In this document: positions 1 through 64,000 of the stretch, piece by piece
Numbering within the stretch: position 1 is the stretch's first letter
Layout of the letters: each line of letters opens with the position of its first letter
The notes under the pieces: model-generated
Told to the model about the DNA's origin: nothing
Seen by the model: only the letters and a program-made list of their open reading frames with translations
Databases searched by the model: none
Source of the DNA: Microgenomates group bacterium
GTDB lineage: Bacteria > Patescibacteriota > Microgenomatia > Daviesbacterales > UBA10151
DNA: 64,000 bases
Reading direction: 5' to 3'
Assembly: GCA_041659805.1 (NCBI GenBank)
Contig: JBAZXP010000001.1
Span: forward strand, 64,589 to 128,588
Made by a program: the position numbers and the translations under genes

Positions 1-499
1 AATTCTACCGTCAGGGTCAAAGACCGGCTGTTGATTTAACCCTTTCCGTTTCCCGTGTGGGCCAACAAACCAGGACGAAACTAGCTAATCTGGTCGCTAC
101 CAGGGTTAAACAGGTACTTGCCAGGGCTGCCCAACTGGAATCAGTCAGCAGGTTTGCCTTTGAACTACCTTTTGCCACTCAATTAATCCTAAAACAAAAA
201 GACATGTTTACAGAGTTAAAAAACCAGGCTCCTTTAACAAATGTTACCCCTGAGGTTCAATTGATTTTAATGGCTTTGCCTTTTACCAATATGATGCAGG
301 ATAAAGATAAGATTTTTGTCAGACGTTATAAGGACTTGATCGTCAAAGCATTTATTGAGGATTCCGAACTTTCTGTTTTTGCCCAGAGCATTCTTAAATT
401 ACAAACCGATGATGAGCTGATTGATGCTCTTAATAACAACCCAGTTATGAAAAAGCTGGATCAGATTATTGCCGGTAAACCGATTACGCCAAAAGCCAT

Positions 500-503
<4 letters not shown>
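1..503 (+). CDS. atpA: F1 ATP synthase alpha subunit, C-terminal part; the gene starts upstream of the window
   Basis: Frame 3 is open from base 3. Translation FYRQGQRPAVDLTLSVSRVGQQT matches the conserved alpha-subunit 'RPAI(N/D)VGLSVSRVG' motif and C-terminal helical domain. It is followed by the gamma, beta and epsilon genes. Confidence 0.8.
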
Positions 504-2738
<2,235 letters not shown>

Positions 2739-2740
2739 AC

Positions 2741-3067
2741 ATGGCAACACCACCTCCTATCCCTCAATCAGCACTAGCCCCAAAACCAAAACCGCAACAG
2801 GAATTCTTAACCGTTAAGGTTCTTTCTCCGAAAATAGAATATTTTAACGGTCCTGCTGTATCGGTTTCGTCAGTTAATTCTGCAGGTCCTTTTGATATCT
2901 TACCGGAACACGGAAACTTTATTACCTTGGTGAAAAATATCCCCATTATTATCCGGCTGCCAAATAAACAAGAACGGAAGTTTACCTTTCCATTAGCGGT
3001 CTTTTATACAAAGAAAAATTTGGTCACTATTTTTACTGATATCCAGCTGGAAAGTCTTCCTGTTTAA
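2741..3067 (+). CDS. atpC: F1 ATP synthase epsilon subunit
   Basis: 108 aa, immediately after atpD. An N-terminal beta-sandwich-like sequence (LTVKVLSPKIEYFNGPAVSVS...DILPEHGNF) is typical of epsilon. Confidence 0.7.
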   Translation: MATPPPIPQSALAPKPKPQQEFLTVKVLSPKIEYFNGPAVSVSSVNSAGPFDILPEHGNFITLVKNIPIIIRLPNKQERKFTFPLAVFYTKKNLVTIFTDIQLESLPV

Positions 3068-3202
3068 TTTTTCAAACCTTTCCTAGGAATATTTTTTTCC
3101 TGTCCAATCGCCCATTTTACTTAAATCTTCAATTTAATCCATTCTTCTTATGCAATCTTTAACTTTGAGGCTAATTTTGCATAGAAAAAATCTACTTATA
3201 TC

Positions 3203-3232
3203 TTGACAAATCTATGCAAATTCTGACACTAT
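3203..3232 (+). promoter_or_regulatory. weak sigma70-like promoter candidate upstream of the giant gene
   Basis: TTGACA at 3203-3208 followed at an 18-bp spacing by the poor -10 CACTAT. Lies in the 212-bp AT-rich intergenic region after atpC. Confidence 0.2.
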
Positions 3233-3279
3233 GGATATAGACCTACTATATATTATATAGAGTTCAATTCGTTAAATTA

Positions 3280-6200
3280 ATGAAAGACTTGCCCAATAAA
3301 CAAACAAAAAAATTCGTTAAAATCGGTGAAGCTTCAGTTAAACTCGGCGTCTCAATTGATACTCTCCGCAGATGGGAAAAGGCAGGTAAAATAGAGATAA
3401 CCAGAACACCAGGTGGTACCAGACTTTACTCAATTTCCACTATTTCAAAACTAACTGAAATACCTAAAAAATATCAAAGAAAAACTGTCGACTATCCAAG
3501 AGTTCCTGTTATTGAACCGGCAAAAATAAAGGTTACGACTGTTGAGGATCTTTTAAACTTAAGCCGACAGGAAACAGAAAAACATCGCCAGACACCGTCA
3601 ACTGATCAAAAATGGCAGGAGTATGTAGATGAAAGAACAGTTAATCCGGTTGAAGTAACTATTTTATCTGAATCAGAGCTACCACAGGCTGTGGCTGAAA
3701 ATCATTCATCAAAAGCCATCAAAACATCATTCCTAGGAAACAAAATTTACAAGTTAACAGCCACAGCTTTTACAGGAACATTAATCATGATAATTCTAGC
3801 TTTTTTAGTTTTAGCCAGAACTTCAAACTTTAATATCTTTAATACAGCTAAAAACAATCAACTCTCAACTGCAAGCCAATCATCATCTACCCTACCTTCT
3901 AATGTTTTGGCTACCTCTACCAGCGGCTGGTATCTGGATTTTGATTCAGATGTAATCATCGAAGGTGACTTGGCTGTTGGTGGAAGCATTAATAAACTAA
4001 CGCTCGCTCCTAATGCAGATGGCTTTAGCATTTCAGGTGGTGATACTGCCAACCGGAAAATGACTGTTATCGGCGGAGATGTAACCTTAGACCAGGATGT
4101 TTCAACAAACGGCTCTCCCAGTTTCCAGGCCTTAGATCTTCCGGCAACATCTAAGCAAATCACTATGGGTGGAGCAGGAACTTTAACATGGACACCCACA
4201 GGCACTCAAACAATTACTTTTCCAAACGCAACAGGCACAGTCCTGCTTGATTCAGCTACTCAAACTATAACAAACAAGACTATTTCCGGTGGGTCTAATA
4301 CTCTTTCTGCTATCCCCAATTCAGCTTTATCCAACAATAAAATTACAATCTCTGCAGGAACTAACCTTTCAGGCGGTGGTGATATTTCTTTAGGCAGTTC
4401 AGGAACTCTTTCTTTAGAGGATGATATTTCCCTGTCCACAGTAACTGCAACATCCTATCTATCTCTAGGTCAAACTAGTGCACCTTCAACCGCAACCGAT
4501 AAACTTTATAATATAGCAGGCTCACTTTACTGGAATGGAACGGATCTTTCTGCTTCTGGTGGCAGCGTTCCTTCAGTTAATGGCTTAATCGGAGCCTTAA
4601 CAATTGCAGGTGGTGGAATTAATTCTGTTTCAGCCCTCGGAACCACTATTACTATAACTGGTACAGAAGCAGATACTTTGGCCAGCGTGACTGCCAGAGG
4701 GGCTACCACAACTGATGCAGTTACATTCTCCTCCACTATTAACTCCAATACTTTTACTTCCACTGCTTTAACCTTTGCAGGTGCTTCCCCTGCCATCTCT
4801 GCTTCCACCGGCGGAACAAGTATTTTTCTTGACGCCGGAACAAGTGGTAAAGTAGTAATCGCCGGAACATCTACAGGGGACGTTGATATTGCCGGCGGAT
4901 CTGGAACCACTGGTTGTACTATTGTTAATGCCACCGGAGATTTGAGCTGTTCCGGAAACATCAGTGGTGGTTCTACAGGAACTGCTGGTTTCTGGGGTAG
5001 GGCTGGTACTACTTTATCTCCAGCAACGGCGGGAGACAACATTACTACAACTGGAGCAATTTCCACAACCGGCACTGGCACTTTATCAATTGCTGGTGCA
5101 GCAACTTTTTCTTCCACTATCAACAGCAATACTTTTACATCCACTGCCCTAACTTTTGCCGGTACCACTCCTATCGTTTCTGCTTCAACTGCAGCTACTG
5201 ATATTTCCTTAAATCCAGGAGCTGGTGGAAATGTACAACTTGCTGGAGGATCTGCTTCATTTGGATGTACAATAAATGACACCACAGGTGATTTAACTTG
5301 TACAGGAGCGATTGCCAGCGGAGGAACAGGAGTGGTTGGATACTGGCAAACAGATGGCGGGTCTCCGCCGACGCTCTCCCCGGCCACGACCGGAGGACAT
5401 ATTACCACTTCAGGTAATATGTATACCTCTGGCACAGGCACAATCACTTCAGGAGGATTACTTACCGGTCAGACCGGTTTAACCGTTTCTGGAGGTGCTA
5501 TTTCTTTAAATGCTTCTTCAAATTATGACACTAATATTAATACTGGTACTTCTACTGGAGCAATTTCTATTGGTAATTCTGCAGCTGGCGCAATATCAAT
5601 GCAATCAGGCGCAGCTTCAACTTTTGCTGCCCCAGCCAATACTGCCACAGCTTTTAGGTTTACTGATGGCACAAATGCATATCTTAACCTTGATACAAGG
5701 AATACTTTATCTGGAGTTTCAGCTTTAACGCTTTCTGCAGGAACCGCCCCAACAATTACATCTGCTTCTAATGCTGAATTTACCACTTTAACCACCACTC
5801 CCCCAACTATCACCTTAACTGGCACTACTCAAGTAACCTCCCAAATGGATTCCATTTTATTTAATGCCCCAACCATCACTGACTCTTCTGCCTTAACAGT
5901 TGATAAAGCTGCATCTGTATCTATTGCAGGCGCACCTGTCTCAGGAGCAACAGGATTAGTCACTCTCACTGACTCCTATGCGCTCAAGGTAAATACAGCT
6001 TCTGTTGATGGTGGAACAGGCACTGTTACAAATTCCTTTGGTATTTCTGTTGACGCACCAACCGGAGCTACTAATAATTATGCTGCCACTTTTAATGGAG
6101 GAAACGTGGGAATTGGAACTACTGCACCTACTGCCCTTCTTTCTGTAGGGGCAACTTCCCAATTCCAGGTTAATTCATCCGGAGCCATAGCTGCCTCAAC

Positions 6201-9200
6201 TGGAATTTCAAACTCTGGAGGTTACACCCAATCCGGAACAACTGCCAATACCTTCACAGGAACTTCTACTTTTTCCAATGCCACTTATTCAGCTTTCTTT
6301 ACAGGAGGTAATGTGGGAATTGGCACTACAGCTCCTATTGGAAGATTGGATGTAACTGATACTTCTAACACAGCTGCTTCCCTATCCTTAACCAATAATA
6401 CAGCTACCACTATTGGAAACGGTGCTAATACTCTGGGGGTAATCGATCTACAATCAACCTCCTTAACTACTGGTAACTTTTTAAATGTAGAACTCAATGC
6501 CTTATCTTCTGGTAAAGGTTTCAACCTAACTTCAACCTCTACCGCTCTTTCATCCGGCTCGCTTGCCTCTTTAGATTGGAGTCCAACAGGTTCTACCACA
6601 ATTTATGCAACAGGCGATCTTTTTAGTATCAATGCTGGCCAATATGGATCTGTTGGTAACTTTTTTAATATCAAAGATAACGGCACATCTGTTTTCTCTA
6701 TTTCCCAACAGGCTTTAACAACTAGCTTGCCAGCTGCTTTTAATGCTCCTGGTGATGTATCCATTGCCTATGATATTAATTTTACTAACCCCACAGCTTC
6801 CTACCTTAAATCTCAAGCCCCACTTTATATAACACCAGGAGAAATTTTTAATTCTTCTGATTTGGTCTTATCTACCTATAATCAAGGCAGCATCATTTTA
6901 AGCAAAGATTTTACATCAACAGCTGCTGTTACTAATTATTTATCCCAAATCAATGGTTCTGATGTAACAGCCATTGCTAATACCAATTATGGTCTGTATT
7001 CTTCAATCACCCACACAGGCAATGCTGCCAAAACTGGTGTTGGATTATATTCCACCCTTTCCACATCCTCAACCACAGCAGATACTTTAATAGCTTCTGA
7101 TTTAGCCACATCCACCTCTGGAATCATGACTACTGGCACCAGAAATATCTATGGTTTGAGATCTCAGCCTGCTTCAACTGGTGCCTCAACTGGAGGAACT
7201 ACCAATGTTTATGGAGGATATCTTAAATCAGGCGGAACAGTCGGAGTGGGCGGAACTATTAATTCTTACGGAATGTATATTGCTAACGGCACCATGAGTA
7301 CTACAGGACTTTCCACCAACACAGGCCTTTATGTCGAATCGCCTACTGGGGCAGATAACAACTATGCAGCTATTTTTGCTGGTGGAAATGTGGGAATAGG
7401 CACAACTGCTCCTGCTGCCCTCTTTTCTGTAGGTTCAACCTCTCAATTTCAGGTTTCTTCTGCTGGAGCAGTTACTGCTGTAGGATTAAATTCAGGCTCA
7501 GGATTATTACAGGGTACTGGTGGTTTAACCCTAACAGGCACAACGCTTTTGAATACCACTGGTACTGCTGCTACCAGTATTGGTAATTCCACAGGAATAC
7601 TAACTTTAGCCTCAGGTGGAACGTCTGCTTGGACAAATACTTCTGGAAACTTAACTATCTCCACAGCTACATCTGGAATTTTAGCCTTAACTTCTGCAGG
7701 AGCTTTGAACCTAACTTCTGGAGCGGCTTCCACCTGGACTCTACCTGCTACTACAGTTAATGCTTTGAATATTGGATCTAATTTATTAACTTTTGATACA
7801 CAAAACTCCAGAATTGGGATTGGGACCACTGCTCCAGGAGCCAATCTAGATGTAGCTGGCAATATTATGCTTTCAGATGGAAATAATGATGCAATTACAT
7901 TCAATAATAGTTATGTACAAATTTATAGGAATGCCAGTATGATGCAATTTAATGCTTATACAGGCTGGGCTTTTTATGATACCCAAGGCTCAGCTGAGAG
8001 AGTCAGAATAACTAATGCAGGTGATGTGGGTATCGGGATAACAGCACCTATAGAGGTATCTGCTGGCAGAACATATCTTTCAATAAAAGGATCTACTGGA
8101 GCTGGAGCTCTGGAATTGTCTACTGCTCAAGCTGATGCAGATGCTGTAACTAATGGAGTTATTCAATTTACTGATGTTAACTCAACAGCAACAGATAAGC
8201 GTACTGCAATAATCCAGTCTTATTTATCAGGAGCAACTGGAAATAATCGCGGAGGCAGATTAGTTTTCAAGACTAAACCTGATGGCGTAGATAGTTTACC
8301 TGACCGCCTTACGATAGAACAAAATGGGAATGTCGGAATTGGTACAACAGCCCCTGCTAGATCTTTGGAAACAACAGGATCAATCAGAATGGGACCATTG
8401 ATTACAGGTGGAGGCTCAGCTGTGGCTATGTACAGAGATGCCAATGGCGATTTGGCAGATTCAACCTCCAGTATTAAGTTTAAAACAGATCTTACAGCTT
8501 ACCCTTCTGTTTTAGAAAAAGTATTGCAACTTAATGCAGTTAACTTTAAATGGAACGAGCTTACTCCTACCCCAGGAGCAAATGATTTTGGAATGATTGC
8601 AGAACAGGTAAATACTATTATTCCTGATTTGGTAATTTATGATGCTGACGGTGTAACACCCCACGGATTAAAGTATGACAAAATGGGGTTTGTTGCCTTA
8701 AAAGCTATCCAGGAACTAAATACTAAAGTTAACAGTTTTAATCTGACATTTGATGAAAATGGCAATGTCATTCTACCTAAAGTTAAAATCGACCAATTAG
8801 TTCTTTCGTCTGATATTCCTGTAAACGGCCAACAACAAAATTATTTCGATGTGGCTGGTAAAATAGCCGAACAAAATGCGGCACTATCTACTCAATCTAC
8901 TGAACTTGCCAAAACACAGTCACAACTTGATGTATTATCTGCCTCTGTTTCTTCTGCTTCAGCCAATCTATCTTCTGCTTCTGCAGAAATTGCTTCAGCC
9001 AGAGAACAAATTTCCTCCACCTCAAGTAGTCTTGCTTCCTTAAGAGAGGAGATCGAAGGATTAAAGCTAACTCCTCCGGAAGTTTTGCTCTCAACAGTCT
9101 CTGCTCAATTAACTGATCTTAATGTCACATCTGAGGCTACCTTCTCAGGAAAACTAACAGCTTATGAAGCAACCATATCTGATACTTTTAAATCTCTGGG

Positions 9201-9627
9201 CAATTCATTCCTGGGTAACACCACTATAGCAGGTGACTTCTCTATTGACGGAACATTATCTCTAACAGGTAGTTCCTTAAGTACAATTGATACCTTATAT
9301 GTTCAAAATAAACCTCTGGCAGGAGATGTTGATTTCTTTAATGGACAAGTCATAATTGATAAAACGGGTAAATTAACTGCTCAAAAAATAGTCTTACCTT
9401 CTGAAGTATTAGGTGAAGCAACTATTCCTGCTAATACCGTAGAAATACCTATCTTCACTACAGCTGTAACAGGTAAATCAAAGATATTCTTAACACCAAG
9501 CTCCTCTACTGGTGGTCAGGCTGTTATCCTTGGAGAAGTCCTCCCTGGTACAGGATTTGTGGCTAAACTAGATCACAGTATAAGTGCAGACATTAAACTT
9601 AATTGGGTAATATTTGATCAACAATAA
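3280..9627 (+). CDS. giant (2115 aa) membrane-anchored surface fibre protein. Domains in order: N-terminal MerR/excisionase-type HTH, single TM helix, Ser/Thr/Gly-rich tail-fibre-like repeats (GNVGIGTTAP motif repeated about 6 times), C-terminal intramolecular chaperone (Peptidase S74) domain, coiled coil.
   Basis: N-terminus KIGEASVKLGVSIDTLRRWEKAGKI is a HTH_17/MerR-like DNA-binding motif. A hydrophobic helix TGTLIMIILAFLVLA lies about 160 aa in. The GGNVGIGTTAP..L.VG motif recurs. The C-terminus SIKFKTDLTAYPSVLEKVLQLNAVNFKW...GMIAEQV..IIPDLV matches the endosialidase-chaperone/S74 consensus. A Ser/Ala-rich coiled coil (LSSASAEIASAREQISS) follows. Confidence 0.75.
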   Translation: MKDLPNKQTKKFVKIGEASVKLGVSIDTLRRWEKAGKIEITRTPGGTRLYSISTISKLTEIPKKYQRKTVDYPRVPVIEPAKIKVTTVEDLLNLSRQETEKHRQTPSTDQKWQEYVDERTVNPVEVTILSESELPQAVAENHSSKAIKTSFLGNKIYKLTATAFTGTLIMIILAFLVLARTSNFNIFNTAKNNQLSTASQSSSTLPSNVLATSTSGWYLDFDSDVIIEGDLAVGGSINKLTLAPNADGFSISGGDTANRKMTVIGGDVTLDQDVSTNGSPSFQALDLPATSKQITMGGAGTLTWTPTGTQTITFPNATGTVLLDSATQTITNKTISGGSNTLSAIPNSALSNNKITISAGTNLSGGGDISLGSSGTLSLEDDISLSTVTATSYLSLGQTSAPSTATDKLYNIAGSLYWNGTDLSASGGSVPSVNGLIGALTIAGGGINSVSALGTTITITGTEADTLASVTARGATTTDAVTFSSTINSNTFTSTALTFAGASPAISASTGGTSIFLDAGTSGKVVIAGTSTGDVDIAGGSGTTGCTIVNATGDLSCSGNISGGSTGTAGFWGRAGTTLSPATAGDNITTTGAISTTGTGTLSIAGAATFSSTINSNTFTSTALTFAGTTPIVSASTAATDISLNPGAGGNVQLAGGSASFGCTINDTTGDLTCTGAIASGGTGVVGYWQTDGGSPPTLSPATTGGHITTSGNMYTSGTGTITSGGLLTGQTGLTVSGGAISLNASSNYDTNINTGTSTGAISIGNSAAGAISMQSGAASTFAAPANTATAFRFTDGTNAYLNLDTRNTLSGVSALTLSAGTAPTITSASNAEFTTLTTTPPTITLTGTTQVTSQMDSILFNAPTITDSSALTVDKAASVSIAGAPVSGATGLVTLTDSYALKVNTASVDGGTGTVTNSFGISVDAPTGATNNYAATFNGGNVGIGTTAPTALLSVGATSQFQVNSSGAIAASTGISNSGGYTQSGTTANTFTGTSTFSNATYSAFFTGGNVGIGTTAPIGRLDVTDTSNTAASLSLTNNTATTIGNGANTLGVIDLQSTSLTTGNFLNVELNALSSGKGFNLTSTSTALSSGSLASLDWSPTGSTTIYATGDLFSINAGQYGSVGNFFNIKDNGTSVFSISQQALTTSLPAAFNAPGDVSIAYDINFTNPTASYLKSQAPLYITPGEIFNSSDLVLSTYNQGSIILSKDFTSTAAVTNYLSQINGSDVTAIANTNYGLYSSITHTGNAAKTGVGLYSTLSTSSTTADTLIASDLATSTSGIMTTGTRNIYGLRSQPASTGASTGGTTNVYGGYLKSGGTVGVGGTINSYGMYIANGTMSTTGLSTNTGLYVESPTGADNNYAAIFAGGNVGIGTTAPAALFSVGSTSQFQVSSAGAVTAVGLNSGSGLLQGTGGLTLTGTTLLNTTGTAATSIGNSTGILTLASGGTSAWTNTSGNLTISTATSGILALTSAGALNLTSGAASTWTLPATTVNALNIGSNLLTFDTQNSRIGIGTTAPGANLDVAGNIMLSDGNNDAITFNNSYVQIYRNASMMQFNAYTGWAFYDTQGSAERVRITNAGDVGIGITAPIEVSAGRTYLSIKGSTGAGALELSTAQADADAVTNGVIQFTDVNSTATDKRTAIIQSYLSGATGNNRGGRLVFKTKPDGVDSLPDRLTIEQNGNVGIGTTAPARSLETTGSIRMGPLITGGGSAVAMYRDANGDLADSTSSIKFKTDLTAYPSVLEKVLQLNAVNFKWNELTPTPGANDFGMIAEQVNTIIPDLVIYDADGVTPHGLKYDKMGFVALKAIQELNTKVNSFNLTFDENGNVILPKVKIDQLVLSSDIPVNGQQQNYFDVAGKIAEQNAALSTQSTELAKTQSQLDVLSASVSSASANLSSASAEIASAREQISSTSSSLASLREEIEGLKLTPPEVLLSTVSAQLTDLNVTSEATFSGKLTAYEATISDTFKSLGNSFLGNTTIAGDFSIDGTLSLTGSSLSTIDTLYVQNKPLAGDVDFFNGQVIIDKTGKLTAQKIVLPSEVLGEATIPANTVEIPIFTTAVTGKSKIFLTPSSSTGGQAVILGEVLPGTGFVAKLDHSISADIKLNWVIFDQQ

Positions 9628-9666
9628 TTTATTGTGATGAAAATTGATAATTATATTTTTTATCTT

Positions 9667-10016
9667 GCGTCTTTGGTGGCAAAGACGCCCAAAGCCACTT
9701 TGACGGGAAGTCGCGCTAAATTCTGTGGCTCACTAGCCGGGGGAAAGCCTCCCCCTCACAATTTCTTTGTGGCATCCCCCTGGCAGTTTCGCCTTGAATT
9801 CTTAACGCGCTTGTTCCTAGTCAAAGAACGAATAGAAGTTTATATATTTTTATTGCCCGCTTGGAATGAAAAGCGTAAAAATCGAACCAAGCCAATATTA
9901 GGGGGAGGTCCGAACCCTTTCGGAGGGGGCAAACTTTCCCCCGATAAATTGGCGAGGAGAGATTAGCTTTTCTTCCGTGGGCAGAGTTTTACCACGCTTT
10001 TGCGGTCAAAAGCGTG
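9667..10016. other. GC-rich structured intergenic element bracketed by two related perfect hairpins (9667-9688: GCGTCTTTG-GTGG-CAAAGACGC; 9993-10016: CACGCTTTTG-CGGT-CAAAAGCGTG). Several internal GGGGG/CCCCC stem-loops. Candidate ncRNA, or MITE-like element and terminator.
   Basis: Palindromes read directly from the sequence. Local GC is much higher than the flanks. The 110-aa ORF called here (9634..9966) has no protein-like composition. Confidence 0.4.
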
Positions 10017-10041
10017 AACAATAAAAATTGAGCTTTAAAAA

Positions 10042-13000
10042 TTGAAAATTATGAGTAAATTAAACAAAAATTTTAGAATAAAGAAAAAACTCTTTTTTAC
10101 TATTTTAGCCCTTTGTATAGGGATAATTGCCTTCTGGAAATTTAGTAATCCTGCTGTTGCTTCCTGGTGGGATGATAATTGGGCTTTTAGAAAATCCATT
10201 GCTATTACTGCCCATACTGCCTCTGAGAATAATGTATATATTAATTTAACAGGGGCAAACGATTTAGATACCTCTGATACCACCAGATTTCAAACTGATT
10301 GTGGAGATTTAAGATTTACCAAGGAGAATGGAGAATTACTCCCCTATTATGTTGTTTCAGGCTGTGGCACAGCTTCTACTGTAGTCCATGTTAATTTTGA
10401 TACTTTCCCAGCAGGAGCACAAACAATCTATGTTTATTATGGTAACTCCTCTGCTGCTGATGGTTTTAATTTAACTGATTTTTCTACAGAAGCTTCCAAC
10501 TACACTATTGGTTCCCAGGGCTCTGAAGAAAAAACACCTGGGATTATTGCTTATTGGCAATTTGATGAAGGACAAGGTATTTCTGTTAAGGACTCCTCTC
10601 CTAATTCTGCTAATGCCACGCTTGCCGCAGGAGACGGAACTGCACCTACAGGTACGACTAATCCTACTTATAATAGTTCTACAGGCGCTCCTGATACGGG
10701 AGATGGGGCTGACGGAGCTTGTACTGTTTCCTCTGATACCAATATCAACACAGCTTCTTGTGCTGGCAGAGGCACAGCTGATGCTATTAATTTTTCTTCT
10801 ACTGTTGATACCAGTGCAGCTTCTACCTCTATCAAACTCTCTGCAACATCCACAGGTTTAGCTGTCGGCGATGAGATATTAATTATTAACTTAAAAGGAA
10901 CTGCAGCAGTTCCTTCAGATGCAGGAGAATTTGAAACTAAAACTATTACTTCAATTACTACTACCACTAATCCGGATGACACTTTAAACTTTGCCAGTGG
11001 TTTAACAAATGCTTATGCAGGCACCACCCAAAAAATTATGGTTCAGAGGGTTCCAAATTATACAACTGTCACAGTCAATAGTGGCCAAACTATGACTGCA
11101 GCTGCCTTTGATGGGACAAAAAACGGGGTAATCTTTTTTAGGGCAACCGGAGCAGTAACTGTCACAGGTTCTATCAGTATGAGCGGTAAGGGCTTTACTG
11201 GTGGAGCAGCTCAAACTGCACATGTTAGTAAAGGTGGCAATGGCGGTACAACCTATAATGGCACTGGTGGAAACGGTGGAAATGCAGCCGTGAATGGTAC
11301 GAGTGGTCAAGGAGGTGGTGGAGGTGCAGGTGCTTTATGCCAGGCATCCGATAAAAACGGCTGTTACCAATGGGCTACCGGAGGAACTGGTACAACTGGA
11401 GGCGCAGGAGGTGGTGGTGGAGGCCATTATTCTGCTGCAGGGGGTGGAGGTGGATATGGAACAATCGGCACTGGAGGAGGCAGTTATGATGGAAATTATA
11501 ACGGCTCCCCAGGATCAGGCACTACTGGTGGTAATGGTGCCAGCTCTAATAGTAATAATATCGCTGGTGGTGGAGGTGGAGGTGGTACTTATGGAACTGC
11601 TACTTTAAGTACCTTATTTATGGGAAGTGGAGGCGCTAGCGGTGCAACTTATAGTCAAGCTGGCGATAGTGGCGCAGGAGGAGCTGGAGGCGGAATTATC
11701 TCAATTAACGGTGCAACTATAACAATAACAGGGAGTGTTGTCAGTAATGGTGCTGCTGGAGGTAATGGGGTTAATGATAATGCTTCCGGTGGTGGTGGCG
11801 CCGGTGGTTCAGTTGCTATTAATGGTTTGACAATTGCCTTAGGCTCATCTCTAGTGACAGCTACAGGAGGTGGAGGTGGGACTGTCTGGACTACAGGAGG
11901 AGCTGGAGGAGATGGACGAATAGCAGTTGGCTCTGGCGGTAATAGTCCTACCTGGAAATCAGAGGAATGGTGTATTTCGGGCAAGTGTCTATTTTTTGAT
12001 GGTACATCCTCAAATATTAAAGTTGCAAATGCTATAAATGGAATCCAAACAATCTCTATGTGGGTTAAACCCACTTCCCTCACCACTGGCGCCTTAATTG
12101 ATCTTGACGGCGGTACACATAAAATAACCTTTTCCAATGGAACTCTTTCTACCTCTGGCTTTACCGGTACTACAACCTTTTATGTTAATGGTAAAGTCTC
12201 CTCCACTTTAACCATTGATACCTGGCAATATGTTACAGTAACCACAACGAATGGTTTCAACAGCACTTCCTCTCTAACAATTGCTAAATCAAGCTCAACT
12301 TATTTACAGGGTTTTATTGATGATGTCAAAATATATAACTATGCCAAGACTGCAGCTCAAATTGCTACTGACTTACAAAAAGTTCAATCAAATATGGGTT
12401 CTGGCGAAGTTTTGGGTAACAAGCTAATTGATCCTCTATCTACAGGTTTGCTTGGTTATTGGAAAATGGATGAACTATCAGGCACAACCACAGTTTCAGA
12501 TTCTTACAGAAGCCACACAGGAACCTCTACTTCCAGCACCAATGTCACAACAGGCAAATTTGGCAATGCCAGAAGCTTTAATGGCAGCCAATATATTTCT
12601 GTTACTCACAACTCCAGTTTAAGCCCGTCTGCTATCACCATCTCTGCCTGGGTTTATACCACTTCCCAACCAGGAGTCGGCACCTCATATCAGTTTGTGG
12701 AAAAAAGCGCAAATGACAGTTACCGTTACAGGGTTAATGCCGGAGGAACTATTGGTGTATTTGATCAGGGCTGTGGTATTAGCTGTCTATCTTCACCCGG
12801 TAATATTCCATTAAATCAATGGAATCATGTAGTCTATACAGGTGACTCAACGGGCTTAAAAATGTATCTGAACGGTTCTTTGGTTGCCAGTAATTCTACA
12901 GCTTATAGTGGTGGGGCTGCCAACACCAATAATTTATTAATTGGGGGCTCTTATTTTGGCACTGCTGAGTATATGATTGGGAACATTGATGAGGTCAGGC

Positions 13001-15891
13001 TTTATAACAGATCTCTTTCTGCCACAGAAGTAACAGCCCTTTATAACTGGACACCACAGGCAAATGAAGCCCCAGGACCAGTGGGAGCCTGGGATTTTGA
13101 GGAAGCTACCGGAACAACACTTATTGATAACTCAACCAATGGTTATAACGGAACATGGTCAGGCACAGCCAGCCACTACACAACAGGAAAATATGGCAAG
13201 GCAGGTAATTTTAATAGCGCCACGGTCGACTATGTCGATATGGGTGATGTTTTAGATGCAAACACAACAAACAAAATTACTCTTGAGGCTTGGATAAAAA
13301 CGCCCTCTCCAACAGATAATTTTCCAATGATTGTTACAAAATCTGGGGCTTCTGATAACGGATACGAATTCCGTTTTAATTCTACAAACGGAAAACTCCA
13401 GGTTATATATGGAGGAACTACACCAACTAATTTAGTTGGTAATACCGTCTTAGCTGCAAATACTTGGTATCATGTTACAACTACCTATGATGGAGTAACT
13501 GCTAAAATTTATCTTAACGGTGTTTTAGATAATTCAGTGGCTATGACTGGAACTATTACTGCCAATACTGAACATTTACTTATCGGAGCTCGATATGAAA
13601 GCGGTACTCCAGCATATTTTTATACAGGTCAAATTGATGCTGTCAGAATTTATGATTATGCCAGGTCCGCTAGCCAGATTGTTTCTGATATGAATGCAGG
13701 GCATCCTGCTGTTGGCTCCCCTATTGGATCTGCTGTGGGATATTGGAAATTTGATGAAGGGGCAGATAATAGATGCTCTGCTGGAGTAAATGATGCTTGT
13801 AATTCAGGTTCAGGAGGCAATGCTTTAGATGGAGCAGAATCTAACATGGCTGTTCCTGCAACAACTGCATCAGGCTGGACTAATTCAGGTAAATTCAATA
13901 AAGCAATGATTTTTGATGGATCAGATGATCAAATCCAAATTACTGAAACAGCTCCCCTTCGATTTACAACCTCTACTCCTTATTCTTTCTCCTCTTGGGT
14001 CAAACTGGATTCTATCCCTGCTGCAAATGGCTATGAAATTATTGGTAATCGTGCTTGTGCGGTCAGGACTGCCATTTTTGTAAATACTGCCGGTAAAATT
14101 GACTTTAATATCGATGCCACATCCGGAGGAAGTACTGACCCTCTTTCTACAACAGTGCTAACAACAGGTGCCTGGTATCATATTGTCGGTACTTATGACG
14201 GGACAACAGCAAAAGTTTATGTTAATGGAAAACAGGAAGGGTCTCAAGCTATACAGGGCTCAGGAAATATTTATGCAGGTAACCCTTATTTTATTGGCGG
14301 CAGTACTTATACTTGTGGAACGTCCCAAAACTGGCATCTTGATGGCACTATTGATGAGGTTAAAATTTATAATTATGCCTTAACTGCTGATGAGGTTAAG
14401 GCAGATTTTAACAGAGGTCAAAGTCTACAGTTAGGTGGTGGTGGGAATAATTCCACTTATCAACCACAAGCTGCTAATCAGGAATATTGTGTACCTGGGG
14501 ATACCACCTCCTGTGCTGCTCCTGTGGGAGAATGGAAAATGGAAGAAGGCACAGGTCAAACTACTGCTGACACATCTAGTAATGGAAATACCGGAACTTT
14601 TGGAGTTAACTCTGGAGTTAGCACTGATGATCCCATCTGGGCCAAAGGTAAAATTGGCAAAGCTACAAGTTTTGACGGAAGCAATGATTATATTAGTGTC
14701 GCTCATAGTTCTAACCTGACGCCAACAGGAGATTATACATTACAAGCCTGGATCAAAACTTCCTCTACAAACAACCATCAACCAGTTATAGCAAAATTCA
14801 ACGCAACTAATCCTTATCCAGGATATATCTTATCAATTGGTGATTATGCCTCAGCTACTGGCAAAGTGTCACTTTGGGTTGGTGATTGGGCTAGCAGCTA
14901 TTTTAATGGTAATACCTCTGTAAATGATGGCAACTGGCACCATATCGTAGGGGTTTTAAATGGTACAGCAGTCAGAATCTATGTTGATGGAAAACTTGAT
15001 AATAGCGGGACCAGAAGCCCTTCAAGGGCTAATACCCAGGGTTTAACTATTGGCACCAGATATGATAATGGTGGTGTCCTTCCCTGGTTTTTTAACGGTT
15101 CAATAGATCAGGTTCGTGTTTATAATTATGCCAGAACAGCTGCTCAGATAGCCTGGGATTATAATAAAGGCAAGCCTATTGGACATTGGAAACTTGATGA
15201 ATGCCAAGGAAATCAGGCATATGATTCCTCAGGAAATTCTAATACTGGAACCATTACCATTGGAGCTTCTGGAGAAAACACTTTAGGCACCTGCTCTATC
15301 TCTTCCACTGCCTGGGGAGACGGGGCAACAGGCAAAAGAAATGCTTCTTTAAAATTTGACGGAACAGATGATATTTTAAGCGTTGCTTCAATGCCACTGG
15401 CCTGGACTTCTACCACCCCCTTTTCTTATGGAGGCTGGATGAAATTTGCCAATACCACCACAGGTTACATACTCTCATCAAGTGTTTCTCCTGGAGCAGG
15501 AAACCTCTTAACAGACATCAACAAAGATGCATATACTTCAGGTAGGGTAACTTTTGAGGTAGGTAAATCAGGAACAGGTTTTACCCATATAGAGTCTTCA
15601 ATCCCTTATGTCACAGGCTCTTGGGAACACTATTTTGTTACCTATAACGGTGCTAATAATATGAAATTATACCGTAACGGAATTCAAGTTTCCTCTGGCA
15701 CGTATACAAACGGCTCCGCAGCTAGTAACGGTAACGGCTTTTATATGATGTATGCCAATAATTCTACAAACTATGTAAATGGCCAACTGGATGATGTTAA
15801 AGTATTTAATTATGCCCTCACAGCTACCCAGGTCAAGGATATCTACAATGGTGGAGCCATTTTCTACGGCCCAACCACAGGCAGCCCTTAA
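10042..15891 (+). CDS. giant (1949 aa) secreted/anchored protein. Domains in order: signal-anchor, DUF2341-like N-terminal domain (WWDDNWAFRK..I.I), Gly-rich region, six tandem LamG_3 (concanavalin A-like lectin) domains.
   Basis: N-terminal hydrophobic segment. The WW..W.(F/Y)RK..I motif is characteristic of DUF2341. Long GGxGG tracts. Six repeats end in the LamG_3 signature (IDEVRLYNRSLSATEV, IDAVRIYDYARSASQI, IDEVKIYNYALTADEV, IDQVRVYNYARTAAQI, LDDVKVFNYALTATQV, IDDVKIYNYAKTAAQI), each preceded by FDG.DD.I.V and W.H(V/I)..TYDG blocks. A TTG start at 10042 or an ATG at 10051 are both possible. Confidence 0.75.
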   Translation: MKIMSKLNKNFRIKKKLFFTILALCIGIIAFWKFSNPAVASWWDDNWAFRKSIAITAHTASENNVYINLTGANDLDTSDTTRFQTDCGDLRFTKENGELLPYYVVSGCGTASTVVHVNFDTFPAGAQTIYVYYGNSSAADGFNLTDFSTEASNYTIGSQGSEEKTPGIIAYWQFDEGQGISVKDSSPNSANATLAAGDGTAPTGTTNPTYNSSTGAPDTGDGADGACTVSSDTNINTASCAGRGTADAINFSSTVDTSAASTSIKLSATSTGLAVGDEILIINLKGTAAVPSDAGEFETKTITSITTTTNPDDTLNFASGLTNAYAGTTQKIMVQRVPNYTTVTVNSGQTMTAAAFDGTKNGVIFFRATGAVTVTGSISMSGKGFTGGAAQTAHVSKGGNGGTTYNGTGGNGGNAAVNGTSGQGGGGGAGALCQASDKNGCYQWATGGTGTTGGAGGGGGGHYSAAGGGGGYGTIGTGGGSYDGNYNGSPGSGTTGGNGASSNSNNIAGGGGGGGTYGTATLSTLFMGSGGASGATYSQAGDSGAGGAGGGIISINGATITITGSVVSNGAAGGNGVNDNASGGGGAGGSVAINGLTIALGSSLVTATGGGGGTVWTTGGAGGDGRIAVGSGGNSPTWKSEEWCISGKCLFFDGTSSNIKVANAINGIQTISMWVKPTSLTTGALIDLDGGTHKITFSNGTLSTSGFTGTTTFYVNGKVSSTLTIDTWQYVTVTTTNGFNSTSSLTIAKSSSTYLQGFIDDVKIYNYAKTAAQIATDLQKVQSNMGSGEVLGNKLIDPLSTGLLGYWKMDELSGTTTVSDSYRSHTGTSTSSTNVTTGKFGNARSFNGSQYISVTHNSSLSPSAITISAWVYTTSQPGVGTSYQFVEKSANDSYRYRVNAGGTIGVFDQGCGISCLSSPGNIPLNQWNHVVYTGDSTGLKMYLNGSLVASNSTAYSGGAANTNNLLIGGSYFGTAEYMIGNIDEVRLYNRSLSATEVTALYNWTPQANEAPGPVGAWDFEEATGTTLIDNSTNGYNGTWSGTASHYTTGKYGKAGNFNSATVDYVDMGDVLDANTTNKITLEAWIKTPSPTDNFPMIVTKSGASDNGYEFRFNSTNGKLQVIYGGTTPTNLVGNTVLAANTWYHVTTTYDGVTAKIYLNGVLDNSVAMTGTITANTEHLLIGARYESGTPAYFYTGQIDAVRIYDYARSASQIVSDMNAGHPAVGSPIGSAVGYWKFDEGADNRCSAGVNDACNSGSGGNALDGAESNMAVPATTASGWTNSGKFNKAMIFDGSDDQIQITETAPLRFTTSTPYSFSSWVKLDSIPAANGYEIIGNRACAVRTAIFVNTAGKIDFNIDATSGGSTDPLSTTVLTTGAWYHIVGTYDGTTAKVYVNGKQEGSQAIQGSGNIYAGNPYFIGGSTYTCGTSQNWHLDGTIDEVKIYNYALTADEVKADFNRGQSLQLGGGGNNSTYQPQAANQEYCVPGDTTSCAAPVGEWKMEEGTGQTTADTSSNGNTGTFGVNSGVSTDDPIWAKGKIGKATSFDGSNDYISVAHSSNLTPTGDYTLQAWIKTSSTNNHQPVIAKFNATNPYPGYILSIGDYASATGKVSLWVGDWASSYFNGNTSVNDGNWHHIVGVLNGTAVRIYVDGKLDNSGTRSPSRANTQGLTIGTRYDNGGVLPWFFNGSIDQVRVYNYARTAAQIAWDYNKGKPIGHWKLDECQGNQAYDSSGNSNTGTITIGASGENTLGTCSISSTAWGDGATGKRNASLKFDGTDDILSVASMPLAWTSTTPFSYGGWMKFANTTTGYILSSSVSPGAGNLLTDINKDAYTSGRVTFEVGKSGTGFTHIESSIPYVTGSWEHYFVTYNGANNMKLYRNGIQVSSGTYTNGSAASNGNGFYMMYANNSTNYVNGQLDDVKVFNYALTATQVKDIYNGGAIFYGPTTGSP

Positions 15892-15892
15892 T

Positions 15893-16558
15893 ATGAATAA
15901 AGACCAGGAAGAAGTTATTAAAGCAGCTATTGCCCAAACCATGAGGGAACTTACTGCTCCTAAAAAACCCTTACAAGGGTCACGGGTTTGGAAAGACCCT
16001 GAAGGTTATCAATACTTGGCTGTCTGGCAAAATGCTGCCCTCTTAAGGGTTCTTATCCGTAAATTTACCCTTAATCTTACCCTTAACCACCCTTTTGAAA
16101 AACGCTTAAAAGCCCAGCTGGATGATGCAGCCAGATCTCAAAAAAGAAACATCGAAGAAGGCTGGAAAAGACCAACCACCTCTGAATATCTAAATTTCTT
16201 AGGCTTTGCCCAGGGCTCTTTGGAAGAAGTTAAGGGTGATGTTAGGGACGCCAAAACAGATGGGTTTTTAAGGGTAAAAGAAGGGTCGTGTTTAAAAGAT
16301 TTAGGGATAGACTTAACTATCTATAAGGGAGCTGCTAAGGGAATGGCCAAGGGTGAGCCCACAGATCCAGGTCACCCTTACTACCAACCCTTATCTACCC
16401 TTAATCCCAAAACCCTTACCTATGAGATGTTTATGGAGCTAATAAATAAAACAGATTATTTACTAAGATCTCTGGTTCAGTCTTTGGAAAAGAAACTAAG
16501 AGAAGATCAAAAAGGCTACAAAATAGAACAGGAAAGAATCAAAGAAAAATTTAAATAA
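15893..16558 (+). CDS. four-helix-bundle protein of the 23S rRNA intervening-sequence protein family
   Basis: NIEEGWKRPTTSEYLNFLGFAQGSLEEVKGDVRDAKTDGFL matches the conserved NIAEG..R.s..e...FL.iA.GSl.E core of IVS proteins. ATG at 15893 lies just after the upstream stop. The ORF-track start at 15779 overlaps the giant gene and is unlikely. Confidence 0.55.
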   Translation: MNKDQEEVIKAAIAQTMRELTAPKKPLQGSRVWKDPEGYQYLAVWQNAALLRVLIRKFTLNLTLNHPFEKRLKAQLDDAARSQKRNIEEGWKRPTTSEYLNFLGFAQGSLEEVKGDVRDAKTDGFLRVKEGSCLKDLGIDLTIYKGAAKGMAKGEPTDPGHPYYQPLSTLNPKTLTYEMFMELINKTDYLLRSLVQSLEKKLREDQKGYKIEQERIKEKFK

Positions 16559-19175
16559 ATTTTATAGAAGATAAAATTGTATCCAGCTTTTGCATGTTTT
16601 TATCCCCCACAGGAGAAACCTTGAGATGAAGAATGCTTTTTTGTTGTGAGAGTACAAATTCTAAGGTCTGTATGCCCTGAGAATCCACCCAAAAGGCTGC
16701 TGTTGCCTCAAACCCTGGTATCTGAGCCAACCCTTTTTTATCCAGCTTTCCTGGAAATTTAAGCAGACTTGTAGCTACCCAATCATCAGGTTTCCCTGCA
16801 AAAGACCCACCATAAAAACTAATAGTAAATTCGCTGTCTGGAACAGAAAGAGTAGCTACTTTACCTTTTTCTGTTATCTTCCAATCTCCAGGGTACTTAA
16901 AAGAAAATCCTTGTTTCTTTTGTTCAAACGTTTTCCAATCAGAAGCTATATTACTGGATAATTCCTGTCCTGTAATTTTTGCTAACTCATTTTGAGCCTC
17001 TTGCTTTATTTGAGGATTAATATCTCCAGCACCTATCACAAATTGTAACTGTTTTTTCGCCTCTTCTACTTGCCCACCAGCTAAATATGCTTTTGCCAAA
17101 TTTAATCTAACCTCAAAGCTTCCTGGCTCTAAATCTACAGCTTCCTTAAAGTATTTTATGCTAGATATCATATCTCCTTTGTTGGCGGCAAATATGGCCA
17201 TACGATTAGCAACTTCCACAGAAAAAGGAGAAATTGCATAAGCTTTTAAGATATATTCTTCTGCTTTTTTCAAAGCAAGAGATTGATCTTCTTTTGTAGG
17301 TGCACTTTGGGCAACACCAAGCAAATAATCCTCCATGGCAATATAGCTCATCCCATATTCTTGTAATAACAAATGATAAGCAGCATTGTAATTTCTTTCC
17401 AAATAGAATGGTTTATGTTCAAAAAATTTTGGATCCTTAAATTTATATGCAAATGAATCATCAGATGGAGTTAACAAATCATCTGCAGTCAGCATTCTGA
17501 ATGAAAGTCCACTAATTACAGGTTTGAGTAATTTAGGATCAAGCTTAAATTTACCTGCATCAGTTCCAGCCAAAACCGTTTCACGAAACACCATTGGGGT
17601 GACATAAACCGGATGTCCGTGATCAATCAGCCATTTGATATACCAGTTCATCACTTCGTTATACTCTTCCAATCTATCCTTTTTGATCATTCCTTCCAAC
17701 TCTTTGGGCATTAAATCAGGTCTATGGGTACGCAAATTATCACGATACCAGGGCAAAATGTACCACATATTGGCAACAACAGGAAAAACATCAGGCCGAT
17801 TTTTTATAACATCATATTCGTAAAAAGAAAGAGAGTTAAAGAAGTCACCGGAGCCTATAAGAACAGCCCCTTTGGGTAAGTTTGAGTATAAATTGTCTGC
17901 ATACTCTGAGGTGGTAATATGGGCACTTCTGTCTAATTTTGGCAACCACCAAAGGAAAGGAACAAGCACCAAAACAAATAGAATAAAGAATATAGATTTA
18001 GGATTTAAGAATTTTTGTTTTAGAGACAATAATATTTTGATTAAAAGACTAAGACCTATACCGATAAAAATAGTGAATATGACATAACTGGCAATAAACC
18101 AGCTTTCCTGATTCCCGGAAAGATATAATCCCCCAAAGATCAGGTTAGTGATTGGAACTGAGATTAGCATCAAAAATAATCTCCAATTTTTTCGCAGTAA
18201 ATAGTAACCCCCAATTAAAATTAAGGGCACTAAGAGAGGTGTAAATTGTAAAAACAGTAAGTAGAAGTACCTACCAACTGATTTGGCGAAAATTTGTGGC
18301 GAACCTGTAAAGCCATTGATGGAATTTGTTCTGGGATCATTGATATCCAATCCTTCCCCTTTTAAATGTCCCCAAAAAAGTTCCGGTGTTTGGGGATCAC
18401 CCCAATTTATAAATGGATGTTGCAAGGCTCTGATGGGCAAATAAGCATATACCAGCGCAGTTAGTCCAAGCACAATTGCTACAACTAAAATAAATCTCTT
18501 AATCCTTACTTTTTTCCAGAGAAAAATTCCTGCAATGAGTAGTGCAGGGATAGATTGAACAATTGTGGGATTTGTGCCTGTAGCCAGTCCTAAAATAACT
18601 GCCCCTAAAATTAAACGTTTGGTAGATATTTTGCCTGATTCAGGAATCAACATCACCAACCCTAAAAGGGATATCATCATTAAATTAGTTAAAATATAGC
18701 TTTCTGTGTTTAGAGTTTGAGACCAAAATTGATAGGAAAAACCTAAAATTAAGGTTGCAGTAAGGCTGATTGCCTGGATTATCGGGGTGGATAATTTGGG
18801 TATATTTTTAAAATAGCCTGTAAATAAATTTTTATCCTCTCTACCCTCTTTCACAAACCAAAAATTATTGCTGATTAATCTAAATAGTAAAAAATAAACC
18901 CAGGTTAAAACTCCCAATGCTGCAAGAACAGACAAAAGCTGCATTCTAAAAAGCACTGAACCAAACGGTATTTTAGTAAATAAGTGCCCAATCATCACAT
19001 AAAAAGGAAATCCCGGTGGATTTGGGATACCTGGCTCAAATGCTGCAGCAATCATAGTACCTGCATCAATATAAAGAATAGAGGGAGCCAGTGTTTTGAT
19101 ATATATAAATCCACAAAACAACCAAATAACTAACAAAAAAGGTAAATGAGGGAAAATAGGGCGAATATTTTTCAC
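16551..19175 (-). CDS. DUF2723 / TMEM260-like GT-C-fold membrane glycosyltransferase with C-terminal TPR repeats and a C-terminal beta domain
   Basis: 874 aa. N-terminus PSILYIDAGTMIAAAFEPGIPNPPGFPFYVMIGHLF matches the DUF2723 signature (..D.GEF..AA..LGI.HPPGYPL). More than 10 predicted TM helices. TPR-like AYHLLLQEYGMSYIAMEDY and KAYLAGGQVEEAKKQL segments. C-terminal domain shared with the next gene. Confidence 0.6.
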   Translation of the reverse strand: MKNIRPIFPHLPFLLVIWLFCGFIYIKTLAPSILYIDAGTMIAAAFEPGIPNPPGFPFYVMIGHLFTKIPFGSVLFRMQLLSVLAALGVLTWVYFLLFRLISNNFWFVKEGREDKNLFTGYFKNIPKLSTPIIQAISLTATLILGFSYQFWSQTLNTESYILTNLMMISLLGLVMLIPESGKISTKRLILGAVILGLATGTNPTIVQSIPALLIAGIFLWKKVRIKRFILVVAIVLGLTALVYAYLPIRALQHPFINWGDPQTPELFWGHLKGEGLDINDPRTNSINGFTGSPQIFAKSVGRYFYLLFLQFTPLLVPLILIGGYYLLRKNWRLFLMLISVPITNLIFGGLYLSGNQESWFIASYVIFTIFIGIGLSLLIKILLSLKQKFLNPKSIFFILFVLVLVPFLWWLPKLDRSAHITTSEYADNLYSNLPKGAVLIGSGDFFNSLSFYEYDVIKNRPDVFPVVANMWYILPWYRDNLRTHRPDLMPKELEGMIKKDRLEEYNEVMNWYIKWLIDHGHPVYVTPMVFRETVLAGTDAGKFKLDPKLLKPVISGLSFRMLTADDLLTPSDDSFAYKFKDPKFFEHKPFYLERNYNAAYHLLLQEYGMSYIAMEDYLLGVAQSAPTKEDQSLALKKAEEYILKAYAISPFSVEVANRMAIFAANKGDMISSIKYFKEAVDLEPGSFEVRLNLAKAYLAGGQVEEAKKQLQFVIGAGDINPQIKQEAQNELAKITGQELSSNIASDWKTFEQKKQGFSFKYPGDWKITEKGKVATLSVPDSEFTISFYGGSFAGKPDDWVATSLLKFPGKLDKKGLAQIPGFEATAAFWVDSQGIQTLEFVLSQQKSILHLKVSPVGDKNMQKLDTILSSIKFI

Positions 19176-19184
19176 TTATTAATC

Positions 19185-21110
19185 TTAGCTAAATTTGAGT
19201 GATGTGACAATAGAATCAAATTGTTTCATTAATTCAGTATTTACAGGATAAACCAGAATTTTTATAATTTTTTCTCCTTTAAACAGATAAAAAAGCATTT
19301 TCTCAACTTCCCCTTCCTTAAAGACCTTTACATATGCATAATCAAAATCTGGAATCTGTGCTAACCCCTGATTCACCAAATTACCATAACTTTCTGTTTG
19401 TGTTTTTAGATAATCTTCTGGAGATTTTTTATTATTTTTATCAAAAAGTAAAACCATTTCAAAGCTTTTATCTTCATTCATAATTCGCAAATCTAAATTC
19501 TTAAATCTCTCCTCAACACTCCAACTAAAGGGATAAGAAAAAGAAAATCCTAATGGAGAAACATAATTTTGTTTAGTTAAATTATCTAAAATTATTTTCC
19601 CTTCCCAAAAATTTGGATCTGCTTTAACTGCTAATTTATAATTTTCTATAGCTTTTTCTTTATCCCCTATTTGTTGATAAGTTCTGGCTTTTGAGGCAAT
19701 TGCCACAGCAAAATGTGGATTAATATCAAAAGCTTTTTGATAAGAGAAAATTGCTTTATCTATTTCTCCATTCGAAACATATGCTTCCCCTAACTGAAAA
19801 TATGCATAAGCATTATTGGGATTTGTTTGAATATCCTTTTGCCATAAAGTTATTGCATCTTTCCAATCCCCCACTCTTAAAAAAGTCACGACAAAAAACC
19901 CACCACAAACCAAAACCAAAATTGCTTTATAAAAAAATTGATTATTAATTTTTCCTAATAAATATGTTGCCACTAAAATCAAACCAAAAGACGGGGCATA
20001 TAAAAATTTCTCATGCATTAAAGACCACTGGGGAATAATATTTGAAACAGGAATTAAAGTAATGAAAAACCAACAACCACCAAAAGTAATAATTGGGTGT
20101 TTCCTAAAACTTTTCCAAATTATAAATCCCAAAAAGATTAAAGTAAAAAAAGCCAGTGAGAATTCCCAGTCAAAAATACTTTGGGAAGTTATTGGTTGCA
20201 GGGAATGTCCTCTATATAAAATAGCCTCTATTCCCCTTGGAATAATGTGATTATGCGTTAAATTTATTGGCAAAATCGTTAAAGTAAGATACTCAAATAA
20301 AACTTTAACTCCTGCCAAAAATGTTGAAAAAATACTGCCGTTTAAATATTCTCCTCTACCTACTCCATTAGTTACAATTTGCCTGATCAAAAAAAATCCT
20401 CCAGCTAAAATAAAATATGGCAAATATTTTTTCCAGGTTTTTTTAATACTATTTTTTGTAAAACACAAATCATAAAGAATAATTAAAAAAGGTAAAGTCA
20501 AAGTCATTTCATAGGTAAAAAAAGCTAATAGAGCAAACAGATAAGAACCAAATAGCGCGAGGGGTGGCGCGAAAGAGGGTTCCCATCGCCGCGCCCGCAG
20601 CGACAGCGAGGACGGACGATGGGATACTGGCGCGACAGGACCCCGAGTAAATAAGTAAAGATAAAATGATATTAAAAAGAAAACTATCCCAGTAGCTTCC
20701 ATACTTACTACTGTATAAGCTATAGTTTCTGTATGAATTGGATGTAATGCAAATAATAATCCCCCTGCAAAAGCCAAAGATTTTTTCTTTAAAATAATTT
20801 CCAGAATAAAATAAATTAAAGCTGTAGAAATTAAATGAATGAGTAATGCATGTAAGTGATATCCAAAGGGATTTGTTCCCCAAATGGAATAATAAAAAGC
20901 ATACAAAATACTTCTTATTGGTCTGTAGACTCCTTCATGCCCTGATGGCACAGCACCCTGAAAAAACTCCACAATATTAGATAAAGAATGTCCTTTTTCC
21001 CAAGCGATAATAAAAGTTTTATCATCTATCACAAATTGATTTTGAAATATATTAATGTAAGCAAAGATAGTAACTACAATAATAATTATTAGTGGTAAAT
21101 ATTTTTTCAT
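19185..21110 (-). CDS. TMTC/DUF1736-like polytopic membrane protein (putative protein O-mannosyltransferase family) with C-terminal TPR repeats. Contains a GC-rich in-frame insertion.
   Basis: 641 aa. N-terminus FQNQFVIDDKTFIIAWE...GVYRPIRSILYAFYYSIWGTNPFGYHLHALLIHL matches the TMTC N-terminal F..DD...I..N...YRP...S...Y..FG..P.GYH..N. block. TPR repeats (AYAYFQLGEAYVSNGEIDKAIFSYQKAFDINP). Paralog of the next gene. Confidence 0.6.
   Translation of the reverse strand: MKKYLPLIIIIVVTIFAYINIFQNQFVIDDKTFIIAWEKGHSLSNIVEFFQGAVPSGHEGVYRPIRSILYAFYYSIWGTNPFGYHLHALLIHLISTALIYFILEIILKKKSLAFAGGLLFALHPIHTETIAYTVVSMEATGIVFFLISFYLYLFTRGPVAPVSHRPSSLSLRARRWEPSFAPPLALFGSYLFALLAFFTYEMTLTLPFLIILYDLCFTKNSIKKTWKKYLPYFILAGGFFLIRQIVTNGVGRGEYLNGSIFSTFLAGVKVLFEYLTLTILPINLTHNHIIPRGIEAILYRGHSLQPITSQSIFDWEFSLAFFTLIFLGFIIWKSFRKHPIITFGGCWFFITLIPVSNIIPQWSLMHEKFLYAPSFGLILVATYLLGKINNQFFYKAILVLVCGGFFVVTFLRVGDWKDAITLWQKDIQTNPNNAYAYFQLGEAYVSNGEIDKAIFSYQKAFDINPHFAVAIASKARTYQQIGDKEKAIENYKLAVKADPNFWEGKIILDNLTKQNYVSPLGFSFSYPFSWSVEERFKNLDLRIMNEDKSFEMVLLFDKNNKKSPEDYLKTQTESYGNLVNQGLAQIPDFDYAYVKVFKEGEVEKMLFYLFKGEKIIKILVYPVNTELMKQFDSIVTSLKFS
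20554..20646. repeat. 93-bp GC-rich in-frame insertion inside the TMTC-like gene, absent from the tandem paralog
   Basis: Sequence gcgcgaggggtggcgcgaaagagggttcccatcgccgcgcccgcagcgacagcgaggacgg... encodes RGPVAPVSHRPSSLSLRARRWEPSFAPPLALFG. The flanking protein sequence aligns directly to the paralog (...AFFTYEMTLTLPFLIILYDLCF). It contains the palindrome CGCG-AGGGGTGG-CGCG. Confidence 0.6.
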
Positions 21111-22603
21111 TTGATAATTAATTGATCTAATATTTTTTGGGCTGGAGTAAATTCTGGATTAATTAAAACTACCTGATAAAATTGTTCCCCTGCCAAATCC
21201 CCTCTTTGTGTCTTTAAATAAATATTTCCCAAATTATATCTTGCTTCCCAAAATCTTGGATCCAAATCAATTGTTTTTAAAAAATAATATTTAGCTTTTT
21301 CAAAATTCCCCTGATCACCATATGTAACCCCTAAAGTATAAGCAGCTAAGGCAGATTTAGGATGTTGAGACTCAACCTTTGTCCAAAAACTAATAGGATC
21401 TTTCCAAGCTTGGTTTTGAATAAAAGTTAAAAAGAAATAAGTGATAAGCAATAAGATTGTAATGATGGTAATCCATTTATACTTTTTACTTAACCAAATT
21501 ATAAAATATGAAAGTAGAAGAAAAAAGGAAATAGAAGAAATATAAAGATATTTATCAGCTATAGCAATTCCTTGGGGAAAAAAATAATCAACAGGAAGTA
21601 AGCTCAAAAAAAACCAACCAATACAAAAAGTTATTAATGGGAATTTCTTAAAATATTTGATAGCTACAAAAACCAGAGAAATTAAAACTAAAATTGAAAA
21701 TAAAATATCTAAATCGAATGGTGTTTGGACTAAAATTGATTGTATATTTGAATGTGGAGTCATAAAAGATTCAAAACCTGGGGCTAAATCATGAATATAA
21801 GAAACAGTATTGGGGAAAATTAACAACCCTATATACATCATCATTACCTTGCTCATAGTTAACATGGTGTGATAAAAACTAAAACCCAAATAATCTCCCC
21901 TGCTAAAAGGAATCTGTAAAATAAAGACCCTGAGGATTAAGAAAGAAGCAGTAGCAATAAAATATGGTGAATATACTAGAATCTGTTTTGATAAATTTTT
22001 GAAGTTTAATTTTTTAAAACACAAATCATAAAGAATAATTAAAAAAGGTAAAGTCAAAGTCATTTCATAAGTAAAGAAAGCAAGGATAGCAAAAACTACA
22101 GATAATATATTTTTAGATTTTAAATACAACAAAAATGACGCTAAAAAGAAAACTACTCCTGACATCTCCATACTGGCAGAAATATAAGTTATAGATTCTG
22201 TATGAACTGGATGTAACCCAAACATTAAACTTGTTAAAAATGCCACATATTTTTTCTTGATTAGCTCCATTACCAAAAAGTAGACCAAAATTGTAGCTAA
22301 TAGATGAACTATTATGGAATGAATATGATACCCCACAGGATTTTCCCCAAAAATTTGCTGGTATACCAAATACAAGGTGCTCCTGATTGGTCTGTAAACT
22401 CCTTTGTGAATCTCTGGCACTTCCCCTTTGAGCAAATCAGGTAGGTTTTCTACATTTTTAACCTGAGGCCAATCCACAATAAAAGTTTTATCATCAATCA
22501 TAAAACCATTTTGGAAAATATTAACGTAAGCCAAAAATGTTAGAATCACTATTATCAGAAGCTGATTTTTTTTCTGACTAAGTAATGTAATTATAATTTT
22601 CAT
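21107..22603 (-). CDS. TMTC/DUF1736-like polytopic membrane protein with C-terminal TPR repeats (paralog of 19185..21110)
   Basis: 498 aa. FQNGFMIDDKTFIVDWP...GVYRPIRSTLYLVYQQIFGENPVGYHIHSIIVHLLA. TPR (ALAAYTLGVTYGDQGNFEKAKYYFLKTIDLDP). Shares a ~50-bp identical DNA block with the paralog (22019..22068 vs 20461..20510). Confidence 0.6.
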   Translation of the reverse strand: MKIIITLLSQKKNQLLIIVILTFLAYVNIFQNGFMIDDKTFIVDWPQVKNVENLPDLLKGEVPEIHKGVYRPIRSTLYLVYQQIFGENPVGYHIHSIIVHLLATILVYFLVMELIKKKYVAFLTSLMFGLHPVHTESITYISASMEMSGVVFFLASFLLYLKSKNILSVVFAILAFFTYEMTLTLPFLIILYDLCFKKLNFKNLSKQILVYSPYFIATASFLILRVFILQIPFSRGDYLGFSFYHTMLTMSKVMMMYIGLLIFPNTVSYIHDLAPGFESFMTPHSNIQSILVQTPFDLDILFSILVLISLVFVAIKYFKKFPLITFCIGWFFLSLLPVDYFFPQGIAIADKYLYISSISFFLLLSYFIIWLSKKYKWITIITILLLITYFFLTFIQNQAWKDPISFWTKVESQHPKSALAAYTLGVTYGDQGNFEKAKYYFLKTIDLDPRFWEARYNLGNIYLKTQRGDLAGEQFYQVVLINPEFTPAQKILDQLIIK

Positions 22604-22659
22604 CTCTTAAATCTTATTTCTTAAATCTTAAATCTGCTTTATTATTATATACTTAACAA

Positions 22660-24459
22660 ATGGGAAGAAAAACAAAGCTCAAATTATTAAAAAAAGAAGT
22701 CCGCACACAAGAACTTCAACAAATTAAAACTCAAAGATTTGATTCCAAAAGAAAATTACTAAATAAAATTTTAACTATATTTACCCTACTGTCTGTTTTA
22801 CTGGCTATTTTATCCTTGGCTTTTGCTGTTTTTAATCCAGGCTTACCTTCAGGACACGATCTGATTGCCCATGCTTTCCGCTCCAAAATCTTTATTGAAG
22901 CCTTAAGAGAGGAACAATTCCCTGTTAGATGGATTGACTGGGCTAATAATAATTTTAGCGGACCTTTTTTTAATTTTTATCAGGTTGGATATTATTATTT
23001 AGCTTTTTTTATCAGTTTAATCTCTTTTTCCATTTATGATTCTATAAAAATCTTAATCATTGGTTCCTGGTGGTTGGGTGCATTGTTTATGTTTCTTTAT
23101 GCCAGACGTTTTGGAATACTTCCGGCGTCTCTGGCTGCCTTAATCTATGCTTTTACCCCTTATACTATTTCTGATTTTTTTGTCAGGGCTTCTTATCCAG
23201 AATGTTTAGCAATTTCACTTAGCATAGGAATTCTTTGGGCTCTTGATAGAATTCTTGTGACAGCCAAAACTATATATGGTATCCCACTCACACTCTGTGT
23301 GGCCGGTCTGGCTCTGACTCATTTGCCTACTGTGATAATACTGGCGCCAATTTTAATTGGATATTTTTTTCTGTTACTTTTTAATAAAGAAATAAAATTA
23401 AAGGGCTTAATACCCTTTGCTATTGCGGGATTACTTGGACTTGGTTTGTCTGCTTTTTATCTTATTCCATCCCTTTTTGAATTGGATTTGGTAAAAAGTT
23501 CACTTTTAACAGCTTCTTATTATGATTTCAGGCCTCATTTTGTGTATCCTGAACAATTATTTTCTACTTTTTGGGATTATGGAATATCGAAAGCCGGAAA
23601 TACTGATGGTATGTCTTTTCAAGTAGGTCACATCAACTGGATTATTATTTTATTGGCTTTAGTGCTAACAACTTTTTACCTGTTTAAGAAAAATCACAAA
23701 AATACCCTTCATTTAGTGTTCTGGTTATTAACCATACTTTATAGCTTTTTCTTTATTCATGAAATTTCTATATCTTTTTGGGAAAATATTCAAACAATAG
23801 CTTTTATTCAATACCCCTGGAGATATTTAATGGTTATTCCAATTGCCACTGCTGTTTTAGCTAGTCTACTGCTACAAACAATCCCTAAAATATGGCAACA
23901 ATCTTTGATAATTCTTATAACAATTTTAGGAATTTTTATTTTTTACAAAGATTATCTGAAGCCCGCAACATTTCTTTCAACTGATTATTTTAAATTTGAT
24001 ACCAATGATTGGCAAAAAAGTGAGGCTGCTAAATATGCAGTTTTAGAAGAAGGATATGAACCCAAAACAGCTGAACTTACACCTCAAGGAAACTTAAATA
24101 AGTGGGCTCTTATTCAAGGTAAAGGAAAGGTGGAAGAAAAAGCTATCAAACAAGAAAACAAACAATTTACAACAACCAGTACAGAAACCTTGGCATTTTT
24201 ATTAACTACCCATTATTTCCCAGGCTGGAAAGCTTATATAGATAATGCAGAAACAAAAATAGAAACTACACAGGGTTATGGTTTCATGCAAATTGAAGTG
24301 CCTCAAGGAGTGCATAAAGTAGAATTTAAATTTACTAATACCCCAATTAGATCAGCTGCTAATTTAATTTCTATATTTTCTTTAATTACTTTTGTAATAT
24401 GGCAAATACTTGCTTGGAAAAAATATTTATTTGTAGATAAGACCAACAGTAGAAGTTAG
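22660..24459 (+). CDS. YfhO-like GT-C-fold membrane protein (putative glycosyltransferase)
   Basis: 599 aa with multiple TM helices. The C-terminal soluble domain YFPGWKAYIDNAETKIETTQGYGFMQIEVPQGVHKVEFKFTNTP matches the YfhO-family C-terminal block (YFPGWKA.VDG....V..G.H.VEF.Y). Confidence 0.5.
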   Translation: MGRKTKLKLLKKEVRTQELQQIKTQRFDSKRKLLNKILTIFTLLSVLLAILSLAFAVFNPGLPSGHDLIAHAFRSKIFIEALREEQFPVRWIDWANNNFSGPFFNFYQVGYYYLAFFISLISFSIYDSIKILIIGSWWLGALFMFLYARRFGILPASLAALIYAFTPYTISDFFVRASYPECLAISLSIGILWALDRILVTAKTIYGIPLTLCVAGLALTHLPTVIILAPILIGYFFLLLFNKEIKLKGLIPFAIAGLLGLGLSAFYLIPSLFELDLVKSSLLTASYYDFRPHFVYPEQLFSTFWDYGISKAGNTDGMSFQVGHINWIIILLALVLTTFYLFKKNHKNTLHLVFWLLTILYSFFFIHEISISFWENIQTIAFIQYPWRYLMVIPIATAVLASLLLQTIPKIWQQSLIILITILGIFIFYKDYLKPATFLSTDYFKFDTNDWQKSEAAKYAVLEEGYEPKTAELTPQGNLNKWALIQGKGKVEEKAIKQENKQFTTTSTETLAFLLTTHYFPGWKAYIDNAETKIETTQGYGFMQIEVPQGVHKVEFKFTNTPIRSAANLISIFSLITFVIWQILAWKKYLFVDKTNSRS

Positions 24460-25602
24460 GAATGGAGCTAAATTAATTCTTCTATTTTTTTGATCTATTG
24501 AATCAACCAAAAAGTTTGTTTTTTGTCCCATTTGATATGCTTGGCCTTCCATTTTTTCTATGGGCAGAAAGCCCATCACCTCGGGGGTGAGCTTTGGCTC
24601 CCCCGAGGTGGATTGCAATTTCACATCTACCCCATTTTGAGAAATATTTGAAACAGTTCCTGTTATTACATCATCAACCTGATATTTTTCAATCTCTTCA
24701 GCAAAAGGATCTTTGCTCATTTGTCTAATAGATAAATTCAGCCTGCCTAAGTTATCATCAATCCCTGTAATTTTAGCTGTTACTTCTACTCCTGGTTTAA
24801 AATCTTTAGTTAAATCAATTTCTACTCCTTCAACTGACTGTTCCCAAGTTGTTTCCTGAGGATAAATAATTCCTTCTGTACCTTTTATATCCAAGAACAA
24901 TCCAAAAGGTGTTACAGCTAAAATCTTACCAGTTACCTCATCCCCCACTTTAAAAGAAGCTAATTCCTTTTTTTCTTCATCTTTTAAAACAGGTCTGGAT
25001 GAAAAAACTAGTTTATTATTATTGGGATCAACTTCTATAACTGATAGCCTTAATTCTTTACCAACCAAATCACTCAAATTTGTTTGATTATTTAAGCTTT
25101 TTAAGCTGACTTGTGAACTTGGAATAAAACCTCTGATTCCATCAATTGAAACAATCAAACCACCTCTGTTAATTTCAGAAATTTCACCTGAATAGGTTGC
25201 TCCTGTTTCCCTGCCCTGAATAAACTTTTGCCATTTAGACATATCTATCTTTCGGGCTCCTCTGCCACCTCTGGATGAGATTATTTCCTGTTTGAACATG
25301 CTGACAATAATTTGACCTGATTCTGTTTCTGGAGAAACAACAAAGACATCAAGTTTATCACCAACTTTAAGAGCTTGTAATTTTTCAGAAGACAAATCTT
25401 TTTTGCTTAAAACACCCTCTGCTTTAGCTTTAAGATCAAGAATAATTTCAGAATCAGTAATATTTATAACCTCACCTGTGACTTGCTCACCACGATTAAA
25501 GCTTAATCTCCTGTTGTCATAGGATGACATTAGCTTGTCCATTATGGAGTTACCTGCTGATTTTTCTGAACTTTGATGATTAAATTTAGACTTTTTTGAC
25601 AA
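24427..25602 (-). CDS. rpsA: 30S ribosomal protein S1 (short form with 5-6 S1 domains)
   Basis: Repeated S1-domain cores (GEQVTGEVINITDSEIILDL, GDKLDVFVVS, YSGEISEINRGGLIVSIDGIRGFIP, GDEVTGKILAVTPFGLFLDI, GVEVTAKITGID, DDVITGTVSNISQNGVDVKL). 391 aa. Confidence 0.75.
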   Translation of the reverse strand: MSKKSKFNHQSSEKSAGNSIMDKLMSSYDNRRLSFNRGEQVTGEVINITDSEIILDLKAKAEGVLSKKDLSSEKLQALKVGDKLDVFVVSPETESGQIIVSMFKQEIISSRGGRGARKIDMSKWQKFIQGRETGATYSGEISEINRGGLIVSIDGIRGFIPSSQVSLKSLNNQTNLSDLVGKELRLSVIEVDPNNNKLVFSSRPVLKDEEKKELASFKVGDEVTGKILAVTPFGLFLDIKGTEGIIYPQETTWEQSVEGVEIDLTKDFKPGVEVTAKITGIDDNLGRLNLSIRQMSKDPFAEEIEKYQVDDVITGTVSNISQNGVDVKLQSTSGEPKLTPEVMGFLPIEKMEGQAYQMGQKTNFLVDSIDQKNRRINLAPFLTSTVGLIYK

Positions 25603-25668
25603 ACATTTATACCTGGCTTTCTTTAAAGGTGGAAAGATTGTAGCAGCTTTTAATTAATTTCTCAATAC

Positions 25669-26847
25669 TCAAGGCACACAACCATTGCCATTATTATATA
25701 AAGCAGCTATTTCAGAAGGAGAAAGAGCTCTATTATAAACCCTCACATCTTCAATAGGACCATTAAAATATGTAGTTCCACCTATTTTAAAAGTACCTGT
25801 TGAATGGGTCCCAATACCAGTAGTCCAATTACCATATCCTGGCGTGGTAGCATCCACTCCATTTTTATAAATTTTCATTTGATTTGAGCCATTATAAGTT
25901 GCCACTAAATGAACCCACTCATTTATGTTTAGAGTACCATTACCCCTTGCTTCACCAACACCATTATTATAAATATGAAAAGAGTAGCCTCCAGTAACTG
26001 TTGCAGTACTCCAAATATGAATAGCGTAGCCTCCCCGATCGGTTCCACTAACATATCTTTCTTTGTGCAAAGACCGTGTATAACCATTAACTGGCGGGAG
26101 ACCGAGAGGTTTCATCCAAATAGAAATACTAATAGGGTTTAACCCTTCGATATTTAAACTGGGAACAGTCGTTGTTGATTGTACAACCTTACTGATTCCA
26201 TCAAAATCACCCATTCTTCCAAAACCAGCTTTTTCACTGACTAGGGTGTTTGCAGCACCATATGCTCTTAAATTATTACCCTGACCAGAAGAATCAATAA
26301 CATCATTGCTAGTCCCATTCCAAGAAGCCTCATCTAATTTCCAATATCCCACCAACCCTGAAGTTAATATTCCATAAGGATCACAGGAAGGATTAGATCC
26401 ACCATATCCACCACCACTACCTCCTCCACCTCCCTCAGATAAAGAAGAGCCTTGGGTAGAAGAAGAACAAAAACAAGTGCTGGAGTTTGAGTAACAAGGA
26501 GCACTCTGGTTATCCCCCAGGGAAGCACAGTAAGCTACTCTGTCTGTTGCTTGAGTAATACAACTTGTTTCTGGTCCTACCAAACAAGGGTAATTATTTC
26601 CTTCTGGGGTTTTGGGGATTTTCCCTGCAGCAAAATCTGTAGTAGCTAAAGCTGAATAAGATCCAGCAGAAGAATATTTAACTTCATAAGCTTTAGAGAT
26701 AGCATTTAAGTCTGCTTTTCTTTGAGCATCTCTGGCAGAAGTAGTTACATTTCTAAAAACAGTCACCCCTACCACTGCTAAAATAGCAATAATAGCCACA
26801 ACAACTAGAAATTCTACCAGAGTGAAGCCTTTAATTTTTCCCTTCAT
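25669..26847 (-). CDS. type IV pilin-like protein (prepilin N-terminal methylation motif) with Cys-rich middle region and C-terminal LamG_3 lectin domain
   Basis: N-terminus MKGKIKGFTLVEFLVVVAIIAILA is a class III signal / prepilin cleavage motif (G|FTLVE). C-terminus GYWKLDE...FDG...W.HLVATYNGSNQMKIYKNGVD...IEDVRVYNRALSPSEIAALYN matches the LamG_3 signature. Confidence 0.7.
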   Translation of the reverse strand: MKGKIKGFTLVEFLVVVAIIAILAVVGVTVFRNVTTSARDAQRKADLNAISKAYEVKYSSAGSYSALATTDFAAGKIPKTPEGNNYPCLVGPETSCITQATDRVAYCASLGDNQSAPCYSNSSTCFCSSSTQGSSLSEGGGGGSGGGYGGSNPSCDPYGILTSGLVGYWKLDEASWNGTSNDVIDSSGQGNNLRAYGAANTLVSEKAGFGRMGDFDGISKVVQSTTTVPSLNIEGLNPISISIWMKPLGLPPVNGYTRSLHKERYVSGTDRGGYAIHIWSTATVTGGYSFHIYNNGVGEARGNGTLNINEWVHLVATYNGSNQMKIYKNGVDATTPGYGNWTTGIGTHSTGTFKIGGTTYFNGPIEDVRVYNRALSPSEIAALYNNGNGCVP

Positions 26848-26905
26848 AAATTTAGATTACTACACCATAAAAAAGTGGTCAAACCAATCCACTAACCCAT
26901 AGCAA

Positions 26906-26934
26906 TTGACCTCAACTTTAAAGGATGATAGAAT
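26906..26934 (+). promoter_or_regulatory. sigma70-like promoter (TTGACC, 17-bp spacer, TAGAAT) predicting a leaderless mRNA starting at the ATG at 26941
   Basis: TTGACC at 26906-26911 and TAGAAT at 26929-26934 with an exact 17-bp spacer. The ATG is at 26941, about 7 nt after the -10 element. Confidence 0.45.
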
Positions 26935-26940
26935 TGCCGA

Positions 26941-27579
26941 ATGAGTTTTTCGGAAAAAGAAATAGACACATATTTAAAAATTACAGAACAAGTTACTCCT
27001 GAAGATAAAAAAGCAGTTACAGCAGCGTTTATCAACGAAGAAACCAGAATCAAAACCTTAAAATCTTTAGGCCTGTTAGGAGATCCAACTAAATTATCGT
27101 TTTATTCTATAGATAATGTCAGTAGGATGGCTGAAGAAGAGCTTGTCAAGCTTAAATATAGCAGTGAAAACGCTCTATTACTGGAAAATTTGAACAGATG
27201 GGTCCAGAGAGTTAATCCTGAACCTTGGACAATTGACGCCCAAACTATCGGTATTGCCCTAATACTCCGCATGTTTAGATACCAATACGGAGATATATTT
27301 CCTGTCAAACTTGAAAAACTTAATCCCGGAAAAGCAATGAGAGCATTTGAAAAAACGCCATTCCAATTTAATTCAGCTCCGTCAACTATTATATCGAGAC
27401 TAATGAGCTCTCCGGAGCATGAAGCCATCCCTATTTATCAACCGAATATACAAGATAGCTTAAGCAGAATTACCTGCAAATTACCGGGGCTGACACATTT
27501 TATTGAAAGAGGTGCCGGTGGAATGTACCGGATAATTGAAGATTCCTGGCAAGATTTATCCCCTCTTACTCAAAAATAA
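26941..27579 (+). CDS. hypothetical protein
   Basis: 212-aa ORF directly downstream of a good promoter and followed by a terminator hairpin. No recognisable motif. Confidence 0.45.
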   Translation: MSFSEKEIDTYLKITEQVTPEDKKAVTAAFINEETRIKTLKSLGLLGDPTKLSFYSIDNVSRMAEEELVKLKYSSENALLLENLNRWVQRVNPEPWTIDAQTIGIALILRMFRYQYGDIFPVKLEKLNPGKAMRAFEKTPFQFNSAPSTIISRLMSSPEHEAIPIYQPNIQDSLSRITCKLPGLTHFIERGAGGMYRIIEDSWQDLSPLTQK

Positions 27580-27600
27580 TAAATCAAAAAATCCCAACAA

Positions 27601-27624
27601 AAAACCTCCTTTAGGGAGGTTTTT
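27601..27624. terminator. bidirectional rho-independent terminator hairpin (AAAACCTCC-TTTAG-GGAGGTTTTT)
   Basis: Perfect stem flanked by A-run and T-run. Lies between the stop of 26941..27579 (+) and the 3' end of the 5S rRNA (-). Confidence 0.6.
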
Positions 27625-27631
27625 ATGATAT

Positions 27632-27748
27632 TCCGGCAATGACATATTGTCCCGGGGCCTTTCGACCCTAGTATCGTCGGCGCTGCAATCTTTGACTGCT
27701 GAGTTCGGGATGGGATCAGGTCGTTCGGTTGCGCTCAAATCACCGGAC
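27632..27748 (-). rRNA. rrf: 5S ribosomal RNA
   Basis: Reverse complement reads TCCGGTGATTTGAGCGCAACCGAACGACCTGATCCCATCCCGAACTCAGCAGTCAAAG...AGCGCCGACGATACTAGGGTCGAAAGGCCCCGGGACAATATGTCATTGCCGGA. Conserved CCCATCCCGAACTCAG and AGCGCCGA.G.TACT blocks with helix I pairing. Confidence 0.8.
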
Positions 27749-27824
27749 ATCTATAATACCAAATTTTGCTCTAAGAATCAAGGATCTAGACATGCCAAAT
27801 CAAATTATATAAAATATCCTCCTA

Positions 27825-28142
27825 ATGCCGAATAAGGAAGTTTACAGCCCGCTACTTGATGCCGTTCTAAAACAAGTAGGAGCAATAGAAAATGACGTGA
27901 CATACTATGACTTCTATGATAATAGTATCCATGGGCGTGGGGAAAAAAAATTACTCAGTCTTGATCTTCCGTCAGGAGACATGCTTTTAGTATACTATCC
28001 ACCAGCATATTACGGTGCCAGTCTGGTTGGGAAAGACCCCATACTTTATTATCCCACTAAACTTGCTGACCAAATTCATGCAACAATAGCCAGTGTTGAT
28101 AAAGAACACGAGTTTTCCGCCCGAAGATACGACTTCTATTAA
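27825..28142 (+). CDS. hypothetical protein
   Basis: 105-aa ORF with a Tyr-rich composition and no motif. Confidence 0.3.
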   Translation: MPNKEVYSPLLDAVLKQVGAIENDVTYYDFYDNSIHGRGEKKLLSLDLPSGDMLLVYYPPAYYGASLVGKDPILYYPTKLADQIHATIASVDKEHEFSARRYDFY

Positions 28143-28147
28143 TTAGA

Positions 28148-29245
28148 TTAAGTTTCTGAAGGCTTAAAGAGCCCCTGACCTAAAACATACCAAAACATGA
28201 CTAAAACAGCTACGCTCAAAGGATTAAAACACAAAGCATATATTAACCCAATTAACAAAGCTAACATAAACCTATTATCTGAAGCTAAAAAGTGATAAAC
28301 AGAGATAATCAGGATCCAGAGAAAAAGAAGAACACCTAAAATCCCCCCTTGAACCCAAAAATCTAAGAATATATTATGACTGCTATCAACTATCTGATAT
28401 TGCACATTATTATTTAGCTGCTTGGCACTTTTAGCCAAAGAGCTTTGAACATTACCAAATCCATTACCATAAATCGGAGAAGACCAACCTGCATGGTATG
28501 CTGTCTGCCAAATCTCTGCCCTGTTTTCAAACCACCCTCCGCCCTCAATAAATGGGAACGATAAGCTGGCTACAATAAGCAGAAAGCCTATAATTGAGGT
28601 TTTTTTAACCTCTAGTAAAAGGTTTTGACTCAGTATTATATATATAATCGTTACAAAAAATGCAAAAAGTCCAGACCTGCTTCCGGATAATAGTATTAAC
28701 TCTAAACAAACAATTAATGAAACTATCCAGTATTTCCACCGGTTTCTGAAAAAGACGCAGGTAAAGAAAAAAATGGCAACAGCAGCTAAAGAATTCGGTT
28801 CTCCCAAAGTTCCCACTGCCCTACCGTTTAAGGTAGCCCCAAAAATAAATCCAATTAAGGCCAAAGTTAAAAGCATTGAAAGAAATAAAAAATAGAAGAA
28901 GCCGTTTAGCTTCATTACATTAATTTGGGAAGAAAGAATGGCAAAAACAATCAAATGCCAGACTAAAAAAACACCCTGGAGTCTGAAAATGTTACCGAAA
29001 AACAACTTAAAATCAGGATTAATAATCAGAGTGCTGAATGTGAGTAAAAAAAGCAAAATAAAAGGTAAAACAACCCAGCTTTTAAGCTTCTTTAAGTGAT
29101 TAGAAAAAAGGCTCACAAGGAGTAAAGCTTCCACCCCAACCTCTACCCCAATCACTTTGGGAATCTCGAAAAATGAAGTTCCGAACGGAAACACAAAAAA
29201 AGGAAGAAAGAAAACCAAGGCTAAAATAATTTGACGGGCATTCAC
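28148..29245 (-). CDS. polytopic membrane protein, possibly O-antigen ligase (Wzy_C)-like
   Basis: 365 aa with about 10 TM helices. The pattern GSRSGLFAF..TIIY resembles the O-antigen ligase core. Assignment is tentative. Confidence 0.35.
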   Translation of the reverse strand: MNARQIILALVFFLPFFVFPFGTSFFEIPKVIGVEVGVEALLLVSLFSNHLKKLKSWVVLPFILLFLLTFSTLIINPDFKLFFGNIFRLQGVFLVWHLIVFAILSSQINVMKLNGFFYFLFLSMLLTLALIGFIFGATLNGRAVGTLGEPNSLAAVAIFFFTCVFFRNRWKYWIVSLIVCLELILLSGSRSGLFAFFVTIIYIILSQNLLLEVKKTSIIGFLLIVASLSFPFIEGGGWFENRAEIWQTAYHAGWSSPIYGNGFGNVQSSLAKSAKQLNNNVQYQIVDSSHNIFLDFWVQGGILGVLLFLWILIISVYHFLASDNRFMLALLIGLIYALCFNPLSVAVLVMFWYVLGQGLFKPSET

Positions 29246-29278
29246 TAATATTATATTAGCAAAAAGTACAGGTTTAGG

Positions 29279-30037
29279 TTAGTGAGGAAGTAAACCTTTG
29301 AAGAAGTTTACAAATCTGACTTTAACATTATTAAATGATTCAAAAATACGCTCAGCAGGGCTAACTTTTGGTGTATTTGATAAAACTCTTTGAGTGAGTG
29401 TTGGTGTACTGTCATTTTTATAAGATTTAGTTGAAGCAAGCACGAAACTTTCAAAATTTCCAGCAGACCCTGTTAATTTAGAACCATTAATCGTGACTGA
29501 AACTTCATTTGAGAACTCGCCTGGCATACAATTATTTCCGGCTCTGACTCTAAAGTAATAAGTAGTTCCGCCTGATAAATGTGAAACAGTGTAGCTGGTG
29601 GTATTCACTCCTCCAACATTTGGATTACCGAACATCTTGGAGTTCTTATTTAATCCATATGTAATCATGTAATAAGTCAAAGGTCCCTGAGCTTTTTCCC
29701 AAGTTAAGGTTGCCTGATTTGAACCTGTTTGTTTGACAGAAATCAATTTTGGAGCACTTTTTGGCTTTATGTCAGTACATACTTGTGGAGCAGATGAGCC
29801 TCCATTTGATCCACTTGGAGTATCTCTGTGAATAATTGTTTTTAAAGCTGTACTGATCGGAGCAGTATCAATTGGAGTACTAATAGGTGTGCTTATTGGA
29901 GCCCCATCCAAGGTATCAGCATAAGCCCAGGAAACCTGGAAAAAAAGTATTGTTGCAAATAAAATAACAAAGAAAGCACTAAAAGCTTTTCTTAAATTCA
30001 TAAAACGTATTATAGGATACTTTGGGATAAAAGTCAA
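29279..30037 (-). CDS. secreted protein with fibronectin type III domain
   Basis: N-terminal signal/anchor. FN3-like block PKLISVKQTGSNQATLTWEKAQGPLTYYMITYG...TSYTVSHLSGGTTYYFRVRAGN. Confidence 0.5.
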   Translation of the reverse strand: MTFIPKYPIIRFMNLRKAFSAFFVILFATILFFQVSWAYADTLDGAPISTPISTPIDTAPISTALKTIIHRDTPSGSNGGSSAPQVCTDIKPKSAPKLISVKQTGSNQATLTWEKAQGPLTYYMITYGLNKNSKMFGNPNVGGVNTTSYTVSHLSGGTTYYFRVRAGNNCMPGEFSNEVSVTINGSKLTGSAGNFESFVLASTKSYKNDSTPTLTQRVLSNTPKVSPAERIFESFNNVKVRFVNFFKGLLPH

Positions 30038-30050
30038 ATATTATAGGGTA

Positions 30051-30512
30051 TTATCTTTGGCGGCGAGGATATCGTTGACTGGCGAGTAGCCAAACGCAAT
30101 AACCAGCCATAGCAGTCATAAATCCGAAAATACCAAAATACCCGAAAGCTTGCGCCTTCAATGCCCAGGGCTTTAAATATGTTTCGTTATATAAAACATT
30201 ATAAGCTTTCCTTTGATCTAATATTTGATATGACTTACTCAATTCATCCCCTCTTGCCCTTGCTGCCTCCCTCATCTGTTGTTCGTAATTATCTACCAAA
30301 ACAGAAGCCCTCTGAACTATTTCATCAGAAATAGGTGGAATTTGTGCCTCAATTGCTTGCCTTGCCTGACTATCATCTCCTCTGGATAATTTATAGAGTT
30401 CCGACATTCCCCATCCCCCGCCAAACAAGCCAGTTACCATTATCCCTGCTCCAATAGTCCTGGCAACTTTTTGTTTTAAAGTAAAATCAGGTAAAGTTCT
30501 TTCTGCACCCAT
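30051..30512 (-). CDS. hypothetical membrane protein
   Basis: 153-aa ORF with N- and C-terminal hydrophobic segments. Confidence 0.35.
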   Translation of the reverse strand: MGAERTLPDFTLKQKVARTIGAGIMVTGLFGGGWGMSELYKLSRGDDSQARQAIEAQIPPISDEIVQRASVLVDNYEQQMREAARARGDELSKSYQILDQRKAYNVLYNETYLKPWALKAQAFGYFGIFGFMTAMAGYCVWLLASQRYPRRQR

Positions 30513-31011
30513 AATCTGTGAATTATAGGACTTTGATGATATTTTGTCAACCTATAGTGAATTTAGGAGAAATATTTTATTTGTACTTCAAAATGTGAAT
30601 ACGACTTGGGTTAAAGGCTTTTAGCCAAAAAATCTCAACGATGACCATTAGTACTCTTAAGCTAAACACCTTACGATGCTTACACTGAGAGCCTATCAAC
30701 CCGGTAGTCTTCCGGGGGTCTTAAAGATTCCTAATCTCAGGATCTGCTTCGTGCTTAGATGCTTTCAGCACTTATCAGGAAAGAACGTAGCTACCCGGCG
30801 CTGCCATTTTGTGACAACCGGCACACTAGAGGTTCCCTCGTCTCGGTCCTCTCGTACTAGAGACAACTTCCCTCAAGAATCAAAACGCCCATACTGGATA
30901 GAGTCCAACCTGTCTCGCGACGGTTTGAACCCAGCTCGCGTACCACTTTAACTGGCGAACAGCCAGACCCTTGGGACCTTCTACAGCCCCAGGATGTGAT
31001 GAGCCGACATC

Positions 31012-31455
31012 GCTGTCTATTTGTCTATAATTACTTATAGGATCAGACTATACCTTCATCCAAATCGGTATATCAGAAAATCAGAGAATCAGCAGATCAG
31101 AAATATCTGAATCGCCGACTCGCCGAAACACTGACAAACTGAACTGGAGCTAGCCTTTTATTCAAGTTTCCTTCCGGATTATCCGGGACCTTGAATCCCT
31201 CCGATGTTACATCGGAGAAGTCGTTACGGGGCCAAATCCAGAAAATCAGAAGAATCAGAAAATCAGAAGAATCAGAAATTTCACTTTCCGATGTTCCGAT
31301 ATTCAGATTTTCAGATATTCCAAACCTAGTTTCCCTCGGTATTATCCTCACATTACTGTCAGGACTTCACCGATTTTAGCTAGTATTTTTTGTTCAAAAA
31401 GATTTCTAATTGTTATAACAGTGCTACAGAATTACTCCTGCCGCACCCCAATGTT
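31012..31455 (-). mobile_element. ORF-less ~440-bp insertion (putative group I intron or intervening sequence) in 23S rRNA at a position equivalent to E. coli ~2499/2500
   Basis: The conserved GGCACCTC|GATGTCGGCTCATCAC is interrupted here: the exons read GGCACCTC ... [insert] ... GATGTCGGCTC. The insert contains AATCAGAA(G/A) microsatellite repeats and no long ORF. Confidence 0.6.
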
Positions 31456-31496
31456 GAGGTGCCGAACGATACCGTCCTTGTGGACTGTTGGGTATC

Positions 31497-31530
<34 letters not shown>

Positions 31531-31842
31531 ATAAGCCTACTCCCTCCCACGAGGTAAGTAGGGATCACTAAAGCCTGCTTTCGCACCTGCTCGACTTGTA
31601 AGTCTTGCAGTCAAGCACACTGTATACTTTTGCGCTTAAATCTCCGTTGCCATTGGAGATAAGTGTACCTTTGCACTCCTCCGTTACTTTTTTGGAGGAA
31701 ACCGCCCCAGTTAAACTGCCCGCCAGACCTTGTTACGGTGCCAGATAATGGCTACCGCTAGAGATTTAAAAATCTAAAAAAGAGGTGTTTCATTGTCGCC
31801 TAAGCTCCCTCCTACTCTACATAAATAAATTTTCAAACCAGG

Positions 31843-31880
<38 letters not shown>

Positions 31881-31981
31881 AAGTATGGGAAGGCCGCATC
31901 TTCACAGCCACTGCAATTTCGCCGAGTCTATCCTCAAGACAGTTCCTAAGTCGTTCTACCTTTCGTGCGGGTCTGAACTCC

Positions 31982-32383
31982 ATTTTAAAACTGTCATTCT
32001 AAAATGAATATACGCACAACTTTACAGTCGTGGTATCTTCTTCTTCAAGCCTTCGGCTTGTAGAATAAATTTTAGAAGTCTTACATTTGTTTTTATGATT
32101 TAATGATTTTTAAATCCTCTACATCGCTATAGAGATCGGACTATATCTTGCCCCGATTGCTCGGGACTCCAACGTGTAGTCTCTGAGGGTTCCCTTACGG
32201 GCCTTCCCTGCTGATTGACTCCACTGATAGATTGTCACTCTTACGAGTACTATCAGATACTGAGTTATTCCAGCATATAGTTGGATTTTCACTACTTAAG
32301 GTTTTTTGCATACTAATCTAGCAATTTTCAACGAATTCCCGAGTGTTGTACATTGCTGTACATTCTAGCAAGTTTGTTTCCGC
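31982..32383 (-). mobile_element. ORF-less ~400-bp AT-rich insertion (putative group I intron or IVS) in 23S rRNA at a position equivalent to E. coli ~1917
   Basis: Exon sequence CCTTGTCTGGTAGGT...[insert]...GGAGTTCAGACCCGCACGAAAGG corresponds to E. coli CCTTGTCGGGTAAGT|TCCGACCTGCACGAATGG. The intervening ~400 nt has no rRNA homology. Confidence 0.55.
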
Positions 32384-33290
32384 ACCTACCAGACAAGGAA
32401 TTTCGCTACCATAGAACAGTTATAGTTACTGCTGCCGTTCACCAGATCTTAGACCCCTTCCTCGTCCCAAAATTACTTCTGGGAGTCAAGAGAGATTTTA
32501 AATTACTGGCACTGGGCAGGTGTCAGCCCCTATACATCAGCTTTCGCTTTAGCAGGGACCTGTGTTTTTGCTAAACAGTCGCTCAGGATCATTAACTGCG
32601 TCCCACATTGCTGCGGGAAGGACATCTTGCAAACTTACGTCCAGCTTTTGTTGCCGAGTTCCTTAAGGATAGTTCTCTCGATCGCCTGTGTATACTCAAC
32701 TCGCCCACCTGTGTCGGTTTGTGGTACGGCTTGATACTGTCCCCTTTACGAAACTTTTCCTGAAAACAGAATATCATTCACTTACGTATTCGTAACTCGA
32801 ATATGCATTCTGACAAGTCTTGCGACTAATCAGAACGTCCTGACTTGCGTCAGGCTGAGAACGGATTTTGCCTATTCTCACTTCCTTGTCACTTAAACCC
32901 CCATATAGAGGGCTAAATTAATCCCATTTTGTCCTTCCGTAAAGTATGCACGAACAGCACATATACCCGAATTTTGACGGGTATTCCATCGACTACGCCA
33001 TTTGGCCTCGTCTAAGGTACCGATTAACCCTGATCTGATTAACATTGATCAGGAAACCTTGGGCATTCGGCGTTAATGTTTTTCACATTAATTTCGCTAC
33101 TCATACCGGCATTCTCACTTCTATGCGCTCCACCCTGCCTCACGACAAAACTTCACTGCACATAAAACGCTCCCCTACCACGCAACTGATAAATCTCAGT
33201 TGCATCCGTAGCTTCGGTAGAACTTTTAGCCCCGGTTCGTTGTCGGCGCGAAATCCCGTAGTAGACCAGCGAGCTGTTACGCTTTCTTTA

Positions 33291-33327
<37 letters not shown>

Positions 33328-33893
33328 AAGGAATTTCACATCCTTTAACACTTAAAGTTCATTTAGGGACCTTAGCTGTCGGTCTGGGTTGTTTCCCTCA
33401 GGACCGCTCCGCTTAGCCGGATCGGACTGACTCCTGTTACACACGTTAGTATTCGGAGTTTGATTGGATTGACAGTCTTACGACCATCAGATCCATCCAG
33501 TGCTCTACCCCTAACGTGATTGCGCAGGGCTATACCTCAATATATTTCGGGGAGAACCAGCTATCTCCGAGTTCGATAGGCATATCACCTCTAACCACAC
33601 CTCATCCTAGACTATTGATACAGTCACAAGTTCGGGCCTTCCCCGCCTTTTACAGCAGGTTCACCCTGGACATGGTTAGCTCACTCGGTTTCGGGTCTGC
33701 CATATTCTCCTAAATCGCCCGGTTAGGGCTCGCTTTCACTACGCCTACAAACATTACTGTTCTTAGACTTGGAGAATAAGACAACTCACCGGTTCATTCT
33801 TCAAAAGGCACACGGTTCCCTGAATTAAATTCAGGGTTCCGCAGCTTGACAACATACGGTTTCAGGTACTATTTCACTGAGCGTTCCGCTCTT

Positions 33894-33933
<40 letters not shown>

Positions 33934-34735
33934 CGAAAGTATATTTAGCCTTAACAAGTGGTCTTGCTAGCTTCACCCAGGATTACACGTGTCCTAGGTT
34001 ACTCAGGAGTCCGACCACGGCAGTCCAGATTTCGCTTACAGGGCTATCACCCTCTTTGGCATTCCTTTCCAGGAATTTCAGCTATCCGTTCTACTCGCTA
34101 CTGTCGGTCCTACAACCCCACGGGTTTCAAGTATTGCTACCTGAAGTGATCTGTGGTTTGGGCTTTTCCCTTTTCGCTCGCCACTACTAGGGGAATAAAC
34201 TATTGTTCTCTTTTCCTGCGCTTACTTAGATGTTTCAGTTCAGCGCGTACCCCTCCCGACGTTATGAATTGGCGTCGGGATAATTATCGATTAAGATAAT
34301 TGGATTATTCCATTCGGAAACCTCTGGATCATAGCTTCTTAGCAGCTTCCCAGAGACTATCGCGGCTTAGTGCGTCCTTCTTCGGTACTTTCGACCAAGG
34401 CATCCACCGTATGCATTATTGTTGAGTATCTTTTGGCTTGTATTTCAGTTAGTCAGAGTTTCAGAGGATCAGCAAATCAGAAAATTCTGACTCGCCGATT
34501 CGCCGATCTTGCCGACCTGCTGAATAATTTGGCCTTCTTCCCAAAATAGGTTACAGGTTTTAGGTTACAGGTTACAGAATTCTTGCGTTTCCTGTTCACT
34601 GTAAACTGTCCCCTGTTCACTATTTTATAAATCGTATTCACATTTCAAAGTGCAAAAATCCAGATTATCTGGAACTCAGAATACCGGAAGTTAATTCCGA
34701 TGCTCTGAGTTAACAGATCATCCAAACTGTCCCCT

Positions 34736-34811
34736 TGGTGGACCCAAGGAGGATCGAACTCCTGACCTCCTCATTGCAAATGAGGCGCTCTACCAACTGA
34801 GCCATGGGCCC
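34736..34811 (-). tRNA. tRNA-Ala (anticodon TGC), CCA encoded
   Basis: Reverse complement GGGCCCATGGCTCAGTTGGTAGAGCGCCTCATTTGCAATGAGGAGGTCAGGAGTTCGATCCTCCTTGGGTCCACCA forms a cloverleaf with anticodon loop TTTGCAA. It lies upstream of the 23S in the same orientation. Confidence 0.85.
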
Positions 34812-35060
34812 TGGCTACTACTCTCTGGTCCCATGTCTCGCGCTTACGCACTGATCCATGGGCCCGACTCATTTATATTCAAATTTAAAATGTATAATGT
34901 AAAATTGATAATTAAAAAATTCTACATTCTAAATTATCAATTACAAAGAGGGATACAACGCTAAATGTGTCTTGCTTCCTCGCACCAAGGAAGTCTTGAA
35001 GCGAGTGTTAAATTAATGGTGCGTTGGTTCTCATGTATTAACTTTTGAATTTTATCAAAG

Positions 35061-36335
35061 TTAGCTAGCCTTGTCAACCTCAGGTTGAAGCTGATTTTCT
35101 TCTTGATCCAAAGACTGAATATATCTGGCAGCATACATTCTTTCAGCCATCTTTTTCCAATCCCTTAATGGTTCTGACATCAATAAAAACATGGTTCTAT
35201 CAAAAGTAAAACCTGCATCCCGTAAATAACAAATAGCCTCCATTGAATCAACTAATAATTGATCATATTCAGTGACAAATACTTTTTCAATCACTCTTTT
35301 AACCATATTCTCCCTTTTTACTCCTGTATGTTTTTTGAACGATTCAACACAATCTTTAGCCACCTTTTGTCTCCATTCGCCAGGAAAGCAATTATATCTT
35401 TTATTTTTTTTGAAAAGTCTAAAAATATCCGAACTGTCATCAATATTTATACTTCCAATCCTTAAATATGCTAAAATCTCCTCTCTGGAATCATTTTCTC
35501 CCTCCTGTCTTTCTTTTCTTAACATTCTTGTGAGTAAAAGTTCTTGTGTTGGCAAGTCCTTTTTACATTTAACTAATGAATCAGGAAGGTCATCAATAGG
35601 AATTGCGTTTGCAAGTTTATGTAGATACAAAGGAACGATTAAAGATCCGTCTTCCAGACTCTGATATCCGTTTTCCAGATAATTGGCATATGAACTCTGA
35701 AAAAAATAATTCAAAGCATGCTGCTCCTCATGCGTCCGGTACGAAATCATCTCCGCTTCACTTTCCAAATCTACATTTTCCACAATTATTGAACCCTCCA
35801 AATTTGGATCATTAAACAACTCATATCCGAGAAACATTCCACCGGTTCCAGAAGCTTCCCTTAATAAAGAACGATTCATGGAAAAATTGTTGCTTTGCAT
35901 TTCCCTGTTCGTCAACAAAGCATAATCATGGAGATCATGACACACAAAATTAAAAGTAATAGGCCTTAAATCAATAATCACTTTTCCCTGAGGCTCGATA
36001 CCACAAACAGCTTTAAAAAGCTGATTATCACAAGGATATGCTTCTCGAACCTCTTTCATCCGTTGGCGCCGACTAATATATCTTCCGATCGTATAATTAG
36101 TCAAACCAATCTGTTCATCATCCATTCCGATTAGTTCTATATATTCATCGGCTAAGCTAAAAAGTTTTTCTGGGTCCAAGTCAGGATCTTCATAAACCAC
36201 CCCTACCAAATGCTCCATCATTGAAGCTACTCCTTCTTTTCTTTCGGCATAGCCCATTAGATTTTGTCTGAATAGTGAAGTATTTTCTGCGTTCATGACT
36301 ATGGGATTATAGGAATATTTTAAAAATTTTGTCAA
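35061..36335 (-). CDS. hypothetical protein containing an HExxH motif (HEEQH)
   Basis: 424-aa ORF with no recognisable family. A possible zincin-like HEEQH motif sits at about aa 200. Separated from the upstream ORF by 8 nt, suggesting an operon. Confidence 0.4.
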   Translation of the reverse strand: MTKFLKYSYNPIVMNAENTSLFRQNLMGYAERKEGVASMMEHLVGVVYEDPDLDPEKLFSLADEYIELIGMDDEQIGLTNYTIGRYISRRQRMKEVREAYPCDNQLFKAVCGIEPQGKVIIDLRPITFNFVCHDLHDYALLTNREMQSNNFSMNRSLLREASGTGGMFLGYELFNDPNLEGSIIVENVDLESEAEMISYRTHEEQHALNYFFQSSYANYLENGYQSLEDGSLIVPLYLHKLANAIPIDDLPDSLVKCKKDLPTQELLLTRMLRKERQEGENDSREEILAYLRIGSINIDDSSDIFRLFKKNKRYNCFPGEWRQKVAKDCVESFKKHTGVKRENMVKRVIEKVFVTEYDQLLVDSMEAICYLRDAGFTFDRTMFLLMSEPLRDWKKMAERMYAARYIQSLDQEENQLQPEVDKAS

Positions 36336-36342
36336 TGCGCAA

Positions 36343-36699
36343 TCAAACTGGAGGCATCTGTCTCGTATTTAATAGTCTGTAAGCTTCCTCACCGAAATTT
36401 AAATTAATCCCTTTTAATGCAGCCAACATTGAGGTAGCCCCACAAACCTTATTACGCACGAAAATCCCGTTTTCAGAATCGTTTTCTATCTGAACGTAAG
36501 CTGAAAAAGGCGGCGCGCCGACTTCTGTATTTTTCCTGACTATTACCCTGTGCAAATTTCCGCCATATGGAAAAATTAAATCAGGATTTTGAGTCAGAGC
36601 ATCCAGAATTTCCGGTGTCATAGAGTATCCCGGTAAATAGCTGCTGTCTTCTGTTTGTCTTATTTGTTGCTCACACATAGGGGTAATATGCCACATCAA
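36343..36699 (-). CDS. hypothetical protein
   Basis: 118-aa ORF immediately upstream of 35061..36335 on the same strand. Confidence 0.35.
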   Translation of the reverse strand: MMWHITPMCEQQIRQTEDSSYLPGYSMTPEILDALTQNPDLIFPYGGNLHRVIVRKNTEVGAPPFSAYVQIENDSENGIFVRNKVCGATSMLAALKGINLNFGEEAYRLLNTRQMPPV

Positions 36700-36762
36700 G
36701 CCTCAGAGGTCAATTTTTTAAACATTTTTGATAAATTTTATACATTATGTTAAATTTCTAAC

Positions 36763-37413
36763 ATGATTACAGTTCCTGAAATAGTAGAAGAAATGATAAA
36801 GCAGACTCCTTTTTTAGAGGAAGGCCTTTCATTAGGAATTATTGACCTTTCTTCTCTTGCCAGAAAGTTTCAACCCGAAATTCAAAAAAAGCTTTATAAA
36901 GATATTCAAATAGGCGCAATTGTTATGGCTTTAAAAAGATTAAGTTCTACTCTTAAAATTAAACAACAGAAATCTAATCCTCTTTTTGCTGGATTAGATA
37001 ATATGACTGTACGTTCTAATTTAATTGAATATAGTTTTGAAAACTCCCCTACTTTGTCTGAAAAGGAAATAGAACTACTCTCGTGCGTTGATAAAGAAAA
37101 AGATGGGTTTTTAACTTTTACTCATGGAGTATTTGAAACCACTCTTATTATTAGCTCTATATTCACTAAAGAAGTTGAAAGAATTTACAAAGGTGAAACC
37201 CTTCGCTTAAAACTAAATAATCTTTCTGCTATAACCTTAATTTTACCAAAAGAGGCACTTAACCAACCTGGTGTTTATTACACAGTATTAAAAACCTTAG
37301 CTTGGGAGGGAATCAACGTGATTGAAGGTATTTCAAGTTTTACAGAGTTAACTCTAACTTTTGAAAACAGTCAAGTGGATAAAGCTTTTTCAGCTCTCAA
37401 AAAACTCTCTTAA
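36763..37413 (+). CDS. hypothetical protein, possibly ACT-domain-like
   Basis: 216-aa ORF. The C-terminal LSAITLILPKEALNQPGVYYTVLKTLAWEGINVIEGISS resembles an ACT regulatory fold. Tentative. Confidence 0.35.
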   Translation: MITVPEIVEEMIKQTPFLEEGLSLGIIDLSSLARKFQPEIQKKLYKDIQIGAIVMALKRLSSTLKIKQQKSNPLFAGLDNMTVRSNLIEYSFENSPTLSEKEIELLSCVDKEKDGFLTFTHGVFETTLIISSIFTKEVERIYKGETLRLKLNNLSAITLILPKEALNQPGVYYTVLKTLAWEGINVIEGISSFTELTLTFENSQVDKAFSALKKLS

Positions 37414-38433
37414 TTATTTAGCAGAAATATTAAGAATCTGTTCAACTAATCTATTAGAATACCCAAATTCATTGTCATACCAGGCAAAGACTTTAACTAA
37501 ATCCCCATCAACCACTTGAGTTAAAGATAAATCAATTATGGCTGATTCACTCCTACCAATAATATCAGATGAAACAAGTGGTTCTTCACTCCAGGTAGCA
37601 ATATTTTTCCATCTTGGTGTTTCACAGGCGTCTTTTATGGCTTGATTTAGCTCTTCTACAGTTGTTTTAGTTTTCAAAAGAAAGGTAAAATCAACAATTG
37701 AACCTAAAATAACAGGCACACGAATGGCTACCCCATCAAATAAACCTTTGAGTTCTGGAATAACTTCTGTGGTAGAAATTGCTGCACCAGTGGTGGTAGG
37801 AATAATATTAGAGTAGGCAGCGCGAGCCCGGCGCAAATCATTACTTTTCCCTCCCGGAGGAGGTCCGTCAACCAAATTTTGTTCTGCAGTTACTGCATGA
37901 GTGGTGGTCATCAAAGCTTTTAGGATTCCAAATTTATCATGCAGAATAGCTGCCACAGGAGCCACACAATTAGTGGTACATGAGGCATTATTTATCATTT
38001 GCTCACCCTGATATTTATCTTGATTTACCCCCATTAAAAATGTTCCGACATTACCACCTTTACCTGGGGCTGATAAAATTACCTTTTTTGCCCCTGCTAA
38101 AATGTGTTGCTGCAGGTCTTCCTCTTTTGTAAATCTGCCAGTACATTCTAAAACCACATCAACCCCTAAAGTACCCCATGGGAGGTTTGCAGGGATCTTT
38201 TCTGCCAAGATTGGGTATTTTTTGTTATCAATAATGATATTTTGGGCTTCTGCAAAGACCTCTTTACCCCATCTACCATAGGCAGAATCATGTTGGAGAA
38301 GGTGAGCTAAAACAGGGGCTTCTGTTAAATCATTAATAGCAATCACATCAATTTGATCACTATATTTTTCCACAATAATTTTAAATGCAGCTCTTCCAAT
38401 TCTTCCAAATCCATTCACAGCAACTTTTATCAT
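37414..38433 (-). CDS. gap: glyceraldehyde-3-phosphate dehydrogenase
   Basis: MIKVAVNGFGRIGR Rossmann N-terminus. Catalytic ASCTTNCVAP(V) motif. 339 aa. Confidence 0.9.
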   Translation of the reverse strand: MIKVAVNGFGRIGRAAFKIIVEKYSDQIDVIAINDLTEAPVLAHLLQHDSAYGRWGKEVFAEAQNIIIDNKKYPILAEKIPANLPWGTLGVDVVLECTGRFTKEEDLQQHILAGAKKVILSAPGKGGNVGTFLMGVNQDKYQGEQMINNASCTTNCVAPVAAILHDKFGILKALMTTTHAVTAEQNLVDGPPPGGKSNDLRRARAAYSNIIPTTTGAAISTTEVIPELKGLFDGVAIRVPVILGSIVDFTFLLKTKTTVEELNQAIKDACETPRWKNIATWSEEPLVSSDIIGRSESAIIDLSLTQVVDGDLVKVFAWYDNEFGYSNRLVEQILNISAK

Positions 38434-38505
38434 AATTTTAGTATAACGAAAATTACAGGATCTCGCTACCAGCGAGTAGCCCTATATAGGTTTAGATTAG
38501 CATAA

Positions 38506-39474
38506 TCACTTTAAGGCTTCAATCGTTGGGAGTGTTCCTGTTTCCAAAAACTTCAGCATTGCCCCACCCCCTGTTGAAACGAAAGAAATTTTTGATAAAT
38601 CTTTTAATTTATTCAGGTAAGCAATTGTATCCCCTCCTCCAATAATACTTTTAGCATCTGAGGCAATAACTGCTTCTGCTATCATCCCGGTCTGGTTATT
38701 TTTAGAATCTTCTATTTTACCCAAAGGCCCATTCCATAAAATCATTTTGGCAGAAGATATAATAGGAACCCATTTGCTAACTGTTTCAGCTGTAATATCT
38801 TCCTGATCAACTGTTAAATCAGCCAAAATCAGATTCTCAGGCAAATCAGTTCTTTTTTTAAGCTCTGCAATAATTTTCCCACCTACTAAAACCTGATCAG
38901 CCACTTTAGATAAAGCCAGAGCAGCAGGTAATTTATCATCTACCTTTAACCCTCCAATAATTACCACTAGTGGTTTTTCAGGATTTTCCCTTACTTCTGT
39001 TAAAGTTTCTATTTCTTTGGCAAATTGTAACCCAGCAGCATGAGGTAAAAGCATGGGTAAAATCGTGGTTGATGCTGCCTTGTGATGGGAAGCAAAAGCA
39101 TCATTGACATAAAAATTGCCTAAAGCAGCCAACTCTTTGGCATAATAAACACTCGCTTCTTCTTCCCCTTTTTCAAACCTTAAATTCTCCAGTAATTGTA
39201 ATTTACCACTATCTAATTCATCACCAAATCCATGTTCCACCAACCAATTAAAAATAGGAGCAACTGATAGTTCTTCTACTTTCTTACCATTTGGCCTACC
39301 AATGTGCCCCATAACAATAACTTTTGCAGCCGACTCCAAACAAAGTTCAAGAGTGGGCATTCCGGCAACCAACCTAAAATCATCAACTACCCTACCATCT
39401 TCTATTGGGACGTCGATATCTAAACGGAGTAAAACTTTTTTACCTTTTATTAAGGGGGCAGAAACAACTTGCAT
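38506..39474 (-). CDS. pgk: phosphoglycerate kinase (short form)
   Basis: N-terminal RLDIDVP...D..R.....PT......GA.V....H.GRP.G pattern (LRLDIDVPIEDGRVVDDFRLVAGMPTLELCLESAAKVIVMGHIGRPNGK). Glycine-rich C-terminal domain GGGDT / STGGGA. Confidence 0.75.
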   Translation of the reverse strand: MQVVSAPLIKGKKVLLRLDIDVPIEDGRVVDDFRLVAGMPTLELCLESAAKVIVMGHIGRPNGKKVEELSVAPIFNWLVEHGFGDELDSGKLQLLENLRFEKGEEEASVYYAKELAALGNFYVNDAFASHHKAASTTILPMLLPHAAGLQFAKEIETLTEVRENPEKPLVVIIGGLKVDDKLPAALALSKVADQVLVGGKIIAELKKRTDLPENLILADLTVDQEDITAETVSKWVPIISSAKMILWNGPLGKIEDSKNNQTGMIAEAVIASDAKSIIGGGDTIAYLNKLKDLSKISFVSTGGGAMLKFLETGTLPTIEALK

Positions 39475-39638
39475 ATATAAATCCTAACATAATTGTCGAT
39501 GTTAGTGAAAAATGTTATACTTACCCTCAGTTTTGGGCACGTAGTTCACTGGGAAGGCAGAAACTTTGTTTTCTGCCTTGCGATCCCGATTTATCGGGAT
39601 CTAATGAACGCTTTATTGATTTTGAAAGCATTGTAAAA

Positions 39639-39710
39639 GGGCCGGTAGTTCACTGGTAGAACGCTTCACTGATAATGAAGAAGTAGATGGTTCGATTCCA
39701 TCCCGGCCCA
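39639..39710 (+). tRNA. tRNA-Ile (anticodon GAT)
   Basis: GGGCCGGTAGTTCACTGGTAGAACGCTTCACTGATAATGAAGAAGTAGATGGTTCGATTCCATCCCGGCCCA folds as a cloverleaf: acceptor GGGCCGG/CCGGCCC, anticodon stem CTTCA/TGAAG, loop CTGATAA. Confidence 0.8.
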
Positions 39711-39756
39711 CAGATGCTTTCAAAATATCAAAAATTTAGTAAAAAATTTTTGAATA

Positions 39757-39797
39757 TAATGAAGAAGTAGATGGTTCGATTCCATCCGTGCCCACTT
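39757..39797 (+). repeat. partial direct repeat of the 3' half of tRNA-Ile (att-like scar)
   Basis: ATAATGAAGAAGTAGATGGTTCGATTCCATCC is identical to the tRNA 3' half over 32 nt, then diverges (gtgcccac vs cggcccac). Located 46 bp downstream of the intact tRNA. Confidence 0.7.
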
Positions 39798-39868
39798 AAT
39801 CCCTTTTTTCCTTTTGGCGAGATGGCGAATCAGCATAACGCGGTCGTCTGCAAAACGACTATTGGCGG

Positions 39869-40663
39869 GTGCAACTCCCGCTCTCGCCTCACAATAGATA
39901 TCTTGATTTTCGTCTTTTGTTTGGGTACTCTTATTTTATGCACCCTACTGCCCTTAAAGATTCTCGAGGAGGACATAACCACGCTCAGATAAACCAAGAT
40001 TTCTTTAAAACATGGTCCCCTGCCATGTCTTATATCTTAGGTTTTATTTTTGCAGATGGTGCCATCGAAGATGTACAAAAATCTTCCAGAACATACTACA
40101 TATCAATAACTAGCAAAGATCTATCCATTTTAAATAGTATTAAAAAGTTTATGAGTTCCACACATAAATTATATACAAAGCCTCTTCAAAAAATACTTTA
40201 TCCTGGGGGCAAATATTATATTTCTAGCGAACGATTCGTTCTAAGAATTGGAAGTAAAAATATGTATAACGATTTATTGAAACTTGGAGTCACCCCAAGA
40301 AAATCACTTAGTATTAAATTTCCAATTGTTCCAACCGAATATTTATCTTTTTTTATAAGAGGTTATTTCGATGGAGACGGGTGTCTACACCTTCTCAAAG
40401 GAATATATCCAAGATTGATATTTACGTCTGGAAGTAATCAATTTTTTGAAGGGTTATCGGCAACTCTATCTCAAACTTTACAAATACCTATTAAATCAGC
40501 TTATCAGCAACTACAGCAAAGCAATAATTTTTGTTACCGCCTACATTACAATACGAAAATTAGTCATCTAATTTTAGAGTATATGTATAGAGATTTAGAA
40601 AAAGCCCCATTTTTAGATAGAAAGTATGTTATTTATCAGAAATATTTACAAACAAAAGAATAA
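39869..40663 (+). CDS. free-standing double-motif LAGLIDADG homing endonuclease
   Basis: Two LAGLIDADG-type motifs: ILGFIFADGAIED and FFIRGYFDGDGCLHL. About 240-264 aa; the true start may be at an internal Met. Confidence 0.65.
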   Translation: MQLPLSPHNRYLDFRLLFGYSYFMHPTALKDSRGGHNHAQINQDFFKTWSPAMSYILGFIFADGAIEDVQKSSRTYYISITSKDLSILNSIKKFMSSTHKLYTKPLQKILYPGGKYYISSERFVLRIGSKNMYNDLLKLGVTPRKSLSIKFPIVPTEYLSFFIRGYFDGDGCLHLLKGIYPRLIFTSGSNQFFEGLSATLSQTLQIPIKSAYQQLQQSNNFCYRLHYNTKISHLILEYMYRDLEKAPFLDRKYVIYQKYLQTKE

Positions 40664-40702
40664 TCTATATTTCGCCCGCACCTCTGAATTTTTCTTCAAA
40701 AT

Positions 40703-41029
40703 TTATTCTACTTTGGAATTAGGATCGTTTGGGTTGGGCACTTTATAAAGAGGATGTTCTTTTTCAGTTACATCAGGCCGTTTCCCAAACAACATCATTC
40801 CTAATTTACCTAATAACGACATTGTTTTTGTAGACTCTGGTGTAACAACTTCCGTATTTTCTTTTTTATGAGGGTCTATTCCTAATATACCTCTTTCAGT
40901 GTAAGGTGATCCTTTTTCGGGATAATCACCTTGTTTAAACCATTTCCCTAATATCCCTTCATCTTCGAGTATTTGCCCCTTCGGTTTTTCAACATTTTTT
41001 ATCTCCCCTATCTCAGTGTTGCTTTCCAT
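40703..41029 (-). CDS. hypothetical small protein
   Basis: 108-aa ORF in the region between the 16S 3' end and the LAGLIDADG gene. No motif. Confidence 0.3.
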   Translation of the reverse strand: MESNTEIGEIKNVEKPKGQILEDEGILGKWFKQGDYPEKGSPYTERGILGIDPHKKENTEVVTPESTKTMSLLGKLGMMLFGKRPDVTEKEHPLYKVPNPNDPNSKVE

Positions 41030-41419
41030 GTTTTCATCTTACACTATTTTAAAAAATCCATCAAAAAAACTCCCCGGAGGGAGCTTAAGAAAGACTATAG
41101 TCTTGAGCGAGTCAAGACGAGTCGAAAGATTTAATTCCAAAAAAGTGGTGGGGAGGGTTTTTAAAGAAGCCCTCAACTTCTATCACCATTTACCCTGAAT
41201 TTTGTTCAGAATAGCGTGAAGGTGATCTTGGATCAAACCATGGCTATCATCTCTTGCGAGTTTAATGAAATCCTCCAGCTTGACCTAATCTCCAGAAAGG
41301 AGGTGATCCATCCCCAGCTTCGGCTAGGGATACCTTGTTACGACTTAAGCTTCATCGCTGGTTTCACCTTCCTCCGTAATCACGGAGTTCGGGTGCCCCC
41401 AACTTTGCTGCCTTGACGG

Positions 41420-42292
41420 ATTGGAATAACTTAAGGTTGTTTTCCGTTCCCACCCGGCGAGCCGATTTCCGGCACCGGGCGAGCCCTAATGATGCATTAA
41501 TGCTTTTAAATTTCGAATCTTAGTTTCTCCCTCTAAAGTAAAGTGTTCTTTTTTAATGATCATTTTTGAAACTTGAGAAAAAATCTCAAAATCTCTTTTC
41601 TTCTTGGGACTAAGGAGTTGATGCTTATCAAAAAAATCAATCAATTTTAACTTATCTTCGTTCGAGTTTACCTCAAAACGATAACAAGATTGGTGATTTT
41701 TTCTCTTCTCTTTTTGATAATAAATAAAACCAAATCCTAAGTACTTTTTAATAGTTTCTAAAACTAATAAATCATCTTCACGAAGTTTTATATAAAAATG
41801 AGACTTCGCCATAATGTGTGCTTTTGGGTTTTTTGTTTTATCCCTCTCTGTTAAAAGAATATAAAAACATCCTTCTCCATCACTAAGACCAACTATATAG
41901 CTTGCATCTATCATTAGGTAGTTCCCTTCATCACCGCAGCGTAGTATTTTCAGTATAAACTGAACCTAAAACACTGTCAATAACTACTATGAAACTGCTG
42001 ACTTCCTACCAAGCAATTACCTTCTTCTTAGTAGGATCTCCATGGGTTATATATATCACTGTTCCAAACATTCCATTAAAGTTCTTAGACTAATTTGTTA
42101 AGTTTCTCTCAAACCGCCCGATGAGATCACTTATTAAAAGAACTCTTTTTAAAAATGGACTGTTTTTTGTCTCAGGCCCTCCAGCTAAATCAATTACTCA
42201 ATCTAGCCTGCCAATTTTTTTTGACTATCCACCATTGGTGGAGTAGGATTTTAACCTACTAGTTATATATACTGCCACGCGCGCATAAATTT
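41420..42292 (-). mobile_element. insertion (putative group I intron) in 16S rRNA at ~E. coli 1402/1403, carrying a LAGLIDADG homing endonuclease gene
   Basis: Exon junction reconstructs ...CTTGTACACACCGC|CCGTCAAGG... The interrupting ~870 nt contains ORF 41486..41914 in the same orientation as the rRNA. Confidence 0.65.
41486..41914 (-). CDS. single-motif LAGLIDADG homing endonuclease encoded inside the 16S insertion
   Basis: MIDASYIVGLSDGEGCFYIL is the LAGLIDADG motif (GFxDGEGCF type). 142 aa, typical of the I-CreI-like family. Confidence 0.75.
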   Translation of the reverse strand: MIDASYIVGLSDGEGCFYILLTERDKTKNPKAHIMAKSHFYIKLREDDLLVLETIKKYLGFGFIYYQKEKRKNHQSCYRFEVNSNEDKLKLIDFFDKHQLLSPKKKRDFEIFSQVSKMIIKKEHFTLEGETKIRNLKALMHH

Positions 42293-43576
42293 GCGGTGTG
42301 TACAAGAGGCGAGAACGTATTCACCGCGACCTGCTGATTCGCGATTACTAGCAATTCCGACTTCATGAGGTCGAATTTCAGACCTCAATCTGAACTGGGG
42401 CGAAATTTGAGAGATTAGCTTGCCGTTACCGACTTGCAACTCGTTGTTTTTCGCCATTGTAGGGTGTGTGTAGCCCAGGGTGTAAGAGCCGTGCTGACTT
42501 GACGTCATCCGCGCCTTCCTCCCCTCAAAGAGGGGCAGTTCCGCATGAATTATTTAACATACGGTGCGGGTTGCGCTCGTTATCCGACTTAACGGTACAG
42601 CTCACGCCACGAGCTGACGACAGCCATGCAGCATCTGTGCTAGTCTCCTTGCGGATTTTCCCAGTTTCTTGGGAATAGAACTCTAGCATGTCAAACCCTG
42701 GTGAGGTTTTTCGCTTTGTCTCGAATTAAACCACACGCTCCACTGCTTGTGCGCCTCCCCGTCAATTCCTTTGAGTTTTAAACTTGCGTTCGTACTCCCC
42801 AGGCGCTCTGCTTAACGCGTTAGCTTCGACACTGATCCGAAAGGACCAATATCTAGCAGAGATCGTTTACGGCTTGGACTACGCAGGTCTCTAATCTGCT
42901 TCGCTCCCCAAGCTTTCGTGCCTAAGCGTCAAGAATACACCAGATGTCTGACTACTCCTTCGGCGTTCCCGATCATATCAACACATTTCACTGCTCCATG
43001 ATCAGTTCCAACATCCTATTGTATCTTCCAGGCCGATCATATTTTGCCCGAAACCGTGGTTGAGCCACGGGCTTTCAAGCAAAATGCATCGGTCCGCCTA
43101 CGCAACACTTTACGCCCAATAAATCCGGATAACGCTTGCACCCTACGTATTACCGAGGCTTCTGGCACGTAGTTAGCAGGTGCTTATTCTTGTGGTACCG
43201 TCATAATCTTCCCACATAAAAGGAGTTTACAACCCGAGGGCCTTCAATCCTCCACGCGGCGTCGCTCGATCAGGCTTTCGCCCATTGTCGAATATTCCCA
43301 GTTGCTGCCACCCGTAGGTGTATGGGCCGTTCTCAGTCCCATTGTGGCTGACCATCCTCTCAGACCAGCTATCCGTCGTCGCCTTGGTAGGCCATTACCC
43401 CACCAACAAGCTGATAGAACGCGGGCTAATCTCAAAGCGCATTGCTGCTTTACTCTTACGAGCACATGGGAGATTACCCAACCTTTCGGCTGGCTATATC
43501 CCACTTCGAGGTATATTCCCACGCATTACTCACCCGTCCGCCGGTTATCTTGCGATCCCCTTGACTTGCATGCTTA

Positions 43577-43619
<43 letters not shown>

Positions 43620-43802
43620 AATAAAAGTGAATTTGTATCCAGCTCCACTAATAAATCAATGAAGCTTTCAACAAGCTTCACTCAAAGAATTGACAAAAGA
43701 TTATCTCAATAAATTGAGATTGCACTCTTGTTTATCGATTTACCTAGACTTGGTAAATCATTTTCCCACCACTTTTCCGGAATTAAACGCCTAAAAAGGC
43801 AT

Positions 43803-43835
43803 GAAAAAACCGAAAAAGGGTAAAAACTTTTTCGG
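43803..43835 (-). terminator. rho-independent terminator for the acidic-protein gene (hairpin CCGAAAAAG-GGTAAAAA-CTTTTTCGG followed by a U-run on the minus strand)
   Basis: 9-bp perfect stem at 43810..43835. On the minus strand it is followed by TTTTTTCATGC. About 165 bp downstream of the stop at 43999. Confidence 0.45.
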
Positions 43836-43998
43836 TTGTTAATGTGCCGTGAAGTTAAGCGACTAGCGCATACTTTACGGCTATGAAGCAAAATATTTAA
43901 TATTTGTTGTAAACTTCATAGCAAAACTGAAAATAGTATCCCAATCACTCAGGACTAGTTTCCAAGTAGAAAGATTTTAATCTAAATTGAAGCTATTG

Positions 43999-45282
43999 TC
44001 AAACAGCTGACCTGCCGGAGAAATTTCTTAAATTTAAAACTGCGTTGGGCTTCGGATTTAGAACTCTTTTAACATCCTCTTCCCCTGCTTCTTGTCCTGA
44101 TTCTGAAATAGTAACAGGAATAAACCTTCTATTTAATTCCCAGCCTTTTTGTAAAATTTCCCATTTGGTTTTTAAACCCAGCTTACCAATTGCTGCAACG
44201 AACAAACGGTAAGCTCCGTCACCCTGATAAAATGGGCTCAAAAAGTCAAGCATATTTTTGGTTAAGATTCCGCTTTTTACTGCCCTGTTTTCTATTTCTG
44301 TTGGCATGCCGGCTGCTACTATCTCAGCATCGATCATCTCTTCCGGAATCCCTTCTACTGCTTTTTTCAAAGCCTCGTCCCTTTTTGCCAAAGCTTCAGC
44401 ATCAAGCACAAATTTATATTGAGGTTTCTTTATTTGCTTTTTTTCCTCCTCTGCTACTTCCTCCTCAATAACTTCTGTTTTTTCAATCTCAGTTACCTTT
44501 TGTTCTGATTTTATTATTGTCTGCTTCATGATTTGAGCAACTGCTTCAGGTTCAGTTCCTGATTGAATTAAAGCTGTTTGTACCAATTCAGTAGCAGAAG
44601 CTTCCTCTATCCCTGCAGTGATTAAACTTTCATAAGTAATACTCGCCTGAATTGCCTCAGGAATTGATATTGGATCTGAAAGAATCTCAGGTAAAATTGA
44701 AGTTACTTCAGATAAAGATGCTAAATTTTCTGCTACTTCCACGATTACATCTTCAGACACCATTTGCTCAATGTTTTGAATAACTAATTCAGGAACAATT
44801 TCCTGAATAATATTTTCTTCAGTCAAAGCTTCCTCAATTTCCCTGTCTAATATTTGCGATAAAGGGGCTTCTAAAATTTCATCAGAAATTTCTACTATTT
44901 CAGGTTCTGAAAAAAAACTGGGTTCGATAATAGATTCTAAATACGAAGACGGAATTAGGATTTCTTCTACAGAATCTTCTGTGAAAGCATCACGGAAAGC
45001 TTGAGGTACCTCATATGTAGGTACGTCAGGATCTAAATTTATATCCGCAAAACTTTCATTAAAGATTGACGGAATTGGAGTTATATCTATTGAAGGGCTA
45101 TTAAAAATATCTATGCTTGGATTAAGTGATCCCCCGCTTAAACCCGACGTTTCGAATGAAGAAAAACTACTAAAAGAGGAGAACTCTGATCCCATCCCGA
45201 TTCCAGGACTGGAAGGCGCAGATATACCCACACCGGCAGAAGAAAAGCCATCGCCTGAGATTGATACTCCTTCGATACTCAT
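43999..45282 (-). CDS. highly acidic, low-complexity hypothetical protein
   Basis: 427 aa. Extremely Glu/Asp/Ile/Ser-rich N-terminal two-thirds with a more ordered C-terminal ~150 aa. No motif. Confidence 0.45.
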   Translation of the reverse strand: MSIEGVSISGDGFSSAGVGISAPSSPGIGMGSEFSSFSSFSSFETSGLSGGSLNPSIDIFNSPSIDITPIPSIFNESFADINLDPDVPTYEVPQAFRDAFTEDSVEEILIPSSYLESIIEPSFFSEPEIVEISDEILEAPLSQILDREIEEALTEENIIQEIVPELVIQNIEQMVSEDVIVEVAENLASLSEVTSILPEILSDPISIPEAIQASITYESLITAGIEEASATELVQTALIQSGTEPEAVAQIMKQTIIKSEQKVTEIEKTEVIEEEVAEEEKKQIKKPQYKFVLDAEALAKRDEALKKAVEGIPEEMIDAEIVAAGMPTEIENRAVKSGILTKNMLDFLSPFYQGDGAYRLFVAAIGKLGLKTKWEILQKGWELNRRFIPVTISESGQEAGEEDVKRVLNPKPNAVLNLRNFSGRSAV

Positions 45283-45340
45283 CTTAAGCCTCCTTTCTAA
45301 CTTACAAGTGAATTATACCAAATATTATACGAAAGTTCAA

Positions 45341-45883
45341 CTAATCTAAGCCTGCATCACTAATTATGCGGTATAAAACAATTCCCAAAGAAACCATTAC
45401 ATTTAAGGAAACATTTACTCCAAGCATAGGTAATTCAACTATCCCATCACATAAATCCAACACTTCTTTGGATACCCCATTACTTTCATGCCCTACTACC
45501 AAAGCAATTGGTAATTTGTAGTCAAATTTATCATATGGAACAGATTTATCAGATTGCTCCACTGCTACAATCTGCAAATTTTCAATTTTCAATTTTAAAT
45601 TTTCAATTGCCAAAACTGCTGTTTCACAATATTCCCAGTCCACTATTTCCATAGTATTAATAGAAGCTTTTTTTATTCTGTGATTGGGGGGTGTTTCAGA
45701 ACCTTTACAAAGATAAATCTTTTTAACATTTACAGCATCAGCTAATCTAAAGATACTTCCTATATTATATGTGTCCAAAACATCATCCAAAATAATATAA
45801 ATCTCATTTTTCTTTCTTGGCAAAAGTCTTGAAACAGTTCTTTGCAGACGTGATTTTCTAAGTTTGGTAGCATTTAATTTCAT
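45341..45883 (-). CDS. SpoU/TrmH-family RNA 2'-O-methyltransferase
   Basis: IYIILDDVLDTYNIGSIFRLADAV...LVVGHESNGVSKEVLDLCDGIVELPMLGVNVSLNVMVSLGIVLYRI matches the SpoU methylase motifs, including the trefoil knot region. Confidence 0.7.
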   Translation of the reverse strand: MKLNATKLRKSRLQRTVSRLLPRKKNEIYIILDDVLDTYNIGSIFRLADAVNVKKIYLCKGSETPPNHRIKKASINTMEIVDWEYCETAVLAIENLKLKIENLQIVAVEQSDKSVPYDKFDYKLPIALVVGHESNGVSKEVLDLCDGIVELPMLGVNVSLNVMVSLGIVLYRIISDAGLD

Positions 45884-45986
45884 TATTCAACAATTTTAAC
45901 ATATATTGTATAATCTTATATTATAGGTTTATAATAGACAGGTCTAGCATCTTGGTAATTAGTACTTATAATTAATTAAAGAACTT

Positions 45987-47093
45987 ATGTCAAAAGATAT
46001 TGATTATGATCCGATAAGGAGAAGAATAGTTTTTGGAATACCATTATTAATGGTAGCAGCCGCAGTTGGTGGACTTTCTTGTGATTTTCCAGAATCCAAA
46101 GATAGCAATGTTGAAAAAACCACTGGAATATTACTAGGGCTTAACCAAAATATTGATGAAATTCAGGCAATAAGAGGAAGTGAAAAATGGTCCAAAGTTG
46201 GGACTCGTTATTTTGTAGAGAGAGAAAATGAAACTATTGAGGGTATAGCAGACAGAAATCAAACTACACCTGACAAAATTAGACAACTGAATAAACCAAA
46301 TGGACTTTTTGGGAAAGATATTTTTTCCAGAGGTGAAATATTTTTGGTGCCTGTTAGCCCTACTCCAACCCGTTTTTTTGGTGAACTTTTTGATCAAACT
46401 AGGGAAACTTTAACAAACCTTGAGGGTATTAAGAAAAGTAAAGGTGCTACTTCAACTGAAGCAAAAACATCGGCAGCTCACATTGAAGCAAAATGGTATA
46501 CTGCTCCGGCAAAGTCTGAACCAGTTAAAGCACCTGAAATTGTTGTTGACTTTGAAGTTAATAATATTGACGCCTCCCGCATAACTTCTGAGATTGCTGA
46601 ACTCATTGATCCCCTACCTAAACTAGGACGTTTTGTTAAAAAGATTTCTGTTGTTGATTGGAAAAAATCTCCTAATGGGCTTTTGTTTAACTTTGATCTA
46701 AATGATCCCAGAGCACAAATTACTATACCAACCAGGTTAGGACATGATAAAGAAGACTGGACAAAAGAAATCCGCAGCAGACACTTGGCTGGTTCAATTG
46801 GCAGCTTAATCAGCATTTACCGGGATGATTCTCTTGTCTCTCAGTTTATGCCAAAAACAGAATTAATAAAATTCTTACTTGAATACACCAAAATTGCTGA
46901 TAAAAGAATTGAACTATTTAGTCCAAATGGAACAGCTGCCTTACTGGAAGATGGAGAATTTGCCTGGTCTATTGCCAGCAATTTAACAAAAATAGATAGT
47001 TCTTCTTCAAGCCCCAAAGAAGATAAAATCAGGGATGAAATTTCTGCATTAAACGAAAAATGGCTTTCAACACTGCTTGGCAAAAAACAATAA
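45987..47093 (+). CDS. LysM-like domain protein (paralog A of 52657..53982)
   Basis: 368 aa. LysM-like block ETIEGIADRNQTTPDKIRQLNKP...GEIFLVP. Shares a near-identical ~110-bp DNA segment (46440..46550 vs 53300..53410; STEAKT..A.IEAKW.TAPAKSEPVK.PEI.VD) with the paralog. Confidence 0.55.
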   Translation: MSKDIDYDPIRRRIVFGIPLLMVAAAVGGLSCDFPESKDSNVEKTTGILLGLNQNIDEIQAIRGSEKWSKVGTRYFVERENETIEGIADRNQTTPDKIRQLNKPNGLFGKDIFSRGEIFLVPVSPTPTRFFGELFDQTRETLTNLEGIKKSKGATSTEAKTSAAHIEAKWYTAPAKSEPVKAPEIVVDFEVNNIDASRITSEIAELIDPLPKLGRFVKKISVVDWKKSPNGLLFNFDLNDPRAQITIPTRLGHDKEDWTKEIRSRHLAGSIGSLISIYRDDSLVSQFMPKTELIKFLLEYTKIADKRIELFSPNGTAALLEDGEFAWSIASNLTKIDSSSSSPKEDKIRDEISALNEKWLSTLLGKKQ

Positions 47094-47159
47094 GCACCCA
47101 CAGCTTCAATCAATAGTTGTATTTTCCCTCAAATTATATATATAGTTAAATATATATTT

Positions 47160-48092
47160 ATGGATATACAATCAGATGCTCCAAAAATAACATCTTCAAA
47201 AGTTAATAAACCAATTATTTTTATTCCCTTGATTATATTAATTTTAATTGGGGTATTTTTATATTTTAATAAACAAACTTCTCTTTTTATTGATCCTAAT
47301 ACTATTGATTTAACTAAAGGTAGGGTTATAGATTTAAAGGACAATTTTGGATTTTATATAGAACAAGCACCAGAAGTTTGTGATCAATCTAATTTAAGTA
47401 AATATTTTAAATCTTTTGTGATTCCTGGAAAGAATGGTGAAGCTACTACAAGTGGAGCAATGTCTGTTTATGGAGAAACTACCTGGAATTATATCTTGCA
47501 GGGAGAAATATCTAAAATTGAAACTAACAGCAGTGGTATTAAATATACTTTAGTTAGTGGTGAAAATAAATTAATTACACAAAGCACAAATAACACCACT
47601 ACCTTTTTAAAGAATCCTACAGCCTCACCTAGTAGTAGCTTAGTCCCAACCAAAATTAATGCTTCAACCTTTGCAATAAAAGATAAAGTATATCTGTACT
47701 ATCTAGTTAAATGTGGGGGCAATAAATCACCTCTACTCTTTTTAGAATATATTCAAAAGATTACAGCAAAACAAACCAACACCACAGCAACCAGTTCTGG
47801 ATATTTAAAAATCATGTCTGATGGTTTAGGCAATTTTTACGGACAAGTTAAAGAAAAGGGAGAAAATTATCTGATTTTAGGCAGAGGCACCCAAACTATT
47901 AAGATAATAATTCCTAATAATGTTCCAATTAATATAGTTCCTAAATCTATACTAACTTCAGACGCTGATTTAGCTAAACCACCAACCGAGAGCATATCAT
48001 TATCTTCAGTTAAAATAGGTGATTTTGTCAGTGTTACAGGTAAATATGATGGAAAATTACTAACAGCTGCTTTTATAGCTGTTACTAAATAA
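47160..48092 (+). CDS. N-terminally membrane-anchored extracytoplasmic protein (paralog A of 49775..50764)
   Basis: 310 aa with one N-terminal TM helix. Long conserved blocks are shared with the paralog (YIEQAPEVC.Q.NLS.YFKSF, SVYGETTWNY.LQGEIS.IE.N.SGIKYTLVSGENKLITQS, AIKDKV.LYYLVKCGGNK.PLLFLEYIQK). Confidence 0.55.
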   Translation: MDIQSDAPKITSSKVNKPIIFIPLIILILIGVFLYFNKQTSLFIDPNTIDLTKGRVIDLKDNFGFYIEQAPEVCDQSNLSKYFKSFVIPGKNGEATTSGAMSVYGETTWNYILQGEISKIETNSSGIKYTLVSGENKLITQSTNNTTTFLKNPTASPSSSLVPTKINASTFAIKDKVYLYYLVKCGGNKSPLLFLEYIQKITAKQTNTTATSSGYLKIMSDGLGNFYGQVKEKGENYLILGRGTQTIKIIIPNNVPINIVPKSILTSDADLAKPPTESISLSSVKIGDFVSVTGKYDGKLLTAAFIAVTK

Positions 48093-48096
48093 TTAT

Positions 48097-49713
48097 ATGA
48101 ATTTAAAAATAAAAGCTTTATTAATATTTTCGTTTTTTTCCTTGATGTTATTTGTTTACCCAAAACAAGCTCAAGCATGTGTTTATGGTCCAGACGACAT
48201 GGGATGTGGAGATCCGGAAGGAGTTTGCTGGACAGTTGATGCTGGTGGCAATTGGCATGGAGACCGTACGAGTTGTGGTCAACCTCCTCCACCACCTGAT
48301 TCCCCTGTGGTTACAGGGCATTTAAGAGATTTTTTTTATCAACCCATAGTTGGAAAAGAAGTTAGATGGACAGACAAACTCGGAAATGTCCGTAAATACT
48401 GGACAGACGCAAATGGATACTTTTCTTTTTCCAGCTGGTTAAATATATCAGGAGCTCAGCGTACAGCAGAATATGGCTCTTTCCCAAATGCTCCATGGAC
48501 ATCTAATACCTATCAGTATGAGGCTTTTAGTGCAGCCCAAAATGCTCACACATTTACAGGTATTAAACCTGGCAATTGGTATGGAGCCATGGTTGTCCGT
48601 TCAGGAATTCTTTTAGCTGCCACCCCTGATCCAACTATCATAGATTTGTGGTATAAAAATACTCCTACTGCTTCCATTAATGGTCCTACTTCTGGTTATG
48701 TTGGGACAGCATATAATTTTGCAGCTACGGGTACTGGACCAGGGATAGGAAGAGTACAAGTTTATTGGGCCAGACAGGGTGATACTTTAAGTAGCCCCAC
48801 TGCATGGACTATGGTAAATCAAGTCACTCAGTGTGCTGAAGGCCAATGGCAAAATTGTTGTGATGGAAGCAGTACCTGTACTCTTTATACAGCTTCTTTT
48901 ACCCCTCCTTCAGTAGGATCATATTATATTACTGTTAATTCTTATGCTGATTTCCATACTCCCAGCACAGTCTGTTCAGGTAACCCCTGGATTGATACTG
49001 GCCAGATCACAGGTGTGGCTAGTTGTAATTGGGGCAGTGCTACTGATTGGATATTATTTACTGCTACCAACGCTCCTGTTGATGGAGGCTGGGGTGTAAA
49101 TGGAGGATGGAGTGCTTGTTCTGCTTCTTGTGGTGGTGGGACACAAACCAGAACTTGTAATAGTCCTCCTCCTTCTAATGGTGGGCTGCAGTGTTTAAAA
49201 AATGATGGTTCCAGAGGCCTAACAGATACTCAGAGTTGTAATACACAATGTTGTGCTGTTAATGGTGGTTGGACAGCTTTTGGAGCCTGGAGTAGCTGTT
49301 CTCTAACTTGTGGTGGTGGGACACAAAGTAGAAGCAGATCTTGTACTAATCCTGCTCCTTCTTGTGGTGGGGCTGCCTGTAGTGGGTCTGCCACAGAAAC
49401 CCAAGCCTGTAATACCCAAGCCTGTCCTGTTACTGGAGGCTGGGATCATCCAGAAGATCCTGATGGAAATCCTGCCACACCTGACTGGGGTCTGTGGGGA
49501 GCTTGTTCGTCTAGCTGTGGAGGTGGTACTCAAACCAAAACAAGATATTGTAACAATCCTACACCACAAAATGGTGGTCCAGAATGCAGGAGAGGTAATG
49601 GTACATATACCACCCCTGGAGACAGAACAGAAACTGCAAGTCAAGGATGCAATAATATCCCTTGTTCAGCTTACCTCAAAACCACAGGTGGTGATGTTCA
49701 TGCTAATCAGTAA
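48097..49713 (+). CDS. secreted Cys-rich protein with three C-terminal thrombospondin type-1 (TSP1) repeats (paralog A)
   Basis: 538 aa with a signal peptide. Three repeats match the TSR consensus W..W..CS.(S/T)CGGGTQ.R.R.C..P.P.NGG..C.....C....C: GGWSACSASCGGGTQTRTCNSPPPSNGGLQC..., WTAFGAWSSCSLTCGGGTQSRSRSCTNPAPSCGGAAC...ACP, WGLWGACSSSCGGGTQTKTRYCNNPTPQNGGPEC... Confidence 0.7.
   Translation: MNLKIKALLIFSFFSLMLFVYPKQAQACVYGPDDMGCGDPEGVCWTVDAGGNWHGDRTSCGQPPPPPDSPVVTGHLRDFFYQPIVGKEVRWTDKLGNVRKYWTDANGYFSFSSWLNISGAQRTAEYGSFPNAPWTSNTYQYEAFSAAQNAHTFTGIKPGNWYGAMVVRSGILLAATPDPTIIDLWYKNTPTASINGPTSGYVGTAYNFAATGTGPGIGRVQVYWARQGDTLSSPTAWTMVNQVTQCAEGQWQNCCDGSSTCTLYTASFTPPSVGSYYITVNSYADFHTPSTVCSGNPWIDTGQITGVASCNWGSATDWILFTATNAPVDGGWGVNGGWSACSASCGGGTQTRTCNSPPPSNGGLQCLKNDGSRGLTDTQSCNTQCCAVNGGWTAFGAWSSCSLTCGGGTQSRSRSCTNPAPSCGGAACSGSATETQACNTQACPVTGGWDHPEDPDGNPATPDWGLWGACSSSCGGGTQTKTRYCNNPTPQNGGPECRRGNGTYTTPGDRTETASQGCNNIPCSAYLKTTGGDVHANQ
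48964..49634. repeat. 671-bp block identical to 51663..52333 (TSP1-repeat coding region), copy A
   Basis: Base-for-base identity was read across both copies. Identity begins at agcacagtctgttcagg and ends at acagaacagaaac, then resumes for the last ~50 bp before the stop. Confidence 0.8.
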
Positions 49714-49774
49714 AATTTAGCCAGCAGTTGCATTTTTCCTTAAGATATATATATAGTTAAAGTATACAAGATGT

Positions 49775-50764
49775 ATGCATATTCACAAAAAAGTCAAAGC
49801 TCATATCAAACATCATTTAGAAAAAAGACATAAACATCATATGGATACTTCTTCAAAAATTAAAAAACCAATTGTTTTTGTTCCCCTATTAGTTTTAATC
49901 ATCATAATTTTAGTAGCTGCATTTTTGTATTTTAAAAAAACACCATTTCAGCTAATTTCTTCCAATACCATTGATTTAACTACAGGAAAAGTTACTGATT
50001 TAAAAGATAATCTAGGTCCTTATATTGAACAAGCTCCTGAGGTGTGTAATCAGGATAATTTAAGTGCCTATTTCAAATCGTTTACAGTTTCTATTGAAGC
50101 AGGAAAACCTACTAAAAGTGGAGCGCCATCTGTCTATGGAGAAACAACTTGGAATTATCTACTGCAGGGAGAAATTTCTAACATTGAAGCTAACAACAGT
50201 GGTATTAAATATACTTTAGTTAGTGGTGAAAATAAATTAATTACCCAATCCTTAAATAATACTGTTTCTTTTATTAAAGATATTGCTTCTTCTAGTGGTG
50301 AGTTAACCCCTAAAGTTGTTAATGCTTCTACTTTTGCTATAAAAGATAAAGTTTTTTTATACTACTTAGTTAAATGTGGGGGTAATAAACCTCCTCTGCT
50401 CTTTTTAGAATATATTCAAAAAGCAGCTATTGCATCCCAGCAACCTTCAACAGTTGCTACCAGTTCAGGTGGATTGAGAACCAGAAGTAATAATTGGCAA
50501 GGCTTTAGAGGTACAGTAAAAGAAAAAGGAATAAACTTCTTAGTTTTAATAGGAGGAGGACAAACAATGAAAGTTGAGATTGGTAATAATATCCACTTAC
50601 GGGTAATCGATGAGGCTGAATCTTTGAAAAACCCAGATCTTTACTCTAAACAACCACCACAGGAAACATCAATTTCTGCAGTAAAAATTGGTGAAACAGT
50701 TGATGCAACAGGAGTGATTGATGGAGTAATATTTAAAGCTATGTCTGTTCTTATTATTAGATAA
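49775..50764 (+). CDS. N-terminally membrane-anchored extracytoplasmic protein (paralog B)
   Basis: 329 aa. Same architecture and conserved blocks as 47160..48092. Confidence 0.55.
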   Translation: MHIHKKVKAHIKHHLEKRHKHHMDTSSKIKKPIVFVPLLVLIIIILVAAFLYFKKTPFQLISSNTIDLTTGKVTDLKDNLGPYIEQAPEVCNQDNLSAYFKSFTVSIEAGKPTKSGAPSVYGETTWNYLLQGEISNIEANNSGIKYTLVSGENKLITQSLNNTVSFIKDIASSSGELTPKVVNASTFAIKDKVFLYYLVKCGGNKPPLLFLEYIQKAAIASQQPSTVATSSGGLRTRSNNWQGFRGTVKEKGINFLVLIGGGQTMKVEIGNNIHLRVIDEAESLKNPDLYSKQPPQETSISAVKIGETVDATGVIDGVIFKAMSVLIIR

Positions 50765-50768
50765 AACT

Positions 50769-52412
50769 ATGAATTTAAAAATCAAAACTATAATAATATT
50801 GTTAGCTTTTTTGATTTTTCAGCTAACTTCTCCTAAATTGACTTTTGCTCAATTAAATGAATGTCCTGCTGCTGGATGTGGTTCTTGCGCTCCGTCTGGA
50901 TATGCAGGTGATGCCTGTGGCTCTGGAACTGCTTCTTGTTCAGATGGTAATTGTAATTCTTGGTCTGAATCTTGCTGCTCTACAGGAGGAGCTGCCCCAC
51001 CCTCCTCGCCTGTAGTAGCTGGTTATTTAAAGGATTATTTTTATAACGTTTTACCTGGAAGAGAAGTAAGATGGACTGATAGTCTGGGAAACGTTCGTAA
51101 ACGATGGACCAATGCTAGCGGAGGATATTATTATTCTAGCTGGGCAAATATATCAGGAACAGATCGTTCCAATGAATTAACTGATGGAAGATCCAGCACT
51201 CAGGCCTATGAAGCATACACTGCAACCCAAAACCCCCATACACTTACCGGTATTTTACCATCAGGATGGTTAGGGGTAATGATTCCCTATTCAGGAACTA
51301 CAGCAATTCAATTAGCTGCTACACCTGACCCTACTTTAGTAGATTTATGGTATAAAAATACTCCTACTGCTTCCATTAATGGTCCTACTTCTGGTTATGT
51401 TGGGACAGCATATAATTTTGCAGCTACGGGTACTGGACCAGGGATAGGAAGGGTACAAATTTATTATGCTAATACAAGCGCTACTCTAAGCAATCCGGCT
51501 GCATGGACTTTGGTAAATCAAGTCAACAAGTGTGCTGCCGGCCAATGGCAAAATTGTTGTGACGGAAGCAGTACCTGTACTCTTTACAATGCTTCTTTTA
51601 CTCCTCCCGCAACAGGACAATATTATATTGCAGTAAATTCCTATGCTGATTATGTTAACCCAAGCACAGTCTGTTCAGGTAACCCCTGGATTGATACTGG
51701 CCAGATCACAGGTGTGGCTAGTTGTAATTGGGGCAGTGCTACTGATTGGATATTATTTACTGCTACCAACGCTCCTGTTGATGGAGGCTGGGGTGTAAAT
51801 GGAGGATGGAGTGCTTGTTCTGCTTCTTGTGGTGGTGGGACACAAACCAGAACTTGTAATAGTCCTCCTCCTTCTAATGGTGGGCTGCAGTGTTTAAAAA
51901 ATGATGGTTCCAGAGGCCTAACAGATACTCAGAGTTGTAATACACAATGTTGTGCTGTTAATGGTGGTTGGACAGCTTTTGGAGCCTGGAGTAGCTGTTC
52001 TCTAACTTGTGGTGGTGGGACACAAAGTAGAAGCAGATCTTGTACTAATCCTGCTCCTTCTTGTGGTGGGGCTGCCTGTAGTGGGTCTGCCACAGAAACC
52101 CAAGCCTGTAATACCCAAGCCTGTCCTGTTACTGGAGGCTGGGATCATCCAGAAGATCCTGATGGAAATCCTGCCACACCTGACTGGGGTCTGTGGGGAG
52201 CTTGTTCGTCTAGCTGTGGAGGTGGTACTCAAACCAAAACAAGATATTGTAACAATCCTACACCACAAAATGGTGGTCCAGAATGCAGGAGAGGTAATGG
52301 TACATATACCACCCCTGGAGACAGAACAGAAACAGCCTCTCAATCCTGTAATACTCAGGCTTGTTCAGCTTACCTCAAAACCACAGGTGGTGATGTTCAT
52401 GCTAATCAGTAA
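50769..52412 (+). CDS. secreted Cys-rich protein with three TSP1 repeats (paralog B)
   Basis: 547 aa with a signal peptide. The C-terminal ~270 aa are identical to paralog A (DNA identical over 671 bp). The N-terminal region is diverged but homologous (SPVVAGYLKDYFYN..EVRWTD.LGNVRK.WT). Confidence 0.7.
   Translation: MNLKIKTIIILLAFLIFQLTSPKLTFAQLNECPAAGCGSCAPSGYAGDACGSGTASCSDGNCNSWSESCCSTGGAAPPSSPVVAGYLKDYFYNVLPGREVRWTDSLGNVRKRWTNASGGYYYSSWANISGTDRSNELTDGRSSTQAYEAYTATQNPHTLTGILPSGWLGVMIPYSGTTAIQLAATPDPTLVDLWYKNTPTASINGPTSGYVGTAYNFAATGTGPGIGRVQIYYANTSATLSNPAAWTLVNQVNKCAAGQWQNCCDGSSTCTLYNASFTPPATGQYYIAVNSYADYVNPSTVCSGNPWIDTGQITGVASCNWGSATDWILFTATNAPVDGGWGVNGGWSACSASCGGGTQTRTCNSPPPSNGGLQCLKNDGSRGLTDTQSCNTQCCAVNGGWTAFGAWSSCSLTCGGGTQSRSRSCTNPAPSCGGAACSGSATETQACNTQACPVTGGWDHPEDPDGNPATPDWGLWGACSSSCGGGTQTKTRYCNNPTPQNGGPECRRGNGTYTTPGDRTETASQSCNTQACSAYLKTTGGDVHANQ
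51663..52333. repeat. 671-bp block identical to 48964..49634, copy B
   Basis: See copy A. Offset between copies is 2699 bp. Confidence 0.8.
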
Positions 52413-52656
52413 AATTTAGACACTATTTTCCCTCAAAATTTAACTTCCACAAAAACACATATAACTTAGAAAAAGTATGATATAATAGGAATAATCACTT
52501 ATTATAGGATAAACCTATGATGAGTTAATCTATGAATTTAGATAAAAGTTTGGACGGATCCGTACCAACTAAAACTAGTAACAGTACCCTACCACAGATA
52601 CTGGCGCTTAATAACATTACAGGAAAAACTCTTCTTGGTCAAGGGGGGAAACACTA

Positions 52657-53982
52657 ATGGCCCTAGAAGAACTGTCCCACCTGTTTCCAAAATTACCCTC
52701 AAAGAAGCAAAAAATTATAGGCCCAACCGAGCAGGAAATTGAGGAAGCTAATTCCGGTCAATATAAAGATGGAATAATTACCAGATTTATTAAAAAACAC
52801 CCCTATCTTTCAGCCATAGGCGCAACCAGTGCTGTTGCTGCTGTAGCTTATGAACTAGTACCAGCAATCCATCAGGAAGTGGACTCTCATGTTCAAGATT
52901 TATTTCAAGTTATCAATCTTGAAACTCCTGCTATTGCCGCTAATTCCCCTCGTGCTGAAAAATTACCAGCACCAGAAATGCTTAGCCCTGTAGAAAAAAC
53001 ATATGCAATGCTAACTGATATAAATCAAAAAATTGACTCAATTTATGAAATGAGAGAAAGCTGGAAAATAGGCACTCCTTATCACGTTCAAAAAGGAGAT
53101 ACCCTCACAAATATTGCCGAACAAAACAATACCACTGTAGATAAGATTATGAAATTAAATAAATTCAGTTCAACTAATCTTTTTGAAGGTCAAGTCTTCT
53201 CTATTCCCATTAACCCTGATCCCGCTCCTCATATTGTTACAGTTTTTAACCAGGCAAAGGCAGACTTGACTGAACTTGAAAAAATAAAAAAGGAAAAAGG
53301 AGAAAATTCAACTGAAGCAAAAACATTGGCAGCTAACATTGAAGCAAAATGGCATACTGCTCCGGCAAAATCTGAACCAGTTAAAACTCCCGAAATTATC
53401 GTTGACCCAAGTGTAAAAAATAGCGAGTTTATAGTTCCCCGTATCGAAAAGTTCAATAGCTATTTACTAAAAATTGGGCTCACAGTTGATAGAATTCTTG
53501 TTTTGCCTTGTGACCCATCTTTTCCCTACCCTATGGGTGCAAGAACATTTCCAGATAAAGGGGCTGAAGTCTTGGTTTATGAATATCCTGATTCAAAAAA
53601 CAAACAAGATCTGTGGACAGAAAGACGTTTTTATACAACTCTTTTTCATGAATATAACCATACCATGGATCCATATGAACCATACGCCGCCCGTAATTTT
53701 ACCCCTGAACAACTGGTTAATACTGTCTTTGAAGACACTCAAATTTCTAATGATAGCTACAAGGTTTACCCTGAAACTTCACGAGTAATGCTACATAGTG
53801 AAGCATCAGCCTGGGAGGGAGTAATTTTACTTACCACAAATCCTAAAGCTATATCTACCTCACCAGACAGAGAAATAGAAAAAAGAGAGCTTGATTATGC
53901 CAATAAACGACTTTCAATAATCCTGGAACCTGAAATAGCCTTCTCAAAAATAGGTGAAGAGCTTGGGGTACAACCTAATTAA
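52657..53982 (+). CDS. LysM domain protein (paralog B)
   Basis: 441 aa. LysM block YHVQKGDTLTNIAEQNNTTVDKIMKLNKFSSTNLFEGQVFSIP. Shares the STEAKT...IEAKWHTAPAKSEPVK segment with 45987..47093. Confidence 0.55.
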   Translation: MALEELSHLFPKLPSKKQKIIGPTEQEIEEANSGQYKDGIITRFIKKHPYLSAIGATSAVAAVAYELVPAIHQEVDSHVQDLFQVINLETPAIAANSPRAEKLPAPEMLSPVEKTYAMLTDINQKIDSIYEMRESWKIGTPYHVQKGDTLTNIAEQNNTTVDKIMKLNKFSSTNLFEGQVFSIPINPDPAPHIVTVFNQAKADLTELEKIKKEKGENSTEAKTLAANIEAKWHTAPAKSEPVKTPEIIVDPSVKNSEFIVPRIEKFNSYLLKIGLTVDRILVLPCDPSFPYPMGARTFPDKGAEVLVYEYPDSKNKQDLWTERRFYTTLFHEYNHTMDPYEPYAARNFTPEQLVNTVFEDTQISNDSYKVYPETSRVMLHSEASAWEGVILLTTNPKAISTSPDREIEKRELDYANKRLSIILEPEIAFSKIGEELGVQPN

Positions 53983-54029
53983 TTTTATGCTTTTAATCTT
54001 TTTTTAGAGGTTCCCACCGAATTCTATTT

Positions 54030-55163
54030 CTAAACTAATGTATTTGAAAAATCAAATTCTTTCTTAAACACTTTTTCAACGCTTTTAATTACATACTCAA
54101 CTTCTTGGTTTGTCATAGTTGACCAAACAGGCAAGCACAGGTGTGTTGTACAAAAATGATCAGCTTTGGGAAATTTTTTATTCTTAAACATTGTTTTAAA
54201 AATTGGTTGTCGGTGAATCGGTATATCATATACTCCACCACCTAAATACACCTGATGTTCTTGTTCCAGGGTCTTTTTTATCTGCTGACAAATTTTTGCA
54301 GTAGGAAATTGAACAATAAATTTATATCCACTTGGAATCATATGCTCTGAAGCTGTATAAATCCTGATCTGGTTATATTTCCCTAGTACAGAAGCATATT
54401 TTTTCATAATTTCATTTCTGCGTTTAACGAATTTTGCCAAATGTTTAAGCTGATGAAAACCTAAAACAGCCTGTAATTCACTCATCCTCCAGCTATTTCC
54501 CCAAGCTACGTTCTGCTTTGTTACAGGATCTTTTCCCTGATCTCTTAAAATTAATATTTTTTGATAATCATTTTTATTATCTGTAACTATCATTCCTCCT
54601 TCTCCGGAAGTTATAACTTTAGTCGGAAAAAATGAGAAAGCCGCAGCATGACCAAAATTCCCTGCTGGTTGTCCTTTTAAAGTTGCTCCATGAGCATGGG
54701 CAGCATCTTCAATTAAAAACAACCCTTTGCTTTCACAATAACTTTTCAAATCATCCAGTTCATTTGATAAATAACCTCCAATATGAACAAAGATTATTCC
54801 TACAGTGGAGATATCCACGGCATTTTTTATGTCATCCAAAGATGGATAAATTCCACCATCAACTAATTTAAGCTTACCTCCGGCAAAAAGCACAGCTGCA
54901 GCTGTTGCATAATTTGTATTCGTCTGAACTATTACTGTTTTTCCTTTAACATCCTTTACTCTTAACAATATCTCCAGCGCTGTAGTCCCTGAATTAACTG
55001 CTACAGCATACTTTCTTTTTGTTAATAAAGAGAACTGATCTTCAAATCTTTTAGTCATGTTTCCTAAACTCAATTGACCACTACGTAAAACATGCTTTAT
55101 GTCTGAAGCTATACTGTTGATGTCGGTTTCGGAAAAATGAATTTTTAGTGGAGGAACGTGCAT
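54030..55163 (-). CDS. DegT/DnrJ/EryC1/StrS-family PLP-dependent sugar aminotransferase
   Basis: 377 aa. AVNSGTTALEILL...IIFVHIGGY..ELDDLKSYCESKGLFLIEDAAHAHGA...SFFPTKVITSGEGGMIVT includes the typical Lys-containing SFFPTK motif. Confidence 0.8.
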   Translation of the reverse strand: MHVPPLKIHFSETDINSIASDIKHVLRSGQLSLGNMTKRFEDQFSLLTKRKYAVAVNSGTTALEILLRVKDVKGKTVIVQTNTNYATAAAVLFAGGKLKLVDGGIYPSLDDIKNAVDISTVGIIFVHIGGYLSNELDDLKSYCESKGLFLIEDAAHAHGATLKGQPAGNFGHAAAFSFFPTKVITSGEGGMIVTDNKNDYQKILILRDQGKDPVTKQNVAWGNSWRMSELQAVLGFHQLKHLAKFVKRRNEIMKKYASVLGKYNQIRIYTASEHMIPSGYKFIVQFPTAKICQQIKKTLEQEHQVYLGGGVYDIPIHRQPIFKTMFKNKKFPKADHFCTTHLCLPVWSTMTNQEVEYVIKSVEKVFKKEFDFSNTLV

Positions 55164-55176
55164 TTAAAAAAATATT

Positions 55177-56235
55177 CTATTTATTGTCTTTTTTCCAGTC
55201 CCCCTCAGCTATTTGTAATTTCTTTTTTAGAGGTTCCCACCATGCTCTGTTATCTTTATACCACTGAATTGTCTGTCTCATTCCTTCCTCAAATTCAACT
55301 TCAGGAGTCCAACCTAATTCGGTTCTTATTTTGGAAGAATCCAATATGTACCTTCTGTCGTGACCTGGTCGATCTTGCACATACTTTTTCATTGAAGCAG
55401 GTTGACCAAGTTCATTAAGTATAATATCAGTAATTTCTTCTACACTTTTTTCAATTCCGCTACCCACATTATACGTCTCGCCTATTTTTCCTTTTTGAAT
55501 TACTAAATCAACAGCCCGACAATGATCCATTACAAAAAGCCATTCTCTTCTATTTTGACTGCTGGTGTAAATTGGCACTTGTTGACCATCCATTAAGTTT
55601 GTCACAAAAAGAGGAATTAATTTTTCCGGAAATTGATATGGCCCATAATTGTTAGAACAATTTGTGGTCGTAACTGGTAATTTATACGTTTCCCAATATG
55701 CTCTAACTGCCAAATCCGAGCCTGCTTTAGATGCATTATAAGGAGTGCGCGGGCGGAGAGGTGAGTTTTCAGAAAAACTTTCATCAGAATCCAATGGTAA
55801 ATCACCATACACCTCACAAGTAGAAATATGATGGAATCTGGCTACTTTATTCTGACGGCAGACTTCAAGCAAAGTTTGGGTTCCAATAACATTAGTCTTG
55901 AAAAATACACTTGGGTTTATTACTGCCCAACTGTTATGACTTTCAGCTGCAAAATTGACAATTACATCCGGTTTGAATTCTTTGATTGTTTCGTCTACTA
56001 CCTTAAAATCTGCGATATCACCTTGAACAAAGCTATAATGAGGATTACTTTTTATGTCTGTTAAACTATCCAAATTGCCTGCATAAGTCAAAGCATCAAA
56101 ATTCAGCACGTCATCCTTAGGATATTTTTCCAACCAATATCTAATAAAGTTAGATCCTATAAAACCAGCTCCACCTGTAACTATTATTTTCATTCTTTCA
56201 GTCTCTAAATTCATATTTAATTCTTTTTCGCTCAC
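55177..56235 (-). CDS. rfbB: dTDP-glucose 4,6-dehydratase
   Basis: MKIIVTGGAGFIGSNFIRYWL...FDALTYAGNLDSL...FHHISTCEVYGDL...YNASKAGSDLAVRAY. Short-chain dehydratase with YxxxK and characteristic RmlB blocks. Confidence 0.85.
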   Translation of the reverse strand: MSEKELNMNLETERMKIIVTGGAGFIGSNFIRYWLEKYPKDDVLNFDALTYAGNLDSLTDIKSNPHYSFVQGDIADFKVVDETIKEFKPDVIVNFAAESHNSWAVINPSVFFKTNVIGTQTLLEVCRQNKVARFHHISTCEVYGDLPLDSDESFSENSPLRPRTPYNASKAGSDLAVRAYWETYKLPVTTTNCSNNYGPYQFPEKLIPLFVTNLMDGQQVPIYTSSQNRREWLFVMDHCRAVDLVIQKGKIGETYNVGSGIEKSVEEITDIILNELGQPASMKKYVQDRPGHDRRYILDSSKIRTELGWTPEVEFEEGMRQTIQWYKDNRAWWEPLKKKLQIAEGDWKKDNK

Positions 56236-56272
56236 TTTGTCAAGCTGTACTATATTTAGAAAAAAACCAAAT

Positions 56273-57487
56273 TTAGATAAAATACCGGTCAGAAATCTCC
56301 ATACCAGATGATTCTTTCAAATCCTCTAATACGTCTAGATCCATCTTTCTAGCTTGCAATGCTAGATTAGTAATAACATTTATATTATGGCGAAGACAAT
56401 ATAGTGAACAATCTTTCTCACAATTCAAATTTTTTATTACCAGTCTTCGTTTGTTACTTTCCCAAATTTCTTTTAAAGAGCTCTTCAAAATATCACCAAC
56501 CCTCAATTTTTTCGCTCCCCTCCAATTAGGACAAACATAAACACCGTGAGGAGTAATAAGTGGTACAAACTGTTGTGCTGCACAATATGAATATTTTTTA
56601 TTTTGGTTTAACATTTTTTTGTTTAGAGCTGCTGTTAATGATCCAGTAACTAAAACACTAAATTTATCTGTTTCTTCTTTTTGCGCCATAGATAACTCTC
56701 TCCTTATTTTTGGTAATAGTGCATCATTGTAAAATTGAATAATTCGTCGATTTGATTTTAAAGGAGTATATTCCGGTTTAAATTGAATAAAATTGCATCC
56801 GATTTTTTTTGCAATTTTAGTCGCTATACTGATATCTGAAATGTTTTCCTTCATAACAACAAAAGAAACACCAACAGTGCCAGATGCTGCTTTAGCTAGA
56901 CTCTTGGTGTTGGCAATAATTTGGTCAAAAAAATCCTTTCCATGCATCTTTTGATAAGTTATAGCAGTACCTGCATCCCAAGAAACTCTAGTCCAGGAGC
57001 ATGTCTTACCAATAATTGGCACAACTTTGTCTAATGCTATCCCATTGGTATTAATTGCATAATCTATCCCTAATTTAACTGTTTTTTCTATAATCTCGTT
57101 TATTCCGGGATGAATCAGAGGTTCTCCGCCCCCAAAATATACGATACTTAAAATACCCATACTTTTAAATTCATCCAAAAGATCCAACATTCTTTTTGTT
57201 GGAATCTCTTTCCCGAAACGGGCATATTTATCAATACACCAAGGACAATCTAGATTACATCTATTGGTTAAGTCAACTAATACTGCAAACGGAGGAGAGG
57301 AATAATCATCAGAGGCAAGTTTATCTATTGTTTCTTTAAGTCTTGGTCTTAGCTCATCTTGAAGTAACTTAGTAAGCAAGCTTTCTGTTGTTTTTCCTGA
57401 TTTAATTGAAATCTTAGGCTTATACATTATTACGGTCAAATGTGAGCACATGCTACTAAAAGCACGAACAAAAATCAACAATGACAA
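56273..57487 (-). CDS. radical SAM enzyme, probably with a SPASM-like C-terminal Cys cluster
   Basis: 404 aa. CNLDCPWC (CxxxCxxC) near the N-terminus. C-terminal Cys-rich region CPNWRG...CEKDCSLYCLRHN. Confidence 0.7.
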   Translation of the reverse strand: MSLLIFVRAFSSMCSHLTVIMYKPKISIKSGKTTESLLTKLLQDELRPRLKETIDKLASDDYSSPPFAVLVDLTNRCNLDCPWCIDKYARFGKEIPTKRMLDLLDEFKSMGILSIVYFGGGEPLIHPGINEIIEKTVKLGIDYAINTNGIALDKVVPIIGKTCSWTRVSWDAGTAITYQKMHGKDFFDQIIANTKSLAKAASGTVGVSFVVMKENISDISIATKIAKKIGCNFIQFKPEYTPLKSNRRIIQFYNDALLPKIRRELSMAQKEETDKFSVLVTGSLTAALNKKMLNQNKKYSYCAAQQFVPLITPHGVYVCPNWRGAKKLRVGDILKSSLKEIWESNKRRLVIKNLNCEKDCSLYCLRHNINVITNLALQARKMDLDVLEDLKESSGMEISDRYFI

Positions 57488-57536
57488 TTGTAAGATCGAG
57501 TTGAATTGGTTTATCTTACTGTGCTACATTTAAATT

Positions 57537-57923
57537 ATGCGAAAGCATGTTTTTTTTGCCTTTAGAATTCTGGTGTTCCTGCTAATACTACCTTTACTTG
57601 GAGTTGCTTTTGCCCCACCTGTTAAAATAAATGCTGCATGCGATACTGCTACCGGCTCACAAATTCAGGTAAGTGGTGGATTAATCTCTGCAATTAGTGT
57701 CAGTAATTTCAGTGCTTCTTCATCTGCTGATGTCAGCTGTGTGACAGGTGCTCCTGCAGCTATCCCCCAGTTTTCTATCCCAACTTACGATGATCCGAAT
57801 GATCCAAATAATATGATAAAAAATTATTTTAATCAGGCAAAAAGTACATATAATAAAAAAACTCTCCAAGGAGATCAAACCCAAAATTCAGCCAGCGATC
57901 CCATTAATTTAATTTCTTACTAA
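57537..57923 (+). CDS. small secreted protein (signal peptide)
   Basis: 128 aa. N-terminus MRKHVFFAFRILVFLLILPLLGVAFA followed by a Ser/Ala-rich sequence. Confidence 0.4.
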   Translation: MRKHVFFAFRILVFLLILPLLGVAFAPPVKINAACDTATGSQIQVSGGLISAISVSNFSASSSADVSCVTGAPAAIPQFSIPTYDDPNDPNNMIKNYFNQAKSTYNKKTLQGDQTQNSASDPINLISY

Positions 57924-57965
57924 AAAATGTTTGACTTTTAAGCTTGATTATGTCTACATTAAATT

Positions 57966-59483
57966 ATGCAAAAATTTCTGTCTAAATTAACACATAAAAC
58001 AATAATCCTAATGTTAGCCTTGATTATTGTAGGACTTGCTACTCCTGTAATTAACAAACAATTTAATATTGGTCCCAAATTAAGCAGGATGGGTGGTGAA
58101 GTTGCTGGAGTATTGATAGAAAATACCACTGAAAAGTTTTTGGGTACTGCCAACATAGTTGGAGCTGTAGGTACAGCCCCCTATCAAACAATAGGAGGTG
58201 AAGTTTCTATTGCAGGTGCGATACGTATGGATACCGGTGGATATATAATCGGAGAACCAACTTATGGAGTCAGACTTAATAACTCTTTAAACACATTAAA
58301 TTTAATCGTTGCTAAAAATGACGGAACTGTTTATATGCCCAGCGGTAAGGTTGGTATAGGGATAACTAGTCCAGGGTATCAACTTGATGTCAAAGGGGCT
58401 AATGATACAGAACTCATCTCTTGGAAAAATGCTGGTGGATACCTATTGGGCACTCTAGGCAGGGCAACAAATGGAGCATACAATTCAGGAGGATTACAAA
58501 TAAAATCAGATGGCACAACAACACAGGTTTATTTAACCGGTAGCGGGAACTCTTATATAAATCAAGGTAAATTTGGTATTGGAACAGCAACACCTACAGA
58601 CAAACTGAATATTAATCAGAATTGGTTTGATAACAGCACAACTGATTGGGGAGGTGGTATTAAAATGGAAGGAAACAATCCTACTATTGGTTTTTGGGAA
58701 ACAGATAATGGTGCCCATCGATGGATGTGGCATCTTTCTAGTGACATTATGAACCTTTATAGAAGACCTGTCGGAGGCGGATGGGAAAGGAAATTATATG
58801 TAGAGAATAATGGGAATGTTACTGCTACAAGTTTTACTGGTAATTTAAATGGTAATGCCACTTATGCTACCACAGCTGGTAGTGCTCCTGCTTCTGACGT
58901 ACCCTCACAATCAAAAAATTTGAATCAATGGGTAAACACTGATTCTGCGCCTACTTTTGCTTATCTAAATGGAACTTCAATTCTTACGGAACCATATTGG
59001 TTCCATCATCAAGGCGATGCAAATTTAGTTATAAGAAATAGGTATGATGGTTTTGTCATGTGGGCTGCGTCTTACACCGGCACTGCCTGGAAATCAGATA
59101 TCAGACTAAAGGAAAATATCAAACCGCTTGGTGACTCTCTGGATAAATTAAATCAACTCCAATCTGTTAGTTTTGACTGGAAAGAACATAAACCTGCTCC
59201 CTATCATGATAATGCTCCTTTAGGTTTTATTGCTCAGGAGTTAGAAAAAATATATCCGGAATTAGTTTATGAAGATAGTCTAACAGGTATGAAAATGATT
59301 GATTATGGTGGCTTAACCGCACCAATAATCAAATCTATCCAGGAACTGGATAATAAAATTTCGTATCTTTGGAATATGATAACCTCTGCTTCTGAAAGAA
59401 TAGATGCTCTGACCAAACAAGTCAACAGCCAACAAAACGAAATTAATGCCCTGAAAGCTGAAATAGAAAATTTAAAGAAATAA
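57966..59483 (+). CDS. tail-fibre-like protein with C-terminal intramolecular chaperone (Peptidase S74) domain and coiled coil
   Basis: 505 aa. N-terminal anchor. G.(V/F)GIGT..P..(L/K)(D/N)(V/I) motifs. C-terminus SDIRLKENIKPLGDSLDKLNQLQSVSFDWKEH...GFIAQELEKIYPELVYED...MIDYGGLTAPIIKSIQELDNKI matches the S74 consensus. Coiled-coil tail. Confidence 0.7.
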   Translation: MQKFLSKLTHKTIILMLALIIVGLATPVINKQFNIGPKLSRMGGEVAGVLIENTTEKFLGTANIVGAVGTAPYQTIGGEVSIAGAIRMDTGGYIIGEPTYGVRLNNSLNTLNLIVAKNDGTVYMPSGKVGIGITSPGYQLDVKGANDTELISWKNAGGYLLGTLGRATNGAYNSGGLQIKSDGTTTQVYLTGSGNSYINQGKFGIGTATPTDKLNINQNWFDNSTTDWGGGIKMEGNNPTIGFWETDNGAHRWMWHLSSDIMNLYRRPVGGGWERKLYVENNGNVTATSFTGNLNGNATYATTAGSAPASDVPSQSKNLNQWVNTDSAPTFAYLNGTSILTEPYWFHHQGDANLVIRNRYDGFVMWAASYTGTAWKSDIRLKENIKPLGDSLDKLNQLQSVSFDWKEHKPAPYHDNAPLGFIAQELEKIYPELVYEDSLTGMKMIDYGGLTAPIIKSIQELDNKISYLWNMITSASERIDALTKQVNSQQNEINALKAEIENLKK

Positions 59484-59487
59484 GGTT

Positions 59488-60384
59488 ATGGGCAAAATTT
59501 TAACTGTATTTATTACTGTCATCGTTTGTACTGTGGTGGTTGTTGGCGCTTACTTTTTTATCTACAAGAAAACCGGCGCTCCTTTACTCCAAAGCACTTC
59601 TCCTAATGTTCTATATCTTACTAACCCTGTTTTATCTTTTTCAGGAAAAATAGAATCAATCAAGGAAAATACTTTTACAGTCAGTCAGGAGATGATTTTA
59701 AATCAAGCCGTATCCTTACAAACAAATCCCAACCAAACAACTAAAGCACAAACAAAAAAAATAACATACCAAGTACTGGTAACTGAAAAAACAATGATTA
59801 TTCAATCCACAAATAATGTTCCTTACTTGCTGAAACAAACTACCTCACTCGCCTCTCCTTCCGCAACCTCAAATAAATTAACCAACAAAGATCTGAAAAC
59901 AGGACAATATATTACAGTAACCTCCAATACAGATCTTCGAACCCTTTTAGGAAACCAATTTGAGGCAAATTATATTAGTATTACCCCTAATATATTCTCA
60001 ATCATTGGTAAAATTAACAAAATTAATGGTAATGAGATTAGTGTCTTAGGAACTGCCAATCCAGCTGCTTTTCCCACTTCAACTAATCTTCAAGCTTCTA
60101 AAGAAAAGGAATATACAATTATCATTGATCAAAATACAGAAATATCAGGAAGTATAGCAACAAACAACCCTACTATACCTTCAAAACCTGAAAAATATTC
60201 ATTATCAGACCTTAAAAAAGACCTTCAGGTAATGATCTACGCTGAAGGTGATGTTAATTCAAACCAGAAAACAACAGCTTTAAGAGTCAGCCCCCTCTTT
60301 ATAACCAACCTCCCTCTTACTCAATTACTCCAATCATCATCACCAGCTCAATCTACAAAATCCGGTACACAAAAACCAAAATGA
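59488..60384 (+). CDS. membrane-anchored Ser/Thr-rich protein
   Basis: 298 aa. N-terminal TM helix FITVIVCTVVVVGAYFFIY. Low-complexity T/S/N-rich ectodomain. Confidence 0.4.
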   Translation: MGKILTVFITVIVCTVVVVGAYFFIYKKTGAPLLQSTSPNVLYLTNPVLSFSGKIESIKENTFTVSQEMILNQAVSLQTNPNQTTKAQTKKITYQVLVTEKTMIIQSTNNVPYLLKQTTSLASPSATSNKLTNKDLKTGQYITVTSNTDLRTLLGNQFEANYISITPNIFSIIGKINKINGNEISVLGTANPAAFPTSTNLQASKEKEYTIIIDQNTEISGSIATNNPTIPSKPEKYSLSDLKKDLQVMIYAEGDVNSNQKTTALRVSPLFITNLPLTQLLQSSSPAQSTKSGTQKPK

Positions 60385-61301
60385 GCCTAAATAAAAGTTT
60401 ACTTGGATTAATTCTGGCGCTGTTTATTTTTCCAACAATAGCACATGCAGAGATTGCTACAGTAAAAGACTGGATTGGATTATTTCCTATAAACGTAACT
60501 GGGTATAGCAAAGCTGATACTTATGCCGGTTGTCCGAGTTTAGACCCAATCAATAAATATTGTTGGTTCTATACCAGTAGTCCAACTTGTAACCAAGTAG
60601 CTGGTACAGTGCCAAAACTGGCTGATAATCCTGCTACTTGCTCTTTTACTTTTAATCCTCTTCCCCCTGTTGGTTATTATGTGTTCCGCTTAATGGCTAA
60701 TGACGAACAAACTATCGACGCTTTAATTGCCACATCAAGACAAATGTATACTAATGCCACTGCTTCTGCAACGCTCACGCCAACCCCAACCCCTGTTGCA
60801 GCCAATGGTAAACTTTACCGTATTACAGGAGACTTAACCTTAAATAGTGATATTACAGTCTATGAAACAGGAGTTATTTTTGTTGATGGTAATCTTACTA
60901 TAAATACTAATATTCTTAACAACAATGCAACAAAGGGGCTTGTTTTTGTAGTCAAGGGTGAAATCTTTATTCAACGTGATGTAACAAAGGTTAATGCTTT
61001 TTTGATTGCCCACGGAAAAAACTCCAGCGGAGATGACATAACTCCGTTTTGTACGGCATACGATCCAGTTGATGGTTGTAATGATTACGCAGTTAATGCA
61101 ACCCGTAAATACTTGGAGATTAACGGATCGATTATTTCTTTAAACCAAAATACTGCCTACCCTGCGAATTTTGCCAGAAAAAAATATGATGCAATATTGG
61201 CTGACAAGCCAGCTGAAACTATTAATTATGAAGCAAAATATTTAGTAATCATGAAGGATATTTTTTCCAGAGACTTAAGAATCTGGAGAGAAGTTCAATA
61301 G
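60381..61301 (+). CDS. secreted protein, possibly beta-helical
   Basis: 306 aa with a signal peptide. Repetitive LTLNSDITVYETGVIFVDGNLTINTNIL...VFVVKGEIFIQ segment. Confidence 0.4.
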   Translation: MSLNKSLLGLILALFIFPTIAHAEIATVKDWIGLFPINVTGYSKADTYAGCPSLDPINKYCWFYTSSPTCNQVAGTVPKLADNPATCSFTFNPLPPVGYYVFRLMANDEQTIDALIATSRQMYTNATASATLTPTPTPVAANGKLYRITGDLTLNSDITVYETGVIFVDGNLTINTNILNNNATKGLVFVVKGEIFIQRDVTKVNAFLIAHGKNSSGDDITPFCTAYDPVDGCNDYAVNATRKYLEINGSIISLNQNTAYPANFARKKYDAILADKPAETINYEAKYLVIMKDIFSRDLRIWREVQ

Positions 61302-61363
61302 GATAAAGTCTAAATGACTTTCGAGTCCCATCTTATTTTTCCGAAAGGAAAAGCAAGCTTTGC

Positions 61364-62128
61364 TTATTTCCCAAAATTTCTTTTTTGATCCTGGTACCAT
61401 TTTATGGCTTTTTTTAATTCTTCTGGGGTAAAATCAGGCCAAAGCACTTTCGTAAAATATAATTCAGAATATGCAGTTTGCCAAAGTAAAAAATTTGAAA
61501 GTCTCACATAACCCCCTGTTCTGATAACCAAATCAGGATCAGATTGTCCGCTGGTATATAAATGTCTTGAGATTATCTCATCATTGATTTTATTCACATC
61601 CACACCTTCTTTAATTAATTCTTTAATGGCTTCAACAATCTCTTTTTTACCCCCATAATTTAAAGCAACATTTACTTTTATCGCTTCATTCTTTATATAA
61701 ACTTTTTTCAAATCTTCAATCACTTTTCTGACTGAGCCAGGAAGACCTTCAAGCTCCCCCAAGACATTGACCCTTACCCCTTTTTCAGCTAACTTTTTAA
61801 CCTTATTTTTAAATCCAAACTTAAGCAAATGAAACAATCCAGAAACCTCCCTTTTAGCCCTTTCCTTAATATTTTCTGTGGAGAGCGCATAAACTGTTAA
61901 AGTTTTAACTCCCATTTTGGCTGCTGGTTCTATTAAATTCTCCAATGCATCTGCTCCTGCTTCATGACCTTTACCTTCAGGCAGTCCTTTTAATCTCGCC
62001 CATCTGCGATTTCCATCCATAATTATGGCAATATGTTGAGGAACATTTTCCGTACTCATACCCGCAAGATTAACAAATATTTCCGTAATCTTCAATCCGC
62101 TGTTACAATACATGAATGAAAATTGCAA
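61364..62128 (-). CDS. uppS: undecaprenyl-diphosphate synthase (isoprenyl transferase). The true start is probably the internal Met (MSTENV...), which gives an end near 62059.
   Basis: HIAIIMDGNRRWA...GHEAGADALENLIE...VKTLTVYALSTENIKER...DLVIRTGGYVRLSNFLLWQTAYSELYFTKVLWPDF are the canonical cis-prenyltransferase motifs. Confidence 0.85.
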   Translation of the reverse strand: MQFSFMYCNSGLKITEIFVNLAGMSTENVPQHIAIIMDGNRRWARLKGLPEGKGHEAGADALENLIEPAAKMGVKTLTVYALSTENIKERAKREVSGLFHLLKFGFKNKVKKLAEKGVRVNVLGELEGLPGSVRKVIEDLKKVYIKNEAIKVNVALNYGGKKEIVEAIKELIKEGVDVNKINDEIISRHLYTSGQSDPDLVIRTGGYVRLSNFLLWQTAYSELYFTKVLWPDFTPEELKKAIKWYQDQKRNFGK

Positions 62129-63345
62129 TCATGGGCGCAGGGTTCACCGGGCTGACTGCTGCTTTAAGGTTAGCTAAGTTAGGACATCAGATCACTGTTT
62201 TTGAAAAGGAATCTACTGTGGGAGGCCTTGCTGCGGGTTTTAAAGAAAAAGGTTGGGATTGGTTCGTGGATAAAACATATCATCACCTTTTTACCAATGA
62301 TATATATGCCATACATTTAGCCCGCGAGGTAAACCAAAAACTGATTACCAAACAGCCGGAAACTGCAGTCTTGGTAGATAATAAAATGTCTGCTTTTGAT
62401 TCTCCGATTACTCTATTAAAATTTTCCCATCTGACGGTTTTCAACCGTTTCAGAGTTGGGATTTGTACTTTTTATTTAAAATACTTAAGTTCAGCGGAAA
62501 CTTTTGAAAGCCGTTTCGCCCTTGATTGGTTAAATAAATTTATGGGTGAAAGTGCCACAAAAACGATCTGGGATCCTCTGTTTGAAGGTAAATTCGGATC
62601 ACAAAAATATACTATCTCCCTCACCTGGTTTTGGGCCAGAATTAAAAAAAGGACTCAATCATTGGTATACCCTGAAGGAGGATTCCAACATTTTGCAGAG
62701 AAAATCTCACAAGAAATTACTGACCTGGGCGGTAAAATTATCTTGGACACTGAAATCAAAACCCTTAAAAAAGGTTTTGATAAAACAATCATTACCTTAC
62801 CGACACCAACTTTTACCAAAATTACAAAATTGCCAAAACCATATCAAAAAAGGCTTGATTCTATTCCCCATTTATCTGCATTAAATTTAATCATAAAACT
62901 TAAAAAACCTTTTTTTACAAACGGCACTTACTGGTTAAATATTACCGATAAATCCTTCCCCTTTTTAGTAATGGCGGAACATACAAATTTTATGAATAAA
63001 AAATATTATAACAATCAGCACATCTTATATATTGGCTGTTATTTACCGGCAGACCACCCTTACCTAAAAATGTCTGGCGAAAAGCTATTTAAAGTATTTG
63101 ATCCTTACCTCAAAAAAATCAATCCAAATTATGCCCTATGCCCCAAACCTTTAAACCTGTTCACTTTTTCCAATGCTCAACCGATAGTTACACCGAATCA
63201 CAAAACAAAAATACCTGCGTTCAAAACCCCACTTAAGAATGTTTTTTTGGCTAATTTAGATATGGTTTACCCTTGGGACAGGGGTGTAAATTACGCTATA
63301 AATTTAGGGGAAGAAGTTGCTAAAATGGTTAATGGGGAAAAATAA
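62116..63345 (+). CDS. FAD/NAD(P)-binding oxidoreductase (amine oxidase / phytoene desaturase-like family)
   Basis: MKIAIMGAGFTGLTAALRLAKLGHQITVFEKESTVGGLAAGF is a Rossmann dinucleotide-binding motif with the GG signature. 409 aa. Confidence 0.6.
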   Translation: MKIAIMGAGFTGLTAALRLAKLGHQITVFEKESTVGGLAAGFKEKGWDWFVDKTYHHLFTNDIYAIHLAREVNQKLITKQPETAVLVDNKMSAFDSPITLLKFSHLTVFNRFRVGICTFYLKYLSSAETFESRFALDWLNKFMGESATKTIWDPLFEGKFGSQKYTISLTWFWARIKKRTQSLVYPEGGFQHFAEKISQEITDLGGKIILDTEIKTLKKGFDKTIITLPTPTFTKITKLPKPYQKRLDSIPHLSALNLIIKLKKPFFTNGTYWLNITDKSFPFLVMAEHTNFMNKKYYNNQHILYIGCYLPADHPYLKMSGEKLFKVFDPYLKKINPNYALCPKPLNLFTFSNAQPIVTPNHKTKIPAFKTPLKNVFLANLDMVYPWDRGVNYAINLGEEVAKMVNGEK

Positions 63346-63352
63346 AAAGCAT

Positions 63353-64000
63353 GCTTTTAAATGACTTACTATCGGAAATAAATTGGTGGTTAATATTGTT
63401 AGGTTTAGGACTCACCTTTTTACCACTCACCTCATTACTTTTTAAATCTTTTTTTGATAAGGGCTATGCATTTACCAAAATATTGGGGATGCTTTTTTTA
63501 GGATATTTAGTTTGGCTGACCGCAAGCCTAAAAATTCTTCCTTTTAATTTTTTCCAGATAGTTAGTATTCTATTCATATGCTTAATTATTAACCTCAGTT
63601 TACTTTTTAAATATAACCTTATCACTGTTTTTAAAAAACATTTCTGGATTTTTCTCTTGGAAGAATTGATTTTTCTAACTTGCTTTTTATTTTGGGGATA
63701 CGTCAAAGCCCATGCACCTGAAATACACGGATTAGAAAAATTTATGGATTTTGGGTTTATTAATTCTATTCTGAGATCAGATTTCTTCCCTCCTAAGGAC
63801 ATGTGGTTAACCCCATTTAGTATTAATTATTATTATTTCGGGCACTTTGTATCGGCATTACTTATTAAATTATCAAACATTCCCCCTGAAATTGGTTATA
63901 ATTTGATGCTAACTTCTATATTCGGATTGTGTTTTACAGCTTCTTTTTCCATCAGCGCTAATCTTTACCACTCTTTGTTATCACATAAACCTTTCGTGCC
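63353..64000 (+). CDS. DUF2298-like (YYY-motif) polytopic membrane protein, N-terminal part; continues past the window end
   Basis: Open frame from the ATG at 63353 to the window end. Multiple TM helices. DMWLTPFSINYYYFGHF contains the YYY motif of the Chlor_Arch_YYY/DUF2298 family. Confidence 0.45.

What the first reader, a model, noticed from the sequence alone, without database searches (positions are those of the whole stretch)
45987..53982. Duplicated cassette encoding secreted proteins with thrombospondin type-1 repeats, membrane-anchored partners and LysM proteins
Two Cys-rich secreted proteins (48097..49713 and 50769..52412) each end in three repeats that fit the eukaryotic thrombospondin type-1 consensus almost residue for residue. 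One example is [53 protein letters not shown], with the W-x-x-W tryptophan ladder, the CSxTCGxG...R.R.C core and 6 Cys. TSP1 repeats are hallmark animal and apicomplexan adhesion modules (thrombospondin, properdin, TRAP) and are very rare in bacteria. Each gene is paired with a paralogous N-terminally anchored protein (47160..48092; 49775..50764). The block is bracketed by two LysM-type proteins sharing a 110-bp identical segment. The gene order is LysM-A, anchor-A, TSP-A, anchor-B, TSP-B, LysM-B. This looks like a previously undescribed adhesin system: a TSR ligand-binding protein plus a membrane partner plus a peptidoglycan-binding LysM protein. It has been duplicated and is kept similar by gene conversion, possibly acquired from, or mimicking, a eukaryotic host.
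Basis: partly seen in the sequence, partly recalled or inferred. Interest (0 to 1): 0.88.

Follow-up and report, generated by a model that had tools for sequence, protein, structure and literature searches.

The report
Thrombospondin repeats on CPR surface proteins
An uncultured ultra-small bacterium (Microgenomates, CPR) has two tandem copies of a gene pair, a membrane anchor plus a secreted stalk protein tipped with three genuine thrombospondin type-1 repeats, but the repeats are only one swappable tip on a lineage-specific surface protein and also occur in many other symbiotic and predatory prokaryotes.

Summary
All six ORFs are at the stated coordinates. Both Cys-rich proteins carry three TSP_1 repeats (Pfam E=1e-20) that align end to end with solved human thrombospondin-1 and properdin repeats (E=5e-37). 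The contig is bacterial: 16S, 23S and 5S lie in the window, and an identical partial protein is labelled "Microgenomates group bacterium".

- The conserved unit is the anchor gene followed 2-4 nt later by the secreted gene. This holds in 6 of 6 pairs from about five genomes, all Microgenomates/Daviesbacteria-like.
- Orthologous secreted proteins keep the stalk and an odd C-terminal tail ("LKTxGGDVHxN") but may carry other modules in place of TSRs.
- The A/B duplication is old (dS about 1). The 3' TSR part has been homogenised: 671 nt are identical.
- The two LysM genes are old paralogues and conserved neighbours. They are not part of the duplication, and their shared patch is 100 nt at 91%, not 110 identical.
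- TSRs are uncommon but widespread in prokaryotes (at least 310 confirmed stretches), notably in CPR, DPANN, Bdellovibrionota and Myxococcota.
- Nothing supports a recent eukaryotic origin.

The most likely function is a diversifiable host-attachment surface protein; this is inferred, not shown.

The parts
45987..47093 (+). LysM-A: protein with an N-terminal hydrophobic anchor and a degenerate LysM domain. It lacks the HExxH motif of the B type. Conserved neighbour, old paralogue of LysM-B.
   Evidence: ORF. LysM 19.5 bits, below the 20.9 cutoff. Hydrophobic segment aa 12-34. 26-31% identical to the two LysM proteins of Daviesbacteria locus L005. HExxH absent.
47115..47154 (+). Conserved promoter-like motif upstream of AnchA; left boundary of tandem unit A.
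   Evidence: 85% identical to 49726-49766; a 14-nt core recurs at 52424-52437. A promoter role is inferred only.
47160..48092 (+). AnchA: single-pass membrane protein, predicted N-in/C-out. TM at about aa 18-40, a beta-rich ectodomain, two invariant Cys, and an OB-fold-like C-terminal domain.
48097..49713 (+). TSP-A: secreted 538-aa protein with 30 Cys. Signal peptide aa 1-27, Cys-rich segment 28-70, domain 1 aa 71-190, PKD/Ig-like domain aa 191-330, three TSRs, C-terminal tail.
49087..49665 (+). The three thrombospondin type-1 repeats of TSP-A: TSR1 49087-49257, TSR2 49258-49428, TSR3 49429-49665 (TSR3 contains an insertion).
   Evidence: Pfam TSP_1 E=1.5e-20, 3 stretches. PDB 7yyk E=5e-37. 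Cys map.
49666..49710 (+). Conserved C-terminal tail SAYLKTTGGDVHANQ, followed directly by the stop codon.
   Evidence: The same tail ends P0039, P0096, P0126 and the L013 protein. No hydrophobic segment follows it.
48964..49634 (+). 671-nt tract perfectly identical to 51663-52333 in TSP-B (gene-conversion tract). It is followed by a 26-nt divergent island (49635-49660, 13 mismatches) and another 60 identical nt (49661-49720).
   Evidence: dS by segment.
49726..49766 (+). Second copy of the promoter-like motif, upstream of AnchB.
49775..50764 (+). AnchB: paralogue of AnchA (58% aa identity) with a His/Lys-rich cytoplasmic N-terminus. It is closer to the Daviesbacteria anchor P0124 (63%) than to AnchA.
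50769..52412 (+). TSP-B: secreted 547-aa paralogue with 34 Cys. TSRs at 51786-52364, tail at 52365-52409.
52657..53982 (+). LysM-B: a clear LysM domain (aa 142-184, nt 53080-53208) plus an unclassified C-terminal domain with an HExxH motif (HEYNH, nt 53647-53661).
   Evidence: LysM E=1.4e-14. 41% identical to the Daviesbacteria L005 447-aa LysM protein, which has HENMH at the same column. No Pfam hit for the C-terminal domain.

Best explanation
This is a lineage-specific, two-gene cell-surface module of Microgenomates (Daviesbacteria-like CPR bacteria), present here as an old tandem duplicate. Gene 1 encodes a single-pass membrane protein whose beta-rich ectodomain faces outward. Gene 2 starts 2-4 nt after gene 1's stop codon, so the two are probably co-translated. 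Gene 2 encodes a Sec-secreted, disulfide-rich protein built from a constant stalk (a Cys-rich segment, a prealbumin-like domain and a PKD/Ig-like domain), a variable set of distal modules, and a constant 13-15-residue C-terminal tail (LKTxGGDVHxN). In this genome the variable modules are three genuine thrombospondin type-1 repeats. In orthologues they are other domains. I infer that the anchor holds the secreted protein on the cell surface, and that the distal modules bind surface structures of the host or partner cell on which such episymbiotic bacteria depend. The A and B pairs diverged long ago, but the 3' part of the secreted genes, including all the TSRs, was recently homogenised by gene conversion. 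The TSRs belong to a pool of TSR modules that circulates among CPR bacteria, DPANN archaea and predatory or intracellular bacteria. Shown: domain identities, gene-pair conservation, module swapping, the conversion pattern and the prokaryotic distribution. Inferred: anchor-to-secreted-protein binding, surface display, adhesion, and any role for the LysM proteins.
Against: There is no direct evidence that the anchor binds the secreted protein; no multimer modelling was possible. The anchor model is mediocre (pLDDT 62). The TSP-A model is poor (pLDDT 45, about 35 over the TSRs), so the TSR fold was not confirmed structurally. The tail motif also occurs in L013 with no adjacent anchor, which weakens the idea that the tail is the anchor-docking element. 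The TSRs here are not markedly basic (pI about 7.7, 7.7 and 4.7), unlike the heparin-binding TSRs of thrombospondin-1. No ligand or host is known. Only about five genomes carry the pair, so the conservation statistics are thin.
Confidence: 0.6

Rival explanations
1. Eukaryote-derived mimicry. The TSRs were recently captured from an animal or protist host, and the protein targets or mimics eukaryotic extracellular matrix.
For: TSR2 is up to 70% identical to mollusc and ctenophore 'coadhesin-like' repeats, and most database hits are animal proteins. The O-fucosylation-type consensus CxxS/TCG is present in all three repeats.
Against: CPR and DPANN TSRs are equally close or closer (79% Woesearchaeota, 75% Magasanikbacteria). 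GC3 of the TSR segment is 0.23, the same as the genome background. TSR1, with its unusual 'LKxDGSRGLTD' insertion, is shared with P0039 from another metagenome, so the module predates this strain. TSRs are widespread in prokaryotes in purely bacterial architectures. The CxxS/TCG consensus is part of the fold's own signature. The modifying enzymes (POFUT2, DPY19) are eukaryotic ER enzymes according to established knowledge. No eukaryotic host is indicated.
Confidence: 0.08
2. The secreted protein is released rather than displayed, for example as a matrix, S-layer-associated or soluble binding factor. The upstream membrane protein would then be a dedicated maturation, export or folding helper, or a regulator, rather than a tether.
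For: The secreted protein has no covalent anchoring signal. It has 30-34 Cys and may need assisted oxidative folding. AnchA gives a weak, sub-threshold LiaF-like_C hit (E=0.036). The tail occurs without an adjacent anchor in L013.
Against: The strict adjacency with 2-4 nt spacing, and the fact that anchor and secreted genes were duplicated together, fit a stoichiometric complex. The anchor ectodomain has no recognisable catalytic or chaperone family.
Confidence: 0.2
3. Cell-wall attack or remodelling module. The LysM/HExxH protein is a peptidoglycan-directed metallopeptidase, and the TSR protein targets it, or the cell, to a host envelope. On this view the whole LysM-anchor-TSR block acts as one functional unit.
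For: LysM-B has a strong LysM domain and an HExxH conserved in its Daviesbacteria orthologue. Both LysM genes adjoin the pair in the Daviesbacteria genome. In L001 the gene after the TSR protein is a membrane-anchored metzincin-like protein.
Against: The C-terminal domain of LysM-B matches no peptidase family. HExxH is a 5-residue motif seen in only two sequences. L002 has an epimerase, not a LysM or peptidase gene, after the pair. The LysM genes were not co-duplicated.
Confidence: 0.1
4. Artefact: eukaryotic contamination, a chimeric contig, or an assembler-made duplication.
For: Perfect 671-nt repeats are hard to assemble, and the interior 49087-49511 is not covered by the independent contigs.
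Against: rRNA operon genes and typical CPR genes lie on the same contig. An independent JGI contig spans the A-to-B junction at 100% identity. The two copies differ strongly in their 5' halves and in their anchors. Homologous loci exist in other assemblies.
Confidence: 0.02

Closest known systems
Eukaryotic TSR superfamily (thrombospondin-1, properdin, UNC5, ADAMTS; apicomplexan TRAP/MIC2; invertebrate 'coadhesin-like' proteins)
   Same: Same domain family: Pfam TSP_1 well above threshold, a six-Cys framework, Trp and Arg/Lys ladder residues in register with solved structures, tandem arrays, extracellular location. TSR1/TSR2 even share properdin's extra Cys positions.
   Different: The host protein is bacterial: Sec signal peptide, PKD/Ig-like stalk and a CPR-specific tail. 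There are no vWA, EGF or other eukaryotic partner domains. Eukaryotic C-mannosylation and O-fucosylation are not expected. The repeats are not strongly basic. The ligand is unknown.
Other prokaryotic TSR-containing proteins (CPR, DPANN, Bdellovibrionota, Myxococcota, Rickettsiales MAGs), e.g. the TSP_1 x2 - fn3 - Sortase ORF in Cand. Shapirobacteria (L053)
   Same: TSR modules 60-79% identical, embedded in long secreted prokaryotic ORFs.
   Different: None of the 80 fetched loci has the stalk or the anchor. Only L013 shares the C-terminal tail. I found no paper describing these proteins in five searches.
Modular bacterial surface adhesins with Ig-like/PKD stalks (MSCRAMM-type, Bap/SiiE/LapA-type), from established knowledge
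   Same: Secreted, built from beta-sandwich stalk domains that project a distal binding module; lineage-specific variation of the tip.
   Different: No LPXTG/sortase signal, no T1SS, autotransporter or SLH anchoring element. Instead there is a dedicated co-encoded single-pass membrane partner and a novel C-terminal tail.
Cassette-swapping polymorphic proteins (Rhs/CdiA-type polymorphic toxins), as an analogy only (PMC3482391 abstract)
   Same: A constant N-terminal part with variable C-terminal modules exchanged by recombination among paralogues and orthologues; tandem paralogues.
   Different: No toxin or immunity genes. The variable part is internal, flanked by a constant stalk and a constant tail. 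The modules are binding domains.
LysM-domain cell-wall proteins and hydrolases (DipM, p60/LytE-type, phage endolysins)
   Same: LysM-B has a canonical LysM domain and hits the LysM portions of DipM, MltD and endolysin models.
   Different: All hits cover only the LysM domain. The C-terminal domain is unclassified, with only an HExxH motif. LysM-A is degenerate.

Membership tests
Thrombospondin type-1 repeat (Pfam TSP_1, PF00090) | Profile score above the curated gathering threshold | tested here: met
   73.6 bits (TSP-A) and 69.9 bits (TSP-B) against 21.6; three stretches each.
Thrombospondin type-1 repeat (Pfam TSP_1, PF00090) | Six-cysteine framework in register with solved TSRs | tested here: met
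   All six Cys of each repeat align with thrombospondin-1 (7yyk) and properdin (1w0r). Cys positions are listed. TSR1 and TSR2 have one extra Cys each, as in properdin.
Thrombospondin type-1 repeat (Pfam TSP_1, PF00090) | Trp residues on strand A and Arg/Lys on strand B (Trp-Arg ladder) | tested here: met
   At sequence level only. TSR2 has W392/F395/W398 with R412/R414. TSR3 has W464/W467 with K481/R483. TSR1 has two Trp six residues apart (GGWGVNGGWSAC) and one Arg in a shortened strand B.
Thrombospondin type-1 repeat (Pfam TSP_1, PF00090) | Elongated three-stranded fold | tested here: inconclusive
   The AlphaFold2 model of TSP-A has pLDDT of about 35 over the TSRs. It places two beta-strands per repeat at the expected B and C positions, but the confidence is too low to count.
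Thrombospondin type-1 repeat (eukaryotic-style modification) | C-mannosylation (WxxW) and O-fucosylation (CxxS/TCG) by DPY19/POFUT2 | not testable with these tools
   The CxxS/TCG consensus is present in all three repeats and WxxW only in TSR3. The enzymes are eukaryotic ER proteins (established knowledge), and the whole genome could not be searched.
LysM domain (PF01476) | Profile score above the gathering threshold | tested here: met
   LysM-B: 54.2 bits against 20.9, full-length match 1-43/43.
LysM domain (PF01476), for LysM-A | Profile score above the gathering threshold | tested here: not met
   19.5 bits against 20.9, partial match 5-28/43. It is homologous to LysM-B over 328 aa at 35%, so it is a degenerate LysM paralogue.
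Sortase / exosortase / rhombosortase-type C-terminal sorting signals | Short motif followed by a hydrophobic helix and a basic tail | tested here: not met
   The proteins end 3 residues after GGDVH (…GGDVHANQ, then stop) with no C-terminal hydrophobic segment.
PKD/Ig-like beta-sandwich (stalk domain 2, aa 191-330) | Fold match and/or profile match | tested here: inconclusive
OB-fold (anchor C-terminal domain) | Five-stranded beta-barrel fold match | tested here: inconclusive
Zincin metallopeptidase (LysM-B C-terminal domain) | HExxH plus a profile or fold match to a peptidase family | tested here: inconclusive
   HEYNH is conserved as HENMH in the orthologue and absent in LysM-A-type proteins. 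There is no Pfam hit even at E<=10.
Phage-derived proteins (PHROGs) | Match to a phage protein family | tested here: not met
   No hits for LysM-A, the anchors or TSP-A. LysM-B hits only through its LysM domain.
Anchor + stalk-protein gene pair (family defined here) | Anchor homologue immediately upstream (2-4 nt) of a stalk-protein homologue that ends in the LKTxGGDVHxN tail | tested here: met
   Adjacency holds in 6 of 6 pairs: window A and B, L001, L002/L008, L005, L007. The tail is present in all five members with a complete C-terminus.

The most novel reading that the evidence does not exclude
The constant stalk and the constant 'LKTxGGDVHxN' C-terminal tail define a previously undescribed surface-display system in Microgenomates. 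The tail would be a new docking or sorting signal read by the co-encoded membrane anchor, and the two constant ends would act as recombination arms for swapping host-binding cassettes (TSRs among them). This would give these episymbionts a diversifiable host-recognition organ. More broadly, TSRs would be an old prokaryotic cell-cell adhesion module shared by episymbionts (CPR, DPANN) and predators (Bdellovibrionota, Myxococcota). That would reopen the question of whether the 'animal' TSR originated in prokaryotes.
Probability: 0.15. Interest if true: 0.8.

Novelty: new variant of a known kind. Interest (0 to 1): 0.5.

Why it matters
How ultra-small CPR bacteria recognise and hold on to their hosts is largely unknown outside type IV pili in Saccharibacteria (abstracts listed). 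A lineage-specific, duplicated and recombining surface protein with exchangeable binding tips is a concrete candidate for host recognition in Microgenomates, which have no cultured representatives. Separately, TSRs, which are usually treated as animal and apicomplexan adhesion modules, turn out to recur across episymbiotic and predatory prokaryotes. I found no paper describing this. It gives a testable lead on a shared cell-cell attachment module and on the evolutionary origin of the domain.

Tried and rejected
- A word-indexed search with the non-TSR N-terminal part alone found only the query's own cluster. The exhaustive profile search replaced it.
- The afdb50 fold library was unavailable.
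- The full-length AlphaFold2 model of TSP-A, built on a 9-sequence alignment, was poor (pLDDT 45), so the proposed structural test of the TSR fold failed.
- The metagenome scan for the anchor returned only a contig of this same organism.
- PDB profile searches for the anchor and the stalk gave nothing below E=0.1.
- NCBIfam and PHROGs gave no family for the anchors or the stalk.
- Pfam at E<=10 gave nothing for the LysM-B C-terminal domain.
- Nearest-neighbour comparison of TSR units cannot resolve a prokaryotic versus eukaryotic origin (79% vs 70%). The two sets were also selected in different ways.
- A search for an intragenic donor of the 26-nt divergent island found none.
- Promoter and terminator scans were not above shuffled expectation in any useful way.
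- Five literature searches found no description of prokaryotic TSRs. This is absence in the held library, not proof of absence.
- Contamination and assembly artefact were considered and rejected.

Full report
**1. What is in the sequence**

They are LysM-A 45987-47093, AnchA 47160-48092, TSP-A 48097-49713, AnchB 49775-50764, TSP-B 50769-52412 and LysM-B 52657-53982.

The window is bacterial. It holds a 16S rRNA gene (42234-43625), a 23S rRNA gene interrupted by a group I intron (30629-34429) and a 5S gene. The three are unlinked, and three tRNAs are also present. A 100% identical partial protein (P0001) is annotated by NCBI as coming from a "Microgenomates group bacterium" MAG, and the anchor's cluster is recorded on a 1.13-Mb contig. 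Eukaryotic contamination is therefore excluded.

**2. The thrombospondin repeats are genuine**

- Pfam TSP_1 scores 73.6 bits (TSP-A) and 69.9 bits (TSP-B) against a cutoff of 21.6, with three stretches in each protein.
- The C-terminal 209 residues match the crystallised TSRs of human thrombospondin-1 (7yyk, E=5.3e-37; 1lsl, E=5e-31) and properdin (1w0r, E=4.8e-35). Every Cys, the strand-A Trp residues and the strand-B Arg residues are in register.
The quoted peptide has 7 Cys, not 6. TSR1 and TSR2 each have an extra Cys (C386, C423) at the positions where properdin has extra Cys. A strict WxxW occurs only in TSR3.

**3. The conserved unit is anchor plus secreted stalk protein, not the TSRs**

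The anchor family is tiny. It has five clusters among 5.8 billion proteins, all from Microgenomates or Candidatus Daviesbacteria, with no Pfam or NCBIfam family. An exhaustive profile search with the non-TSR N-terminal 346 positions found the complete stalk in only four of 1.84 billion cluster representatives: P0001 (this window), P0039, P0096 and P0126. Its two halves occur separately in about 44 other proteins.

In every locus recovered, an anchor homologue lies immediately upstream of a stalk-protein homologue, 2-4 nt apart. This holds for window A and B, L001, L002/L008, L005 (a 1.1-Mb Daviesbacteria contig) and L007, which is itself a tandem arrangement.

The distal part of the secreted protein varies:
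- P0039 carries TSRs. Its first repeat shares the unusual "LKxDGSRGLTD" insertion with the window's TSR1.
- P0096 and P0126 carry Pro/Thr linkers and an unclassified domain, with no TSP_1 hit.
- The L007 copy carries something else again.

All five members with a complete C-terminus end in the same tail, [FY]LKTxGGDVHxN[QR], followed by the stop codon. The upstream L007 copy has the motif plus 11 more residues. The architecture is therefore a constant stalk, exchangeable modules and a constant tail.

**4. Topology and folds**

TSP-A and TSP-B have cleavable signal peptides, 30 and 34 Cys, and are acidic (pI about 5.3). The anchors have one N-terminal TM helix preceded by a basic segment (His/Lys-rich in AnchB and the orthologues, missing in AnchA). 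They also have two invariant Cys and a basic ectodomain with pI about 9.3.

**5. Duplication and gene conversion**

The repeat unit is promoter-like motif, anchor, then secreted gene, about 2.67 kb in total. The motif occurs at 47115-47154 and 49726-49766, and partially at 52424-52437.

| Segment | dS |
|---|---|
| Anchors | 0.93 |
| TSP codons 1-168 | about 1.1 |
| TSP codons 169-300 | 0.35 |
| TSP codons 301-500 | 0 |

At the DNA level, 48964-49634 is identical to 51663-52333 (671 nt). A 26-nt island with 13 mismatches follows, and then 60 more identical bases that run past the stop codon.

AnchB is closer to the Daviesbacteria anchor (63%) than to AnchA (58%). The duplication is therefore old, and the 3' part, including all the TSRs, was homogenised recently.

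Two independent short-read assemblies break inside the identical tract (P0001 stops at aa 330; L089 covers 49512-51785 at 100% identity). That is the expected behaviour for a genuine repeat, and it confirms the A-to-B junction. The interior of the identical tract (49087-49511) rests on this assembly alone.

**6. The LysM genes**

LysM-B has a clear LysM domain. LysM-A falls just below threshold. They are old paralogues (35% aa identity, dS about 1.3), with one 40-codon patch of low divergence (dS 0.29). That patch corresponds to 100 nt at 91% identity, not "110 bp identical".

Both types are present, side by side and upstream of the single anchor-stalk pair, in the Daviesbacteria genome. There the locus is also flanked by the same SpoU methylase and a sugar epimerase/dehydratase. 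They are conserved neighbours and not part of the duplication.

LysM-B-type proteins carry an HExxH motif (HEYNH here, HENMH in the orthologue) that LysM-A-type proteins lack, but the domain matches no known family. In L001 the gene after the TSR protein is a membrane-anchored metzincin-like protein. A functional link between these proteins and the anchor-stalk pair is possible but not shown.

**7. TSRs elsewhere in prokaryotes**

A scan of one genome per GTDB species, using only two exact peptide patterns from a TSR alignment, gave 479 matches, of which 310 were confirmed by tblastn. My tally of the organism labels for the best 80 is:

| Group | Loci |
|---|---|
| CPR | 18 |
| DPANN archaea | 8 |
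| Myxococcota / "Deltaproteobacteria" | 11 |
| Bdellovibrionota and relatives | 10 |
| Rickettsiales | 4 |
| Planctomycetales | 3 |
| Omnitrophota | 2 |
| Other or unclassified | 24 |

It is ranked by similarity to a CPR repeat, so the proportions are biased towards CPR-like sequences.

The repeats sit in long uninterrupted ORFs with unrelated architectures. One Candidatus Shapirobacteria ORF is TSP_1 x2 - fn3 - Sortase, which is unambiguously bacterial. None of these loci has the stalk or the anchor, and one (L013) shares the tail.

The window's TSR2 is 79% identical to a Woesearchaeota repeat and 75% to a Magasanikbacteria repeat, against 70% to the best animal repeats. TSR1 and TSR3 are equidistant from the two groups. 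GC3 of the TSR segment (0.23) equals the genome background.

So there is no evidence for recent capture from a eukaryote, and the deeper origin of the domain remains unresolved. Five literature searches found no description of prokaryotic TSRs in these lineages. One review treats TSP1 as an animal-type adhesion domain laterally acquired by apicomplexans (PMC3417536).

**8. How it most likely works**

Shown:
- a co-transcribed, tightly spaced pair encoding a type II membrane protein and a secreted, disulfide-rich, Ig-stalk protein;
- interchangeable distal modules on that secreted protein;
- duplication of the pair, followed by recombination between the copies.

Inferred:
- the anchor's ectodomain holds the secreted protein at the surface;
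- the distal modules, here TSRs, bind envelope structures of the partner cell;
- recombination between paralogues and orthologues, possibly using the constant stalk end and tail as homology arms, diversifies or homogenises the tips.

The main alternatives are that the protein is released and the membrane protein is a helper, or that the block acts together with the LysM/HExxH protein on cell walls. I put about 0.6 on the main reading. Most of the uncertainty lies in the inferred steps.

**9. Verdict**

TSRs in bacteria are uncommon rather than unprecedented. The TSRs are cargo rather than the defining feature of the system. The LysM genes are neighbours, and eukaryotic mimicry is unsupported.

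What is new is a very narrow, undescribed anchor-plus-stalk family with a peculiar conserved C-terminal tail, and the apparently unreported pattern of TSRs across episymbiotic and predatory prokaryotes. I class it as a new variant of a known kind (a modular bacterial surface or adhesion protein), with interest of about 0.5.

Noticed in passing
window 49666-49710 and 52365-52409; also P0039, P0096, P0126, L007:1-1200, L013:1595-4219: A conserved extreme C-terminal tail, [FY]LKTxGGDVHxN[QR], ends these secreted proteins. No TM helix or basic tail follows it. It also ends an 874-aa TSR protein of different architecture (L013) that has no adjacent anchor. Its function is unknown; it could be a docking or sorting signal.
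   Followed up: partly
L053 (Cand. Shapirobacteria JAHFKH010000041.1), ORF containing 4001-4150: A single ORF combines TSP_1 x2, fn3 and a Sortase domain (Pfam E=6.5e-14, 5.7e-12 and 7.1e-16). TSRs are here fused to a strictly prokaryotic enzyme.
   Followed up: partly
P0096 aa ~510-600, P0126 aa ~440-530, L013 ORF (several copies): An unclassified module of about 90 aa, 'ISWTN..PVT[FW]VDIS...YYVRLYNG', is shared among CPR secreted proteins. It takes the place of the TSRs in orthologues of TSP-A/B and has no Pfam hit.
   Followed up: no
window 53647-53661 (LysM-B); L005:8592-9935: An HExxH motif (HEYNH / HENMH) is conserved in LysM-B-type proteins and lost in LysM-A-type paralogues. The surrounding C-terminal domain matches no Pfam family, so this may be an undescribed LysM-linked metallopeptidase.
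   Followed up: partly
L001:3126-4022: The gene downstream of the TSR protein P0039 encodes a membrane-anchored metzincin-like protein (HESLHAIGLQH plus SIMY; weak Peptidase_M10 hit, E=8e-4).
   Followed up: partly
window 49635-49660 vs 52334-52359: A 26-nt island with 13 mismatches (QGCNNIPC vs QSCNTQAC) lies inside otherwise perfectly identical tracts of 671 nt and 60 nt. No intragenic donor was found.
   Followed up: yes
window 49775-49850 (AnchB N-terminus) vs 47160: AnchB and all anchor orthologues begin with a His/Lys-rich cytoplasmic segment (MHIHKKVKAHIKHHLEKRHKHH). AnchA lacks it.
   Followed up: no
window 27631-27747, 30629-34429, 42234-43625: The rRNA genes are unlinked and separated by protein-coding genes. 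The 23S gene spans 3.8 kb, with a group I intron at 32117-32376 and further extra length. These features are typical of CPR.
   Followed up: no
window 10042-15891, 3280-9627, 57966-59483: There are other large putative surface proteins nearby: a 1949-aa ORF with six Laminin_G_3 domains, a 2115-aa ORF with an N-terminal MerR HTH and a Peptidase_S74 (endosialidase chaperone) domain, and a 505-aa Peptidase_S74 protein.
   Followed up: partly
window 43999-45282 (-): A 427-aa highly acidic, Ser/Glu/Ile-rich protein lies between the 16S gene and the SpoU methylase. It has no Pfam hit.
   Followed up: no
window 47115-47154, 49726-49766, 52424-52437: An AT-rich promoter-like motif (TTGYATTTT..CCYT.A.AT..ATATATATAGTTAAA) is repeated before each anchor gene and partially after TSP-B. 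It marks the boundaries of the tandem unit.
   Followed up: partly

Follow-up and report, generated by a model that had tools for sequence, protein, structure and literature searches.

Positions 54030-57487 of the window, as we call the whole stretch of 64,000 nucleotides that was analyzed, contain three open reading frames on the minus strand, which follow each other in the transcription order radical SAM enzyme, RmlB-like extended SDR and DegT-family aminotransferase with spacings of 37 nt (radical SAM/RmlB-like) and 13 nt (RmlB-like/DegT) (Table 1). A preliminary description of this DNA, which had named three co-directional genes here and compared them with the DesI/DesII steps of desosamine biosynthesis, is thereby confirmed as far as the genes, their coordinates and their common direction are concerned. 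The promoter of the trio is presumed to lie in the intergenic region upstream of the radical SAM gene, where a promoter scan returned matches at chance level only and no conserved small open reading frame was found. The 42 window ORFs scanned yielded no nucleotidyltransferase, of which RmlA had been proposed earlier as a point to check, and neither an RmlA gene nor one for a glycosyltransferase is linked to the trio in the window. The protein glycosylation machinery that had been described as neighboring consists of three putative glycosylation genes which are more than 25 kb away and are therefore not neighbors of the trio.

Table 1. Features of the window discussed in the text
Feature	Position	Length	Strand	Basis or location
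Radical SAM enzyme	56273-57487 as ORF; 56273..57427 with preferred ATG	404 aa; 384 aa	minus	Pfam, lengths of relatives
RmlB-like extended SDR	55177-56235	352 aa	minus	TIGR01181, B. anthracis RmlB 6bi4
DegT/DnrJ/EryC1-family PLP sugar aminotransferase	54030-55163	377 aa	minus	PF01041
Intergenic, presumed operon promoter region	57428..57536	109 bp		between the trio and the divergent gene at 57537
TMEM260-like/TPR, putative glycosylation	16551-22603			>25 kb from the trio
YfhO-like, putative glycosylation	22660-24459			>25 kb from the trio
Wzy_C, putative glycosylation	28148-29245			>25 kb from the trio

Homologous loci were compared where the contig reached beyond both ends of the trio, which yielded ten loci in eight independent flank contexts. 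The genes for the radical SAM enzyme, the RmlB-like protein and the DegT protein are all present in every one of them (10/10), while the flanks are unrelated and the genes occur in two different orders. The linkage of the three genes is therefore far beyond chance and functional, not accidental. Furthermore, the identities of all three proteins to those of the window's trio are rank-correlated across loci (rho 0.73-0.97), which speaks for co-inheritance. With synteny conserved across unrelated contexts, the cluster can be regarded as a dedicated nucleotide-sugar pathway unit, and in this respect the earlier proposal of a sugar pathway holds. The two sugar enzymes are the only conserved neighbors of the radical SAM gene, and no conserved small ORF beyond the three genes was found in 12 loci. 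Two types of the cassette exist, group 1, to which the window belongs and in which the SDR carries a T-C-E motif, and group 2 with T-I-E in its place; the hosts are mostly CPR bacteria. Individual loci differ in detail: the trio of L007 contains an IS element, that of L095 is flanked by rplO and secY, a cupin gene adjoins it only in L003 and L004, and NUDIX genes recur next to it, in L005 and L016 together with genes for PAP2 and FemX-like proteins. A 3,4-ketoisomerase of the QdtA/FdtA type is not a member of the trio; L005 has a weak FdtA-like match at a distance of 3.5 kb.

The reading frame of the radical SAM protein can be followed back to a TTG at 57487; we consider the ATG at 57427 (MYKPK...) the most likely true start, because relatives measure 378-393 aa. 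Pfam assigns the protein to PF04055 (71.5 bits) and, exactly at threshold, to the SPASM family PF13186 (21.5 bits), and none of the NCBIfam models reaches its cutoff. The CX3CX2C motif (C57/C61/C64), which begins 57 residues from the N-terminus, is invariant, and so are the pairs C282-x16-C299 and C340-x3-C344 in the C-terminal domain, which ends with a conserved ...DRYFI. These seven cysteines are invariant among 18 members and in a family set of 132 members, with C282, C299, C340 and C344 retained in 129-131 of the 132; C143, C211 and C336 vary in this set, and no further cysteine is conserved family-wide. The SPASM-like cysteine-rich tail of the preliminary description is thus present in the form of four invariant cysteines, but the full seven-cysteine, two-cluster SPASM motif is not, as only its first half (C-x12-G-x3-C) and the terminal C-x3-C are conserved. 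Since there are four invariant C-terminal cysteines instead of the seven of SPASM, the C-terminus fits a twitch-like domain with ligands for one predicted auxiliary cluster. An AF2 model (pLDDT 92.3) is confident over this domain.

With these data, two of the possible functions can be judged. A cobalamin-dependent C-methyltransferase, one of the alternatives raised earlier, is unlikely, as the Pfam scan detected no B12-binding domain in the protein. It is true that the best names returned by NCBIfam and Foldseek (W-cofactor maturase, MftC, PqqE, SuiB, SkfB) would be in keeping with a peptide-modifying SPASM/twitch maturase for a RiPP or a cofactor, whose adjacency to sugar genes would be incidental. 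However, the scores stay far below the family cutoffs (best 92 bits vs 380), the Pfam scan found Radical_SAM and threshold SPASM only, with no RRE/PqqD domain, and the combination of a SPASM maturase with a nearby precursor peptide, named earlier as the finding that would speak against a sugar pathway, is ruled out by the 12 loci without a conserved small ORF and by the two sugar enzymes as sole conserved neighbors. This reading is effectively refuted.

Structural comparison of the model by Foldseek retrieved SuiB, SkfB, DesII and BlsE, all at a TM of about 0.6, with DesII among the top matches (E 3.6e-14, TM 0.62-0.65) and BlsE showing the highest target-normalized TM (0.69), and did not discriminate among these four. 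A profile of the radical SAM family matched MoaA (E 4.5e-15), BlsE (E 1e-14) and anSME (E 4e-11); with the dehydrogenase anSME it aligns over its full length, whereas BlsE, the best sugar-acting match, is aligned in the core only (residues 55-172, 16% identity). DesII reaches 28 bits (E 1e-5) over core residues 44-200 only, is outranked by more than 25 other radical SAM enzymes and does not appear in a phmmer search against the PDB at E<0.01. BtrN likewise scores 28 bits, and identity to the nearest characterized enzymes is only 13-19%. By sequence, and given the invariant four-cysteine auxiliary motif, the protein is not DesII-like, contrary to what had been suggested.

Instructive parallels are provided by two other systems in which a radical SAM enzyme cooperates with a PLP-dependent aminotransferase. 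BlsE is a radical 1,2-diol dehydratase, and for its homologue MilG a 4'-oxidation/3'-dehydration has been proposed, the 4'-oxo product of which would be aminated by the PLP aminotransferase MilD. In the blasticidin S (BlsE/BlsH) and mildiomycin (MilG/MilD) pathways, the vicinal diol of a nucleobase-attached pyranose is thus converted to a keto-deoxy sugar by a radical SAM enzyme before PLP-dependent amination; unlike the cassette, the BlsE/BlsH pair has no SDR dehydratase partner, and the substrate of BlsE is cytosylglucuronic acid, not an NDP-sugar. The BtrS/BtrN pair of 2-deoxystreptamine biosynthesis combines a DegT-family aminotransferase, which acts both before and after BtrN, with a twitch radical SAM dehydrogenase, whose auxiliary cluster has four cysteine ligands; the C-x16-C...C-x3-C spacing in the cassette resembles this four-cysteine pattern. 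The cassette DegT proteins are recognizably related to BtrS-type transaminases (82-94 bits). BtrN, however, acts on an aminocyclitol, not on a nucleotide sugar, and in that system a carbocycle synthase instead of an SDR serves as keto donor.

The radical SAM protein belongs to an unnamed family of about 2,400 clusters at 50% identity (2,417 at E<1e-30), of which we know no characterized member. The family is found in surface-glycan and sugar-nucleotide gene clusters of many phyla, and some of its members accompany genes for NTP-transferase, DegT, UGM, NUDIX and GHMP kinase proteins. Among 66 genome loci of the wider family, 42 contain an aldehyde dehydrogenase gene, which is located directly downstream of the radical SAM gene in 33, such that the neighbor of the radical SAM enzyme is again a carbonyl-consuming enzyme; other frequent genes encode ATP-grasp (35), DegT (32) and GT2 proteins (26). 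The substrate of the cassette enzyme may differ from that of these relatives at about 32% identity, since they reside in a different gene context. Sugar epimerases are also found among twitch-type radical SAM enzymes. An enzyme of the NeoN/HygY kind would here invert an unactivated stereocentre of a dTDP-amino sugar after transamination, when the ring protons are non-acidic and a radical route is chemically sensible, and an architecture with a single auxiliary cluster is compatible with it. Nevertheless, we consider epimerization improbable: the variable C143, C211 and C336 leave no extra conserved cysteine as hydrogen atom donor, and the aldehyde dehydrogenase as constant partner in the wider family points to carbonyl formation.

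The RmlB-like SDR, for which an internal start at 56193 (MKIIVTGG) is possible, clearly passes the cutoff of the NCBIfam model for dTDP-glucose 4,6-dehydratase (TIGR01181, 453.4 bits vs 365.1), and among solved enzymes it matches RmlB from B. anthracis (6bi4) with 377 bits, DesIV with 346 bits and TunA (3vps) with 87 bits. Its catalytic motif reads I-S-T-C-E-V-Y-G where S-T-D-E-V-Y-G is expected, i.e., Cys has taken the place of the Asp general acid, while Thr, the Glu base and YxxxK are kept. The earlier assignment as a dTDP-glucose 4,6-dehydratase therefore stands as to family but is weakened as to catalytic equipment. In group 2 cassettes, Ile occupies the Asp position. As judged from the alignments, both substitutions are clade-wide, STCEVYG being common to 113 of the 120 nearest clusters of the window SDR and T-I-E to 117 of 120 for group 2.

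In the table of a review on dehydratases, [ST]DE is the motif of the RmlB family, and T-C-E...YxxxK is listed for TunA only, where the Cys is believed to steer the reaction toward an exo-glycal. The exact TunA motif in the window SDR, together with the fact that the radical SAM enzyme TunB is the proposed partner of TunA, opens up a reading in which the Asp-less SDR would release a 5,6-ene sugar (exo-glycal or 4-keto-5,6-ene), the radical SAM enzyme would attach a carbon radical, either adenosyl or one derived from another substrate, to C6, and the DegT enzyme would aminate the resulting chain-extended or branched sugar. The recurrent NUDIX genes, and the NUDIX, PAP2 and FemX-like genes of L005 and L016 as counterparts by class of TunN (pyrophosphatase), TunL (phosphatase) and TunC (acyltransferase), echo the tunicamycin cluster as well. 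Several observations nevertheless make this reading very improbable. The SDR belongs to the RmlB clade and is not an orthologue of TunA, whose motif is matched by group 1 SDRs only; TunB can be likened to the cassette enzyme by class alone, and tunicamycin formation does not need an aminotransferase. The T-C-E and T-I-E proteins far outnumber the approximately 30 radical SAM relatives, so that most of them must work without a radical SAM partner, and T-C-E was not found in any of the SDR neighbors of the wider radical SAM family. In addition, GDP-mannose dehydratase achieves 4,6-dehydration with a single Glu.

The third protein of the trio matches PF01041 with 292.6 bits over residues 17-362 and has a putative Schiff-base Lys in ...AAFSFFPTK...; the corresponding Lys of the group 2 protein aligns with that of QdtB in ...FSFYPAK.... 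The earlier notion of a DesI-like C4 aminotransferase receives no clear support from these comparisons, because DesI (2po3, 78 bits) is outranked by QdtB (3frk, 153.7 bits) and DesV (2oga, 106 bits) and the DesI model yields 125 bits vs a cutoff of 650; no NCBIfam equivalog reaches its cutoff. For the group 2 protein the ranking is QdtB (152 bits), WlaRG (5u1z) and DesV, the lead of QdtB amounting to about 5 bits only. WlaRG is a dTDP-3-keto-sugar 3-aminotransferase. The aminotransferase of both cassette types is thus closest to 3-aminotransferases such as QdtB, a proximity in similarity scores from which regiospecificity cannot be read. The pathway to dTDP-3-amino-3,6-dideoxyglucose also has an RmlB-type enzyme upstream; where that pathway employs a 3,4-ketoisomerase of the QdtA/FdtA type, the cassette has the radical SAM enzyme in its gene set.

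Taken together, we tentatively prefer, at somewhat less than even chances, to view the trio as a self-contained operon for an unusual dTDP-linked amino-deoxyhexose that is formed via a carbonyl-forming radical step followed by transamination. The substrate, order of steps, reaction type and product given here are those we infer. The RmlB-like SDR would oxidize dTDP-glucose at C4 and probably dehydrate it across C5/C6 to a 4-keto sugar, a step that is itself uncertain because the enzyme lacks the Asp acid, and the DegT enzyme would transaminate a keto group. The radical SAM enzyme would then attack one of the sugar's carbinol carbons, abstracting hydrogen via the 5'-deoxyadenosyl radical and generating a new carbonyl there, either, as we slightly favor, by β-elimination of the neighboring NH3 or OH (DesII- or BlsE-type lyase), or by a dehydrogenation of the BtrN/anSME type, in which the auxiliary [4Fe-4S] cluster mediates a one-electron oxidation. 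This second keto group, which we would place most plausibly at C3, would be aminated by the same QdtB-like aminotransferase or by an enzyme encoded elsewhere, yielding a 3-amino-3,4,6-trideoxy-hexose or a diamino-trideoxy-hexose. The model draws on the linkage and co-inheritance of the three genes, the auxiliary-cluster cysteines, the BlsE/MilG precedent, the NDP-sugar setting of other family members, the aldehyde dehydrogenase beside wider-family radical SAM genes, and a QdtB-nearest DegT protein without a 3,4-ketoisomerase in both cassette types; it demands that the aminotransferase have a double specificity or that genes elsewhere contribute.

Strict adherence to the DesIV/DesI/DesII logic, i.e., formation of dTDP-4-keto-6-deoxyglucose by RmlB, amination at C4 by DegT and radical deamination to dTDP-3-keto-4,6-dideoxyglucose, is a special case of the model just outlined. 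The three enzyme classes tightly linked in the cassette are those of the desosamine system of Streptomyces venezuelae, namely an RmlB-clade dehydratase, a DegT-family aminotransferase and a sugar-nucleotide radical SAM enzyme, DesII is among the top structural matches, and an aminotransferase nearest to 3-aminotransferases would be well served by a 3-keto product. Even so, we regard this strict version as unlikely, because the radical SAM enzyme stems from another branch of the superfamily and has a four-cysteine auxiliary-cluster domain where DesII, according to the preliminary description, has no such tail, because the resemblance to DesI is poor, and because a single aminotransferase would have to serve both C4 and C3. 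The dehydratase differs in its Asp to Cys exchange, equivalents of DesV or DesVI are not linked to the cassette, and its mostly CPR hosts contrast with the actinomycete macrolide producers. What had been put forward as DesI/DesII logic is hence retained as regards three linked nucleotide-sugar genes and not supported in its specifics, and DesII-like chemistry, a radical β-elimination next to the carbinol carbon, is one among several plausible mechanisms.

To our knowledge, DesII and BlsE belong to the very small number of characterized radical SAM enzymes whose substrates are nucleotide- or nucleoside-linked sugars, and TunB has only been proposed. The radical step of the cassette would most likely be of a kind that nobody has characterized. 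Of all settings we found for the large, unnamed family of twitch-type radical SAM enzymes, the cassette is the smallest and most portable, and as it comprises only three genes and its substrate is probably as simple as dTDP-glucose, it offers an unusually tractable entry to the chemistry of this family. Our analysis also reveals that the catalytic Asp is missing from two large clades of proteins listed as 'RmlB' in databases, which bears on the annotation of dTDP-sugar pathways in Patescibacteria. Should the TunA/TunB-like reading be true, ultra-small CPR bacteria would use this minimal cassette to assemble a chain-extended or branched amino sugar, and by extension the T-C-E and T-I-E clades would be mis-annotated as ordinary dTDP-glucose 4,6-dehydratases while making a different product. 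A new amino-deoxy sugar as the product would, for its part, enlarge the scant knowledge of the cell-surface chemistry of CPR bacteria.

The three genes constitute an uncharacterised, conserved and portable nucleotide-sugar unit built around a member of a large, unnamed family of twitch radical SAM proteins. As the preliminary description had stated, the RmlB-like, DegT and radical SAM genes are co-directional, and three minus-strand ORFs fill the interval (Table). With gaps of 37 and 13 nt between them, a divergent neighbour upstream and a convergent gene for a LysM protein downstream, they therefore form a three-gene operon. Translation of the radical SAM gene most likely begins with the ATG at 57427 (384 aa, N-terminus MYKPK), because relatives of its product have lengths of 378-393 aa. 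The protein scores 71.5 bits with the Pfam Radical_SAM model and lies exactly at the 21.5-bit threshold for SPASM, while the middle gene product reaches 453 bits with TIGR01181 (dTDP-glucose 4,6-dehydratase; cutoff 365) and the DegT protein 292.6 bits with PF01041. The G+C content of the cassette (0.34) is near that of the window (0.38).

Table. Coordinates of the cassette and of other features in the window and in loci of radical SAM relatives (L-numbers; positions on their own contigs)
Sequence	Feature	Position	Strand	Remarks
Window	Three-gene cassette	54030-57487	minus
Window	Radical SAM gene (ORF)	56273-57487	minus	First in transcription
Window	RmlB-like gene	55177-56235	minus	Second in transcription
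Window	DegT gene	54030-55163	minus	Third in transcription
Window	LysM protein gene	End at 53982		Convergent
Window	Operon divergent from cassette	57537-61301	plus	128-aa ORF with hydrophobic N-terminus; 505-aa protein with Peptidase_S74 (endosialidase/tail-fibre chaperone) domain; two further ORFs without family match
Window	Undecaprenyl-diphosphate synthase gene and divergent flavin amine-oxidase-like gene	61364-63345	minus (synthase gene)	About 4 kb from cassette; synthase gene overlaps start of amine-oxidase-like gene (PRK07233, 354 bits) by 13 bp
Window	Candidate glycosylation genes	16551-24459		TMEM260-like O-mannosyltransferase domain with TPR repeats; two more TPR proteins; YfhO-like protein
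Window	Candidate glycosylation gene, Wzy_C protein	28148-29245		O-antigen ligase family
Window	Fibronectin-type-III-domain protein	29279-30037		Adjoins Wzy_C gene
Window	Protein with pilin-type N-terminal methylation motif	25669-26847
Window	Giant ORFs	3280-9627; 10042-15891		2115 and 1949 aa
Window	Duplicated two-gene unit	47160-49713; 49775-52412		310+538 aa; 329+547 aa
Window	5S rRNA gene	27631-27747
Window	23S rRNA gene	30629-34429		Spans 3.8 kb
Window	Group I intron	32117-32376		In 23S rRNA gene
Window	16S rRNA gene	42234-43625
Window	LAGLIDADG endonuclease ORFs	39869-40663; 41486-41914
Window	Predicted tRNA	39816-39889		Overlaps one LAGLIDADG ORF
L007	DDE transposase gene	9401-10480
L095	Entire trio	1321-4681
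L005	NUDIX hydrolase gene	11333-11872
L008	NUDIX hydrolase gene	5486-6316
L016	NUDIX hydrolase gene	9322-9858
L131	NUDIX hydrolase gene	2216-2680
L132	NUDIX hydrolase gene	4338-4910
L167	NUDIX hydrolase gene	16124-16624
L021	Wider-family radical SAM member	6001-7002		Plus neighbours

Close relatives of the window radical SAM protein (46-90% identity) number about 30 among 5.8 billion proteins, and a metagenome scan with the window protein added only three more. Ten loci lie on contigs that continue beyond the trio on either side, and each of them has all three genes (L001, L003, L005, L007, L008, L009, L016, L095, L130 and L131); as to redundancy, L016 matches L005 and L004 matches L003. An eleventh locus, L132, has the order rSAM-DegT-NUDIX, followed by a transposase gene. 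The genes are arranged either as rSAM-RmlB-DegT or as rSAM-DegT-RmlB, and the flanks of the trio are unrelated between loci. In L007, the closest long relative of the window trio (78-85% identity), the transposase gene of an IS element splits the radical SAM and RmlB-like genes, and in L095 the complete rSAM-RmlB-DegT trio is inserted between rplO (L15) and secY, surroundings that represent an otherwise conserved ribosomal-protein operon. L009 has a G+C content of 54% and adjoins NRPS genes, and the cassette is therefore also present outside the CPR. The identities of the three proteins to those of the window are rank-correlated across loci (rho 0.73-0.97), which is what co-inheritance as one unit predicts. 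NUDIX hydrolase genes directly adjoin the trio in five of eleven loci, with L005 and L016 constituting one shared context; in Streptomyces and Kitasatospora they also occur next to family members that are more distantly related. Flanking genes of the trio in L005/L016 further encode a FemX-like transferase, an undecaprenyl-diphosphatase-like PAP2 protein and a sugar-1-phosphate nucleotidyltransferase.

The radical SAM protein contains seven invariant cysteines, Cys57, Cys61 and Cys64 in a CX3CX2C motif, the pair Cys282-x16-Cys299 and the pair Cys340-x3-Cys344, which are kept in 18 aligned relatives; among 132 family representatives sharing 21-45% identity, each is present in 129-131. Of these representatives, 124 also retain Phe-[Ile/Leu/Val] at the C-terminus. 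The SPASM-like Cys-rich tail ascribed to the protein thus exists as far as invariant cysteines are concerned, but there are only four of them and the SPASM score is a threshold value; they make up half a SPASM motif, and the domain is predicted to be twitch-like, with room for one fully Cys-ligated auxiliary cluster. The 132 representatives share no additional cysteine that could act as hydrogen donor of an epimerase; Cys143, Cys211 and Cys336 are not conserved among them. A methyltransferase of class B was rejected because the Pfam scan of the protein revealed no B12-binding domain.

When the family profile was run against PDB sequences, MoaA (E 4.5e-15), BlsE (1e-14), SuiB (2.5e-14), CteB (2.4e-12) and, over its full length, anSME (4e-11) were retrieved, while DesII and BtrN matched with the core only (both 1e-5). 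DesII orthology is rejected on sequence and the protein is therefore placed outside the DesII family. AlphaFold models the protein confidently (pLDDT 92.3), but a Foldseek search was uninformative for telling chemistries apart, since SuiB, SkfB, DesII and BlsE all gave TM values of about 0.6. No NCBIfam cutoff is reached by the CPR subfamily protein (best 92 bits vs 380) or by any of four wider-family members tested. A peptide maturase accompanied by a precursor peptide was the reading named at the outset as the one that would overturn a role in sugar metabolism. In 12 loci, ORFs of 15-110 aa around the radical SAM gene were inspected; those that are conserved are all shadows inside the three genes, with none outside them, and the RiPP maturase alternative therefore falls.

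The RmlB-like protein of the window belongs to the RmlB clade (377 bits to RmlB from B. anthracis, 346 bits to DesIV), but its catalytic S-T-D-E-V-Y-G motif reads S-T-C-E-V-Y-G, as it does in L003, L007, L009, L095 and L131, while it reads S-T-I-E-V-Y-G in the second cassette type (L001, L005, L008, L016 and L130). The exchanges are accompanied by changes in the ESHVDRS and T-R-C-x-N-N-Y-G-P motifs, and T-D-E is found in all solved RmlBs shown. According to a review of nucleotide-sugar dehydratases, dTDP-glucose 4,6-dehydratases carry [ST]DE with the aspartate as acid, GDP-mannose dehydratase carries [ST]SE and works with glutamate alone, and TCE is listed only for TunA, a 5,6-dehydratase that makes an exo-glycal for tunicamycin and for which the radical SAM enzyme TunB has been proposed as partner. 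With a score of 87 bits to TunA, the window protein is not its orthologue, and the Streptomyces and Kitasatospora members of the radical SAM family do not belong to tun clusters. STCEVYG is present in 113 of 120 and STIEVYG in 117 of 120 nearest 90% clusters (P0218-P0337 and P0338-P0457, the database proteins closest to the two variants), which rules out that the aspartate was lost specifically in the cassette or in co-evolution with the radical SAM protein. The clusters of both variants far outnumber the radical SAM relatives, and no T-C-E SDRs were found next to the wider radical SAM family. The TunA/TunB lead is weaker because of the low TunA score and because both variants are clade-wide; in these organisms, proteins with T-C-E or T-I-E probably represent the ordinary kinds of 'RmlB'. 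[quoted passage not shown] A scan of viral contigs yielded 34 RmlB relatives with the canonical aspartate readable in 32 and neither T-C-E nor T-I-E among them, a degenerate DNA pattern for HISTIEVYG gave no match, and plasmid matches all remained below 60% identity.

The window DegT protein retains the PLP lysine. The best solved relative for both cassette types is QdtB (153.7 and 151.8 bits), a 3-aminotransferase, followed by DesV (106 bits) and DesI (78 bits) for the window protein and by WlaRG (5u1z, 129 bits) and DesV (106 bits) for the second type. This ranking suggests action on a 3-keto sugar. No member of the trio is a 3,4-ketoisomerase. The window protein scores 125 bits with the DesI model, the cutoff of which is 650.

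The wider radical SAM family is widespread and unnamed. At E<1e-30, an exhaustive profile search retrieved 2,417 clusters formed at 50% identity, and when species-representative genomes were scanned, relatives with 30-36% identity turned up in Lachnospiraceae, many Proteobacteria, Kitasatospora/Streptomyces and others. Within five genes of the radical SAM gene, 66 such loci encode an aldehyde dehydrogenase (42 loci, directly downstream in 33), an ATP-grasp enzyme (35), a DegT aminotransferase (32), an ArnC-like GT2 (26), an AMP-ligase (13) or a small ACP-like ORF of 84 aa without Pfam match (9); NeuB occurs in some. The member on Streptomyces plasmid pSVL1 is accompanied by a second SPASM protein, UDP-galactopyranose mutase, WbqC, DegT, an NTP-transferase, a MurG-like transferase and a NUDIX hydrolase, and Kitasatospora members by a sugar ABC transporter, NUDIX and a GHMP kinase. 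Nucleotide-sugar and glycan chemistry is thus the consistent setting of the family. Loci L017-L093, which hold wider-family members, combine the radical SAM gene with aldehyde dehydrogenase and ATP-grasp genes (or the small ACP-like ORF plus AMP-ligase), together with DegT, ArnC-like GT2, small ORFs of 110-150 aa and sometimes NeuB. This set looks like an undescribed glycan-modification system; we found no description of it or of the family in the literature.

In the window itself, the glycosylation machinery that had been thought to neighbour the cassette is separated from it by more than 25 kb (TMEM260-like/TPR, YfhO-like and Wzy_C genes at 16.5-29 kb). The 42 window ORFs scanned include no nucleotidyltransferase and no recognisable glycosyltransferase adjoining the cassette. 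The window resembles a Patescibacteria (CPR) genome, with unlinked 23S, 16S and 5S rRNA genes, a group I intron in the 23S rRNA gene and nearest named homologues in Falkowbacteria, Moranbacteria, Magasanikbacteria, Komeilibacteria and Portnoybacteria. Two LAGLIDADG ORFs lie between rRNA genes, and elsewhere a two-gene unit is tandemly duplicated, the larger protein of each pair containing thrombospondin type 1 repeats (TSP_1, about 70 bits).

In both settings the radical SAM enzyme has a partner that consumes carbonyls: in the cassette this is an aminotransferase, in the wide family an aldehyde dehydrogenase. The nearest characterised relatives of the radical SAM enzyme all form a carbonyl after abstracting a hydrogen from a carbinol carbon. 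Among them, BtrN and anSME, whose auxiliary clusters are fully ligated, act as dehydrogenases, and DesII is a deaminase. BlsE has been described as a 1,2-diol dehydratase, and for its homologue MilG a 4'-oxidation/3'-dehydration followed by amination through a PLP enzyme has been proposed. Given these partners and relatives, we favour a radical reaction on a dTDP-sugar that forms a carbonyl. Elimination or oxidation would create a new keto group, plausibly at C3, which would then be aminated. The DesI/DesII scheme suggested earlier is one instance of this carbonyl-forming model. It is partly supported: the three genes do form a linked nucleotide-sugar unit, but the radical SAM protein lies outside the DesII family. 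Radical SAM tailoring of deoxy and amino sugars is already a known kind of chemistry, and the three-gene cassette, the biochemistry of which is easy to test, is a variant on it.
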